A stretch of 59,602 nt of DNA, filler included, from Jimgerdemannia flammicorona (taxonomy: Eukaryota): assembly GCA_003990765.1 (NCBI GenBank). It is 2 parts of 2 records of this genome, joined end to end, with 100 filler letters (N's around TTAATTAATTAA, not from the genome) between each part and the next. Parts side by side here need not be neighbours in the genome. Positions count along the whole stretch, not along the records: positions 29,873 to 59,602 come from RBNJ01000473.1; 1 more part is not named here. The stretch is one strand, 5' to 3'. Shown here one piece after another: positions 1-59,602 of the stretch. Within the stretch, counting starts at the first letter, position 1; every line of letters begins with the position of its first letter. The translations under genes and the position numbers were made by a program. The notes under the pieces were generated by a model. The model saw only the letters and a program-made list of their open reading frames with translations. It did not search any database and had not been told where the DNA came from.

Positions 1-25
1 AAAAAAAAAAAAAAACCACACGTAC

Positions 26-1388
26 AAAATCGATTGTCAGATCGCCTGAGACGGTCGATCCCTTGACCTCGGGCGCCTCGTTCCCGGAATCCAGCTGCAG
101 TTCGACGGGGCCAGAAACGCTCGACAGTTTCAGCTGCTTCCCGATCGACACTCTTCCGTTGACGATCCCACTGACGGTCTGCAAGTCGACACTCGGCCGC
201 GAGCCGGATTCGGGCGCGTCCACTGCCACGTCCACCGATCCGCTGACGGTTTTGACCGTGAAATGCTGCCCTGCCACGAACCTGCCCTGGATGCTGCCTG
301 AGACTGTCTCCAGCCGCACCGACGACGTTGTGCTGCCGTGCTGCCAGTCAGGCCGTTGTTGGATCTCGATGGCGCCGCACACTGTCTTGGCAGAGAGCGA
401 CGTGGTCGCGGAGAGCGTCATAGGACCGAGGGCGCTGTTGACGGTTTCGAGGGAGATGGCGGAGGCACGGAGGTGTTTCTTTAATGAGAGGGAATGGAAA
501 TAGGGAGAAGGATTAGAAACTGGCAGAACAAATCCTGACAAAATTTTGTCGGTTAGTTTTGGAGGAGTCCTACGTTGATGGAAATCTTGCCCGAATTTGT
601 TTTTGCCGAAAAAGACTCCGTAAAGAGCCCCTCCAAATCGTTGATCTCGATATTCTGTCTATTGCTCTCGAGTTGCAATTTTTCGAGATGGTCCAGCGAG
701 ATTGGGATGGTTACCACCATTTCGATATGCAAGTGATCATTGATAACGAATGTGTTATTCCTATTGATCGGTTGCTGTTGAAAGGCAATTTTGAATTAAT
801 AGGAAGATTTCGTAACTATTGCAACTTTGCAAAAGAAGTACGAACATTGTCAGTCATGTCAATAACCAAACTGAAGCTGTTTCTGTCCATGGTGGGCGTT
901 ATCCGCATTCTCCTGAGCGAATCCTCGCAGTCAGCAAAGACGCGGACGGAGACACGGATTTTATCGTCGAAAACAGCAGCATGATCGGCATCGATTTTCT
1001 CGAGCACTTGCTCGTCGCAGTCTTGACAGTCTCCGTAGTCTCTGTAGTCTCTGTAGTCTCCGTAGTCTTCGTAGTCTCCGTAGTCTCCGTACTCTCCGTA
1101 GTCTCTGTAGTCTTCGTAGACAGACGAGTTATCTGACTGAACGATACGGAGGAACCCGACCTGTTTATATCGAAAAACAGAGGTGGGGGATAGAGGTGCG
1201 GGTTTGTGTGATGATTAGAGTTTGAACAAATAATGTATCCGATATTTCTACCAACAGAAGAAGCGTACCCCGATGGTAGTCAGTTTGAAAACGAGCGATT
1301 TCAACCCCGAGACGTCCACTTCCAAATCATCGTTGTGCACCCTGTGGAGACGCTTGGAGCCGCGGTATTCAATGTCGGTAGTGACCAT
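26..1388 (-). CDS. DUF4097/putative adhesin-like beta-repeat protein, multi-exon, 3' end runs off the window
   Basis: Manual splicing of GT-AG introns (exons ~1388-1268, 1160-846, 775-574, 478-26) gives repeated (K/E/Q)TxSGxI/V turns (KTNSGKISIN, ETVSGSIQG, KTVSGSVDV, QTVSGIVNG, STVSGDLTIDF), typical of DUF4097. The ORF 63..503(+) is its antisense shadow. Start codon uncertain. Confidence 0.65.
1029..1118 (-). repeat. 9-bp coding tandem repeat (GACTACGGA-like, ~10 units) encoding D-Y-x
   Basis: Plus strand shows repeated tccgtagtc/tctgtagtc/ttcgtagtc; the minus-strand exon reads YEDYRDYGEYGDYGDYEDYGDYRDYRDYGD. Confidence 0.9.
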
Positions 1389-1638
1389 GTTTGTGTGTGC
1401 AAGATGTTTATTCAACCGTAGAAATGGACGCAGTAGAAGGCGCAAGATAGCGAAAACGATTACGGCAAAGTGCTACTGAAATTCCGAAACTAGTCTCTTA
1501 AGAGAAACGAATCTGGATTCTTAGATAAAGGATTTCTCTCACCCTTTCTATCCTCCCATCCGATGTGCCCACCAGTCCAAATTCTAGGTCCTATTCGGGC
1601 TTTTTTTTTTTTTTTTTTTTTTTTTTTGGTTTCGAGGG

Positions 1639-1689
<51 letters not shown>

Positions 1690-2460
1690 TCGGGCTTCGA
1701 AGGGCGTTTTTTGTTTTTTTTTGTTTTTTTTTGTTTTTTTTTTCATGTGTTTCAAAACAAAAAATCCTTTGTGCTTGTGGGTATTTATCCTCAAGATGGT
1801 GAGACACAAACTAGACATCACGAGGTATCAGTGCAGCAAGCTCAGCTCTTTGTTCGTCTGTCGCGCATCGTAAAAATAAAGTCGTATACTTTTGCATACA
1901 TGCATGGCTTAAATGTGCGATATGGTGCTCAAACGTATGCCACAGATACTGCTTGAGATTTTGTGAAGCATTTCAACATACTACACCCCAAAGCCAAGGA
2001 GCATAATCATAGAGCGCCGCGCTGGAAACCTTGTGACAAGGAGTTCACTCCTTGCCAATCGAGCCTTCCACATCTTCCTTTTCGCCTTTGTTGTTCCTCC
2101 CTCCTTGTTTCTCGCAAAATCTTTGTCTGTTGGCCTTCCTGCAGCTTACTTTAACTCTAGCTGACGTGGCGATACCTATCCATGGGTTTTCGACTTTCCA
2201 GCTCACAAGTATGTCGCCTGCCTATGGTTTCATTTGACAAACAGCAATGCATACTCTCCAAGTGAGACTTTACAAAACGAGCAAAAATTCATTTTGCATT
2301 TTTGCATCTGAAAGAAGTGACGAAAAGCATGAACAGTCAACGTAATCGCACAAAAATGAAATACGTTTTTGGCATCGCCATCCTTCTGCCAGACCATACA
2401 ATCGTTTGTTTGTTTGTTTTTTCTATTATTAAGTATATTCGTGGGTAACCTTTCTCTACC

Positions 2461-4200
2461 TCACTTATAATATTTCGCCTCGACGAACGGCATCTTAACA
2501 ACCCGCGCCGACTGGTCTTTCCCCCTGACCTTGACGACGAGAGGCGTGCCCAGCTTGTGCTGCCCGTCGGCGACATAGCCCATGGCGATGTTCTTCTTGA
2601 GGCTGGGCGATGGCCCGCCCGAGGTGACGGTGCCGACTCGGTTACCGTCAGGTGTGAGAATCTCGGCGCCTTCGCGCGCCGGCGCGCCCTCGACAATGAG
2701 GCCCACACGGCGACGCGTCACACCGTCTTTAATCTGAGGGAGGATGATCGAGGAGCCGAGGAAGCCACCCAACTGGCGGCGGCGTTTGGCTGTTGGGAAA
2801 AGGTTGCATGTATGAGATGTTTTTGCAAGAGGGTTAAGCGTCAGCGATAATATGATATACTGTCTCACCACAAATCCAACCCATCACCCGAACAGCTCTC
2901 TCTAATCAGTTTCGCCTACCCACCTATCGTCCACGTCAACCCCGCCTCGACCGGAGTGATCGTATCATCCAAATCGTGCCCGTACAGACAAAGCCCGGCC
3001 TCAAGACGCAAGCTATCGCGGGCGCCTAGCCCCGCCATTTCAACGCCTGGGTAGCGAAGCAGAGCCTCGGTGATGAAGACGATCTCTGGGGTGGGAACGG
3101 AGATCTGTGTACATAGCAAAAAGGGATGTGTGAAGATCTCAAGAGATCCATGTATGGAGAAAGAGGGCGGGAAAGAAAGAAAAGGGACATACCTCGAAGC
3201 CATCCTCGCCCGTGTAGCCGGAGCGCGCAACGTGGCACTCGACTCCGTTGAGCTTGAGAAGGCTGCCTGTCATGAACTTGAAGTCGGTCAGATCCTGACC
3301 GACGAGTGTTTGGAGGGCTTGGGCGGCTTTGGGGCCTGGTTTTGGAAGGGGAACGGGAGGACGGTTGGAGATGCATTTTGTGGATCTTTAAAAAAATTGA
3401 CACATATAACAGCCGAAACTGAAATCGTCCCGATTACATTAAATGGGCCTCCCTCAACTCACCCTGTACAGCAATCAACGAATGATCGGCAATAACATTG
3501 AACTCGACGTCTCCCCCCTGATCCTGGAACTTCTTCAGGTGTGCGTGGATATGCGCAAGGTCCTTGTCGGCGCACCCGGCATTGGACACGACATAGAGCG
3601 AGTCGTGCTGTTGCATAATGACAGTGTCGTCGATGATGCCGCCCCGCTCATTCGTAAATACCGACAGCGTCGCGTGGCCCACGGGGAGGTTCTCCAAGTC
3701 TGCCACAACAAGCGTCTCAAAAAAACGGTTGCGGTCTTTTCCGATAAGCCTGCGGGGATGAATGGGAGGTCAACCCCGCTTATACCACTTCAACGTAACA
3801 TGCCCTCCTTTTGGACCCACGTCTGCCCTCTCTCCCCAAACCTACCTAGTCTGCAACATATGCGACACGTCGAAGATGGACGCGCCTTCCCTCGTGTGCA
3901 GATGCGACGCCAGTACGCCCAGACCCGAGTACTGCACGGGCATGGAGTACCCCGCGAAGGGGACCATCTTCCCGCCGTGCTTGACGTGGAAATCATAGAG
4001 CGCCGTCTTCTTGAGAACCTATTTTTGAAGGGGGAGGAGGAGGGGGAGAGAGAGGAAGGAGTTCGATCAACCTCCTGACGTGAATTTCACCAGTGCAACA
4101 CATGGCACATACGAACCTCGGAGGCGTAGGCACGGGATGCCAGGCGAGCGGCAGACCTTAGGGGCAGGACGGGGAGCCTGTGAGAGATGATGGAGGCCAT
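2461..4200 (-). CDS. GCV1: Glycine cleavage system T protein (aminomethyltransferase), mitochondrial, ~6 exons
   Basis: Arg-rich targeting peptide [27 protein letters not shown]; conserved motifs [20 protein letters not shown], [64 protein letters not shown] introns. Confidence 0.96.
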
Positions 4201-5176
4201 TGATCTCGCAGTGGGTTTGAGGGATAGGTGTCGCGTCGATCGTTTGTTGTGTTACAGCGTTCCAGCATTAAAAAAAATTCGAGACATAATTATCATGTGA
4301 TCGAGCTCCCGAACCTCGACTGTTGTAATTATGTTAATTATGTCCAACTACGCGACCCAGAAGCATTGCCGCCAATAGGGTCATTAGCCATCATTAACCA
4401 GAATCCTTGAGCGGTAAGCGAAAACAGAAATGTATTGGCAGACAATCACCCAAGAGTACATCGAAAAGCGCCCATCTCAATAATAACCAAACAGGAAGCG
4501 AAAAAGAAATGCACTTGAAAACGAAATGGCAATTAATTATATTGATAATGTGTGTGGAATCGAGAAGTTTCATCTATATAAATTTAACATCCCTTTGGCA
4601 GATCACACCGGAGATACCCGGTCAAAGAGTCTCCAAGTATTGCATCTATTTGTAGTGTGAAAATGTGCAAGTTGAGCAAGGGAGCGGCCGAAGCATTCTC
4701 ACAAAACAAAAATCAAAGCATCACCTCACCTCTTGCATGATTCACTCTATGACTCACCATTGCACACGACTCCTTCTGCGAGTTCGCTTCGATCCATTCA
4801 CTTGACATAGCCAATCCGACGTTCCACACAAGGACCAACATTTCGAATAGTAGCTCGGAGACCGCTTCGAATTCACCAAATCCCCGAGATTCACGCCACG
4901 AACTCTCGCTCCGTTGGTCATGGCCTGAAAGAGGACGTTGATGTACGAGTTCGAGTCCAGCCTTCGAGCACAAGATGGCGTCGGTTCCGAGGAAGATTGG
5001 CGATGTGTGATTTGAGAGCCAAAAAGTATGGACGCCAATCCGTGTCGGGGGAGAATGAAAGTGAAGGTTGGGTCGAGCCCGTGTCGGGCGTCTGCGTCGG
5101 ATCAAGGCTGCAGTATTCATTGGTGTTGTCTCCCGATCCATCCCATAATTCGGAAGGCCGACGCGTCGATGAGATT

Positions 5177-5370
5177 GTATCCAAGGAAAGCCGGTGCTGA
5201 TAGAACGAATAATACCAGGATCGAGGAGAGCGTATCAATGGAATTACATCCAAAGCAGGCCGGTTCCGGAAGCCCCGAGATCGAGAGGGGTGCGTCGATG
5301 GCGATAAAAGTGCATCCAAAGAAGGCCGGTTCCGGAAGACCCGAGACCGAGAGGGTTGCGTCGATGGGAG
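5177..5370. repeat. Imperfect ~66-bp tandem repeat (two good copies plus one degenerate)
   Basis: catccaaagcaggccggttccggaagccccgagatcgagaggggtgcgtcgatg recurs as catccaaagaaggccggttccggaagacccgagaccgagagggttgcgtcgatg; a separate three-copy tcctgctccaac motif follows at ~5405-5495. Confidence 0.8.
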
Positions 5371-6035
5371 GCGCGTCGATGGGGGTGCAAGCGGAACCCA
5401 TGGACGCATATCCTGCTCCAACGGTGAGGGTGAGCGTACATACAATTCCTGCTCCAACAATGAGCAGCATTCATACATATCCTGCTTCCAACATGAACGT
5501 GAACACATGAAAGAGTTCTCTGTGATTGTTTGTGGAAGTGTTGGAACCAAGAGTGGTAGCATCGAGTGGCTCGTTGAAGGATACAAAGCTCCGTCGACGC
5601 CCGTTGGTCGCCATCGCCGCCTGGCCATGCTTCGATGTTTTCTAGAAGGACAACCCTTCTAAAGAGCTCGCTATACTGGGGATGGATTACATAGTCTGGG
5701 TGTAGGTCTGGAGGCATGAAGTTAGCAGGTATAGCCATGCTATCGGGCTCGACTTGTGTAGCCTCAGCGCTTCTCTCTGATGTTGGGTGCAAATCCACTG
5801 ACTGCTGTGGCGAGATTGTTTCGTGGCTGTCGAATCCTCGGCAGGGCTTCTTGATCCTCTTGCATTCTGTACAGGCGGTGCCAGGTCTGTTCCTTTTATC
5901 GGGGGTTCTGTTGCAATGGAAACACGCTCTCTTCCTCCGGCGGCATTCGGAACAGGGATTACTCTTTGTTCTCGAGCGTGAGGCGGAACCAGCTTCCGGG
6001 CGGTGAAGCGACGGAATTTGGGCTAGGGGAATCAT
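5244..6035 (-). CDS. Protein with Zn(II)2Cys6-like finger with extended loop (copy A); gene structure uncertain
   Basis: CSECRRRKRAC-x16-CTECKRIKKPC = CX2CX6C..CX2CX6C; TATA-like TATAAAAAAG upstream (~6165-6173); paralogue at 19083. Confidence 0.6.
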   Translation of the reverse strand: MIPLAQIPSLHRPEAGSASRSRTKSNPCSECRRRKRACFHCNRTPDKRNRPGTACTECKRIKKPCRGFDSHETISPQQSVDLHPTSERSAEATQVEPDSMAIPANFMPPDLHPDYVIHPQYSELFRRVVLLENIEAWPGGDGDQRASTELCILQRATRCYHSWFQHFHKQSQRTLSCVHVHVGSRICMNAAHCWSRNCMYAHPHRWSRICVHGFRLHPHRRASHRRNPLGLGSSGTGLLWMHFYRHRRTPLDLGASGTGLLWM

Positions 6036-6185
6036 CGGAGATTTCCATCAGCGGGGAGAATTCATGAGTGGGAGGGTCGGGGGGGAGGGGGGGGGGTGGT
6101 TTGCTATTGTGCGATGGTTTACTAGTGTGCGGTGGTTTGCGCAGTTCTGGATTGATCCTGGGTCTTTTTTATACTCACGATGAGA

Positions 6186-6339
6186 GCGGTTCCGCCTGTC
6201 AAACGTCCCACATAACGGTTTCGCCTTGCCAAGCACCCCAATATCGTTTCCGCCCCTGTTTGAACTTCTTCGCTTCTGGAGGGGCCTGGTTCCACACATC
6301 CGAAACTGGCAAAATCTGAATGTCCATCGCGGTTCCGCC
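6186..6339 (-). promoter_or_regulatory. Cluster of four GGCGGAACCG-like motifs upstream of Zn-cluster gene copy A
   Basis: Motifs at 6186, 6216, 6245 and 6329, conserved in order in the paralogous promoter at 18873-18979. Confidence 0.5.
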
Positions 6340-7193
6340 TTTTGCCCTAACCATCTAAGTTGGATATATTGAAGCACGCCACAGTAACGACATACTCGGT
6401 CGTATAACCACATGTTGATCAACACACAGCCACAACGAACTAACCTCCCCTGGTCGCCCAGAGCGTCGTCGTTGTATACAATACTTTGAAAGTAAAAGCT
6501 TAAGATAGAAACAACCTCCTCCCAGAAACCAATAATTTACATACCACCGAAGTAGTTGGACAACTTAGCGAGATCGGCAATTGCCGGAGGATAACCATAC
6601 CACAGGAGACGCACCCGCTTATAACGCAACGAGCGAAAATATCCACATTCGGCAATGGCCAAATCAAATATGCGGCGATGCATCGGAATATTACTGGCGA
6701 ATTCGTTCTGGGCTTCTGCTGCACAGAGGGCCGCCGACATGCTCACGATTCTTATCAACCTATGCCAGTTCTCCGTCGACAATGACGAACAGGCGCGTGC
6801 GGAAATGGACCTCAGTGCCGGTATCAATTATACAAACAATTCATTGACCGGTTGAAAAGAAGTTCAAAAAAAAAAAAAAAAAACTCTTTGTTTTGCCTCT
6901 TGTGAAGGGTTGGGCGTGTATTGCTCCTTTCCATATGTTCCCTGGTAAACGAGGACATCGCGTCCGTGGTTTACCCTTCTGCTTTGCATCTGAATCAGCG
7001 CGTTGAATCACTTTAGGCAGAAAGGAAGGTCAACAACAATTATGTTAAGAGAAAGAGGAAAGAGTAAACGCGTGAACTAAATACCAAAGAAAAAAAGGGG
7101 TGCAATGTTGTACAGTAGAGTTATTTACAAGCGATATTCATAAAACCGATCTAGCCAATCCGACATATTTCACACAAAGTCCATCCCACTTTT

Positions 7194-8562
7194 TTATACA
7201 TCCCGCACCCTTCCCACCTCCAACCTCCCGCCATCCCCATCAGCTACGGCCATCTCATAGTCTGGCGGCGCTTCTCCGTGTTCTGGCCCTATGGCCTGCA
7301 CTCTTCCAGCGGCCGCATAGGGAGCCGGATCCTCAACCCTGCGCAACCTCGATTTCGGGGCAGGCACGCGGAGGAACCCGTCGTTTTCATAAAAGCGGTC
7401 GTAGTCGCCCACTTCTACCATGGGCGGGTGGGTGGGCGGTACGACGACGATGATGGGGATGTCGGCTCTGCCAGACGTCCCCGCCCCGGCACTTCCGCCA
7501 CCGTAATCGTCGTCGTCGTCATCGTCTATAGTAATTCTAACGTCGAACCGGCTCGTCCCAGCGCCAGCCCCGTGTCCGTCCTCTGTGACGTCGAGCGGCC
7601 CCTCGGACTTGAGTTTCCCGTTACCAATCGTCTTGAGCTCGATCGCGTCGTTGTACTTGGGTGGTATTGCGGTTGGGGAGCGGATCGGCAAGCCGCCAGG
7701 GTCGACGGGCGAAGTCGGGTCCTGACCGTCACCGATGAGGATGACAGCGTCGTGAGTTGAGCCCTCATAAGCTGGGAGAGCCTCCACTTCGACCTCGGAG
7801 TCGGCCTGTCGAATATGGATGACATAGTCGTGCTGGGATTGTATGGGAGAGCGCTTGAGGACCACCCACTTAATCTCGTAGGTACTGATATCATTGCGGT
7901 TGAATTCATTCAGGAGGTCGGAGAGCATCGGACCAAGCTGATATTTGGAGGAGGGGAAAGCGTGTCACTCGCTATACCGGTTTGAGCGGGCTAATCCCGC
8001 ATCGAAAGTCCTCCCTCATTAAAGCCTTTCTTGATTGTTGAAATCGTCACCATGACTCGACCTCCACCAAAAATCCAATCAAACAACTTACCATATCTAT
8101 CCGTTCATTCTCTCTGACCTTCAGCCTTTTCAACAGCACAAAACTGCCCACGACGGGCAGAACTAGCACGACGGCCGGGATAGCAACAAATGCTCCTGCA
8201 AATGCGTGCACGAGACCGACGGCGATAGACATTGCGACGATGAGCATCATGAGCAGAACGCTAGCGGTAACTGTGGTGAACTCGAACCAGGGGAAGGGGT
8301 GGCCCCGGACGAGAGCGTAGTGGATGGTGGCGATGCGAGAGCGGAAGTGGTCTCGCGAGATCTAGAGGGAGAGGAGGGGGGAGGGGTGGGCACGGTGAGG
8401 TGAATGTATCGTGGCTTTTGAATGCGACAGACAGACTGACAGACAGAAAGGACGTACAAAGGTGCGTAGGTGGCCATATGCCTCGATCCTCTCGACGTTG
8501 AAGGAGGGAGTCAGCCACATTGAGTGGCAGTCGAGAGGGAAGGCGGCGATAGGGTCAGACAT
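7194..8562 (-). CDS. Membrane protein with ERF4/GOLGA7-like N-terminal region, hydrophobic hairpin and PY-motif tail; 3 exons
   Basis: Spliced product MSDPIAAF...ISRDHFRSRIATIH...(two hydrophobic segments)...LSDLLNEFNRNDISTYEIKW...LPAY...PPKY...PAPY...PPDY; GT-AG introns at ~8455-8362 and ~8091-7938. The family call is by visual resemblance only. Confidence 0.6.
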
Positions 8563-8869
8563 GGGCAGAAGGAAGTGACAGTGGTTGGGTTGTGTCAGTT
8601 GGACATGGTCAAGGTCTAGACCACAAAAATAAACAGCTCACACGTGTGGCGGAGTAGGGAACGGAGATCAAGTGGTCTTGTGATACACATATCGGTCTCA
8701 AACTCCGAGCTTGTCGGAAATGACAACCAAGTCGACCGAAACCTTCAAAGACGAGCTTACAAAACCAACTTTTCCAGTGTTCATCAAACTGCCATGCCAA
8801 TACCTTCCTGCGTTTTGCATGCCAGCGTTATAAATTAACCAGGTTGAGGTCGAGCCAATTAAAAATTGA

Positions 8870-9360
8870 CATAAGAGTATATATATATAAACTAAGCCTC
8901 TTTTTAATTGCAAATCCTCTTTAATAACAAATAATATTGAGTCAAAACAAAAAACAAAAAACAAAAAACAAATAATATTGATTATATTATATTAGCATTA
9001 ATAATCACTATATTTTGGGCTTTAGTTTAAAATAAAAGAATAAAAGTATAAATTCTTAGAAATAAAATAAAATATAATAATTAAAGTTAATAAAATAGTT
9101 AGTATTATATAAAAGTATTATAAATATTACATTTTAATATAAATAATTAAATTAATATAAGAACTTCTTTAATATATTATTAAGTTTGCTTATATTATAT
9201 TTGTTCAACTTATAAAGTTAAAACTCAACCAGAGTTGACTAAAAATTAATTAAAATTTATTATTAAAATATTACCATTAAGCTATTATTATTATTCATCA
9301 TTTTATAAATTATCATATTTTATCTTTTAGCAATTTATTATCTTTCAATTACAGTATTAT
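8870..9360. other. AT-rich, CpG-free island; probable mutated transposon relic
   Basis: Abrupt shift to very high AT with TpA excess, resembling the decayed elements elsewhere in the window; no recognisable domain. Confidence 0.4.
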
Positions 9361-9459
9361 ATATCCAATATTGATGATTACGTGACATAGTTAGCTTGGT
9401 CGACTGGACTTCATTGCAATTATATCACTTCTCCAAATGATATTTGCAAAGTTAGTATA

Positions 9460-11378
9460 TCACCCCATTATTTTTGTCTTAATTTTCTTGAAGAATTCGA
9501 TTATGGTGGCCGCGTGACCTTGCGACCGGTATTCAGCAGTCCTGATATGATTTTGAAAGACAATTACATTGAGCAAAGCAAAAAGTTGAACTCAATAGGA
9601 TTTTCGTGTTACTTACTCTGTAACAGACATTTCCTTCTGGAAACAAATGATGTCTCCATCCTGAATTTCGGACTGTTGGAACGTTGCTGATGTCTTCATG
9701 GCTTCAATCATGCTGGGCTGGATTTCCTTTAAACGTTCAATTTGTAAGATATCAATTGCTGATGCTTGCTCAACCATACTCCAGGCGCGTAATCTAAATA
9801 CGTCAACATGTATATAATTAACTTACCTCGAACAATTTCAGCACAGTGTTCCACGGGAATCCTTTCTTCTTGTTTAAGATCGGGATGATATCGCAAACCT
9901 TCTCATTCGGCTGCACATAGAGCTTGCCGCAACCTCTGTTGACACGCATTATCCAAGGCCATATCTGATCAAGTGCTTTTGGCACGACTATAACAAAGTA
10001 GCAACATCATGAGATAAAATGCTCTACTAACTCAATTGTCTGTGTCTTCGGGTCAAAGTACTTGATAAAGACCATCAGATATGGGCTGGTGAATGTACCC
10101 TCTGGAGGCCAGAGTTTACTGTCAATCGGCTTATCAACCACCTCGAGATAGAGTCGCAGGGTGCTCTGGTAGGCGCGCGGTTTGTTTTGTATGATTTCCA
10201 TTGCTATAAACCAATGATTTAACAAACACTGTGTTAGTACAAGCCTTTTATGATGCCTGAAACCAATGCCCGACAGCCGCCTTCATTTGGAGGAAAGGCG
10301 AACAATTAAAATAAATAAATATCCTAACACTCACACAAATTGGCTTCTGCCTCCAGGATTGGTTGGTCAGGCCTGACCGTCCGATTTTGTCGGTCGACCA
10401 TAATCCATAACCTGAATCTGTTGACCGGGAGCTGGAAATGGTTTGCGACTGATTGCTTGAAAACTACAAATGGCTCCTTCTTCTTTACGAGAAAGGATGG
10501 TATTTGTGACGGCATCGTCCTATCGTCAAATATCGCCAGATCGAAACCTTGATGCACTTTGAACGTCTCGTCCGTTATTATCTGGAGCAAATGATCGCAC
10601 ATGTAATAGATATTGTAGTAAGGGAACTAGACAACTGGTGAGTGCAACTCACCTTGACAGTTAGATGCACTTTCTTTTGCTGGTCCCGAGGGGCCTTCTG
10701 CTCGTCAGTATACTTTTCTAGAGTGGATCGTTCGGGACGGGGGGCCGCGGGTGGTGTGGAGAGCCAGAAAACAACGTTTAAACGTGAAAAGTAGTGTAGG
10801 TATGATGATGGCGTCGAGCGGCAGATCCAAAAGAGATGTGAAACAAGATGGGAGTAAGGAGAGCAGGCAGGGTGCACTCACAACACTCTCTCCTCATTAG
10901 ACAACTCCGTGCCGACCATTCAATGATTGCGTGTTGCTCTTCGCTTACCATACTCGCCGGGGAGACTCTTGGCTGTCTTCAAAGCTTCAACCCATCTCAT
11001 TATTCTTCTCGCTGGTCCAAATGGAACTCCCCTTTCCTCAAGTTCTTGTTGCGTCAGCGTGAGGAGGTCCATGCCGGCGAGTTCTTGCCGGCCAAAAACT
11101 GCGATGTTTTCGGGGGTGAGTTGGTAGATATCGCTCTCTTCAGTGAGAAATTGGATAACATCATCGGCGCTCCATGTCTTCATGACTGAGGTGGGAACAC
11201 TTCCCGAAGACTATAAAGCCGTGACAGAGCGATGAATTTATAATGGGTTGTTAGAACTACAAATGCAGAAAACCTTGAAGGACCTGTACGTTGTGATATA
11301 TATACCACAGTCTCTATCGTTGTATTTTTTTTTTTTTTTTAACCATAAATGGTGTGATTGGATGATTTAACATACCAT
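9460..11378 (-). CDS. SAM domain fused to USP7/Ubp15 C-terminal UBL1-UBL2 region; no MATH or catalytic domain
   Basis: SAM: WSADDVIQFL...QELAGMDLLTLTQQELEERGVPFGPARRI. USP7 UBL: HLTVK|IITDETFKVHQGFDLA...RFRLWIMVDRQNRTVRPDQP...LRLYLE...MVFIKYFDPKTQTIEGCGKLYV...LKLFEEI.PSMIE.MK...SEIQDGDIICFQK. Intron phases reconcile without frameshift; TGA stop at 9462-9460. The ATG micro-exon at 11378 is inferred. Confidence 0.8.
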
Positions 11379-12209
11379 CTTTGTTACGAGCAGAAGTGCA
11401 GATATTATGTTGGGAGACGCAACGTTGTGAACGTGTGAAGAAGGTCAAGAGCATCGGTAAGAGTTTTCAGTCACTCGTAAAGCGATCTATCAAGACCAGA
11501 AGTCGAGTACGCACTCTCCAAGGCAGAAGAGGTATCGCAGGATAAAAGAGGTTCGAGGGTCAAGTAAAGAAGGTTGTAGGATTTGTTAGACGTCATCGAC
11601 GTCATGATGAATCTGGTGGCTTTGCTTATCCCACGTGAAAATAGAAAAGTGGTATGTATAAAGAGATTCAATTCAATTCAAAATAAAATAAAATAAAATA
11701 AATAGAGTTAGATATTTTGTTATCTTCTTGATAAATATGAATATTTTAAATATTATAAAATTAATTAGTAATATCTTTTTAATAATTTTAAATAAATATA
11801 AATAAATAAATAACCTTTTAAATTAAACTTTTTTAATTAAGTAATATAATATATTATTAATTTTATAATTTTTATTATTTATTAACCATATTAATTATTT
11901 ATATTAAAGAAAATTAAAATTATATTAATTAATAAAATATAAATTAATAATATATTTTATAATAAATAATTATTAATATTATATTATTAGAATATATAAG
12001 TTTTAAATAATATTTATTTAAAGTTTTAAAGTTAAACCTAATAAATAAATAAAATATAATGAGTATATCAAAAATTGATAAAAATTTAATATTGTATAAT
12101 AATATTATATAATACCTATCTATGATATTATAAATAATATTACTATATTAAGAGTCTAAAAAAAAAAAAAAAAAAAAAAAATTACTATATTAACTTTGAG
12201 ATTTAGTAA

Positions 12210-15200
12210 TATAAAAAACTTTAATAACTATTAAAGATTCTGCAGATGTTGAAATATTTATAATTATTGAAATTTTAGCAGATATTAAAAAGATTTAATA
12301 CTTGCAAAGAATGACTTATAAGAAATATAGTCATAACTTAGCTATCTTATAGTTAGTAAACTTATATAAATATCCCAGTATCTAGAGTGAATAAACCTCA
12401 GATCAAAATAGTTTAAAGTAAAGAGAAAGTAAGAGAATTAATAAGTCTATAAACAGATATACTTTAAACTTACTTATCTCTATATTCTAAAAACTCTGTA
12501 GAGTTAAAGTAGATCAAATTTTTAAAATACAGAAATCTGATATATATAGTTATATATCTGCTATATTACAACTTAGTGCCTATTAACTAGTGATTTAAGA
12601 TGAATCTCTCACTTTCAAGCTAAATAATAAATAACTGCTACTACTTAAATAAATATACAAATTGAATTAAGATATCTAGATAAGATAGATATAAGATTAT
12701 CAGCATTCTACAAATATACTTCAGATAAATTAATTATCATCTTTATTAATAATTTTAAGTAGTATATTACTGTAAAGACTCTGATAGTAAGACAGCAAGT
12801 AGCTCTTATATTCTCTAGTCTCTGAGGCCCTATAAGAGTAGTATTCATAGATATAATCTATATAAAAAAATAATAATAATATTGTGCTGATAGTACAGAA
12901 GACCTGGCTCTGAGTTACCTATTATATAGATAAGATCAAGTAAGCTCTAAAGAATTAGCTCAATATAATATACTAAGAAATGAGTGAGGATCTAAATATA
13001 TTCTATATCAGAATCTGATATTAGATAATTCTTATAGATTATACTAATACTATCTGAGATTAAGTAGCTGAAGTAATCTTTATAAAAAGAATCTACTTAG
13101 AGATAACTATAACCATCTACTCATCACTAGTAGTCCTAGATCTACTATAAAAGATTATCTATATCTAGCAATACTAGATAGTCAGATATCTATAAAATTA
13201 TATAATAAAAAGAGTTACTAGAGTCAGAATTGAAGTACCTAAGATAACTAGTATAATTTCTATTATAATAGTCAATCAGAATATACTATAGCCAAAAGCT
13301 ATAGAATAATAAAAGAATAATAACTCTATAGAGGAATTTACTAAGAGATTTGCTAAAACAACCATTTATCTAGAAGATATAGTAAAGAAAATCAAAGAAA
13401 GAAATCATCATCCAGTTTAAAAGTTTGCTGCTATTTTGGACAAAAAGAAAGATATCTACTATATCTATAGAGAGGAAGATTACTACTTATATAAATATAT
13501 AGATGAGATTAAGTATAAAGTCTAGCCAAGTAATATTACTCAAAATAAGGAACAGGCTAACACTATTACCTTTGAAGAAATTGGAGAGTTAGATGAAGAA
13601 TAGAAGGTCTATCCTACTCAAACTACTAAGAAAAATATTTATAAAAAACCCTATAAGAAATTACCAGGGAGATCTAAGAAAAACCTAATAGAAAAATAGA
13701 TAAAGACTACTATAGAAAACTAAGCTGAAGAAATAGATCAAGATATGAAGTCAGAATTAGTGCTCCCAATGAATCAAATCAAATCAAATTTGGCCCAAAC
13801 TCAATTCAATTCAATTGAATCAAGGGTCCAATTTGATTTGATTCAAATCAAATCAAAGGTCCAATTTGATTCAAAGTTCAATTCAAACCTTAATTTTCAA
13901 AATGTAATAACTCGACGAAAACTCATCCAAATTTAACATATTTTAGCTTGTTAGATTCACCGTATTAATGTGATTCTAACAAGCTAAAGTATGTTAGATT
14001 TGGATGAGTTTACGCTGAGTTATTGCATTTTGAAAATTAGGATTTGAATCAGACCCTCGATTTGAATTGGTTCGAATTGAAAAATCCCCAATTCGATTTG
14101 ACTCATTTAACCCTGATTCAAATTGATTCAACTCATTTGAAAGCACTAGTCAGAATAGACTGTTTAAGATATTATTTGAAAAACTATCTCAATTAGTAAG
14201 AAAGAAAAGGAGAAGAAGCTTTGTAAATTAAAATCTTCAAGTATGATATCTTCAAAGATCTTAGCCAACAAAAGATCAATGTAATCTTCAGCCAACTGAT
14301 AGAAATATATATCCACATTCAGATAGTAAATGAGATTTAAATTGATCAAAATAACTAAGAATTAAGGTTAGAAGATAACTAAGGCCAATAATGTTTAAGA
14401 GAACTTAGAAAAAGAAAGTAAAGACAATTGTAAAACCTTTGTCTATATATAATCTATCAAATTGAAAATAAAATCTTTAAAGTTATTATTAACATCAGAG
14501 TAGGAGGATATCTCCTCAGTAAGAAAGCAGCAAACTACTTAGACTGGGAGATTAAAGAAGTAACTAAGCTAGTATTTATTATAGTAGACAATATATATAA
14601 GAGCTATATCTCTGAGAAATAACTGAGATATTTCTATCAAGTTTGGAGGAGTAATCATTCTAGTAGATATAATTATGACTAATATAACTAATTATAACAT
14701 TCTTATTAGCAATTAATAGCTTTATAAAGTAAGAGCAATAATTGATCTAAATTCTCAAAAGATACAGATTATTTATTATAGACAGAAGATACAAATCTCT
14801 ATTAATATTAATAAAGAAGTTTTATCTGAAATAAAGGAAGAAAAAAGTGAGTAAGAAGAAGCTTATATAGTAACTACTTAGAAAAAGAAGAAAGTCAGAT
14901 AGATCAATAAAGAGAACTAGTATAAGAAGATTATAGAAAGATATATACTATAGAAAGTCTGCCTCCAGAGAATCAATATATACTGTATGAAGTATATTAA
15001 TAATTACTATCAGTGTATCAACAGAATTAAGAATATCTACTATTAAAGAAGACAGAAGACTCTTAAGAAACAGATAAGAGAGAAGAAAGAAGAGAATGAG
15101 AAAGAGAATAATAAACTATCAGTTCTTCTGAAAGATAGTGATAATAAAGAAGAAATTAAGGTCAAGATTTGGAAAATCTATTTTGATACAGTTCTACCAG

Positions 15201-18200
15201 AATATAAGTTAGATAATATAGCCAGAATAGATATTGCCATAGTTAAAAAAACTATACTCAAACTCTAGACAATTATCTTACTTATAACTAATCTGGAAAT
15301 AATCATTCCAAAGAGATTCTCAAGACAAGAAGCAGTCTAGCTAGAAGTGAGATTACTATTGAAAGAGAAGTTATTGATTCAAATTATATTAGAAAAATAT
15401 TACTCATTATTAGAAATTACAACTCTATAATTCTATTTTCAATCAAGAAGAAGAATTGACTGATACAGATATTAATCTTTCTGGTTCTTCAGCTAAAGAT
15501 TACAGAAGTCAAGAAGTTAGAGAAAATAGAAAGAGAAAAAAAAGAATTTAGATCTACTAAAAGAAGAGTATTTGCTAGTATATATCAAAATTACTGAACT
15601 AAATTACAAAAAGGAGAAAACTATAAATAAGTATAGCTGTATCATCAAAAATGAATTTCTACTTAAGAAGAAACTCAAGAAGATACTCTATAAATTTGAG
15701 GATATTTTCGCTATAGATTTCAAAGATATTAAGAGAAAGACTCTATACTATAACTATAATACAAATATAGAAGATATCAAACTAATTTATCAAAAAGTAA
15801 GACCAATTCTATTAATCAACTGTAAATGGCTCAGAGAAGAAATCAAGTAAATAAAAGAAACCAGTATTATTAAAGAAGTCAGTAGTCCTTGGACTTCACT
15901 AGTTATACTAACTTTGAAGAAAGAAAGCAAGCTAAGAGAATTTACTCTAAGACTCTGTACTGATTATAGAAAGCTCAACCTAGTTACCAAGAAGAATTAC
16001 TAATCACTATCACTCATCAGCAATATCTTTATAACTCTGAGAGATAAAGTACAGTATTATAGTATTTGTATTTATATATATTCAGAATTCTATCAAATTG
16101 ATCTTACAGAAGTAGTAAGTGAAAAGTTAGTCTTCATCACTCTAGATAGAACTTATATCTATCTATAAATACTATTTAAAATATATAATATACCAGTAAA
16201 CTTCTAATAAATAATAAATAAAATCTTTCACTATAATATGAAAAGATAGATATATAATAGTTTATATGGATAATATTATTATTTATAGTAAGATATCTGA
16301 AGAATATCTGTAGCATATCTAGCAAATAATAGAAAAGCTAAGAAATCATAGCTTATATATATTAAGTCTAAGAAGTACAAATTTGTAGAAATTAAGATCT
16401 CTTATCTTGATTACATTATTAATCAGAATAGAATACATATAGACTCTCTCAAGATTCAAGCAGTAACAGCATATCCAAGGCCCACTATCATTACTGAAGT
16501 CTAAGCTTTTATAGAATTAGTTTCATACTATTATAGATTTATTAAAAAATTCTCTAATATGTATTATAGATCCTATATTATAGGTCCTATCTATAAACTC
16601 AATAAGAAAGATATCAAATTTCAGTAAACTGACAGATAACAGAAAGTATTCAATAAGCTCAAGATCAGACTGATCTAAGTATCTATCCTCAGAAGATCAG
16701 ATTAGACTCAGGAATTTATTCTATAAACAGATGTAAGTATATAAAAACTAAGAGCAGTTCTGGTCTAAAAAGATAAAGTAAAGTATATCATTATATATCT
16801 CAGCTGAGAGACCTGAGAAGCTAAAAAGAAATATGAATTCTATAAGTTAGAATATCTTATAGTCATCTGGACTATAGAAAAGTTTTACTACTATCTTACT
16901 AGAAGATACTTTATTATCTAGACAGACTACTCAGCTCTTACCTGACTACTGATTATTAGGTAATCTAAAGAAATCTATAACAGATAGATTATGAAGTTGC
17001 AAGCCTATGATATAACTATCATATATTACTCTGAAAGAATTAATATCAATATAGATACTCTCTTACAGAAACTCAAAGGACTTCTAACTAGTAAACTGAT
17101 CAAAAATAAGAAGCTTTACTATGAAATTATCATTTACTTAGAATAGTAAAAGATATCCCAACATCTAGAAGAATAAATATAAATGATTATTAATAGAATA
17201 TAGAAATAATTTAAGATTAATAAAAAAATACTAAAGAAAGAAAAGCTACTAGTCATATCTGAATATAAAAAAGAGTAAGTAATAATATCAGTATATATAT
17301 AAACTTAGCTATCTAAGAGAAACTAATATCTACAATAAAACAAAAAGAATAATATAGTAGTCAGAAATAGAGGAAGATATTAGATAATTTATTAAGGCCT
17401 ATAATAAATACCAAAAATAGAAATAAGACAAATAAAATCAGATTCTAGAATTAGTATATATAGAATCAGTATTTTATATATATATCATAATAAATATAAT
17501 TAGCTCTCTACTCTTGACTTTGACTGATAATCAATATATCATTATCATTATAGACCTTTTTACAAAATAGATAGAAGTAGGATCTCTTAAAGAGGCCAAT
17601 ATATAGTCAATACTAATTTCTTCTATAAAGAAATTATCTGCCAATTCAAGACTCCAATATAAGTAACTATAGATAGAGAAACAAAATTTATAAATCAGTT
17701 CTTTAAGGTTTTCTACAAGAAGTATAAGATTCAGCACATCCAGACTATAGCTTATTACTCTCAGAGAAATGGACAAGTAGAAAAAACAAATAAAACTCTT
17801 AAGAAATATCATACCTAATCAATAAAGTAATATTACAGCCCTCAAGATTATCAGTACTATGTATATAATGAGCTATAGAAAGATAGTAGTATTCTACTAA
17901 GCTACCAACTATGAAAGAATTCTTTAGATAGTATTCAGAGTATAGTACAGATATATTTATCATAAATCTCATATTTTAAGATCTACTAGAATTGGACCAA
18001 GTTTCAGAAATACTTCAAATTAAGATAGCTACTAAATTTGAAGTCAGAAATGAGAAAAGAAGATTGGATTAGAGAATGTTAGCTCTCTTATACTCAGATT
18101 ACCATTGCTAAGAGAATGTATAAGTTATTCAAAAAGAATAAACCAGTCCTAGTCTATCTCTAAGGAGTAGTTTCAGAAGACTTTGGATATATCAGAAGAT

Positions 18201-18791
18201 AATATTAAAAGAATATAATGATATAAATTATATGGTACAAGAAAATTCAACTAATTGAAGCTTGAGAGTTTGAATAGAATATTTTAGAGATAAATTATCT
18301 ATTTAGGTAAAAGTTGTGATAATTGATCTAAATTAGTAATATGAATCAGAAAAATAGACATTTGATCATAGTATTTGAATCTGATTCCCAAATATAATAT
18401 AGCTTTACAAATAGCAATTATTTCAGTAATGTAAAAAACTTTAACAACTGCTAAAAATTCTGCAGATATTAAAATATTTGCAATTATCAAAATCCTAGCA
18501 GATGTTAAAAAGATTCAACACTTACAAAGAGTGACTCACAGGAATTATAGTCATAACTTAGCCATCTTATAGCTAGTAAACTTATATAAATATTCCAATA
18601 TCTAGAATGAATAAACCTCAGATCAAAATAGTTCAAAGCAAAGAGAAAGCAAGAGAACTAGTAAGCCTGCAGGCAGATATACTTCAAACTCACCCACTTC
18701 TGCATCCCAAGGACTCTGCAGAGTCAAAGAAGATTAAGTTTTCAAGATACAGAAATCTGTACTTACACAGTTACGCATCCACTACATTACA
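12210..18791 (+). mobile_element. Heavily mutated Ty3/Gypsy LTR retrotransposon (element 1): LTR-gag-PR-dUTPase-RT-RH-IN-accessory ORF-LTR
   Basis: Direct repeats ~12210-12570 and ~18430-18791 ending TTACA; PBS-like tract after the 5' LTR; decayed motifs collinear with element 2 (dUTPase ~15150-15570, RT DYRKLN and YMDN ~15960-16280, integrase GQVEKTNKTLK ~17770). Confidence 0.88.
13758..14148. mobile_element. Non-autonomous hAT-type MITE (391 bp) inserted in gag of element 1
   Basis: Exact 8-bp TSD GTCAGAAT (13750-13757 and 14149-14156); TIRs TAGTGCT...AGCACTA; subterminal AATCA/AATTC pentamers; internal hairpin. Removing it restores collinearity with element 3 gag. Confidence 0.9.
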
Positions 18792-18859
18792 ATATCATGC
18801 ATAATTGGCCCAGAAGGTGGACCTATATGTTCCCATGGTCACCTTCTGCCAGATTCGGT

Positions 18860-20390
18860 GATGGGAACCCACCGGAACCGACGTAGCTCCAAGCTTTCGT
18901 GACAAGGAACTGCGGAAACTTGGACGGATTATCGTTCGGCGAAACCGATGTTGTGGTGCATGAAAAAGGGCGGAACCGCTGGTACTAATTATGAGGCATA
19001 AAAAGAGAACTCAGAATCAGTCCAAAAAAAAAAAAAAACCCGCACAATATACCTCCTCGCCTCCCTTGGTCCTCCCTTATTCATGAACCCTAAGCTCAGC
19101 CCAAGTTCTGCCACTTCATCGCTGGAAGCTGGTTCCTCCTCAAGCTCAAGAACAAAGAATAAACCCTGTTCCGAATGTCGTCGGGACGAGAGATTGTGCT
19201 TCCATTACAACAGAACCACCACAAAGAAACAAACCTGGCACCGCGTGTACAACATGCAAGAGGATCAAAAAGTCTTGCCGAGGTTATGGAGCTACTTGCT
19301 TTCGCTGTGAACGCCTTGGTATATATACATTGCCAACGCCAGCCAATAGGGGCGGGTTCAGCAGACTCACAACTCGTGTTGATGACCTCGCTAGGAACTG
19401 CTGAGATTGACGTTCATCAACAACAGTTCGAGCAACCTCCTGCATCGGATATCTCGCCGGCCAGCCTTTTTGCGAATGAAACCAGTGAAGCTCATGATTG
19501 CGACCCTTTGACTGCTCCGTGTAACACGGCATTTCCAAACCATGCGCCACCGCCATCGACGCAAACGGGCCGACTGACGAATACGACGGCAATTTTCTAA
19601 GCGGCACCACTTGGAACCTTCCACCCGAGCAATTCGTGGAGTACGAGACGTTTAGAAATACGCCCTGGGAAGACATTTACCTGGAAATCTGGTGATGGTG
19701 CAACCAACATCAGAGGGAAGCGCGGAGGCCATACAACAAACCGAGACCGATGGCATGGGCACGGTTGTGCCCTATTGCTCCGACAACAACCCGGATATCT
19801 TCCGGATTCGGCCAGACGAGTTTGAACCCTTATGGAGTCCGTGCAGAAGTAAACGGCAACCTGATTCGCGAATACCTCGAAGTAGGGCAGTAGGGCGACC
19901 AGCACCCTCCTCGCCTTCGTCCTCGCTCTCATCGCCCTCGTTTTCGTCGTCCTCGCTCTGGTTGTCCTCGCTATCGTCCTCTCCCTCCTCGCTCTCCTCA
20001 CCCTCGGCGCGGGTCGCCAAGCTACTCTTCGAAATTTTGGTTCTTATGTGGCACGGGTCGCGTGCAATGTTAGGTTATAGGATGAATCACGTAGGAGGTA
20101 AAATGATACTTTGATTTTCTGTCGATCATTGTTTTGTGAGAATGCTTCGGCAGACTTCATGTTCAACTTGCACATTTCCGCACTGCGAATAGGCACAATA
20201 TTCGGAGATTCTTTGACCAACCAAGAACGAAGATGAAGGTTCTCGATTCATACGGTAAATAATTGCCGTCCTGTAACTCTTTGGGTTATTCTTATTGAGA
20301 TAAGCGCTTTTTCTGATATACTCTTGAGTGATTAAGTTGGATATGAGGTCGAGACAGTTGAAATGCCACAAATATATCCATATTACAATG
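18860..20390 (+). repeat. Diverged inverted paralogue of segment ~4430-6340
   Basis: Promoter, Zn finger and distal blocks align with the reverse complement of 4430-6340 (e.g. ttttgtgagaatgcttcggc...caacttgcacatt...ctttgacc; ttattgagat..gcgctttt); the central parts differ. Confidence 0.8.
19083..19310 (+). pseudogene. Frameshifted paralogue (copy B) of the Zn2Cys6-like gene
   Basis: RTKNKPCSECRRDERLCFHYNRT, then after a frameshift NKPGTACTTCKRIKKSCRGY, matching copy A RTKSNPCSECRRRKRACFHCNRT...NRPGTACTECKRIKKPCRGF. Confidence 0.7.
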
Positions 20391-20400
20391 GGCCCAAGTG

Positions 20401-20403
<3 letters not shown>

Positions 20404-20478
<75 letters not shown>
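20404..20478. repeat. ~75-nt poly(T) tract
   Basis: Directly visible; similar long tracts at ~1601-1687 and ~22910-22945. Confidence 0.85.
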
Positions 20479-20482
<4 letters not shown>

Positions 20483-22618
20483 GCCGACACCCATATGATG
20501 ATTTGAGACAGTTGTGGTTAGTAATGGCCAATGCCGTCTATCTGAGTTCGACGAAAGCCATCCGAATCACAGGCTGCCGTGACAATTAGTTAAAACGTAG
20601 TACACACAATAACACCTTTCTGCTAACAAGGCATGTGGAATCATCGAACCTTAATCACTCGCAGAGTACATACAGTTTTTTTATCTCGCCTTTCACTTGT
20701 CGATGGATCCCTTCCAGTTTTAAATTCAGCTGGGGGCACTCTTGGAGAGCTTTCTCGAGTTGATCACCGAGCTTGTTGCCGAAGCCCATCATCTTCAGAA
20801 CACCTTCCATATACTGTGAAAATTAATTAATTATCATTTGACCAAACCATACGTAAACTTTGATTGCGGAAACTCGTGACAGTATGAAGAGGTGAATGTC
20901 ATACAAGAACAAAGATTCCACATTACCAACTGGCTTCTTTCGAAGTGATCCGTCAGAACCAGCCGATTGAGATACAAGAACAATTTCCAAGTCCCATCTC
21001 CCCGAAGCAATCCAAAGACAAGTAAAACGATGGCCTGATGTGCAATGGCTGATATTTCGTGGACACGCTTTGATTTTGACAATACCCTGAACGCGGACCG
21101 CTTCTGAAGGTTAACTAGCTCCGATGCGCCGGCTTTTTTTACAGCGTCATATTTCTTGTTTTTCTGTTAAGGAGACATTATGACATCATAAAAACACGTC
21201 ACATAATTACATGGCATACTTGGCGTATACTTAAATGTATGGTGCTGGTACTCAATGTGCGGTACTAGGATTTTGTGACTAATGTGGATTCGGTAGCCAC
21301 TAACATTTGCCACAATAGGGTTGGTCATGTGAATTCCTAGAACCTAAGTTTATCCTCAACGCGCGTCCTACTAAATCTAGCGACTCAGTGGTTTTCAGCG
21401 TGCATGTATGTTTGCATTAAAACTTGTGCCTGGGAAGCGGACTCGTTTAGCATTTTTTTTTTTTAATTTTATTTTATCGACTATCACCATGGACGAATGT
21501 CCACTGATTAAAGAAATTCCATGCTGCGCAAACACGCGTTTTTTTTTTTTTTTTATGACCTTCCAGTTATCACATGCTCAGTGATCCCCTGCCCCTTCTG
21601 CCATTAACTCGTGGCCCCGAGGCGATGGATCAAAAGCGGTGCTTGTATCATCCATCACTTACCGAGGTTACACTAACAGGAACAAGCAGTGGTGGCAAAT
21701 TGCTCCACATACTAGAAAACCTGCAAGGTAAGACGACTTCGGAAGCTATATACGGTATACGTTCAGCAAGCAGCCAGGAATACGACGGTATTGGTATTTT
21801 GGTATTCATTCCGGGATCTGCAGTCGGCAACCTCCATTTCGCTTCCGAGATTTAGCCATTTAAGTCCCTCTCGTAATACATTCGATGAAGAAAATGACCC
21901 CACCCCTCGATATCTATTTGGAGATGTGTTCACACAGCCACCACAATTATCTCTCTTCCGTACGGAGACATCTGTTGTGTTGGCAGAGATCATCGCGTGT
22001 CCAACAGTTGGAACCCATCTTAATCTACAAAGAACCAGTTTGCCAGTAGTTATCGTGGTGCATCTTGTGCATACCTTGCCAAACTCGTTTTCTGCATACC
22101 ATGGCTGTAGTGTGAATTTCCATTCCGCTGTACGCTCGGAACATTCATTCTATTGACTTCATGGCCGCAGGTAATGCTTATTACCAAATATCAAGATAAG
22201 ACCATTCTGAGGAAATGTTTTTAGGGGGTTTCTGTACAAGGAAACTGTACCAAGTTCTGTGTGTTTATCGGCATCCTACAGGGCACATATCGTCCCTTTG
22301 GACCTTTGAGGGTGGGGGGTTGGGGGGGTTGGGGGTGAAAGGTTTAATTGGTCGAAGAAATGGCCTTGCAATGCACGTGCCTGTAATAAAAAACGTCAAA
22401 TCAACTTTCTATGTGGTGTCCAAACAAACAGGTGAAAATTTTCCATGGATTCATGGATTCCCGTGGGACAAACCCATACATGGGGGTCAGCCCCCAGGTA
22501 CCTGGCTCGCTCTCAGTTCCAGGTTTTAAACGACGTGAATTGACTCAGCGAACGCACTTTGATCTCTATTTCGTACTCGCGTTCACCAACATCTTCCCCT
22601 CCCAAAAAACTTCTACTG

Positions 22619-22908
22619 ATGTATGCTTCACTTCCCAACACCGACATATTTGGCACACCGGTCCCGCCGGGATATCGACTAGTCGATGGCCGCGTTTTCA
22701 AGAAATCCGGCAGCCCTGTCTATCCTATGCCGAACGATCAATGCGAGTATGTGCGCCTGAACTCGCAGCATTTCTTGATTCGGTAAGAGTTTTGCAAAAA
22801 GATCCCTTGGGATGTTGTACGGTGGTGCCTGGGCCGAAGCAGATGTTTGGAGACCAACGTCTAAGGGCTTCGTTCGTCTCGAGAGGGTGGATAAAAGCTT
22901 ATCATAAC

Positions 22909-22948
<40 letters not shown>

Positions 22949-24220
22949 AAAATCCACTGCTCGCTATTTTGATACCGACAGCCATTATTTCCAATGGTAA
23001 ATATTACTTAAGTGCTCGCCTAGTTGTGTTCTCCAGTTCTCTTTCTTTGACCTTGAATACCCCGTGGTTTAACGAACCCTTTCTTTCCGTTTCTATTTTG
23101 ATAGCAACTATCGGGCGCCGGTGACCAACGACTTGAAACGGGGAATCAAGGTGCTCGATGCTGGGTGAGCCATTGCAGATCACTATCTCGTCACTGATTT
23201 CGATATCTTGAACAAGCCATTAATCTTTCACACGACGCAATTAGATGCGGCACGGGCATATGGACCACCGTAAGTAGTTTACAACCATCAACTCAACACT
23301 TACTTCAAGTACACAATATATCTTGGTATTGGAGAACAGTGTTGTCCTAACGAAATGCAATCTCCCCCCCCCCCCCACCCCCCAACAGGAACTCGCCAAC
23401 GAATTCCCCAATTCCGAGTTTGTTGGCACCGACATCATTAACAATTTCGCAGACGCAGCCGCGAGCGCGCCGTCCAACTGCACCTTCTTGGAGGCCGATA
23501 CCATCAAGCGATTGCCTTTCGATGACAACACGTTCGACTGGGTGTTCCAGAGGGCTATGATAACAAGCTTCACCGAAAAAACGTGGCCGCTTGCCTTGAA
23601 GGAGCTCGTTCGTGTTGTGAAACCAGGTGGTTACATTGAACTACGTAAGAATTTCGATAATTTTTTATTTTTATTTTATTCTTGGCCATTGTGGGCCCGG
23701 TACCCTCTTGGAGTATTGCTAATGAAACGGTATTCGCTCTACGCAGTTGAAGGCTCCACATTGCGAAATACCAGTCCGGCACTAACCAAGCACATCAAAT
23801 GGCGTACGTACTTGCAGAAATCCTTTGCACGTGATTCTATTTAAAAATTGTGGAAGAGCGCACACTCACATCGTTTACGCAATTCCAGTTCAAGTTCTAC
23901 TAAAATGCCGCGGAGTGAACGAAGATTACATGTCGACCTCGGCCCCACTGACGGCAGCCGGGATCATCGATGTGCAGACCACGGCCCATGTATGGGGGAT
24001 CGGGTGGGGCCCGGAACGGGACATCGCCGAGCCATTCGCGAGGATTTGGGTCGAGCTCGTTTGTGGAACGCGACCACAGATATGCGCTGCGCTGGGGATC
24101 GGAGACTCGGAATACGACCAAACGGTCGATGACATCAGACAGGAGCTCAGCTACGATAACCCCGACAACCGTGCCATCGTGCACGTTTTCTCACACGTCG
24201 GACGCAAGCCCATGGCCTGA
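22619..24220 (+). CDS. Class I SAM-dependent methyltransferase (fungal LaeA/Methyltransf_23/25-like), ~7 exons
   Basis: YPMPNDQCEYVRLNSQHFLIR; motif I KVLDAG|CGTGIW; EFPNSEFVGTDI; LPFDDNTFDWVFQR; ELVRVVKPGGYIELVE; ends VGRKPMA*. True start may lie upstream (ATG ~22479). Confidence 0.88.
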
Positions 24221-24446
24221 GCAGTGGATCCCCTTGCTGGCTGGATCGCAGATCCATAAACTATTGCGTCCTATCGCGTACATATGCATTCAATTCCGAG
24301 CACAAAAACAGACTATCATTGGCGATCATCGTCGAAATTCTTTCTTTTCTTTTTTATTTTATTTTATTTTATTTTTTTTTGGTTAAGTCAAACTGTGTGA
24401 AAAAAAAAGAAATACATAGATTGTATCAACGCGCTCAGATGTAACA

Positions 24447-27400
24447 CTACAGCAAGAGGTGGCAATGTGTGCAGATCAATGACGGACAAATTAATCCTCC
24501 TGCAAACCACGTCCCATTGTGAGCCATGTTTCGCGGATACTTTCTCCATACTAGTAACGTTCCGATGTACGTACCAACAAGTGGGCGATGAAGGTGAAGA
24601 AACAAGTATATACGAGATCGAAAGAGGATAATAATAACCTTACCCTCGTCTCGAAAATCTAAATAATTTATTGGGCAGATCCTGCTAGTCTACTTACAAA
24701 ACTAATTGGAATAAGCATACTATTTGAGATCATCAGTCTACCTATAAACCGCAATCATAATTCCTGTTGGCGCGAAATGTCTGTGATATTTACAAAAATC
24801 GGAAAATAATAGCCTCGACATCCCTTCACCTCACCTTTGTTTTCCGCACTCCATACCGTCGTTTCTGACTTTTACCGTCCCCAGTCACCGCTTTCACAAA
24901 TGTCGCCAAATTCTCCAGCTCCTCAATCACTTCCTCTGTGCAGCTCATGTATGCATACCACGACAGATTCCCGTACTCAAGCCCAGCCTTCCCCGTCAAA
25001 GGCATCTCTGAAGAGAATTGCCGAATCCGGTTGATCATCCTGATCCGCGCGATTCGTGCGGAAGGAAAATATGGAGGGAGCGGGACTTTTGAGAGGAGCG
25101 ACCCGCCAAGAACGTGGAAGTAGACGAGCATTGCGGCCGTCTGGGTAAGAAATAATTGAAGCGAACGAGGGTGAGCAACAAGCCCCAAGTATGTGACAAG
25201 ATCATTGTCTGGCAGGGTTCGGAATACTCACAACATCTCGCCTGTACATCTGAATCGGCTCCAACCTCAACTCCTCAATCACTTCGGGGCTGATATATGC
25301 CGCGGTACACCGCAAGCTCGTCATTCGGTTCATCAGGTTCTGGGTGCTTTCCACAATCTCCATCCACGACTTCTCCGGAAACGGAGCCTTGAGCCTCGGT
25401 TCGTTGTGAGTCAACGCAAGTAGCTCGTGGCACTTCTGCAACCCCGCACGCAAGCGCTTCTCATGTGCGTCAAGCCGTCGGGTACCGTCGGCCGCGTTGG
25501 ACAGCTCTTCAAAGCCGAGGTAGTTGCCAACAATCTCGGAATAAAGTGCGCCGAGGTCGTAAATAACGCGGGAGAGGTGTTTGCGAAGCTGATGGCGTGC
25601 GACGAAGGGCCAGACACACCTGGAAGCCACAATAGGACATCAAAAGTGAATCTACTATTGCCATTTCACCAAAACACAACTTTCATTTTGAGGGCTATGA
25701 GATATCTACCAGTTGAGTATCAAAGCTGTCAAGACTCCTACCACGATGGCCAGAGTTCGTTTCCTAAAAAAGGTAGTGTGAAGCGACACACGGAACGATA
25801 AGCATTTGGAGTACTTTGCCTCTACACCTTCCACACCAATTTTTCAAAACATGTTCACAGGCTCACCATCCCAGACTCACGACGTTGTCAAGCTGATCGG
25901 GATTTGCGTATATGGTCAGCGTCACCACGACAAAGGTAATCATGCCAATGCTCCCAATTTTAGCATAGCGAGTTGCGATGAAGATGTACCTGAAAAAATA
26001 AATGCAATTGTGTCTTGAAAGAGTCAGAATCACGTGAACAGAACCAAAGTACAATAGACTTAAAAAAAAATGTTCTTGTGCTCACCAAAAAATATAGCCT
26101 GATGTAAAGATTGCCAAAAAAAAAAAAAAATTGTCGACATATCAAATCACATCGTTATGCAACACATTCCACCACGAGACAACATCCCCACTTACCCATT
26201 ACGACTTCGAGACACGTCAACACATACGATTTCGGCCCGATGATTGCGCACGTCGCCATCCCAGCCAACCCTCCAAACACAGTGCCACCAACCCTAAGGA
26301 AGCCCTCCCAGATTGTCCCTCCTACGGCCGGGTTCATAACCAGGAAGACGGACATGGATGCCCATTGCCATCGGACCTCGTTGAACTGCTCCATAGTTGT
26401 GTCGAAGAAAGCCAGCGACGAAATGACCGTGATGGCCAGAGCCATCTTGACCGCGAACTTGGTCTCGTACGAGCCGATACCGTGGGTGTAATACCAGAGG
26501 CAGCGGCGGACGCGTAGAAATTCCAAAGAGGAGGCGGGCCGAGCCTCATAGTTGTCTGACTCTACGCCATCTTGCTCGGATACTCCGAGAGTGGTCGAGT
26601 CGGATGGGAGTATCTCGTCGTCTTCGTCGTCTTCGTCGTCGTCCTGGTCAAAAATGGCTATATAATTATATAACAGTCAAGAGATGCAGTGATCAGTACT
26701 ATATCACCGTAGCATCAACCTCCGGCCTCACCAAGCACACCTCTGATACGAGTGGTAAACCCAACGCTTACCAGGCAGATTGCCTCCGCGATCCTTCTCC
26801 ATAAAATGGTTCGAACTTCTCAGCCACTCGGAGACATCAATCCTCGGTAAATAGATCCTTTTCCTTCTCTTCCCGCCACACTCCGGCTCCGCTGTCTTCA
26901 ACGTCATCACTCCGTCTGCCAGGTTCCTTAACTCGCGCGCGACCTCGCGCAACGAAAACATAAAGTTGAAGACAAGAAACAGTTCCTCGCGGTGCCCAAG
27001 ATCGAAGTACCTAAACGTGGCGTTGTATTGCATTGACTCGAGGTGCTGCTTCTCGTGCGAATCAAACGACTCAATCGCTGCAGTGATCTGTGCCGAATGA
27101 TCCGGCGCCGGCGCCGGCGCGGCCTCACCAACCGGCGGCACCTTCCGAGTCATCAAGGAGAGCAATCTTAACCACTGCTTTCCACGGCTCGCAGGATTAC
27201 TCTTGCTGGCTTCGGCGTCGTTTTCGTTTAGGGAAATATGCGAGACGCCGATGTCAAGCTCCTTGGCAAGCTCCAGTCGCATTGCGTCCAGGGTATTCTC
27301 GCAAGAAATGGTCAGTTCCGCGAGCGGGTCCTTGACACCCTGGAGATACTTGACCAGAAGACGCTTGTCGCCAAAGGCGATCTCCTTTCTAGGTAGTGGG

Positions 27401-28293
27401 CGCCGTCGCGGGCTGTCCAAAGACAGATCGGACCTACGTGGCGACATCTTTGGTCGCGACGGGTGTTCTGCGAGCGAGCCGATAGAAGTGACGGTATCTT
27501 GGTTGAGGTCGAAAAGCGAGCGGCTCAACGGTCTTCCCAGCTTGTCATGATCAGCAGGCGAGTCTCCGTCGCACTCCGACTCGGAATCTTCCTTGTGGGT
27601 GTGAAGATGCAACTCGGAGTGCGTCCGGCTGAGGGGTCTTGGCCACGCACCCTCGGGCCTCGACACGTGGTGCTTCAGGCACGTCGTGCACGTCGAGTGG
27701 TCCTCGATCCCGGCGTCCTGGAGCTTGGTCAGCAACTCCAGGTATCCCTTGCTCATCTGCACGCTTCCGTGCCTGGCCTCGAGCAAGAACTTCTCGTTGC
27801 GTAAGCTCAACGCCAGCGAGCTGAGGTGCTGTGCGAGGCGGCCGATGGTCTTGGTAATGTCCTTGAAATCCGAGGGGCGGACGTATCCGTACGAGATCTC
27901 GTAACGCGCCTCGCGATCGGCAATGAGCACCTTGGCCATGGCCTTGCGCATGTTGGAGCTGGCCTCCTCGACAACGGAGTTGGGCAGATCGAGGCGGTCC
28001 GGATCCAGCAGGAAGGCTGAGGTAGTTAGGTTGAGCAGGTTACGGATCTCGGAGAGGGACTCGTCGACGGCACGGCCAAGCCCCTGCGAGGCAGACTCGC
28101 GCCAGATGAGGATGTTGATGAAAAGGGCGACGATATTTCCGATGGAGAGGGGACAGACCACGTCGAAGACATATTTGCCTGAGAAGGTTGTATTGTCGAC
28201 ATTGGTGGTGAGGGAGAAGACCATGATGAAGGTGGCCATGATGCCGGAGAGATTGAACCTGAACAATTTTTGCAAATGTTATATAAAGGAGAG

Positions 28294-28325
<32 letters not shown>

Positions 28326-29513
28326 GCGATTCAAAAGCGTGATTCAATTAGACACTACGCATAAACTGAATTAGTTACCTTGGATACTTTGCCCACACAT
28401 ACGTAACGAAGAACGATCCCGTCAACAGAAAGACCACCAGAATGACCCTCCCAGCATGATCGCCATATTGTAAATACTTTGCATTATACGCCACGCTCGC
28501 CCCCACCCCCGCCAACGATATGGTCATCCCGACCAGGATGCCAAACAGGCCCACGAACGCAGCCTCGACCTGCGCTCCGACAGTCCTAGCTGGGTGATTA
28601 TATACAAGCGACACGGCGCTCATGGCGGCGTATGGCCCAACCCACTGCTGCACGGGCGGGATGAGAGTGAACAAGGATGCGATAAGTGTGGCGAAGACAG
28701 CCTTGTGGATGCGGTGTTGGACGCGGGGGTGGAGAGTGGGTTTGAAATAGTCCAAGATCTGCCTGAGAATGGGTGCGAACTGGAGAATGCGGCGGGTTGG
28801 AGACGGGGACGAGGACGGGGACTGAGGCGGGGACGGGGAGGGCTCCCAAGGGGGAATGCCTTCGTCGATGGCGATCTGGACGTCCTCATTAAGAGTAGGT
28901 GAGGTGCTGGTGCGGGGTTCGTCGGAGAAGGTCACGTGGTGTGGAAGGTTATTCGTTTTGTCGTTGCCGCCGGGGGTCTCGAAGACGGTCATGTCGAAGA
29001 AGCTGGAGGGAATAATGGAGACAAATAATGCGTATAAAATTGATTCCGCGAGGCCGTAGGAAAACGATTGATTAGAGGGAGAGTCTTTTTGCGCCAAGAT
29101 GTAAAGACTATCCAACTAAACGATCTTGGAAAACCGCCATGATGGGTTCATCAAATGCTAGAAGAAAATGAGTTCTCCTACCCTTCTCGATTTTCCTCCA
29201 TATCAAAGTGATCCTCCAACGCCTTTGCATGATGTGCCAACGGACTGCCGGGGAGAGTAGAACTTCTCGCAGCTTGTTGGGTTACGTGATCTAACCATCC
29301 CTTTCCCACAGTGTGGGTGGGTGTGGACGGTCCTGGAGATGGGAGGGGAGTAGAATGGGGGGTAGCGTGATAGCTGCCGTAGTAGAGGTTGGGCCGAAAA
29401 CACAATTTCCCCGGGCGGTGTGTGCCCTTGTTGAGCTCGTCCTGAAACGACCATCTCGCTGGCTCGCTGGCGCCGGCATTGTCTGCATCACCGTGGCCGG
29501 CCTCTTCGCTCAT
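24447..29513 (-). CDS. FUSC/aromatic acid exporter (ArAE_2, Bre4-like) multi-pass membrane protein, multi-exon
   Basis: KAVFATLIASLFTLIP, HPARTVGAQVEA, EARYEISYG, REELFLVFNFMFSLREVAREL, KFAVKMA, EGFLRVGGTVFGG, VWPFVARHQLRK, EPRLKAPFP, LPPYFPSARIAR. The last exons are uncertain (an alternative in-frame stop lies at 24826). Confidence 0.85.
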
Positions 29514-29772
29514 GGTAAAAAAAAACGTCGGGGAAGGGCAGGGGATACTGAGGAAGGAACATACTTTAAAAGAAAAAAACGTTGTCCGATCGACGTCGGA
29601 AGGGTGGCTTGAATGGGGCCACGTGATGTGACAAGTGCGGATTTTCTTTATGCGGACAGCCGCCCCAAATGACACATACCCACACGCGCTAATGCCTCAA
29701 TGCCTCAACTTTCCATCTCATCCAAATTGGTTGGTGCTATTGCTAAAGTACATCCCCAGATCGCCACAAAAA

Positions 29773-29872
29773 NNNNNNNNNNNNNNNNNNNNNNNNNNNN
29801 NNNNNNNNNNNNNNNNTTAATTAATTAANNNNNNNNNNNNNNNNNNNNNNNNNNNNNNNNNNNNNNNNNNNN
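29773..29872. other. Artificial assembly spacer: N44-TTAATTAATTAA-N44
   Basis: Total length 100 nt, with a central six-frame stop linker. Confidence 0.95.
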
Positions 29873-32074
29873 CATTGGCTGGTGATTCAAGACGAATCCC
29901 TCACTTTCAAGCTGAAAAACGAACAACCCCCACAACAACTACCCTGACTACAAGAGTCACCCCTGCAAGAATTCAAGACAAGATGGAAATGCATCCCCCC
30001 ACATTCTATGGATATACTACTAAAGAGTCAATCCTGACCTTCATTGAAGACTTTGAACAATTCACCACTGTACGAGACCTTGGTGTGGATGCTCAATTGG
30101 CCCTTCTACCAGTCAGCCTCAGAGGACCTGCCAGAGACAAGTTCAATGCAGCCACCATTGCTGATGCTGGTGCAGTCAAACTTGCCAACATGAAGGCCTT
30201 CCTCAGAACAACATATTATACTGAAGAGATCAAGCAAGCTCTCAAGGATCAACTCAATACTATCTGCCAGGGACTTAGTGAAGATCTCAACTCATTCTAT
30301 ACCTGAATCTGCCACCAGATTGTCTTGGCTGGCTATGATAACTGCCTCAAGGAACAAATAGTGGATTCAACCTTCCTCAAAGAAGTTCACCCTGAAATTG
30401 CCCTAGCAATCCAGTCTACCCCAGCTGTACTGACCCTTGATCAGAAAGTTGTCTTTGCACAGAGATATTAAACTGCCAGACACTCTGCCAAACACTCAAT
30501 GGAGAAAATAACTAGCATCAAGACGGAGCCATCAAAGCCAACTAGTATCTTACCTGCCACAGTTGTAAACAGATAACCAACCCCACCTACCCCCAAGACA
30601 GCCAAAGCTGACCCAGTGGAAGAACTTGCCAAGCAGTTTACCGAGATGACTGCATACCTTGGTGATATTGTTAGAGAAGTCCGAAGCACTAACAGGAGAT
30701 CAGTGCAGAGATTTGCAGCTGCTATAGAAGAATACAATATCACATGCTTCAGATGTAGAGAAGAAGGCCACTATGCAAAGAGTTGCATAACCGAAATGAG
30801 ATACAAAGCCCAACCAAGCAATGCTAGCAGAACCAGAGAACAAACCAATGCAGTAGTCATCAAGGAGATTGGTGACACTGATGATGAAGAATACTATGAG
30901 GAGCTCGAATTCTACCCTGCTACTGAAGGTACCAGAACCCAGTCCAAGCCCTATGACAAGAAGAGCAACAGCAAGCCAGTTGGAAGACCAAAGAAGACTC
31001 CAGCTGTCACTATTCAAAGCAAGACCCAACTTGAGAAGATTGATCAAGACATAGAGTTAGATGAAGCCACCTGCCAAATTATCGAAGGCACTACTCCAGT
31101 CTCAGGAGAAAGCGAGAGCAAGAAGGAACAGAAGCTGCACAAGACCAAGATCCACCAGTATGATATCTATAAGGACCTCAAGGAACAGAAGGTCAATGCC
31201 ACTTTTGGACAGCTAGCTGAAGTCCCTGCCTTCAGACAGCAGTTGAGAGTAGGACTTGCAACTACTGTCAAGAATCAAGAGTACAAGATTGTAGAAGCTC
31301 ACAATACACAAGAAGAATCTGAGAACTCAGGTGAAGAATCCGAAGACCAGCACAAGACATCAGCCTATACCCCCTACCAGATTGAAGACTGTATCTTTGA
31401 TGCCATCATTGATACTGGTGCTGGAGAATACCTCATGAGTAAGAAGGCAATTGACCACCTAGGTTGGAACATTGAAGAATTCACCAAGATGGTCTATGTC
31501 ACAGCAGATGGTACACGAGCTACCCCCCTTGGCAAAATCTGAGAAGTCCCCATCAAGATAGGAGGAGCTACCATCTCAGTAGATGTGATTGTTACAAGTG
31601 CCACCAACTATAATATCCTCATTGGCAACCAATGGCTTCACAAGGCCAAGGCCATCATTGACCTCAATGCCCAGAAGATGTAGATCAACTACAGAGGAAG
31701 AAAGATACAAGTTTCTATCAATGTCCACAAAGGAGTCCTGCCAGACATGGAGGAAGGAGATAAAGAAGACACAGAGGTCTTTATGTACTTAGTGAATAAG
31801 AACAAGAACAAGACACCCAAGCTCACAGATGAGCAGTGGTATAACAAGATCATTGATGAGTATGCCCCTCAAGGAAGATGCCCCCATGGTACTAGAATGT
31901 ACTGCTCTGAACATCTGAATGACTGCTGGTCCTGTATCAGTGAAGTCAGGAAAATCCACCAATAGAAATATGAGCAAGAAGCTGCTGAAGCAAAAAGGAA
32001 AGCCAAAGAAGATGACCAGCCCCCAGAGCTTCAAGCTGATAGTGATGATGAGGAGGAACAAGAATCAGACATCA

Positions 32075-32492
32075 CCCTCAAGGTCAAGAAGTTTCACCCT
32101 GAAGTCAAGATCTCAGAATATAAGACTGAAGGAGCCATAGGAATGGACCTTACCAGCATCTAAGATGCTACTCTTAAACCACAGACCACCACCCTACTTG
32201 GCACTGGAATTGGAGTCAAGTTGCCAGAAAACCATGCCGGAATTATCAAGACCAGAAGCAGTCTGGCCAAAAGCGAAATCTCAGTTGAAGGAGGAGTAAT
32301 TGACCCTGATTACACTGGTGAGATTTTTCTTATAGTCAGAAATTACAACCACACCACCCCCTTCAAAGTCAAGAAGCATGACAGGATTGGCCAGATGCTG
32401 ATCTATAAAATCAAGAAGCCCAAGATCATAGAAGCCACTGAACTTATCAAGACCAAGAGAGGAGATCAAGGCTTTGGATCTACTGGAAGAGG
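32075..32492 (+). pseudogene. Retroelement-encoded dUTPase between protease and RT
   Basis: GAIGMDL, TGIGVKLP, RSSLA, GGVIDPDYTGEI, DRIGQM, RGDQGFGSTG (trimeric dUTPase motifs 1-5); one CAA>TAA stop. Confidence 0.93.
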
Positions 32493-35400
32493 AGCCTATG
32501 CCATCACCAAGATTACTGAACTTGAGCACAAGAAAGATGAGGACCAGAACAAGCACACATATACTATTGGAGAAAACTTTCCTCTGGAGGAACAACTTCT
32601 CAAGATCCTGTACCAGAACGAAGGAGTACTTGCTACAGACTTTAGGGATATCCACAATCAAGAACCCAAGTACTATCACGAAGTTGACACTGGTGATACC
32701 AAGCCTATCTATCAGAAAGTCAGACCGATACCACCTGCCTACAGAGAGTGGCTGTGAGCTGAACTCAAGGAAATGGAAGAAGCCAGAATTATCAAGCAAG
32801 CTATCAGCCCCTGGGCCTCACCCATTGTTCTCACCCTAAAGAAAGGAAGTAAGCCTGGAGAGTTTGCACCAAGACTCTATATTGATTACAGGAAACTCAA
32901 TGCCATCACCAAGAAGAATAGGCAGCCCTTGCCAAATATTCAAGAAATTCTTACCACCCTTAGAAGTGAAGCCAAATACTACACCACCTTGGATCTGTTC
33001 TCAGGCTTCCATCAGATCAGTCTCACTCAAGATGCCAGTGAGAAATCAGCCTTCATTATACCTGATGCCACCTATATCTATCTATGAATGCCATTTGGAA
33101 TGTACAATGCCCCAGCAAGTTTCTAGTGAATGATGAACAGAGTCTTCAGCAATGAGATTGGAAAATAGCTCTTTGTCTATGTTGATGATGTGATCATCTT
33201 CAGCAACACTGTACGGGAACATATCAATCACATACAGCTAGCCCTCAAGAGGCTCAAGAAGCATGGCCTCTATATCAAGCCTAAGAAATGCAAGTTTGTA
33301 GCTCAAGAAATCGCCTACCTAGGACACCTCATCAACCAGACTGGAATCCACACAGACCCCATGAAGATCGAGGCTGTTGCAGCCTACCCAAGACCCAGAA
33401 CAACTACAGAAGTTCACGTCTTCCTTGAACTGGTCAGCTACTACAGAAGATTCATCAAAGGATACTCCAACATTGCAGCACCTATCTATGAGCTACTGAA
33501 GAAGGAGACCAAATTTGAATGGACCAAGGAGTACTAAGAAATCTTCAATAAACTCAAGACCAGGTTGACCCAAGCACTCATCCTCAGAAGACCAGACTGG
33601 AACCTAGAATTCATCCTGCAGACAGATGCGAGTGCTATAGAACTTGGAGCAGTCCTAGCTCAGAAGAAAGATGGATATGAATATATCATCTCCTATGCAA
33701 GCTGAGGTACCCATGGAGTAGAACAGAACTATGAGTCATGCAAGCTTGAATGCTTAGTGGTAGTTTGGGGAGTAGACAAGTTCCACTACTATCTAGCCGG
33801 AAAACACTTTACCATTCAAATGGACCATTCTGCTCTTGCCTGGCTATTCCACACTCTGAACCCCAAAGGAATATATACCAGATGGATCTATAGGCTGCAA
33901 GAGTATGACTGTACTGTTAAGCACCACTCAGGAAAGACCAACACTAATATCGATGCACTCTTAAGGACACCCCAAAACACCCCCATCAAGACTACTCAAC
34001 ATGAATAAGGAGCTATACTATGGATTAATCAGCTACCTTGGGCAGCGGAAGATGTCCAACCACCTCGAACCCTGGACAATTACCATCATCAACTAGACTT
34101 GGAAATAGTTTGAATTAGACAACACTACACTCAGAAAAGGAGGAAAGCTAGTAATACCTGAACACAAGAAGTATCAAGTAATGAAGGAAGTATATGAGCA
34201 AGGATACTTAGGAGGAATCAACATATATGACAAGGCAAAAAGAACCATGTAGTGGTCCAAGATGGAAGGAGACCTGTGCCAATTTGTCAAAGAGTGTGAC
34301 AAGTGCCAAAAACAGAAACAAGATCAGCAAGACCAGGCACCTGGATCATCAAGAATTGAGCCTATCCCCTTCCACCACATCACAATGGATATCATTGGAC
34401 TACTACCAGTAACACTATTAGGAAACCGCTATATTATAGTTATTGTAGACCTCTTCACCAAATGGATAGAGGCAGGAGCATTACAAGAAGCCAATGCCCT
34501 CTCTATAGCCGACTTCTTACACCGAGAAATCATCTGCCACTATAAGATACCAAAGAAAATTACAACAGACCGTGGTACAGAATTTGTCAATAGATTCCAT
34601 GAGATAATATATCAGAAATACAAGATCTAGTACATCAAGACCACCGTGTACCACCCTCAAGGAAATGGACAGACAGAGAGAACCAACAAGACCCTCAAGA
34701 ACATCCTAGCAAAGATCTCAGAGACATATGAGAATTGGGATAACTATCTCCCAACTGCCCTCTCTATCCTACGAGATATACGGTCACAGAGCACACATTT
34801 TACCCCAAGAGAGCTGCTCTTCAGAGAAGAAGATTCTGATGGAACCTCAGCCATAAATCTAGACCTAACTTGGAGATAGGTTGATGCAGAAATCCAGAGA
34901 CTACACCAAATCAGGAAGAAGGCTGAAGATTATATCACCAAGTCACAAGTACTGACAAGGAAGAATGCAGAAAAGAATCACAAGGCTCTAAAACCCATCC
35001 GAATCAGAGAAAAGGTTCTACTGTATTGAAATATGGTAGAAGCCTCATAGTCGCGAAAACTGGAGCCTAAATGGGAAGGACCCTTCTACATGTAAGATAT
35101 CAAGGGAACTACCTTCTGGTTTAGAAAAATCTCAGGGACCATACTGTCTACCATGGTACATAGGAACAGGCTCAAGAAGTACCATGAACCTATACAAGAG
35201 AAGCAAAACATGATGACTGCCCATGAGGTTCTAGTCCACGAATCATAACAGCATGTCCCATGACCAGCAGGCTATCTGTCTGGACCATTCTCTAAGGGAT
35301 ATAGTACTGGCAACTACTCATCCATGAGACTTTTGCAGTCAGAGGAGTTCAAACCATCAACTGATTGGTCAAGATCAGAATCAGGCCCTTGCTCTATATG

Positions 35401-35803
35401 AAGGGAGCAACCCTTCACCATCACACCAAAATACAAAGAGAAGATGCCAGCCCATAAATACCAGTTTTCGACCCCTTGCCAGAGGTTATGAGATCAGCAA
35501 ATTTTTCAAGACTGGACTAATGAATAAGAATGCTCAGGAAGATCCTTATTCAGGAGGAAGATGTAATGGTAACTCCAGAATGATGATATTAGCACAGAAG
35601 ACAGCCTTTCCTTGCAAGCTACCAGATCGGAGCACAAGAAGATCATATGGTATATGAGATGAGCAATGATGACCAACCATGAGTCATTGTGACCACAGTA
35701 CAAGCATCTTGAAGAATATAAAAGAAGGATCAAGGAACCATAGTAGCAGCAACCAATAAGAACCACCAACCCCAAAATAGCTCAAAGACTTACCACAAAT
35801 GAA

Positions 35804-36640
35804 ATGCCTGCTGCCTACCAAACCTCAAGGTCAAGGAATCACTAAGGTATCTCGGTCAAGGAAAGGATGTTCCAAGACATCAGAAGAGCCATGAGGACCT
35901 GCTTGAGAAGGACTCCTAGTGTCAACTTGGATACTGCAGACCCTTATCACTTCATTCTCTACTACCATGAAATGGAAACAAGGATTACCATTGCTACCAA
36001 ATGCCTCCAAATGTAGCAGGAGTATGAAATAGGAAACCTCCTCTACCAGGAGTTCCCACAAGCCAGCACCCAAGAGCTACAAGATGCCACTTCCATAGAT
36101 ATACGTGAAACAAGGACAGCTAAGAAGATCTATCAGATCTTCAGGCATGCACCATGGTCGATCCCCAACTTGGAGTATGTCAGAGTCTCAGACTTCAGAG
36201 ACCTATCATCCTGCTGTATCAATGCACTAGAAGCCAGGGTGGCTACAGAAGCCTGGTCCACTATCACCCTCAACAGTGAAGAAGTAGAAGACTTCTGGCA
36301 CCCTATCCTTCAGGACAACCCAGACCAATTCCTCCAAAGATTGATCTCAGTATTCCAAGACCCAAGTATCCAGGTCAGACCTCCCCAAGACCCCACATTT
36401 GTTCTCTACTTTGTGGAAGAGAACCCTATAGACTAGAGAGCTCCAGGTCTTATTCCCGATTTTCCTGCCACAGCCGAACATAATGATGTCATTGGTGATG
36501 ACATCATCCCATGCGACATACCCAAAGCATGCAAAGAATGTGAAATGCACGACCTGCATGATGAATTCGTGGATCTCATCTCCTTCAGTAATGATGATGA
36601 TGAGGATGAAGCTCCTATAGTCCTAAACTTTCTGCTCTGA
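35804..36640 (+). pseudogene. Accessory ORF (~278 codons) between integrase and the 3' LTR of element 2
   Basis: One continuous frame with only three TAA/TAG stops, each explicable by C>T; contains EYEIGNLL...TAKKIYQIF...IPNLEYVRVSDFRDLS and an acidic tail. Confidence 0.7.
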
Positions 36641-37050
36641 GTTCTGTGTTACACTGGATAATACCAGCACCAGTATTCTCATATAACACTGGATAATGCC
36701 AGCACTGGCATTTTGATGTGATACCAAATAATGCCAGTCCTGGAACTTAGTAGTTTTAGTTATTGGAATTTATATTTAGCTTTATATCTTTGCAACTATT
36801 GAATTATATTTTGTATAAATATCCCTCTTATTTCCTCTGAAATAAAGTAAGTTCTGGTTTCACTTATACACACTTCCTTGCAAGCAATCTAAGAGATAAC
36901 AAGACAGTTAAAGATAAGAAGTTTGAGGACTATAAGACCTTGGGAAGGCACTCTAATAAGAACTTGCTTATAACAACTTGAGTTAGTCTAAGAGATATAC
37001 CTTGAAGAGAATCTGGCATATTTGAAGGACTCAGCGACCACTATGTGACA

Positions 37051-40000
37051 CTATATAAACTATCATCTATCTTCTCATATTATAGCAGAATATTTTATTC
37101 ATCATTTATTGGAAACTTGCTGATATATTGTACATTCCAAATAATATTCATAGATAGACATAGGTTCTATCTGGGGTGATGAAGGCTGATTTCCCACTTA
37201 CTGTTTCTGTGAGTCTGATTTGGTGGAATTCTGAGTATAGATTCAAGGTACTGTAATACTGTACTTTATCTTCCAGAGTTATAAGGATGTCACTGATAAG
37301 GGGCAGTGGTTAGTGATCCTTCTTGGTGACTATGTTGAGCTTTCTGTAATCAATACAGAGTCTTGGAGTAAATTTTCCAGACTTGCTTTCTTTCTTTAGA
37401 ACTAGTATAACTGGTGAATATCAGGGGCTACTGGCCTCCTTAATGATACTAGCTTCTTCTATCTGCTTGATTTCTTCTCTGAGCCACTCTTGGTAGGTTA
37501 GTAGGACAGGTCTTGCCTTCTGGTAAATTGGTTCAGTATCTTTAGTATCTATATTATAATAGTAGTATAGAGTCTTTCTTTTGATATCTTTGAAGTCTAT
37601 AGCAAGAACATCCTCAAATTTGTAGAGTATTTTCTTAAGCTCCATCTTGAGTGGGAATTTATTTCTAATAGTATAATTGTACTTATTTATAATTTTCTCC
37701 TTCTTATACTTCAGCTTAATAATCTTGATACTGGTAAATACTTCTCTTTCTATAGATCTGAATTCTTTCTTTTCTCTCTCTGTTTTCTCTGGCTTCTTAA
37801 CTTTTATAATCTTTAGTTATAGGATTGGAAAGATCAGTATCTGTGCCAACTGGTCCTTCTTCTTAACTGGAAATGATATTGTAGAATTATAGTTCCTAGT
37901 AATGAGTAGGATTTCTCCAGTATTCTAAATTGATAACTTTTCCTTCAATCATAATTTCACTCTTGGCCAGACTGCTTCTTGTCTTAAGGATCCTGATATA
38001 ATCCTTTGGGATTGTTATCTCCAGGCCAGTTGCAAGTAGAGTGATTATCTGAGGTTTGAGTATAGTTTTCTCTTTTTTTTTATATAGTCACTTGGACTCT
38101 GCCATTTATTACCAATCTATTCATAATTATACATCATCTCCTCCACCTATCCGATTCCCATAGGGGAGCCCCTCTCTGCATTATTGTGAATAAAGGCCAC
38201 CTTCTCACCCACTACCCCCACCCTCCCCCAACTCTGCCTACTAATCTTCTCCACTAAGCAGCACCTTTGACCACCCTGCAGCCCCCAACCAAGCCACCAG
38301 CCTGTCAAGGTGTCTTCCATAAGGCCATGTCAATACAACAACTGGTCCCCTAAGCCAAGTCTCCTCTCATCTTCAAAAACAAATGGTCAGTGACTGGTTA
38401 ACCCCACTCAAATCGCCAAAACCCAGTCTAAGATAAGCTACTCCTTTCTCACCCCCCCCCCACCAGTCTATTCCTCAGATCCTCCCACTGACCCTACATA
38501 CCATTGCTCCAATATACTATCCCCAAGTGGTCCCCAACAGTCTGCCAGAAGTCACTAAGTATCTTATACTCCCCTAGCCAATGTTTAGACATCTGCACAT
38601 ATCCCCCTTTCTATCCTACATTGTGGCACTCCTTACAGTCAAAGCAACCCCCCTTGATAAGATGACTCAGCAGAAATTGAGCATCACATTCCTCCTCAGC
38701 ATGTGCCACCAGACTATCCAGTACTTTGGCAGCATCCACCTCCTCACCTCAGCACTCCAGGCCCATATACTATACTAGTTCCATTCTTCACCAATACTGA
38801 CTCCCTGCCATCCACTAGACTACAGATCTTAGCCTTGTCTCCTTTGGCAGTCTATTCCATCACCAATGTCAAACTCATTAAGAGAATGCCTCCCAACAAC
38901 ACTTGGTCCCATCTCTACATCACCTGATCTCAAGCCATCTCTTCTTCATTACTCTGTCAATAAATTCTAATGCAGTATGCCCCCTCTGCTACTCCCCACC
39001 AGAAGCCTTTATATTGCAATTGTGCTGTCTTCTGAAGCCCCACCATTAAAAAGAGATCACCTATCAAGCCTCTTGGTGAGGTTCTCATCTCCCAGACCTT
39101 CTGTATTAGGGAAACCCAACTGCCTCCTCTCAATTCCACCACTCTCTTCAACCACCACACTCTCAAGTAGTATAGCTACTTCAGAAAGTCAACCAGCCTA
39201 AGTTCTTCTCTTGCTACTGGTAAAGATAAGACCTCCCAACTGATCTGACCCCTTCTTCCAGCTCAGATCCACTCCTTGGCTAGCTTCAACAATCACTTCA
39301 CTACCCAGGCTGGAAAGTCCAGATAATAAGTCAGATACCACAACTTTGGTAGTCAATAGATATTCAATCAAGACACACCCTGCTAGAGATAAATAGTGAC
39401 CCCCTCAACTCTACAGAACCTCCCCCAGATTCCAACCCTCTGCTCTCACCAAAGTCTAGGCAGTACTTACCCATATACTGATAAATAAATACCCAAGTAC
39501 TGCACTACCTTATCAGTAGAGATGATTGTTCCAATGATGTCCCCACTCACCAGATCATTGCCCAATACCATTGTTTCACACTTGTGCCAATTGAGTTTGG
39601 CATCAGAGTTCTCCTCATACTACTCTACCATCTTCTTGAGCTCCTCAACATCAGCAATAGATCTCAGGCCAACAACCATGTCATCTGCAAAGGCCCCAAC
39701 TTTCCACCCAATTCCAAAAATAGAGAGCTCTATTATCTTTCACCTGATTCTGTCCATTAGGGGCTCCAGAGAAAGGGCATATAGAATGGGGGACAGTGGG
39801 TCTCCCTGAGGTACTCTCCTACTCAGGGGAAATGATACTCCTCTATATCTATTACAAATGAGTACCACCCTACTCCTTTCCAGTAGGCTGATTATTGCTG
39901 ACTGAAATGGTTGTGGTACCCCAGTCCTATCCAATACTTTTGCCAGCCAGACTCACCACATCCAGTCATAAGCCTTCTCTTGATCCAAGAAGACCAATCA

Positions 40001-43000
40001 CCCATCTAGTCCACAGGCTCATGCCTCTTCAATAACTCCATACATCCAAGCTGTACCATCCCTAATGAGCTGGCCTCCTACAAAGTTCCTCTGCTCAATG
40101 CCCAGAACTTGCTGGGCCACCTTCTGTAGCCATACAACCACTACCTTAGTCACCAACTTTCTGTACATATCCAGCAGCATAATTGGCCACCAGTTCTTCC
40201 AGTCCTCATACCTTTCTTTATTCTTATAAAGCAGTATCACCAGCCCCAGATCCTGTTCCCCTACCTATCTCTCTGTCTATAATATAAAGTCACACAATGC
40301 TGTCATCTCACTCAGAACTCCTGGGACTCCCACCATCTTCTTCCAGAAGTCCCAGGGCAGACCATCCTCCCCAGGTGCTGTGCCTGGAGTTGTCACAGCA
40401 AGAACCTAGTGAATCTCCTCCTTCTGTACTGATAACACCAAGTCACCCAGCCCATCTGCTTGAGGAGGGTGCCAATTCTTCAATACCTAGTCAATAGCAG
40501 CAGTATCTGCCCCCCCCCTCCTCCTCACTCCACAATCTACTCCATTGCTCCTTTAGTGAACCAAGGATGTCTTATATACCATGCACCAGTATACTATCAG
40601 AGTCAATCACCCTCTCTCACTATTGCTGTACCCTTCTCACCTGAAGGGCCCTCATGAGATACTTAGAGGGTCTCTCCCCTTCCTCCAACCATTGCCAATG
40701 AAGCTATACTGCCAAGCTCTGCACTCTTGCCTTCTCCTCATCCCTCAGTACTTGTTGTAATTCTCCAATCTCCTTTTTTGCCCTCATCAATCTCCAATCC
40801 TCTCTCCCCTCCACTACTATAGCTAGCCCTGCCCAATCCTCCAAAAGTCTGGTCAGTCTAACAGAAGCCCATCTCACCTATCACCTCCTCTACTTCCCAG
40901 CTTCTCTACTAGCCTCACTCCAGTAAACCTTGGCCATTACTTTCATCCTCATCTACCTAATACCAACTGGGGTACCTTCCTGCCTCCAGCTCTCCACCCT
41001 CAGTTGAATGTCTTCTACCCATATGTTCCACTGAATCCCATCATCTAGTAATGAGGAATTGAGGTGCCAATGTCCAGGCCCATCCCTACTTCCCCCAAAA
41101 TGTCCCTGCCCTAACAGCCCTCAATGATCTGACCAAGGACACCATTCCACTTCCAGTGACTTCCAAACATCCAATCCTCAGCAGCTGATCATCAGCATCT
41201 AGTTAATCCTTGTCCCCAGACCCCTTGCTCAGTATATGTATACCCTCCTATCTCCCCAATTCTCCCTACCCACATCTATCAAAGCACTTAGCCTTTCCAG
41301 ATCCTCTCATACCACTAACCCTCCACTCCTATTCTCAGCTCTCCTTCCACCATCTATTCTATTCACTCATGTATCCTGAACCATATTGAAGTCACCACCA
41401 AGCACATCCACTCCAGCCTCTGCAAGGACCCCACTCTCCTGGAGACCCTTCATCCAATCCACATGCTCACTCTGCACAACAGAGTAGTAACAGGAGCCCA
41501 CTGTGACCAGCTCTCAGCCTATATGTATCCACTCTCCTCAGACCAATCTTTCCCTCTAGCTCCTCATCTCTTGTATCTTCCCTCAACTCTTTTGGACCAG
41601 AATTCCAACCTTGTCCTTCCAAACTACCTCACCTCTCCATTCCTTTGTCCATTCCAGCCTATCCAAATCATCCTCACATCTAACATCCTGCAAGAGGAAG
41701 AGATTGGCCTCCAATCCTTTCAGCTAAGTAAAAATATTCCTATATTGAGAAGTGCCCTGTAACCCATTTACATTCAAAGAGAAAATGTTGATTGTACTAT
41801 TTATAATGAAATACAGTATGTTATCCAGTCTATCTCTACTACTCCATGTTTACCTCTTTCTATGCCATATCCAGATTATGTTCTGCAGTCACTGCTTCCT
41901 CTTCAGTCCTCTGAGCCTCCAGTCCAGCCAATAGCTCATTCATCTCTCCATCTGTCTTCTCCTCAAACTTCTCATGGTACTCCAGACAGGCCTCCTGCCA
42001 GAGCTGTAATCTATGATACTTGTCCCAACAGTATTTAGCCCTCTCACCAGCAACTCCTGCTAGCTCAGCCTCCCACTCCTTATCTACCTCATACTCTTCC
42101 TCCTCCAGATATACCATAAGGATTTCTGTCTTCAATATCAGCTCTATCTCATCTCCTTACAGGATCCTCACCCAATGCTCATTACTCATTACTCTCAAGT
42201 CTATCTCCCCCAACTCTTCAGCTACTAGATTATTCATCATTCTGTATATCCAAAGTAGGTTCCCCACCTCCTTCCCCCCAGGAGTCACTGGTCTCCCTCC
42301 ATCCAACATCATGGTATTAGCTTCTGTACTCACAGACTTATCTCACACCTCTAGGATATCTACCAGTTCATCCTCTCCAACTGCCACCACTTGTCCCCCA
42401 TTTGCCACCTTAGGAACTCCAAACTGCACTTGCTGGGCCCCCCTCATTGGCACATCCTCTACCACCCTACTTTAGGAAGCTAGACCTCACCTGATAAGAG
42501 GAGTAGGGGTAGGTGATCTCTTCCAGTTATCCTCCCAGACCTCAAATATACCATCAGTATATGGATCCTTGCTAGTCACTTTTCTGTCCTCCCTTGCCAC
42601 CTTCTCTGTGCTCCTGCCATCCTTGTTGGCCCAGACACTCGCTTTGGCACCCCCTGCCTCTACCATTCTATCCATATCCTTCTGAGGTCCATCTTCCAGC
42701 TTAGCCAACAGCTTCTTTTAATACTTATGCTCCTGAGCTCTTTCCTACTGCCCTTTGTCCATTCTAATCTGCTTTCCATCTACTACCTCCAAGTGTGTTG
42801 ATTCTACAAAAGCCTTCTAAGCCTTTACCTGCTGCTCCACTACACTACTCAGCTCTTTCAATGTTTCTAACAAATTCTCTTCCTCCTCCTCACTTTCTTT
42901 CACCCTCATCACCTTACACAAGATTGCCCCCCAGACTATCACTAATGGCCAGTCTCTTATCTTCCCAGTAGCCTTCTTCCCAGCCAGCCAAATCTGTACA

Positions 43001-46000
43001 TCAACATCCCTAGTCCTAAGTGAGGTCCCTTTCCAGACCCTGAAGCTGATGTCCACCATCTTGTCATACTCTACTATAACCTCCTCAACTCTCCTTCTTG
43101 TCTCCACCACTGTTACCATGGGCACTCCTTTCACTAGCAGTTGTACTATCCTGGGATCCTATCTCAGGCAGTACACCATAGGGACACATACTTCCCCAAT
43201 AGTCAGACCAATCTTCAGCACCTCCTCCAAAGGCTCAGCCTCCTCAAAGCCCACTTTCACTCTCTCTAGTCCCTTCAGAAACTTTACTGATACTGCTTCA
43301 GTCACCTGCTTAGTGATTAGCCCTAGTACCATTTTTGCCATCACTGCTAGGCCTCAGAAGCATAGTATAACTGCAAATACCAAGATTGATTTTTTGAGTA
43401 ATGGGGCTACTGCCAGGCCCATCACACTATCTGTCAAGTCCCCCTGCCCTCTAAGCCCCTGTCACTCAGCTATGCTATCAGTAGTTATATCTGGATTTTT
43501 TTCCAGATTGGCAGTCCTGTCACCATCAGCTGTCATACTTACCCCAGCCACTACTTCCCTAGCTCTACTACTCTCACTGCCAAGAGCTACTTCCCTGTAA
43601 ACTGCTGTCTTCTCCATCTCCTTGCCTTTCTTCAGCCATCTCTCCAGCCCTGATGTCTACTGTCTCTCCTTCACTATCTCTGCAAAGCTCACCCTCTCAG
43701 ACTCTTGTCCTCCACCACTACTTCCTCTCCCTCCTCATCCTCCTGCCAGCAGCCCCCTCATACCTCCCCTCAGGCCAGGACCTCTCCCCACCTGCTGCCA
43801 GTCAAATGTACTAGGACTGCCCTGCCCAGTATATACCCCAGATTGCTTGCTGTTTGCCATTGCCTTAATACCTTTCTCTAAAAAATAACTTGAAAGTGTG
43901 TTATAAAAGTGTGTATAATATAAATTGTAGCTGAGAAAGGTGACAGTGTCCTATACTGTGGTAATATCTATTCTAGCTACATTTTCTGACTTATATTCTG
44001 ATAGGACTATATCAGGATAAATCTTCCAAATATTGATCTTGATTTCCTCTTTATCATCACTGTCTTCAAGGAGAGCTAGTAGTTTGTCATCCTCTTCTTC
44101 TTTCATTTTCTTTTCTTCTCTTATCTATTTCTCAAGAGCCTTCTCTCTTCTTTAGTAGTAGATCTCCTTGATTTTGCTAGTATACTGGTAATACTTATTG
44201 ATATACTCCATACAGTACATTTGGATCCTATGGAGACAGACTTCTTGTAGTACATATCCTTCTATAATCTTCTTGTACTAGTCTTCTTCACTCATCTATC
44301 TGATTTTCTTCTTCTTTTTCTGAGTTATCACTATATAGACTTTCTCTTGTTTACTCTCTTCTTTCTTTATCTCAGACAGGACTCCTTTGTTGATATTGAT
44401 AGAAATTTACAACTTTTGTCTATGGTAGATAATCTGTATCTTCTGAGCATTCAGATCAATTACTGCCTTGGTCTTGTAAAGCCATTGATTGCTGATAAGA
44501 ATATCATAGTTAGTTGTATTGATCATAATTATATCCACTGAAATGATTGCTCCTCCAAACTTGATGAGAATATCTCAGATCTTTCCTAGAGATATAGCTC
44601 TTATACTATCTGCTGTGACAAATACCAATTTGGTTGCTTTTTAGACTTCTCAATCTAGGCAGTCTGCTGCTTTCTTACTGAGGAGGTATTATCCTACTCC
44701 TGTATCAATAATAGCCTCAAAGACTCTATCCTTGATTTGACAGATTATATAGACAGAGGTCTTATAGTTGTCTTCACTTTCTTCTCCTGAGTCCTCTTAA
44801 ATATTGTTAGTCTCAGTTATCTTCCATCCTTGCTCCTTGGTTGTTTGATGAGTCTGAATCTTATTTACTGTCTAAATGTGGAAATTTCTACTAGCTGGCC
44901 AAAAATTGTATTGATTTTTTATTAACTAAGGTCCTTGAAGATATCATACTTGAAGTCTTGGTTTTGTGAAGCTTTTTCTTCTTTTCTCCTTTACTGGCTG
45001 GAGTGGTTCCTTAGATGATATCTTAAACAGTCTGTTTTAGCTCCATATCTTAATCTGTTTTTTCATGTAGTAGTCTCTATCTACTTTTTCACAGAGTTTT
45101 TCTTGGGTCTCTCTGGTGATCTCTTATAGGGTTGTTTACAGACATCTTTTCTGATAGTCTCAGTAGAGTAGACTTCCCATTTCTTTTCATCTGATTCTCC
45201 AATCTCCTTAAAGGTGATGATATTGATCTATTTCTTATTTTGAGTAACATTGCTTGGCTATGCCTTATACTTGGTTTCACTTATATATTTATATGAGTAG
45301 TAGCCCTCTTTTCTATAAGTATAACAGATATCTCTCTTCTTGTCTGAGGTAGTGGCAAATTTCTGAACTGAGTGGTGGTCTCTTCTTTTAATTTCCTTTA
45401 CCACATCTCTTAGATAGGCTGTCATTTTGGCAAACTTCTTGATAAGTTCCTCTATGAGATTACTATTTCTCTATTATTTAGTAGCTCTTAGTTGAGGTGT
45501 GTTTCAATTGATCATTATGATAGAGATTACACTAGTTACCTTGAGTACTTTGATTCTGACTTCAGTAACTCTCTCTATTGTATAGTCTTGTAAGTATCTG
45601 GCTATCTAGTATCACTGAGCATAGGTGACCTTCTGTATCAGATCTAGAACTATTAGTGATGAGTGGATGGCCAGAGCTATCTCTAGGTAGATTTCTTTCT
45701 TAAAGATTACTTCAGCTACTTAATCCCTAATAGTGGCAGTATAATTTGTAAGGATTATTTGATATTGGATTCTGGTGTAGAATGTGTTTGGATCCTTACT
45801 CATTCCTTGATATATTGTGTTGAGCTAATCCTTCAATATCTGCTTGATCTTATCTATGTAGTATATGGCTCAGAGCCAGGTCTTCTATACTGCTAGCATA
45901 GCATCATCATCATTTTCTATATGGGTTGCAGCTGTGAATACTGCTCTTACTGGTTCTCAGAGACTGAAGAGTATGAGGATTACTTGCTGCCTTACTATCA

Positions 46001-46460
46001 GGTCTCTTATAGTGATATATTGCTTGAAATCATCAATAAAGGTGATAATTGACTTATCTGAAATATAACTATAGAATACTAGTAGTCTCATATCTATCTT
46101 ATCTAGATATCTTGGTTCAATTTATATAGTTGTTCAGGTGATAGCAGTTGTTCATTGTTCAGCTTGAAAGTGAGAGATTCATCTTGAATTACTAGCCAAT
46201 AAGTACCAAGTTGTAATGTAGTAGATACTTAATCTTAGAAGTATATCAGATTTCTGTATCTTGAAAACTTGATTTTCTTTGACTCTGCAGAGTCCTTGAG
46301 ATACAGGAGTAAGTGAGTTTAAAGTATATCTACTCACAGACTTACTAGTTTCTTTGTTTTCTCTTTGCTTTGAACTATTTCAATCTAAGGTTTATTTACT
46401 CTAAGATATTGAGTTATTTATATAAGTTTGCTAGCTATGAGATAGATGGTTAAGTTATAA
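37051..46460 (-). mobile_element. Decayed Gypsy element 3 (same family as element 1), cut at the RT active-site motif by element 2 and split in dUTPase by a LINE
   Basis: Reverse complement matches element 1: LTR remnant 46212-46460, leader, gag ~46100-44760, protease ~44740-44400, dUTPase 44040-43950 plus 38070-37745, RT 37600-37051. Confidence 0.88.
38071..43948 (-). mobile_element. Near full-length, mutated L1/Tx1-like LINE (ORF1 + APE-RT ORF2)
   Basis: ORF1 ~43860-41860. ORF2: NIFSLNVNGL, LGGDFN, WSDH (APE endonuclease); LDQEKAYD, QGDPLSPILY, FADD, YLG (RT). Short poly(A) at the 3' end (~38073-38081); Gypsy dUTPase sequence resumes on both sides. Confidence 0.9.
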
Positions 46461-47448
46461 GTTATTTCAAAAGTATCAAAATATTTTGACATTGTCAAAA
46501 TACTATACTATATTAGATCTTCAATTTTGAATTTTTGAAATTGTTGAAATCAGAGACTACTAACTATAAGGCTATACTAATTTGAGACTAGTGGTAATTA
46601 AATATCTATTCCCTATTTTCTTTTTTAAATTTGATTCTACTATCATATTATATTTAAATTAATCATATACTTAGTCAAAATCTACAAACTATTACTTAAT
46701 TAATATATATAAATACCCTAGTAATTATATTTAAAATAAATCAGCTCTTAGTTTAGTATAAAATATAAAAAGTTCTTTATATATATTCTTCTAAGTTTTT
46801 AGTAATAATATCTAAATTACTCTAGTTTTCTAACTAAACTTCAGAAGTCTAACTAACTTTTGCTAAACTGAGAACTAGTTTATATAAATATAAGAAAACA
46901 CTTTTAAATCTAAAGTTTAAGAGATTTAGTCTATAAAAATAAGTTTCTTGAGTAATTATTATTATAAGAGAAGGGCAATACTATTATTTTACTATAAAAA
47001 AAACTATACTTCCTCAACTTAGTTAGAAAAGAGAAAGAATATTTAAAAGACTTCTTAATATTATATATATATATATATATCAAGTTTCTAAGTAATATTT
47101 TATTATCTGAGTTATCTAAAGATAAGCTTGAAATAGTATAGTAAAATTTGTCTAAAACAATACTACCTAATTCAATAATCTCTATATATCAATATTAGTA
47201 ACCAGTCCTAATATCAGATATATACTTAATTCAATAAATCTCTATAATTCAATATTCAATAATCTTTTTTAGTCTCCAAAATTTTATTATTCAATATACT
47301 CTATAAAAAATAAAAAAAAAAACCTATAAATATACTTCAAAACTTCCTAGGCTAGCTAAAAAAAAATACTTGATATTCTTCTGGACTATTTATTAGCTTC
47401 TAAGCATATTGATCTTATCTTATATATGCTATAATAATAAAATAAATA
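46460..47448. other. Extremely AT-rich decayed repeat, class unresolved (possibly a DNA transposon relic)
   Basis: CpG-free, TpA-rich; only a faint TLLNLKFK (LDPRFK-like) trace at ~46900. Confidence 0.3.
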
Positions 47449-48639
47449 CAGTATTCTTGTCTTTCTATATATAGTAACCAGAAAGTCTCTGGTGACTGAA
47501 GTATATTGCTGGCTTTTTTTTCTATCACTAAAGTGACTTTCTGACTATTGTTCTCTTTATTAGCATTACTAGTCTGAGTACTCTTCAGCTAAGAGAGATA
47601 GTTCTTAATAATTTCATCAAGAGTAGATATATAGGGGATAATGTCCTCATCTGGATAATTGAGAAGATTTCTGATATCTATAGAGTTCCTGTAGCAGAAC
47701 TTAGTGATCTGGAACTCTAGTTTGTTAATGATATCCTTATAATGAGGTCCTTCTCAGTAGGTAGCTGCTCAGGTACATCTGCTATATAGATCTGGCAGTA
47801 TCTGAAGTAGTTCTGAATGATTTCAGTCTTAACATCTATAGCTCAGACAGAAATAGCCAACTAGATGGCCTCCGGCATATTGATCTTCTCCACCTACTCT
47901 ATATCATCTTCAAGATACTGTAGCAGTAGATAGTTAAAGCAATGATAGTAATATATCTTGAAATTACAAATAATACTAATATCACATAGCTGAATTTTGA
48001 ATATCATATTTGGAAAGAGGTAGAAAATAGTAGTATTTCTCAACTCAATATAGATAGAGAGTTTGTTAAAAGATATATGTATACTGTAGTTATTAAGAAT
48101 CAAAAGAATCTAGCAATTTATAATATAAAGATCAAATACTTTCAGCTATTCCAAAAAGATAATCTGAGTCATTTAAGTCTTTGAGTTACTTTAATATTTA
48201 TAGTCAATACTGTTATAGTTGATATTCTTAAAGTACTAGAGATTTTTATACTTTCTGATAACTTAAAGTGTAAGCTTGTCTGACCTATCTTTATTACAAC
48301 AGAGAGCTATAGTGAGCTGCTCTTTATTCTATTTATATTCTTCAAGTTACTTTATAGTAAGAGAGTTATTAGCTTAGAATAGATAATGTTTAAGATTAGT
48401 AGATATGAAAGGTAAAATCTAAGATATAATTATAATTAGAAAGTAAGTATTTTATGTCAAATATATATATAGTAAAAGAGACCTATTTTATCTATATTGT
48501 ATATATATTTTTAGATATACTTATTCAGTAACTAGTAGATTTTCAGAAGTATAAGATTGATAGCATTTATGTTCACTGAGCTACTCTTGCTGAAATAGTA
48601 AAAAGACTTGATTTTATAGTAAAGCTTAAATGCTTCAAG
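47449..48639 (-). mobile_element. Decayed pogo/Tigger-like (DDE_1, CENP-B family) DNA transposon, truncated by element 4
   Basis: Mutated motifs IYNIDKIGLFY (YNMDETGLFY), KEQLTIALCCN...DKL, LILNNYSIH (LDN..H), YLFPNMIFKIQLCDISII (LPPNTTS.IQP.D.GII); TA|CAGT terminus at 47447-47452. Confidence 0.8.
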
Positions 48640-48929
48640 TATAAGTGCACAACCTCTAAGCCACCAAAATCACATGTCACCCTCTGAACAAGCCACTGAA
48701 ATCACATGTGACCTCCAAACAAATCTGGAAATTATCTGCAAGATCATGAAGCTGAGTCAAACCAAAGTTACAGTATACAAAGCTGAGTCAATATGAAGTC
48801 ACAGAACACAAGATTTATACAAATAGAATCTTACCAATCAGGACCAAATGTATATATACTGAGCACCGAGATGTATCAAAACAGAGAACCAAAACAAATA
48901 ACAATCATAACTTCTGAACATATACAAAC

Positions 48930-50026
48930 ATGATCACTGAGATCTACAACTGCATCCGTGCTGACATTTGGAATGTTATTGTCAACCAAGCCACACTCCC
49001 TCTGCCCCTTATGAATATCTATAGCCTAGCACTCCTCTACTTCATGGAAACCAATAGAATGTCCTGAACATACTTAATGAGGCCCACCGAATCAGACAAA
49101 TCTCAAGCTACTATCAGATCGGCCACCTTCTGGAAGACATGATTGAACACCACTATGATACAGATATTACCCAGATGTCTCAACACTAGAAACTCATTGC
49201 TCACAAACACCAAGAACTCTTCTATAAGTATAGCACCTTTATTTCTCATCTCCAAGTTACTATCAGTGAAATGGTTGCTACCCTATCTTATGGCCAAATC
49301 GACAACATGATATAAGAACTCAACCACAAGTATCTTGAGTATATCCAGACTACAGACAGAACCTTCTTGCACCCAGATGACTACATCCTGCAAATGCCTC
49401 AAGTCAGATATACTATGAAGAACATCTATGATATAATCTACTTCAATGAAGATAAAGCAGAAGACAATGACCTCTCTGACACTGACATGACCTCAAGCCA
49501 AGGATCTCTGCCAACCCTGATAATACTGCCAACCTTGCCAATGAACTTACAATAGTTCATAACCACATACAAGACCTATTGGGACAATGATCACTAATAT
49601 GAATACTAACCCACATTCACTCCCGATTACTTCAACTATAATGAAGAGACTGGAGAATACAACCTATACCTCCAGACAACTCTTGAGATTGAACCAACCA
49701 CTCTACCACCCAAGTATGAGTGACATGAACCATAGCTGCTAGCTTACTACAACCCTGTGACTCATAGTGCTATAATCTATAGAAGGTATGCAGATAGCAA
49801 ATCTGATAAAAGCGAAGATGATACACCCCTCCTTCACCTACTAACTCTATATCCAGCATATGAGACAGATGATACTATTCTGTAGAATGGTGATGAAGTC
49901 CCAATATATTATTACCTTAGCGAATAAGGAGAAGTAATCTGCAAACTACTCTTCCTAGATAACTACTTCATCAGAGATAATACCATCAATGGTAATATTA
50001 TTGAAGACTACCCAGATAGCATCTAA
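48930..50026 (+). pseudogene. ~365-codon ORF inside the 5' LTR of element 4
   Basis: Aligns with the 3' LTR copy; stops explicable by C>T/G>A; one 1-nt deletion not shared with the other copy. Confidence 0.7.
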
Positions 50027-52724
50027 ATCTATAGATAGCTTAGCAGTCATAGTATAGTTAGATTAGTCTTATATGATGTGATTGTGAACTGACTCAGCAG
50101 TCAGATGATCTCTTGACATTTCAGATCACACTTATACTATATGACTGCATTCTGACTTAGCAAAGCACTAAGTACTACATCTATATCTAGCATAGTCCAG
50201 ATAGCCCCTTACTAGTATAAATACCCCCTCTTCCAGACCTCAGAATCTCAGACTTGAACAGACTCAAATACACAAGAACAATCCTGAACACTTCTTCACA
50301 ATATCTCTTTATACAACTACATACTCCTAGTATAGCAATATCATGAATAACAAATAAACCTATTTAACAATCTATCAACCACTCTTAAGTAAATCTGCTC
50401 CCTATTAGGTCCTACTCCTAACTCCATCACAAAATTTCCTAATTAGGTATTGTCTGCAGCGATATACCAATTCAACTAAGCTGGTCTTAGTTTTTTAAAC
50501 TTCTTGAAATATGGAAAATCCTAAATATCCAGAGCTAGTCCAAAAAAGGACTTTGGTTGAGACATCAACCCAATCTTGAAATCAATAAGCATAGAGGACA
50601 TACTCTATATGAAATTGATCTTGATCTTAAGAAAACAGTCTTCCAGAATATTCAGAACTTCTAAAAAACCCTTCCAGAACTAAGTAATGATTACCCTAAA
50701 AAGCAACCCTCTTACAACTTGGTAGTAGTGGTTTACAATCCAATTCTGCTTCAAGATGCTTTCTCACCCCACTATAAATCCCTCTGCGAATTCCTATAAG
50801 TTAGTATAAAGCCCAACCTCTGAACTGGAATTTATCCTGAACTATCTGACAATCTGGAGAGAATTGAACTTGACATACAAGGACAATTTGACCTCTATAC
50901 CTGCAACAAGTGAGACAAACTTCACTCAAAGAAAGAAGTACTCTGATTAAACCAGCAGATAGATGAAACCCTATTTACCAAACTCCTTGCACTACACCCA
51001 GCAAGTCAAGATGAAGAAGGTCTTATTGAAGCCTTCTTTATCCTTCTCAATAAGAGTTTTATCAGCTCCACAAATTCAAGTACCTAGGACAACCAGCAGC
51101 AGTCTTTCTAGTCTTAGTCTCTTATGAAGCCCAAGCCTCTATAGCTAAGTGGCTCAACTCTACCAACTTTCACCATACCAGAACCAAGACCACATTATAC
51201 TACCAATTCCAGAACAGCAAGACCCAACATATTCTTAAAGAAGAAGCAAGAGAAACTCTTCATCAACTACCCAATCCCAAACCAGAAACAGGCTCTACTA
51301 TAGCTCTACCTGAACCTGAAACCAATACTGAACCAGAACTTGACTTTGAATTAAGTCTATCTGAAATCAGATATACAACTGATTCTGTCTACTTTGATAC
51401 TGAGCAAACCCAATTACATGGGAACCAAACTGAAGAGGAGGAGAGTATCTCAGTGAATTCAATCCCAGATACACCACTGAAGGAGATGCACCTCTATCAG
51501 ACCAGAACATACCTACATAGCAACAAACAGCTATCTATCGAGCCCTTACTCCAGACCCACAACTACTACTCCAGCAACTTACACAGACTCAAAGAACTCC
51601 ATCACACTCTGCACTAGTACCTCAAGTAGTACCAGTAACACTACTACCAGCAGTCCAACTGTCTCTAGTAAACAATATGGTAAACTAATAGATTCTAGAT
51701 CTCATAGTCCAGGTAGCAATAATGGCAGCAACCATTACTGCCCTAGCTGAACAGACCCAACCTACTAAAAATCTGAGCCTACCTACCTTCAATGGTACTG
51801 CACAAGAAGTCCAAAGCTTCATTAGTATAGTTGACACCAACTTTGAAGCCAATCAATGGACCAATGAGCAAGTTGCTGACCACTTTCTGATAAACAATCA
51901 AGACCACATTCTGGAATAACTCTTTACTACCACTACAGCCTATATCTGCCAAGTTGTTACATTCTTCCAAGAACCTACTGAAGAATGGTAGTGAACCTTT
52001 CCTGAAAAATCCCTTACATAGAACACCTGACCTACAGTAGTTGCTCAAAATACAGCAAACAATGCCCCAGAATATAGAGCTCATCCTAGTCCCTGGACTG
52101 AAACAACTCATAATTGCCTAATACCACAGCAAAACTATGATTGCTGAATCTCAAGTAAAACTCTGCAACCTCAAATTCGATATATATGGTAAGGAAGAAT
52201 TTGAAACCTTCTGTACAAAACTCAAGTCACTCCTGAACACTGTTGGCCTAGGATATATTGCCAATGATGAAGCATGAAATGGTACAAGAGCAGACTATCT
52301 ATTTGATGTACTGTCTGAATGGCTTACTAGAAAAATCTGAGAACAAGGCCATCCAGTTGGTTGTGATCACCAACAATGATACCTGATAAGAATCAAGACT
52401 ATGGTTAAGTGAATCCTAACAGCTGGACCAATTCTGCCCTGAAGACAATTCAACAACAAGGAAAAGACTTGGACCAAGAAAGAAGAACCTAAGCATGAAG
52501 CATCTTGAGCTCCCTCTATATCCACTCAGAAATCATGAACCCACCCAGCTGAGTACCTTCAAGAAATTCACTGAAGGAGAAAGAAATGAACTTTGAAGAA
52601 GTGGAGTATACTTCTATTGCTGAAAGACAAGACATATGGCCAGTGCCTGCCCTAACTGAAAACCCCAAACAGCAACATGAGCAACTGTTACTACTCTGCA
52701 CCATCTCAATAACCTGACCACCAA

Positions 52725-53140
52725 AACTCTGGACTTTGTCAAGTTAAGGCAAACTGCCAAGGCCCCAATCAAAGAAAGTCAAAAAGCAGCTAGATATGAT
52801 CTGTATACAGCTGAAGAAGCTACAGTCTCCAACCAAGAAGTCAAGCAAGTCTACATAGGAATCAGCATCCAAATTCCTGAAGGATATATTGGAAGAATAT
52901 GCTGTCACAGCAGCCTAGCATTGAAAGAACTCTCAGTAGAAGGAGGAGTCATTGATGAGAATTATACAGGCAAAATTATTGTCCTCATTCAAAACCATAG
53001 TTGAATACCCTTCAAGATCTCCATTGGTTTCTGCATTGCTCAGATCCTATTTGAGAAAATTGAGTCAACTCTGACAGTCAAGGAAGTCTCTAAACTACTA
53101 CTTACTATCTAAGGATCCAAAGAATTTAGCTCATCAAACA
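52725..53140 (+). pseudogene. Retroelement dUTPase located upstream of protease in element 4
   Basis: AARYDL, GISIQIPEGYIGRI, SSLA, GGVIDENYTGKI, IAQILF, decayed RG..GFGSS. Confidence 0.9.
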
Positions 53141-56100
53141 AGGCTCCAGCCCAACCTATTATGAACAATTCTACAAGAAAATCAAAGATGGATATATACC
53201 AAGTGGCCAATATCCTCATGATATTAGAATGACTCTTCTCAAATAATTGATGATTGCTTCTCTTGTGTCAATGAATTGGCTTAAAGAAGAACCAACAGAA
53301 GGAAAGCTACTATAATCAAAATTACTACTATTGGATCAGACAAACTGCTTACACTTCAAGCTTTCGTCAATTGAGCATCTGTTAAGATTATGATAGACAG
53401 CAGTACCTCAGGCAATTTTATCAATAAAGAAACAGCCAATAGACTCAAGATCTTCACCTCTCCAGTACAACAAACTCAAGCAATTACCACAGCTAATAGA
53501 ACCTCACATGTTATCAGCAAGGAAGTCTGCAATCTATCCTTCCAAATTGGTGACTACTGAGTACATGTTACTCTCCAGATTATACCACTCCCTGACAATG
53601 AAATTATTCTTGGAACCCCATGGTTAAAACAAGAGAACCTCATGATCGATTGGGTAAACCATTCCCTGACCATCAAGAAAGGATGCTACAACTTCAAACT
53701 GCAAGGTGAAAAGAACCCACTCAACTCCAGTGATCCTGGACCAAAGATCACTCATATCAACAAGCTACAACTCAAGAAATTGGCTAAGAAATGCCCTCTC
53801 TTTGCCATCTCTATCTGTCTATCCAAAGAAGAACTCGAGAACTCTGAAGAAGACTTTTCAAAAGTTGACAGCTGTGTCAGACCACTACTTTAGAAATTCC
53901 AAGATATATTTCTAAAGAAACTTCTGAAAGGCCTACCTCCTAAACAAGCAGTAGACCATACCATCAAGACCATCCCAGATGCCAAGCCAGTCTTCAAGTC
54001 AATCTACCACATGTCACCGAGAGAAATTGATGCACTCAAGAAAGAAATTGATAAACTCCTAGAACAAGGATTCATCAGACCCAGTGTATCACCCTATGGT
54101 GCACCAGTCCTCTTCATTATAAAGAAAGGAGGAGACCTGCGAATGTATATTGATTACTATGACCTTAATGAACAGATTATCAAAAACTATTGCCCACTAC
54201 TCAGAATTGATGAAATATTCGATAGACTCACCAATCTGCAATTTATGAGCTCTTTTGACCTGTGAAATGGTTCCTGGCAAATTGCTATGAAAGAAGAAGA
54301 TATCTACAAGACAGCCTTCTGAACCCACTATGGACACTTCAAGTTCCTGGTTATACCTTTCAGCTTAACTAATGCTCCAGCAACCTTCCAGATATTGGTG
54401 AATACCATTCTGCACCCATACCTGAATAAATTCGTTGTTGTCTATATTGATGACATTCTAGTCTTCAGCAAAACCCTGGAGGAATATCTTGAATACCTTG
54501 AACTAGTACTACTGAAACTCTGAGAAAACCAACTCTTTGCAAAACTCAGTAAGTGCGAATTTCTCCTGAAAGAAATCCAATTTCTTGGATACATTGTTAT
54601 ACTGAATGGAATCAAAGTGGACCTCAGCAAAATCTCTGCAATCAAGGATTGGTCCAGACTCAAGAAACTGAAAGACCTCTAGTTATTTCTGGGATTAGCA
54701 AACTATTATAGATGATTTGTTGCCAACTTTGCCAAAATTGCCACTGCCCTCACCCAAATGACCAGTATAGTAAGAAAGAAGAATAGCCCTGAACCATGAA
54801 ATAGGAGAAAGACTTCAACAATCTTGTAAATTGGGGACCCAAGCAAGATACTACCTTTCAAGCACTGAAGTATGCCCTGATAACCACTCCAGTACTTCAA
54901 GTAGCAAACCCTGCCCTACCATATAAAGTTACTACTGATACCTCTGACCTAGCCCTTAGAGCAGTGCTCATACAAGAAGGACACCCTGTGGCCTATCACT
55001 CCTACAAATTCAATGATACTGAAATCAACTATACAACTCACAAGAAGGAAATGCTAGCCATTGTAGATACTCTGATCAAATAGTGACCATACCTAAAAGG
55101 AGCATACTTTACTATATTGACTGACCACAAGTCATTAGTCAACATCAAGACACAGACTACTCTTTCTCGAAAGCAAGCCAGATAGATGAAAGTTCTTACC
55201 AACTTTGACTACAAAATTCAGTATCGCTCTGATAAGAAAAACATTGTTGCCAATGCAATCTCCAGACCACCTATTGAAGAAGTTATCCAAATTCTTACCT
55301 TGGTTACCAAACACTATCATGGAACAAATTATCGCAGCATGTACTGATGATAAGGAAGCTCAAGCACTCTGAGAAATTCTGAGCAGTGATAATGCTGACA
55401 AGTATATCTGGTACAACTAATACCAACTGAAGGACAATGCTATCTACTACAAGGACGACTGTATGTCCCAAACAACCAAGACCTCTGAAGGACTATCCTA
55501 TTTGAATGTCATGATGCTCCTACAGCTAGATATTTAGGATTTGACAAATACTATGAAGTTATCTCCTAAAACTTCTATTGGTCCTATACTATCCACAGCC
55601 TTTTACCCTGAAACTGATGGCCAAACTGAAAGAATGAACTGAACTCTGGAACAAATAGTAAGGAACTATGTTTTCTACAGATAAGATGATTGGCATAAAT
55701 ACCTCACTGCAGTTGAGTTTGCCTACAACAACAGTAAGCAAGTCTCTCTTGGAATGACCCTATTCTTTGCCAACACTGAACAAAACCCAAACACCCCTCT
55801 GACACTTATCCGAACCACCAATGAACTCTCTACAGTTGAAGCTGTTGAAGAATTCCTGCTCTGAATACATAATCTAAGCCAGATTGCAATTGAGAATTTA
55901 TCATGAGATTAAGAACAATAGTTACAGTATATTAACCAATACCACCAAGAAGAAACCTTTGATATTGGAGAAAAAGTTCTACTAGACATCCAAGGATACT
56001 GAGTTGACAACCTCAAGCACAAACTATCTATAAAGCTAAATAGCAAGTTTATTGGACCATTTGAAGTTATTGCATAAGTCTCTCTGACCTCTTACAAATT

Positions 56101-57120
56101 AGCACTACCAGACACCATTAAGATTTACCTAGTCTTCAATTGTTCAATGTCTCAAGTGATATAATGAAAATAATGATGAGCTATTCTCAAACTAGACCAC
56201 TGAACCACCTATACCTGTCATTATTAATAACCAAGAAGAATACGAAGTTAAACAAATTCTCAACAAATGTGGCTATAAGAATTGCCCTGAGTATCTTATC
56301 AAATAGAAAGGTTATCCAATCTATGATGCAACTTAAGAACCTAAGACCAACCTCCAGAATGCTACTGACTTAGTTCAGAAATATGATTTCTTGAATAACT
56401 AAATCTGAATACTCTACACCTATCAGTACATACTATATATTACTCTCCTGAACATTATAATCATCACAAACAAAATCAAGAACTTAGCAAGTTAAGACAA
56501 AAGAATACCAACTCTCTGAAAACATAACAAAACTGAAAATAAGTCTATTCTCCCTATACCACTGATGGGAAACAAGACATAGACATTAAAGAAGATTCTT
56601 TAGAAAAAATTCTCCAGCAGTAAATGACATCAGAATCACTTCTGGCACACAGCATTGAACATATGATCTTTTAATGTATGAATCCAATGTATTAGGCAAC
56701 TGTACTATAAGCATACTACTTTCTGAGAAAAATGGACTTCACTGGACTTTTGATCTCCCAAATGGTATAACAATACTAAAACAAATTAAAAGACCCTAAT
56801 GAGGATATCGAAAGCTAAGAAGGGGAGAGTTGTAAGCACACAACCTCTAAGCTACCAAAATCACACATCACCCTCTGAACAAGCCACTGAAATCACATGC
56901 AACCTCTAAATAAATCTGGAAATCACCTGTAAGATCATGAAGCTGAGTCAAACCAAAGTCACAGTGTACAAAGCTGAGTCAATACAAAGTCACAGAACAC
57001 AAGATTTACACAAACAAAATCTTACTAATCAGGACTAAACACATATATACTGAGCACCGAGATACATCAAAATAGAGAACCAAAACAAACAACAATTATA
57101 ACTTCTGAATACACACAAAT

Positions 57121-58219
57121 ATGACCACCAAGATCTATAACTACATCCATGCTGACATTTGGAATATCATTGTCAACTGAGCCACACCCCCTCTGCCCCT
57201 CATGAATATCCATAGCCTAGCACCCCTCTACTTTATAGAAGCCTAATGGAATGCTCTGAACATGCTTAATGAGACCCACTGAATTAGACAAATCTCAAGC
57301 TACTATCAGATCAGCTATCTCCTGAAAGATATGGTCAAACACTACCATAATACAGACATTACTCAGATATCTCAATACCAGAAACTCATTATTCACAAAT
57401 ACTGAGAACTCTTCTATGAGTACAGTACCTTTATTCTCTGTCTCCGAGTTACTACTAGCAAAATGGTTACTATACTGTTCTATGGCCAAATTGATGACAT
57501 GATACAAGAACTCAACCACAAGTATCTTGAGTATGTCCAGACTACAGATATAACCTTCCCACATCCTGATGACCACATCCTACAAATGCCTCAAGTTGAA
57601 TATGCTATGAAGGATGTCTATGATATAATTCACTTTGATGAAGATGAAGCAGAAGACAATGACCCCTCTGATGCCGACATGACCTCAAGCCAAGGATCTC
57701 TGCTAACTCTGATAATACTGCCAACCTTGCCAATGAACTTACAATAGTTCATAACCACCTATGAGACCTATTGGGACAATGACCACTGGCACAAATACTA
57801 ATCTGCATTTACTCCTGATTACTTCAACTACAATAAAGAGACTGGAGAACACAACCTGTACCTCCAGACAACCCTTGAGATTGAACCAACCACTCCACCA
57901 CCCAAGTATGAGTGACATGAACCACAGCTGCCAGCTTACTATAACCCTGCGATTCATAGTGCTGTAACCTATAGAAGATATGTAGACAGTGAATCTGATG
58001 AAAGCAAAAGATGATGTACCCCTCCTTCACTCACCAACTCCATACCCAGCATATGAGACAGATGATACTATCCTATGGGATAGTAACAAAGTCTCAATAT
58101 ATTATTACCTCAGTGAACAAGGAGAAGTAATCCATGAACTACTCTTCCTAGATGACTACTTCATCAGAGATGATGCCATTAATGGTGATATTATTGAAGA
58201 CTACCCAGATAGTGTCTAA
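57121..58219 (+). pseudogene. ~365-codon ORF inside the 3' LTR of element 4
   Basis: MTTKIYNYIHADIW...SYYQI.YLL...ELFYEY...QIDDMIQEL...PPPKY...LPAYY...IIEDYPDSV*; one 1-nt insertion near 58005 that is absent from the 5' copy. Confidence 0.72.
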
Positions 58220-58798
58220 ATCTATAAATAGCTTAGCAGTCATAGTATAGTTAGATTAGCCTTATACAACATAACTGTAAACTGACTCAGCAGTTAGACA
58301 ATCTCTTGATATGTCAGATCACACTTATACTATATAACTGTATTCTGACTCAGTAAAGCACTAAGTGCTACATCCATATCTAGTATAGTCTAGATAGCCC
58401 CTTACTAGTATAAATATCCCCTCTCCCAGACCTCAGAATCTCAGACTTGAATAGACTTGAACACACAAGAATAATTCTGAATACTTCTTCACAATATCTC
58501 TCTATACAACTACTCCTAGTATAGCAATATCATAAATAGCAAATAAACCTATTTAACAACCCACCAACCACTCTTAAGTAAATCTGCTCCCTGTTAGATT
58601 CTACTCCTAACCCCATCACAAAATTTCCTAATTGGGTATTATCTACAGTAATATACCAATTCAACTAAGCTGGTCTTAGTTTCTTGAACTTCTTGAAATA
58701 CAGAAAATCCTGAACATCCAGAACTAGTCCAAAAAAGAACTTTGGTTGAGATGTCAACCTAATCTTAAAATCAATAAGCATAGAGGATATACTCCATT

Positions 58799-59602
58799 TG
58801 TAATGGGGCCCTCTGGCTTTGGCGAGCTTCTTGGTGAGTGCAGTTCTGATATAAGTGACTGTTTTTTGGGTGTTGTTAGGATGGGGGGGGGAGATGGCCA
58901 TCACAGATAGGAGGAAGGGCAATAATGGTGAACCAGTAGGGTGCCAGGCTGGGGGTGATTATTGGGATTGAGGCAGGTGCTGCTTTGGTGGGGCCTTTTG
59001 ATTGGTGCAGCACAGTTAGGTAGTAGGTATCACTCTCAGCTTCTTTTGGCAGTCAGTGGGGTTGGGCCCCAGTCATCAGGGGGAATCAGGGGGCCTAAGG
59101 CTACCTATTTCAGACATCTTGGCTGCACTCAACTAGAACCAGGAGCTGATATGGCAATATGATCGAGGCCTGCAGGCTTGAGTAGTGGGGTATTGGGGGT
59201 TTCCTCCTACCTCATATGTAAGTTCTTTACTTACCTTAACTGGAAGAACTAGGCCCTACCCACTGTGTTGTGCTTTGATGAGAGTTTTTCTTTGCCTGTT
59301 ATTCTCTTTGGGATGGCAGGAGCTATTTTATTCAGCTCGAGTATGGCCTTATATATATGTTGGGTGCACTTTCAGTCATTGATATATGGTTGGATTTTCC
59401 CTGGTAGTAGGGAGAGCATGGTGTACAGAATGAGGTGCAGGCCAACATAGACCCTACTGTGCCTAGCATGGTTGAGCTACTGGATAATAGCTAGCCTAAG
59501 TTAATGGGGGGGCAGTACTTAGTGGGTGGTGGGGGAGGGTTTTGGCCTATATAGTCTAGGTTCTCTTCTAATAAAAATCTATAGGACATGAGTCCATTAA
59601 AA
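58799..59602. mobile_element. Further insertion (probable LTR end) interrupting the 3' LTR of element 4; continues beyond the window
   Basis: LTR homology stops abruptly at 58798; the new CpG-poor sequence begins TGTAA, like other LTR termini here. Confidence 0.55.

Follow-up and report, generated by a model that had tools for sequence, protein, structure and literature searches.

A transcribed chimeric gene of Jimgerdemannia flammicorona joins a SAM exon to the UBL1-UBL2 part of USP7 without the protease

We analysed a 59,602-nt stretch of DNA (the window) from Jimgerdemannia flammicorona (Endogonales), an early-diverging, uncultured mycorrhizal soil fungus, and found in it an expressed chimera in which a SAM exon is joined to UBL1 and UBL2 of USP7 without the protease. 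The locus is a real, transcribed and correctly spliced gene with a predicted protein product. We give about an even chance (roughly 50%) to the reading that the product of this exon-shuffled gene competes for USP7 clients or serves as an adaptor for them, without catalysis of its own.

Joining of exons on the minus strand gives a gene model of seven exons within 11183-9460, with one open frame of 1020 nt that encodes 339 amino acids and contains no internal stop (Table 1). All six introns are of the GT..AG type, and 12 of the 12 splice dinucleotides are intact. The encoded product consists of a SAM domain, the USP7 connector helix and USP7 UBL1 and UBL2; the protease, the MATH domain and UBL3-5 are missing. 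An earlier note on this DNA had claimed an intact chimeric gene whose exons, about eight in number, splice in frame. The intact, spliced, multi-exon gene was confirmed by the open 339-aa frame and by the skipping of all six introns in the contigs described below, but the exons number seven and the SAM-UBL intron, which the note had placed at about 10948-10721, ends at 10718. The start codon is the ATG at 11183 or, alternatively, lies in an extra mini-exon at 11378. When start 11378 was tried with eight AG sites, in-frame joining was obtained at only one of them (11212-11211); it is possible that this mini-exon puts ten residues ahead of the SAM domain.

Table 1. Features of the chimeric locus and of its flank (positions in the window).
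Feature	Position	Strand	Evidence
Candidate 5' mini-exon (ATG 11378-11376) and 165-nt intron (11375-11211)	11211..11378	-	open frame at 1 of 8 AG sites
Transcript, minimum extent: 5' UTR of at least 28 nt, CDS, 3' UTR of about 70-75 nt	9386..11211	-	RNA-derived contigs
Exon 1: start ATG 11183, SAM domain, 78 codons + 1 base, donor phase 1	10949..11183	-	frame, SAM_1, AF2, PDB matches
Intron 1: SAM-to-USP7 junction, 231 nt, GTAAGC..CTCTAG, phase 1	10718..10948	-	contigs X1 and X2
Exon 2: remnant of USP7 helix connecting catalytic domain to UBL1	10653..10717	-	local alignment to P0004
Exon 3: USP7 UBL1	10335..10581	-	PF12436, 28.3 bits; P0001/P0004 identity; human USP7 and fold matches
Exon 4: UBL1 end and UBL2 start	10032..10203	-	PF12436, 28.9 bits; contig joints on both sides
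Exon 5: UBL2	9827..9935	-	PF12436, 30.5 bits; contigs
Exon 6: UBL2 with acidic docking loop, DGD at 9660-9652	9617..9726	-	PF12436, 47.3 bits; human USP7 alignment
Exon 7: UBL2-UBL3 linker, ends at start of UBL3; stop TGA 9462-9460	9460..9541	-	frame, contigs, P0003/P0005 truncation point
AT-rich, CpG-depleted LTR-element relic (context only)	12202..18721	.	direct repeats and composition

Splicing was observed in contigs of X1 and X2, two runs that belong to different studies. Since these contigs lack introns, the runs, whose RNA label is a guess, were treated as RNA-derived; the contigs also lack the gene flanks. All six predicted introns were removed at the exact bases. Intron 1 was skipped exactly (10717|10949) in one contig of each run (depth 194.5 in X1 and 44.3 in X2), which bears out the predicted SAM-to-UBL splicing in both runs, and one contig per run spans exons 1, 2 and 3 with 0-1 mismatches. 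Contigs of X2 reach 11211, where the contig stops with 2 unaligned letters, and 9386, and that of X1 runs to 9390, beyond which adapter sequence begins. Since the contigs are unspliced across the stop codon to 9386/9390, there is no further 3' intron; an eighth exon at the 3' end, with a donor near 9463, was rejected because the contigs run unspliced from 9540 to these ends. The contigs provide no cover over 11244-11700, 9300-9380 and most of intron 1, and this gap has no bearing on the 5' exon. One X1 contig keeps intron 4 unspliced (9906-10061). Loose ends at 10572 and 10585 point to two more copies that are transcribed.

In the public annotation the locus is cut in two: model P0011 is an 88-aa SAM protein and model P0001 is a 246-aa UBL protein (RUP46159.1). 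The locus could accordingly be read as two separate small genes, one coding for an 88-aa SAM protein by reading through the donor and the other, with its start within intron 2, for a 246-aa UBL protein, and both annotated models match such a reading. However, a single contig joins exons 1, 2 and 3 at the predicted bases in each of the two runs, and the start of P0001 (MCDHLLQ) falls in sequence that those same contigs skip as intron 2. We consider two separate genes very improbable.

Pfam searches were run on six exon translations, exon 2 being omitted because both its ends split codons. Four of the six, those of exons 3-6, matched PF12436 (USP7_ICP0_bdg) above the cut-off of 27 bits, and the matches are colinear, covering profile positions 1-25, 32-77, 79-114 and 115-148 (1-148 of 241); the last exon had no Pfam match. 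The UBL part aligned to residues 567-779 of human USP7 (E 6.5e-25), a span that begins immediately behind the catalytic domain and ends shortly beyond UBL2, in agreement with the segment bounds given in the earlier note. The AF2 model of UBL1-2 (pLDDT 83.6) retrieved USP7 UBL structures at all of PDB ranks 1-22 (E ~1e-19 to 1e-21, TM 0.73-0.80). For exon 2, local alignment to the parent-like USP7 copy P0004 scored 60 vs. 24.3 +/- 3.9 in 200 shuffles.

The region 9000-12000 was searched for a USP (UCH) catalytic domain with residues 1-350 of P0004 and the catalytic parts of P0007, P0008 and P0010, and no match was obtained except for a chance-level one (E 6.3). That intron 1 might hide a catalytic-domain relic was also considered and rejected: tblastn found none, and local alignment extended only 4-5 residues upstream of the acceptor. 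The transcript passes from the SAM exon directly to the connector helix. The MATH/TRAF domain, UBL3-5 and the C-terminal activating peptide are absent from the product, whose frame ends at the start of UBL3 with contigs unspliced past the stop. Since it has no catalytic domain, the product cannot deubiquitinate.

The acidic pocket of UBL2 is largely retained. The equivalents of human E759, D762 and D764 are kept in a gap-free loop alignment (human residue numbers were taken from full-length chain offsets); the DGD of exon 6 corresponds to human D762-G763-D764, and D758 is replaced by S. As stated in an excerpt of PMC4457826, each of E759, D762 and D764 of human USP7 is needed for ICP0 peptide binding, and D762 and D764 are also required for the binding of GMPS and UHRF1.

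The SAM exon is a more distant match to its family. Exon 1 scored 21.5 bits against SAM_1 (E 3e-4), under the 23-bit cut-off, and its scores against SAM_PNT (20.5, cut-off 24) and SAM_2 (15.4, cut-off 20.5) were below cut-off as well. A relative, P0012, passes with 29.7 bits against SAM_1, and SAM-type Pfam matches (E <= 0.01) were present in 24 of the 29 relatives scanned, 49 relatives having been found. The AF2 model of the exon (pLDDT 85.5) is a compact five-helix bundle, with helices at 6-15, 17-20, 24-32, 37-41, 45-50 and 55-70. All PDB matches listed for this model are SAM domains (TM 0.59-0.74), the best Foldseek E-value being 5.7e-3 and none being <= 0.001. In other fungi, relatives of the SAM exon stand at the N-terminus and are followed by varied C-terminal modules, for example the kinase modules of P0023 (Diversispora) and P0050 (Cyathus); a further relative is the 343-aa Terfezia protein P0032. 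Literature searches, together with a look for passages in one of the papers, gave no support for the claim that SAM domains head Crinkler-type proteins; N-terminal SAM relatives with kinase modules do exist. No donor of the SAM exon was found, the highest identity among its non-self relatives being 43%.

The USP7 part belongs to a small family. The gene and three truncated USP7 copies, P0003 (RUP50643.1), P0002 (RUS32284.1) and P0005 (RUS32460.1), group in one clade (99/95), next to the parent-like P0004. Protein identity of the truncated copies to the gene is 70-75%, and divergence of the gene from the parent-like copy is about 30%; exon 3 is 100% identical to P0001 and 72% to P0004. The 3' truncation point is common to the gene, P0003 and P0005, and P0002 retains the tail of the catalytic domain in place of the SAM exon. 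The pocket is not kept throughout the truncated copies, since P0003 lacks the residue equivalent to D762 and its UBL2 contains deletions. No other copies are present within the window. This lineage-specific, expanded set of USP7 fragments had been overlooked by the earlier note.

The SAM-USP7 junction is of phase 1 on both sides, and the acceptor of intron 1 matches the position at which an in-frame insert of 22 aa ends in P0004; this insert is likely an unspliced intron (the comparison is between protein models). We infer that this acceptor is that of the parental USP7 intron. Exon shuffling, the origin originally proposed for the gene, fits both the phase-1 junction and the acceptor that matches the parent-like USP7 intron at the protein level. 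Since introns are kept in the duplicated part, the duplicate arose at the DNA level and not through retrocopying. The history would then have had two steps: first, part of USP7, ending where UBL3 begins, was duplicated and gave rise to a small family in J. flammicorona; then, in the copy described here, a phase-matched SAM exon took the place of the 5' part, the exchange falling within a USP7 intron.

The gene lies next to transposon-derived DNA. The LTR-element relic has direct repeats of 300 nt (12202-12501 and 18422-18721) that are 83% alike. Its GC content is 0.26 and its CpG observed/expected ratio is 0.07, as against 0.84 in the transcript; thus, the gene has indeed retained CpGs despite an AT-rich flank, as the earlier note maintained. 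On the left, the AT-rich flank is only ~435 bp long. Since the ratio (CpA+TpG)/(ApC+GpT) is ~1.0, decay of the repeats is CpG-specific and is not classical RIP, a point that the earlier note had not made. Capture of the gene by a transposon with terminal inverted repeats was rejected, as only low-complexity AT-rich arms, 71-81% complementary, surround it. In the GC-skewed block at 37-45 kb no tandem repeats were found at score 100.

One can ask whether such a gene is anything more than a transcribed, functionless young by-product of segmental duplication that has inherited its splicing and is drifting to a pseudogene. USP7 fragments do occur in multiple copies with variable ends (the catalytic tail of P0002, the deletions and lost pocket aspartate of P0003), transposon relics flank the gene in a genome rich in repeats, no orthologue of the same architecture was found outside the species, about 30% of the protein has diverged from the parent-like copy and one contig retains an intron, all of which would be in keeping with drift. 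Against it stand the open 1020-nt frame with its full set of intact splice dinucleotides, the key pocket residues, which are retained, and the length differences between paralogues, which are whole-residue gaps (these being gene predictions, in frame by construction). Substitutions, moreover, avoid deeply conserved sites: on the gene lineage, 2 of the 42 sites invariant in six canonical USP7s have changed vs. 14 of the 63 conserved in Mucoromycota only. The difference is modest (Fisher p = 0.024), and paralogues are not independent of one another. In 1000 simulations with random substitutions only and no indels, the frame stayed open in 9.4% of cases at amino-acid divergence of up to 15% and in 2.2% at 25%, so that an intact frame is unlikely under neutral drift even before indels are considered. 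Pocket retention, avoidance of deeply conserved sites and the intact frame argue for constraint, and we regard the functionless by-product as the less probable outcome, though one that deserves some weight.

The same architecture was sought elsewhere. Comparison of the SAM exon with longer proteins gave 230 candidates, none at E <= 10, and among proteins of near its length the sole match was the locus's own 88-aa model. Atlas neighbours devoid of a UCH domain contained no SAM domain among the sets shown. A metagenome scan with a single protein yielded no relative among 75 pattern matches; an alignment scan retrieved 78 loci, with 49% identity for the best full-length match (query 6-245) and up to 65% over short segments (L069). 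The metagenome loci are ordinary USP7 genes, with no close paralogue among them. Of the three papers found to contain the term USP7_ICP0_bdg, none deals with a SAM fusion according to its title or abstract. Thus, these searches produced no relative with the SAM + USP7 UBL architecture outside J. flammicorona.

In human USP7, KxxxK-type motifs are gripped by their two lysines in the acidic pocket of UBL2. With its own acidic pocket kept, the 339-aa product would recognise the basic motifs to which full-length USP7 binds. Through its SAM domain it would also self-associate or dock to a second SAM protein, and it would act as a client trap (competitor) or as an adaptor for USP7 clients without deubiquitinating them. 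The competitor or adaptor role is what we infer from the domains and residues retained. The effect on DNA methylation control put forward in the earlier note finds no support in the present results, and this link is speculative. It is a long shot that a SAM-clustered, protease-less trap tunes the rescue of KxxxK proteins (e.g., chromatin or DNA-methylation factors), or that a decoy absorbs symbiont or viral factors aimed at USP7, as part of an expanding lineage-specific family.

A functional gene might also have put UBL1-2 to use for a new partner, for example as an integrated decoy, a bait by which USP7-targeting factors of endobacteria or mycoviruses are detected or absorbed; the SAM domain would then pass the signal on to a conflict or signalling system. 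SAM relatives with N-terminal position and varied C-terminal modules (kinases in P0023 and P0050; P0032) and the lineage-specific expansion of USP7 fragments are compatible with this, as is the targeting of human USP7 UBL2 by viral ICP0 described in the excerpt of PMC4457826. Since the USP7 sites of highest conservation, the pocket among them, have been retained, the ancestral binding mode fits as well, and we deem a new partner unlikely. The competitor or adaptor for USP7 clients remains the preferred reading.

The locus offers a clean, RNA-backed case of gene birth through exon shuffling in J. flammicorona, one that was missed by the split annotation. The small family of truncated USP7 copies allows gene birth, constraint and decay to be compared side by side. 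If the product is made and binds as proposed, the USP7 docking module would exist here in a naturally occurring dominant-negative or adaptor form and would provide a natural experiment on a docking surface, the one used by viral ICP0 and, in animals, by GMPS and UHRF1, uncoupled from the protease.

The UBL1-UBL2 part of the C-terminal HUBL region of USP7/HAUSP (Ubp15 in fungi) resembles the product in sequence, in fold and in the E759/D762/D764 loop; unlike the enzyme, the gene has no MATH/TRAF domain, USP catalytic domain, UBL3-5 or activating peptide, D758 is S, and a SAM domain has been added. Polymer- or heterodimer-forming SAM domains (Ph, Scm, SAMD1, CNK/HYP, TEL) share the five-helix fold and are the top structural matches in the PDB, but their identity to the SAM exon is just 19-34%, the SAM_1 score here is below cut-off, and oligomerisation of the product is hypothetical. 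Jingwei of Drosophila is an exon-shuffled chimeric young gene; in genes of this type, as here, a partial duplicate is joined via an intron to an exon of other origin in one mRNA, whereas the duplicated part here keeps its introns. Pseudo-deubiquitinases are non-catalytic DUB paralogues that serve as scaffolds and keep an inactive catalytic fold. The product described here has dispensed with the catalytic domain altogether but, like them, is a DUB relative that is unable to cleave ubiquitin and could act through binding.

The SAM-USP7 gene lies on the minus strand at 9460-11183 and comprises seven exons, whose joined frame of 1020 nt (339 codons plus stop) has no internal stops; all six introns (71-231 nt) are bounded by GT..AG. 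Contigs of three coded public sequencing runs, X1, X2 and X3, were aligned to positions 9300-11700, and each run matches parts of the locus. X1 and X2 come from one coded organism and two studies, and their contigs lack 6/6 introns, each removed at precisely the positions predicted (plus-strand CT..AC). Exons 3, 2 and 1 are joined within a single contig of X1 (10361-10581, 10653-10717 and 10949-11175) and of X2 (10364-10581, 10653-10717 and 10949-11211), with 0-1 mismatches. Contigs of both runs thus span the SAM-UBL junction and, together with the open seven-exon frame, confirm the core observation of the earlier note that a SAM domain is joined to USP7 UBL1-2 in one gene. The refuting condition set in that note, an absence of reads spanning this intron, does not hold.

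Exons of the SAM-USP7 gene and ordinary neighbour genes in the window
Feature	Position	Strand	Description
Exon 1	11183-10949	-	SAM-USP7 gene, spliced frame
Exon 2	10717-10653	-	SAM-USP7 gene, spliced frame
Exon 3	10581-10335	-	SAM-USP7 gene, spliced frame
Exon 4	10203-10032	-	SAM-USP7 gene, spliced frame
Exon 5	9935-9827	-	SAM-USP7 gene, spliced frame
Exon 6	9726-9617	-	SAM-USP7 gene, spliced frame
Exon 7	9541-9460	-	SAM-USP7 gene, spliced frame
DUF4097 toastrack protein	2-658		ordinary neighbour gene
Glycine-cleavage T protein, C-terminal barrel	2461-2883		ordinary neighbour gene
Class I methyltransferase	23278-23844		ordinary neighbour gene
ArAE_2_N membrane protein, split across two ORFs	26728-29115		ordinary neighbour gene

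The RNA status of X1 and X2 is a guess in the run labelling; since introns are missing from the contigs and two contig ends run on into Illumina adapter letters, we read the contigs as cDNA-derived. Intron 4 is retained in one X1 contig (9906-10061). The contigs cross the stop codon unspliced and reach 9386/9390, indicating that there is no additional 3′ intron. X3, a soil metagenome, provides DNA cover of the SAM exon and part of intron 1. We conclude that an mRNA encoding SAM plus USP7 UBL1-2 is expressed and spliced.

Since the covered leader (11184-11211) contains no ATG, the ATG at 11183 is the first start within contig-covered sequence. For the start previously proposed, ATG 11378 with GTATGT after it, exactly one of eight AG sites tried, 11212-11211, gives an in-frame join, which would add ten residues N-terminal to the SAM domain. 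Alignment of the X2 contig ends at 11211 and leaves two further letters unaligned, which is compatible with this mini-exon join without proving it.

Public annotation splits the transcript (9386-11211) in two: an 88-aa SAM model, P0011, continues through the donor site of intron 1, and the UBL part is a separate 246-aa model, P0001 (RUP46159.1; Jimgerdemannia flammicorona), to which exon 3 is 100% identical. The annotated start of P0001, MCDHLLQ, falls within intron 2 as removed in the X1 and X2 contigs. The N-terminus of P0011 is MM, versus V-M encoded in the window. No protein longer than 138 aa sharing the SAM of the gene was found at E <= 10 among 230 candidates, and the fused architecture is therefore absent from the protein collections searched.

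Six exon translations were scanned against Pfam, exon 2 being excluded because its codons are split at both ends. Exon 1 matched SAM_1 (E 3e-4) at 21.5 bits, slightly below the 23-bit cut-off. Exons 3-6 each exceeded the 27-bit cut-off of PF12436 (USP7_ICP0_bdg), with colinear matches covering profile positions 1-148 of 241, and exon 7 had no Pfam match. An AlphaFold2 model of the SAM part (31 aligned sequences; pLDDT 85.5) is a five-helix bundle, for which all the PDB matches listed by Foldseek are SAM domains (CNK2, Scm, Sfmbt, PHC3, SAMD1, Ph, TEL and others; TM 0.59-0.74), none of them at E <= 0.001 (best 5.7e-3). Residues 6-223 of P0001 align with human USP7 567-779 (E 6.5e-25), and PDB ranks 1-22 for the AlphaFold2 model of UBL1-2 (pLDDT 83.6) are all USP7 UBL structures. 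Neither the locus nor the transcript contains the USP7 catalytic domain, the MATH domain or UBL3-5.

Of 23 candidates in a protein search with exon 3, 10 reached E <= 0.001, and five of these are from J. flammicorona: the SAM-USP7 gene itself, the truncated copies P0003 (RUP50643.1), P0002 (RUS32284.1) and P0005 (RUS32460.1), and P0004, a parent-like 579-aa model with a USP catalytic domain. P0003 and P0002 represent one paralogue in two strains. A tree built on 235 aligned columns groups the truncated copies in a single clade (support 99/95), with P0004 as its sister inside a J. flammicorona clade (96/96). P0001, P0003 and P0005 end about eight residues past a common EFF motif, where canonical USP7 runs on into UBL3; this common 3′ end may be read as a single truncation event followed by duplication. 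Contig loose ends at 10572 and 10585 carry partial exon 3 and then 150 and 255 letters unlike the locus, and the letters visible there read as other USP7-fragment paralogues, one of them P0005-like. Several copies of the family seem, from these ends, to be transcribed.

Exon 2 shares homology with the connector helix of USP7 (alignment score 60 versus 24.3 +/- 3.9 in shuffles). Where the catalytic domain gives way to this helix, P0004 contains 22 extra in-frame residues compared with other USP7s, probably an unspliced 66-nt phase-1 parental intron left in the public gene model. The insert ends exactly at the position of the intron-1 acceptor of the SAM-USP7 gene, and similarity reaches 4-5 residues into the intron; judging from protein models only, the chimera may have inherited the parental acceptor. 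P0002 retains a catalytic-domain tail upstream of this point, which implies that the SAM exon replaced that tail in the lineage of the chimera. The exon shuffling that had been proposed is supported. No donor of the SAM exon was found, the closest non-self relative being 43% identical. SAM relatives occur in J. flammicorona (P0015), Paraglomus, Diversispora, Terfezia and Cyathus; in several fungi they are often N-terminal and sometimes precede kinase-like modules.

For analysis of constraint, sites were polarised where P0004 agrees with two Mucoromycota USP7s and were split by invariance in three more distant USP7s. The SAM-USP7 gene has changed at 2/42 sites invariant also in the distant USP7s versus 14/63 elsewhere (Fisher p = 0.024); P0003 (5/42 versus 17/63) and P0005 (3/41 versus 12/59) show the same trend, not reaching 0.05. 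When random substitutions were simulated in the USP7-derived CDS (1000 runs, indels ignored), 9.4% of runs retained an open frame at an amino-acid divergence of 15%, and 2.2% did so at a divergence of 25%. As indirect tests, both speak for selection to keep the protein intact, and neither does so strongly.

The gene forms a 2.3-kb island with a GC of 0.45 and a CpG o/e of 0.84. On the right it is flanked by an AT-rich element (CpG o/e 0.07) bounded by 300-nt direct repeats (12202-12501 and 18422-18721, 83% alike), which are an LTR pair. The earlier note had CpGs retained between AT-rich flanks; this stands for the gene and its right flank, but the left AT stretch is only ~435 bp. CpG o/e is 0.03 in a second AT block (44000-49000), versus 0.84-1.0 in genic blocks. 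The (CpA+TpG)/(ApC+GpT) ratio is ~1.0 in both AT blocks, so their decay is CpG-specific and not classical RIP; in 12202-18721 and 44000-49000 the pattern resembles transposon decay through methylation-driven loss of CpG. Elsewhere, a retroelement (29821-33000) has ORFs with a zinc knuckle and aspartyl-protease match (30577-31542) and a dUTPase domain (32164-32757), with an N run near 29821-29870. GC skew is strong and sustained at 38000-44000 (-0.32 to -0.49 over ~6 kb); this block has no tandem repeats at score 100, and the one long ORF tested in it (42821-43600) has no Pfam match.

In an ungapped stretch of alignment, DGD of the gene (9660-9652) corresponds to human USP7 D762-G763-D764; the upstream E corresponds to E759, and human D758 is replaced by S. 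PMC4457826 describes salt bridges from ICP0 lysines K620 and K624 to USP7 D762 and D764, abolition of ICP0 peptide binding by each of E759A, D762A and D764A, and disruption of GMPS and UHRF1 binding by D762/D764 mutations. The decoy or adaptor role suggested in the earlier note is plausible: the SAM-USP7 protein would be made, would keep the UBL2 docking mode of USP7 and would act non-catalytically, as a competitor or adaptor, with the SAM domain supplying clustering or targeting. Any role in DNA methylation is speculative; the sole related observation is the CpG depletion in adjoining repeats. The SAM-USP7 gene has a new domain architecture made of known parts and belongs to a family of truncated USP7 copies that is specific to its lineage.

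Follow-up and report, generated by a model that had tools for sequence, protein, structure and literature searches.

A protein family encoded in or beside the LTRs of Ty3/Gypsy retrotransposons in Jimgerdemannia flammicorona, with a possible role in LTR regulation

Results

An additional ORF shared by Ty3/Gypsy lineages

Ty3/Gypsy retrotransposons of Jimgerdemannia flammicorona carry an additional open reading frame (ORF) whose products, judged from sequence comparisons, form one unnamed family: the ORFs of elements 1, 2, and 4 (E1, E2, and E4), those of a fourth carrier family of the same genome (E5), and 17 metagenomic proteins. The ORF lies in U3 in E2, E4, and E5 and overlaps the end of pol in E1 and in the metagenomic locus L171, i.e., it is a conserved additional ORF 3′ of pol in gag-PR-RT-RH-IN elements.

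The analyzed window, i.e., the whole stretch of 59,602 nucleotides, consists of two contigs of the 231-Mb genome, with an N gap at 29773-29872, and contains four Ty3/Gypsy copies (E1 to E4):

~12.1-18.8 kb, plus strand: E1, Ty3/Gypsy with short LTRs
Ending at ~12571: E1 5′ LTR
18315..18791, plus strand: E1 3′ LTR, ~470 bp, no ORF inside
29874-37050, plus strand: E2, 5′ LTR gone in the N gap
29874..35250, plus strand: E2 internal region, with gag (CCHC), protease, dUTPase, RT, RNase H, and integrase
46468-37053, minus strand: E3, an E1-family copy (75-77% DNA identity), RT-truncated
48642-58804, plus strand: E4, Ty3/Gypsy with 2-kb LTRs
48642-50615, plus strand: E4 5′ LTR
56833-58804, plus strand: E4 3′ LTR

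Since E3 is truncated exactly at the end of the E2 LTR (37050), E2 may have inserted into it, in which case the other half of E3 would be expected past the gap. A decayed LINE-like element (38070-43955, minus strand; endonuclease-/RT-like motifs by eye), with a poly(A)-like end at ~38072, sits within E3, and this insertion explains the strong GC skew of the interval. The host genes seen in the window include a methyltransferase-domain ORF (23278-23841) and a transporter-like gene with ArAE_2_N (26728-29115), a fungal family; this gene and the CpG-stripped repeats point to a fungal source. Two GC-normal stretches flanking E1 (4620-6024 and 19098-20218) display an inverted similarity of 74-81% and perhaps represent a duplicated host gene. 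Across the window, the ratio of observed to expected CpG was 0.00-0.23 in most element bins vs ~1 in genes, a depletion indicating that host pressure on the elements is real.

In E2, the ORF starts with an ATG at 35804 and ends with a TGA at 36638-40. The sequence-only reading that preceded this analysis had placed it downstream of the integrase; the ORF itself stands, while its position had to be corrected, as it lies wholly inside the LTR (35562-37050). In the full elements L162 and L167 both LTRs contain it, and at five further loci (L157-159, L166, and L169) the ORF-bearing LTR is followed by gag. The window copy is decayed, with three internal stops (35843, 36014, and 36434); many genomic copies are open, with a natural open length of 267-285 aa. 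The features of this region are as follows:

35552..35561, plus strand: polypurine tract before the E2 LTR
35562..37050, plus strand: E2 3′ LTR, ~1.5 kb, TGT...ACA, whole ORF within U3
35680..35686, plus strand: TGAGTCA, upstream of the TATAAAA box of the ORF
35717..35723, plus strand: TATAAAA box, predicted dedicated promoter, 87 nt 5′ of the ORF ATG and followed by an A/C-rich leader
35804..36640, plus strand: E2 accessory ORF, 278 codons and stop, with a predicted helical core (~aa 18-150) and an acidic tail
36660..36712, plus strand: two 18-bp near-palindromic units (36660-77 and 36695-712), candidate operator
36814, plus strand: second (genomic) TATA box of the LTR, downstream of the ORF
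36841 (to 36846), plus strand: AATAAA of the LTR, downstream of the ORF

The 18-bp units are repeated in tandem downstream of the ORF stop and ahead of the genomic TATA box, with 0-5 units per copy across 33 copies and two units in 22 of these. No family motif was found in the 300-bp spacer from E2 pol to the LTR, where stops occur at shared places in the copies listed.

Counterparts in the window were located in E1 and in both LTRs of E4, the latter as had been proposed:

17819..18276, plus strand: E1 homologue, heavily decayed, located directly behind pol and not inside the LTR
48930..50026, plus strand: E4 homologue in the 5′ LTR, frameshifted and with stops
57121..58219, plus strand: E4 homologue in the 3′ LTR

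The motifs quoted from sequence inspection do exist, i.e., YEIGNLL (36023) and TAKKIYQIF (36116) in E2, YQIGHLL (49112) and IAHK (49196) in E4, and IAKRMYKLF (18104) in E1. In the decayed E1 counterpart, the true equivalent of YEIGNLL is FQKYFKLR*LL, which is in frame with IAKRMYKLF; FEVRN lies in another frame. Better-kept E1 copies encode ~152 aa, with the ATG overlapping the last pol codons; the window copy lacks the integrase C-terminus (17782-17819) and hence the TATA-like box of other E1 copies. Open E4 copies encode 365 aa, and the E5 ORF lies within a 2076-bp LTR. First-look searches of the genome yielded 6030 (E2), 5461 (E5), 4624 (E4), and 1748 (E1) candidates, which are not copy numbers; 150 candidates each were scored for E2, E4, and E1. 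In one E5 pol (L339, contig coordinates 8303-6897, G000:C2935), protease and dUTPase are separated by a Cys/His-rich insert several hundred residues long.

A metagenome context scan recovered one clade with at least two loci, the only clade for which genomic context outside this genome is known. There, L171 encodes dUTPase, RT, RNase H, and integrase, and behind these a family member of the 156-aa type, with its ATG overlapping the end of pol in the manner of E1; the integrase-ORF junction of L172 is the same. The RT identity noted for L171/L172 is ~42%. A dUTPase was present in 5/5 ORF carriers with pol in view, carriers alone being compared.

The ORFs form one family under purifying selection

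The shared domain covers ~130 aa and begins ~55 residues ahead of the YEIG motif. Direct comparisons of the window ORFs gave low scores: E2 vs E4 was borderline in BLASTP (E=0.031), and HHalign aligned all pairs of E1, E2, and E4 in one register with probabilities of only 1-9% (E2-E4, 4%). However, the real HHalign score was reached by 0/100 column shuffles for E1-E2 and for E2-E4, and by 3/100 for E1-E4. That the similarity, first noted by eye, exceeds chance was also indicated by leave-family-out HMMs, which scored E4, E2, and E1 at 59.6, 62.6, and 69.0 bits, against 9.8, 10.1, and 13.4 bits for the best of 2000 shuffles, a test that is partly circular because the outside members came from a profile holding all three families. 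In addition, E5 bridges E1 and E2 at the level of single sequences (pairwise E2-E5, 1.8e-21; E1-E5, 2.5e-9).

Searched against 1.84 billion representatives, the joint profile matched 22 proteins at E<=0.001: four near the query families, 17 distant, unnamed, and aligned over the core, and one false match (P0028, a repetitive 1553-aa protein), which was dropped. The 10 matched clusters that we looked up held ENA, JGI, or SRC sequences only, with "hypothetical protein" as the best name. The suggested resemblance to expanded hypothetical families of arbuscular mycorrhizal fungi was not recovered, as none of the 28 hits or 10 clusters held an NCBI/UniRef-sourced match, at a sensitivity too low to exclude it. 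Consistent with the initial description of the family as unannotated, no Pfam family matched E2, E4, hits P0008-P0028, or 29 members at E<=0.001; the best PHROGs match had E=0.004, in single members, and the best match among PDB sequences E=0.38. No relatives were found in viral contigs or a phage collection. ESM Atlas linked the family to unnamed clusters at 0.86, a lead only; a row at 0.94 (157/256 features in common) suggested a closterovirus coat identity, which we rejected. The open literature, to which our search was confined (subscription papers and Repbase lay outside its scope), yielded no description of the family.

We next consider coding status. Because CpG decay had to be avoided, omega was computed from transversions alone. 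In the ORF frame it ranged over 0.04-0.36 for E4, 0.21-0.28 for E1, and 0.32-0.55 for E2, the weakest case (p 0.01-0.03 for values of 0.36-0.58; frame +1 of E2 gave 0.66, p=0.07), with few events for E5, while other frames were mostly near or above 1. As copies were mostly ranked by protein similarity, these estimates are biased downward; ranking-free controls gave 0.24 for E4 (p=4e-7), 0.51 for E1 (p=0.0015, 28 DNA-selected copies), and 0.54 for the E2 N-terminus (p=0.13). Overall, purifying selection acts on the family in the ORF frame, weakly within E2, so that the coding status of E2 rests more on its relatives in metagenomes, which are intact at 58-86% identity.

That the three ORFs are noncoding, or that they encode helical proteins unrelated to one another, is highly improbable. 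The borderline BLASTP match and direct HHalign probabilities below 9% would fit such a scenario, but the leave-family-out scores of 60-69 bits, the single-sequence bridge through E5, the purifying selection specific to the ORF frame, and the intact homologue after the L171 integrase all argue against it.

A TATA-like box precedes the ORF

A TATA-like box was found 62-89 nt 5′ of the ATG in 5/5 carriers examined. The distance from box to ATG is 83-88 nt in 35/36 E2 copies, 62 nt in 15/15 E5 copies, and, counting the six commonest patterns, 74-80 nt in at least 40/49 E4 copies; the leaders that follow the box in these three families are 77-90% A+C. In E1, TATAAAA is formed by the integrase codons for D-I-K in 21/21 copies, at a distance of 86 nt from the ATG in most, and no other TATAAAA was present in ~2.95 kb of pol (3/3 copies checked). 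The E2 integrase provides a synonymous control: it has the same peptide and no TATAAAA (0/8 copies with the box). In L171 and L172 the box again falls in integrase codons, with a spacing of 89 nt to the ATG in the case of L171. An extra ATG in the predicted leader of 14/36 E2 copies is a point against the regulator reading discussed below.

The U3 of a 5′ LTR is absent from genomic RNA, so the E2 ORF needs another expression route. We infer a dedicated promoter moving along with the ORF: a separate short mRNA would start from the TATA-like box, and for the LTR-borne forms it could begin and finish within one LTR, which would make solo LTRs expression cassettes. TGAGTCA upstream of the E2 ORF box is presumably an AP-1/Gcn4-like site. 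Separately, E4 LTRs (e.g., L061-L072) have two TGACTCAG/CGACTCAG sites between the ORF stop and TATA, which we take to be AP-1-like. Host bZIP factors may drive the E4 and E2 promoters through such sites.

ORF and RT phylogenies conflict

RT identity was 66-71% between E1 and E2, 38-43% between E2 and E5, and 34-40% between E4 and the rest. The integrase of E4, which the sequence-only reading called a distinct chromovirus, has an end that appears chromodomain-like by eye. The ORF tree instead grouped E2 with E5 (support 97/94), and these two have a common C-terminal extension (170-aa match). In AU tests with long branches present, and with the E2+E5 group chosen after the ORF scores were known, the ORF data rejected a grouping of E1+E2 (p=0.001), and the RT data rejected one of E2+E5 (p=0.0003). 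E1 and E5 also have in common a 62-bp TATA/polyA block (87%). These patterns suggest that the ORF module has likely moved between lineages, LTR-module exchange being the simplest reading of the conflict, with old paralogy and differential loss of the ORF as a possible alternative. The exchange postulated from sequence inspection therefore finds support for E2 and E5 against E1, but not between E2 and E4, whose ORFs are no closer to each other than to other family members.

Predicted fold, charge, and LTR repeats

The E2 core was modeled by AlphaFold as all-helical, with seven helices (pLDDT 82, pTM 0.77), in line with the helical module anticipated earlier; the E4 model (11 rows) was poor (pLDDT 55). 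Foldseek against PDB and BFVD returned no match for the E2 core at E<=0.001, an absence that does not show a new fold. The best Z scores in a VIA structure comparison were 3.8 and 3.3, and a VirB core aligned to the E2 model with Z 3.1 (rmsd 5.8, 79 aligned). In a comparison with tri-helical bundles, the modeled helices span residues 30-66, 72-78, and 83-96; the last is the putative recognition helix, and its position 91 is K/R in 29/31 rows.

The core weakly resembles two prokaryotic and phage domains, DUF3102 (PF11300) and DUF1016_N (PF17761), presumably HTH/ParB-like, through a helix-EIG..L-loop-helix-A.R..F register. This lead came from the motif and was tested afterwards. HHalign gave P=15.6% and E=0.0017 for DUF3102 and P=11% and E=0.0027 for DUF1016_N, over 61-72 columns covering the EIG..L / A.R..F block; 0/60 shuffles reached either score, reversed controls were near 0, and a match between the two domains themselves reached 84%. 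Of the top 30 BFVD rows, three are DUF3102 models (best TMq 0.46 at E 1.6, all E>=1). Set against this likeness are the low HHalign values of 11-16% and the lack of a Pfam match in 29 members: for PF11300, 0/29 members scored above the curated cut-off and no match was found in the genome itself.

The core is not net basic (K+R / D+E of 19/19 in E2, 13/18 in E4, and 13/20 in E5), and the tails are acidic (4/31, 9/47, and 3/32, respectively); the E1 and L171 versions lack a long acidic tail and have little beyond the core. As stated in the sequence-only reading, there is no env-like transmembrane segment: the maximum 19-residue Kyte-Doolittle mean was 0.19-0.92 in 5/5 proteins. Invariant columns comprise G, A, R, F, and hydrophobic positions without a catalytic set, and the counter-deamination role once suggested found no support. 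In the E5 LTR, a tandem array unlike that of E2 lies downstream of the ORF and ahead of the genomic TATA box; no long tandem array was found in E1 and E4 LTRs. [CT]AGCA, a motif picked post hoc, is 2-3x commoner in the U3 of E1, E2, E4, and E5 than in dinucleotide shuffles; for single copies the figure was 13-28/500 shuffles in three families.

Discussion

A candidate DNA-binding regulator of the LTR

By analogy with Tas and VANC, our leading but tentative reading is that the ORF encodes a DNA-binding regulator of its own LTR, acting as activator or anti-silencer. The core would adopt a helix-turn-helix-type fold, the protein would bind repeats of its own element's LTR, and the bound protein would switch the LTR on or shield it from silencing, activation being presumed over repression. 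The TATA-like box, the helical fold, the DUF3102/DUF1016_N lead, the basic residue of the putative recognition helix, the acidic tails, and the repeat arrays of E2 and E5 count as support; the weak structural link, the non-basic core, the short tails of E1 and L171, the missing arrays of E1 and E4, and the weak selection in E2 count against it. We regard as doubtful the more elaborate version, i.e., a transcription factor with sequence specificity that descends from a prokaryotic HTH of the DUF3102/DUF1016 type, has its own promoter, and travels as a cassette from lineage to lineage and between U3 and the end of pol. Such a factor would turn thousands of solo LTRs into trans-acting regulators, as a Tas circuit in the style of complex retroviruses or through VANC-style anti-silencing.

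The same fold evidence would serve a DNA-binding repressor or competitor produced from many solo LTRs, for control of the element's own copy number or to interfere with other, rival families. The palindromic units that precede the genomic TATA box could serve as operators, the E1 and L171 proteins barely exceed the core, and E1 and E5 have the 62-bp TATA/polyA block in common at 87%. Nonetheless, the acidic, aromatic tails of 3/5 carriers suggest activation, and the thousands of candidates per family imply that carriers were strongly amplified; we consider repression quite unlikely. An RNA-binding, CERV- or Rev-like factor that exports or stabilizes unspliced genomic RNA is also unlikely, if less so. 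The precedent is the CERV protein of Cer1, a novel LTR-retrotransposon protein reported to be required for gRNA export (PMC10309623), and such a role would suit a helical core with basic patches. Yet CERV is described as made from a spliced mRNA, whereas the present ORF has its own TATA-like box, the weak profile links lead to DUF3102 and DUF1016_N instead, and acidic tails would be unexpected for an export factor.

Least probable among the functional alternatives is a protein-protein inhibitor of host restriction (methyltransferase, RNAi, or deaminase) working with the dUTPase, along the lines of the sequence-only reading. The CpG depletion of element DNA and the dUTPase in 5/5 carriers agree with it, but carriers were mutated regardless, no sequence likeness to a deaminase or glycosylase inhibitor was seen, and dUTPase was already known in fungal Gypsy elements, in varied positions (PMC2864245). 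Taken together, we favor a DNA-binding regulator, whether activator, anti-silencer or, with the low probability given above, repressor, over RNA export and over inhibition of a host enzyme; anti-silencing is possible as one form of such regulation.

At minimum, the data define an unnamed protein family, unmatched in Pfam and PDB, that is a marker of many fungal LTRs and of "hypothetical proteins" in soil metagenomes. To our knowledge, descriptions of fungal Gypsy elements usually comprise gag-pol alone, with dependence on host factors for transcription, and solo LTRs are normally regarded as inert. If the regulator reading is true, a regulator that the element encodes and expresses from its own promoter could help explain amplification in a CpG-mutating genome, and solo LTRs would be able to encode protein.

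Comparison with known systems

ORFs in or overlapping U3 include HIV nef and MMTV sag, which are immune modulators of animal retroviruses; the likeness is limited to coding sequence in U3, and no homology is expected. The family counts among the additional ORFs in the broad sense and is not env-like. Plant LTR retrotransposons are reported to carry sense aORFs (PMC7264820), and ORF3 types are common to several lineages of bdelloid elements, which also have dUTPase (PMC5408684). Both parallel the present family in being conserved extra ORFs 3′ of pol, in most copies and across distant lineages, and both differ in that the proteins encoded between pol and LTR are of env-like, GDSL, or DEDDy type, whereas the family described here is soluble and helical, is found after pol and in U3, and has its own TATA-like box.

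VANC, the anti-silencing protein of Arabidopsis VANDALs, offers a parallel and not a demonstrated homologue; VANDALs are DNA transposons, whereas the carriers here are Ty3/Gypsy elements. The likeness consists in a TE-encoded accessory protein, a CpG-attacking host, and family-specific noncoding tandem repeats in E2 and E5, VANC targets likewise forming tandem repeats (PMC5735166). Foamy virus Tas, which binds the LTR and an internal promoter (PMC4929722), is also a 3′ accessory gene product of a retroelement, and the TATA-like box in the integrase codons of E1 and L171 may parallel the foamy internal promoter. Unlike Tas/Bel1, to which we found no sequence or structure link, the ORF is carried by env-less elements of a probably fungal host and, in three families, lies with its predicted promoter wholly in U3. 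As far as tested a member of neither group, the ORF protein would work most like Tas or VANC.
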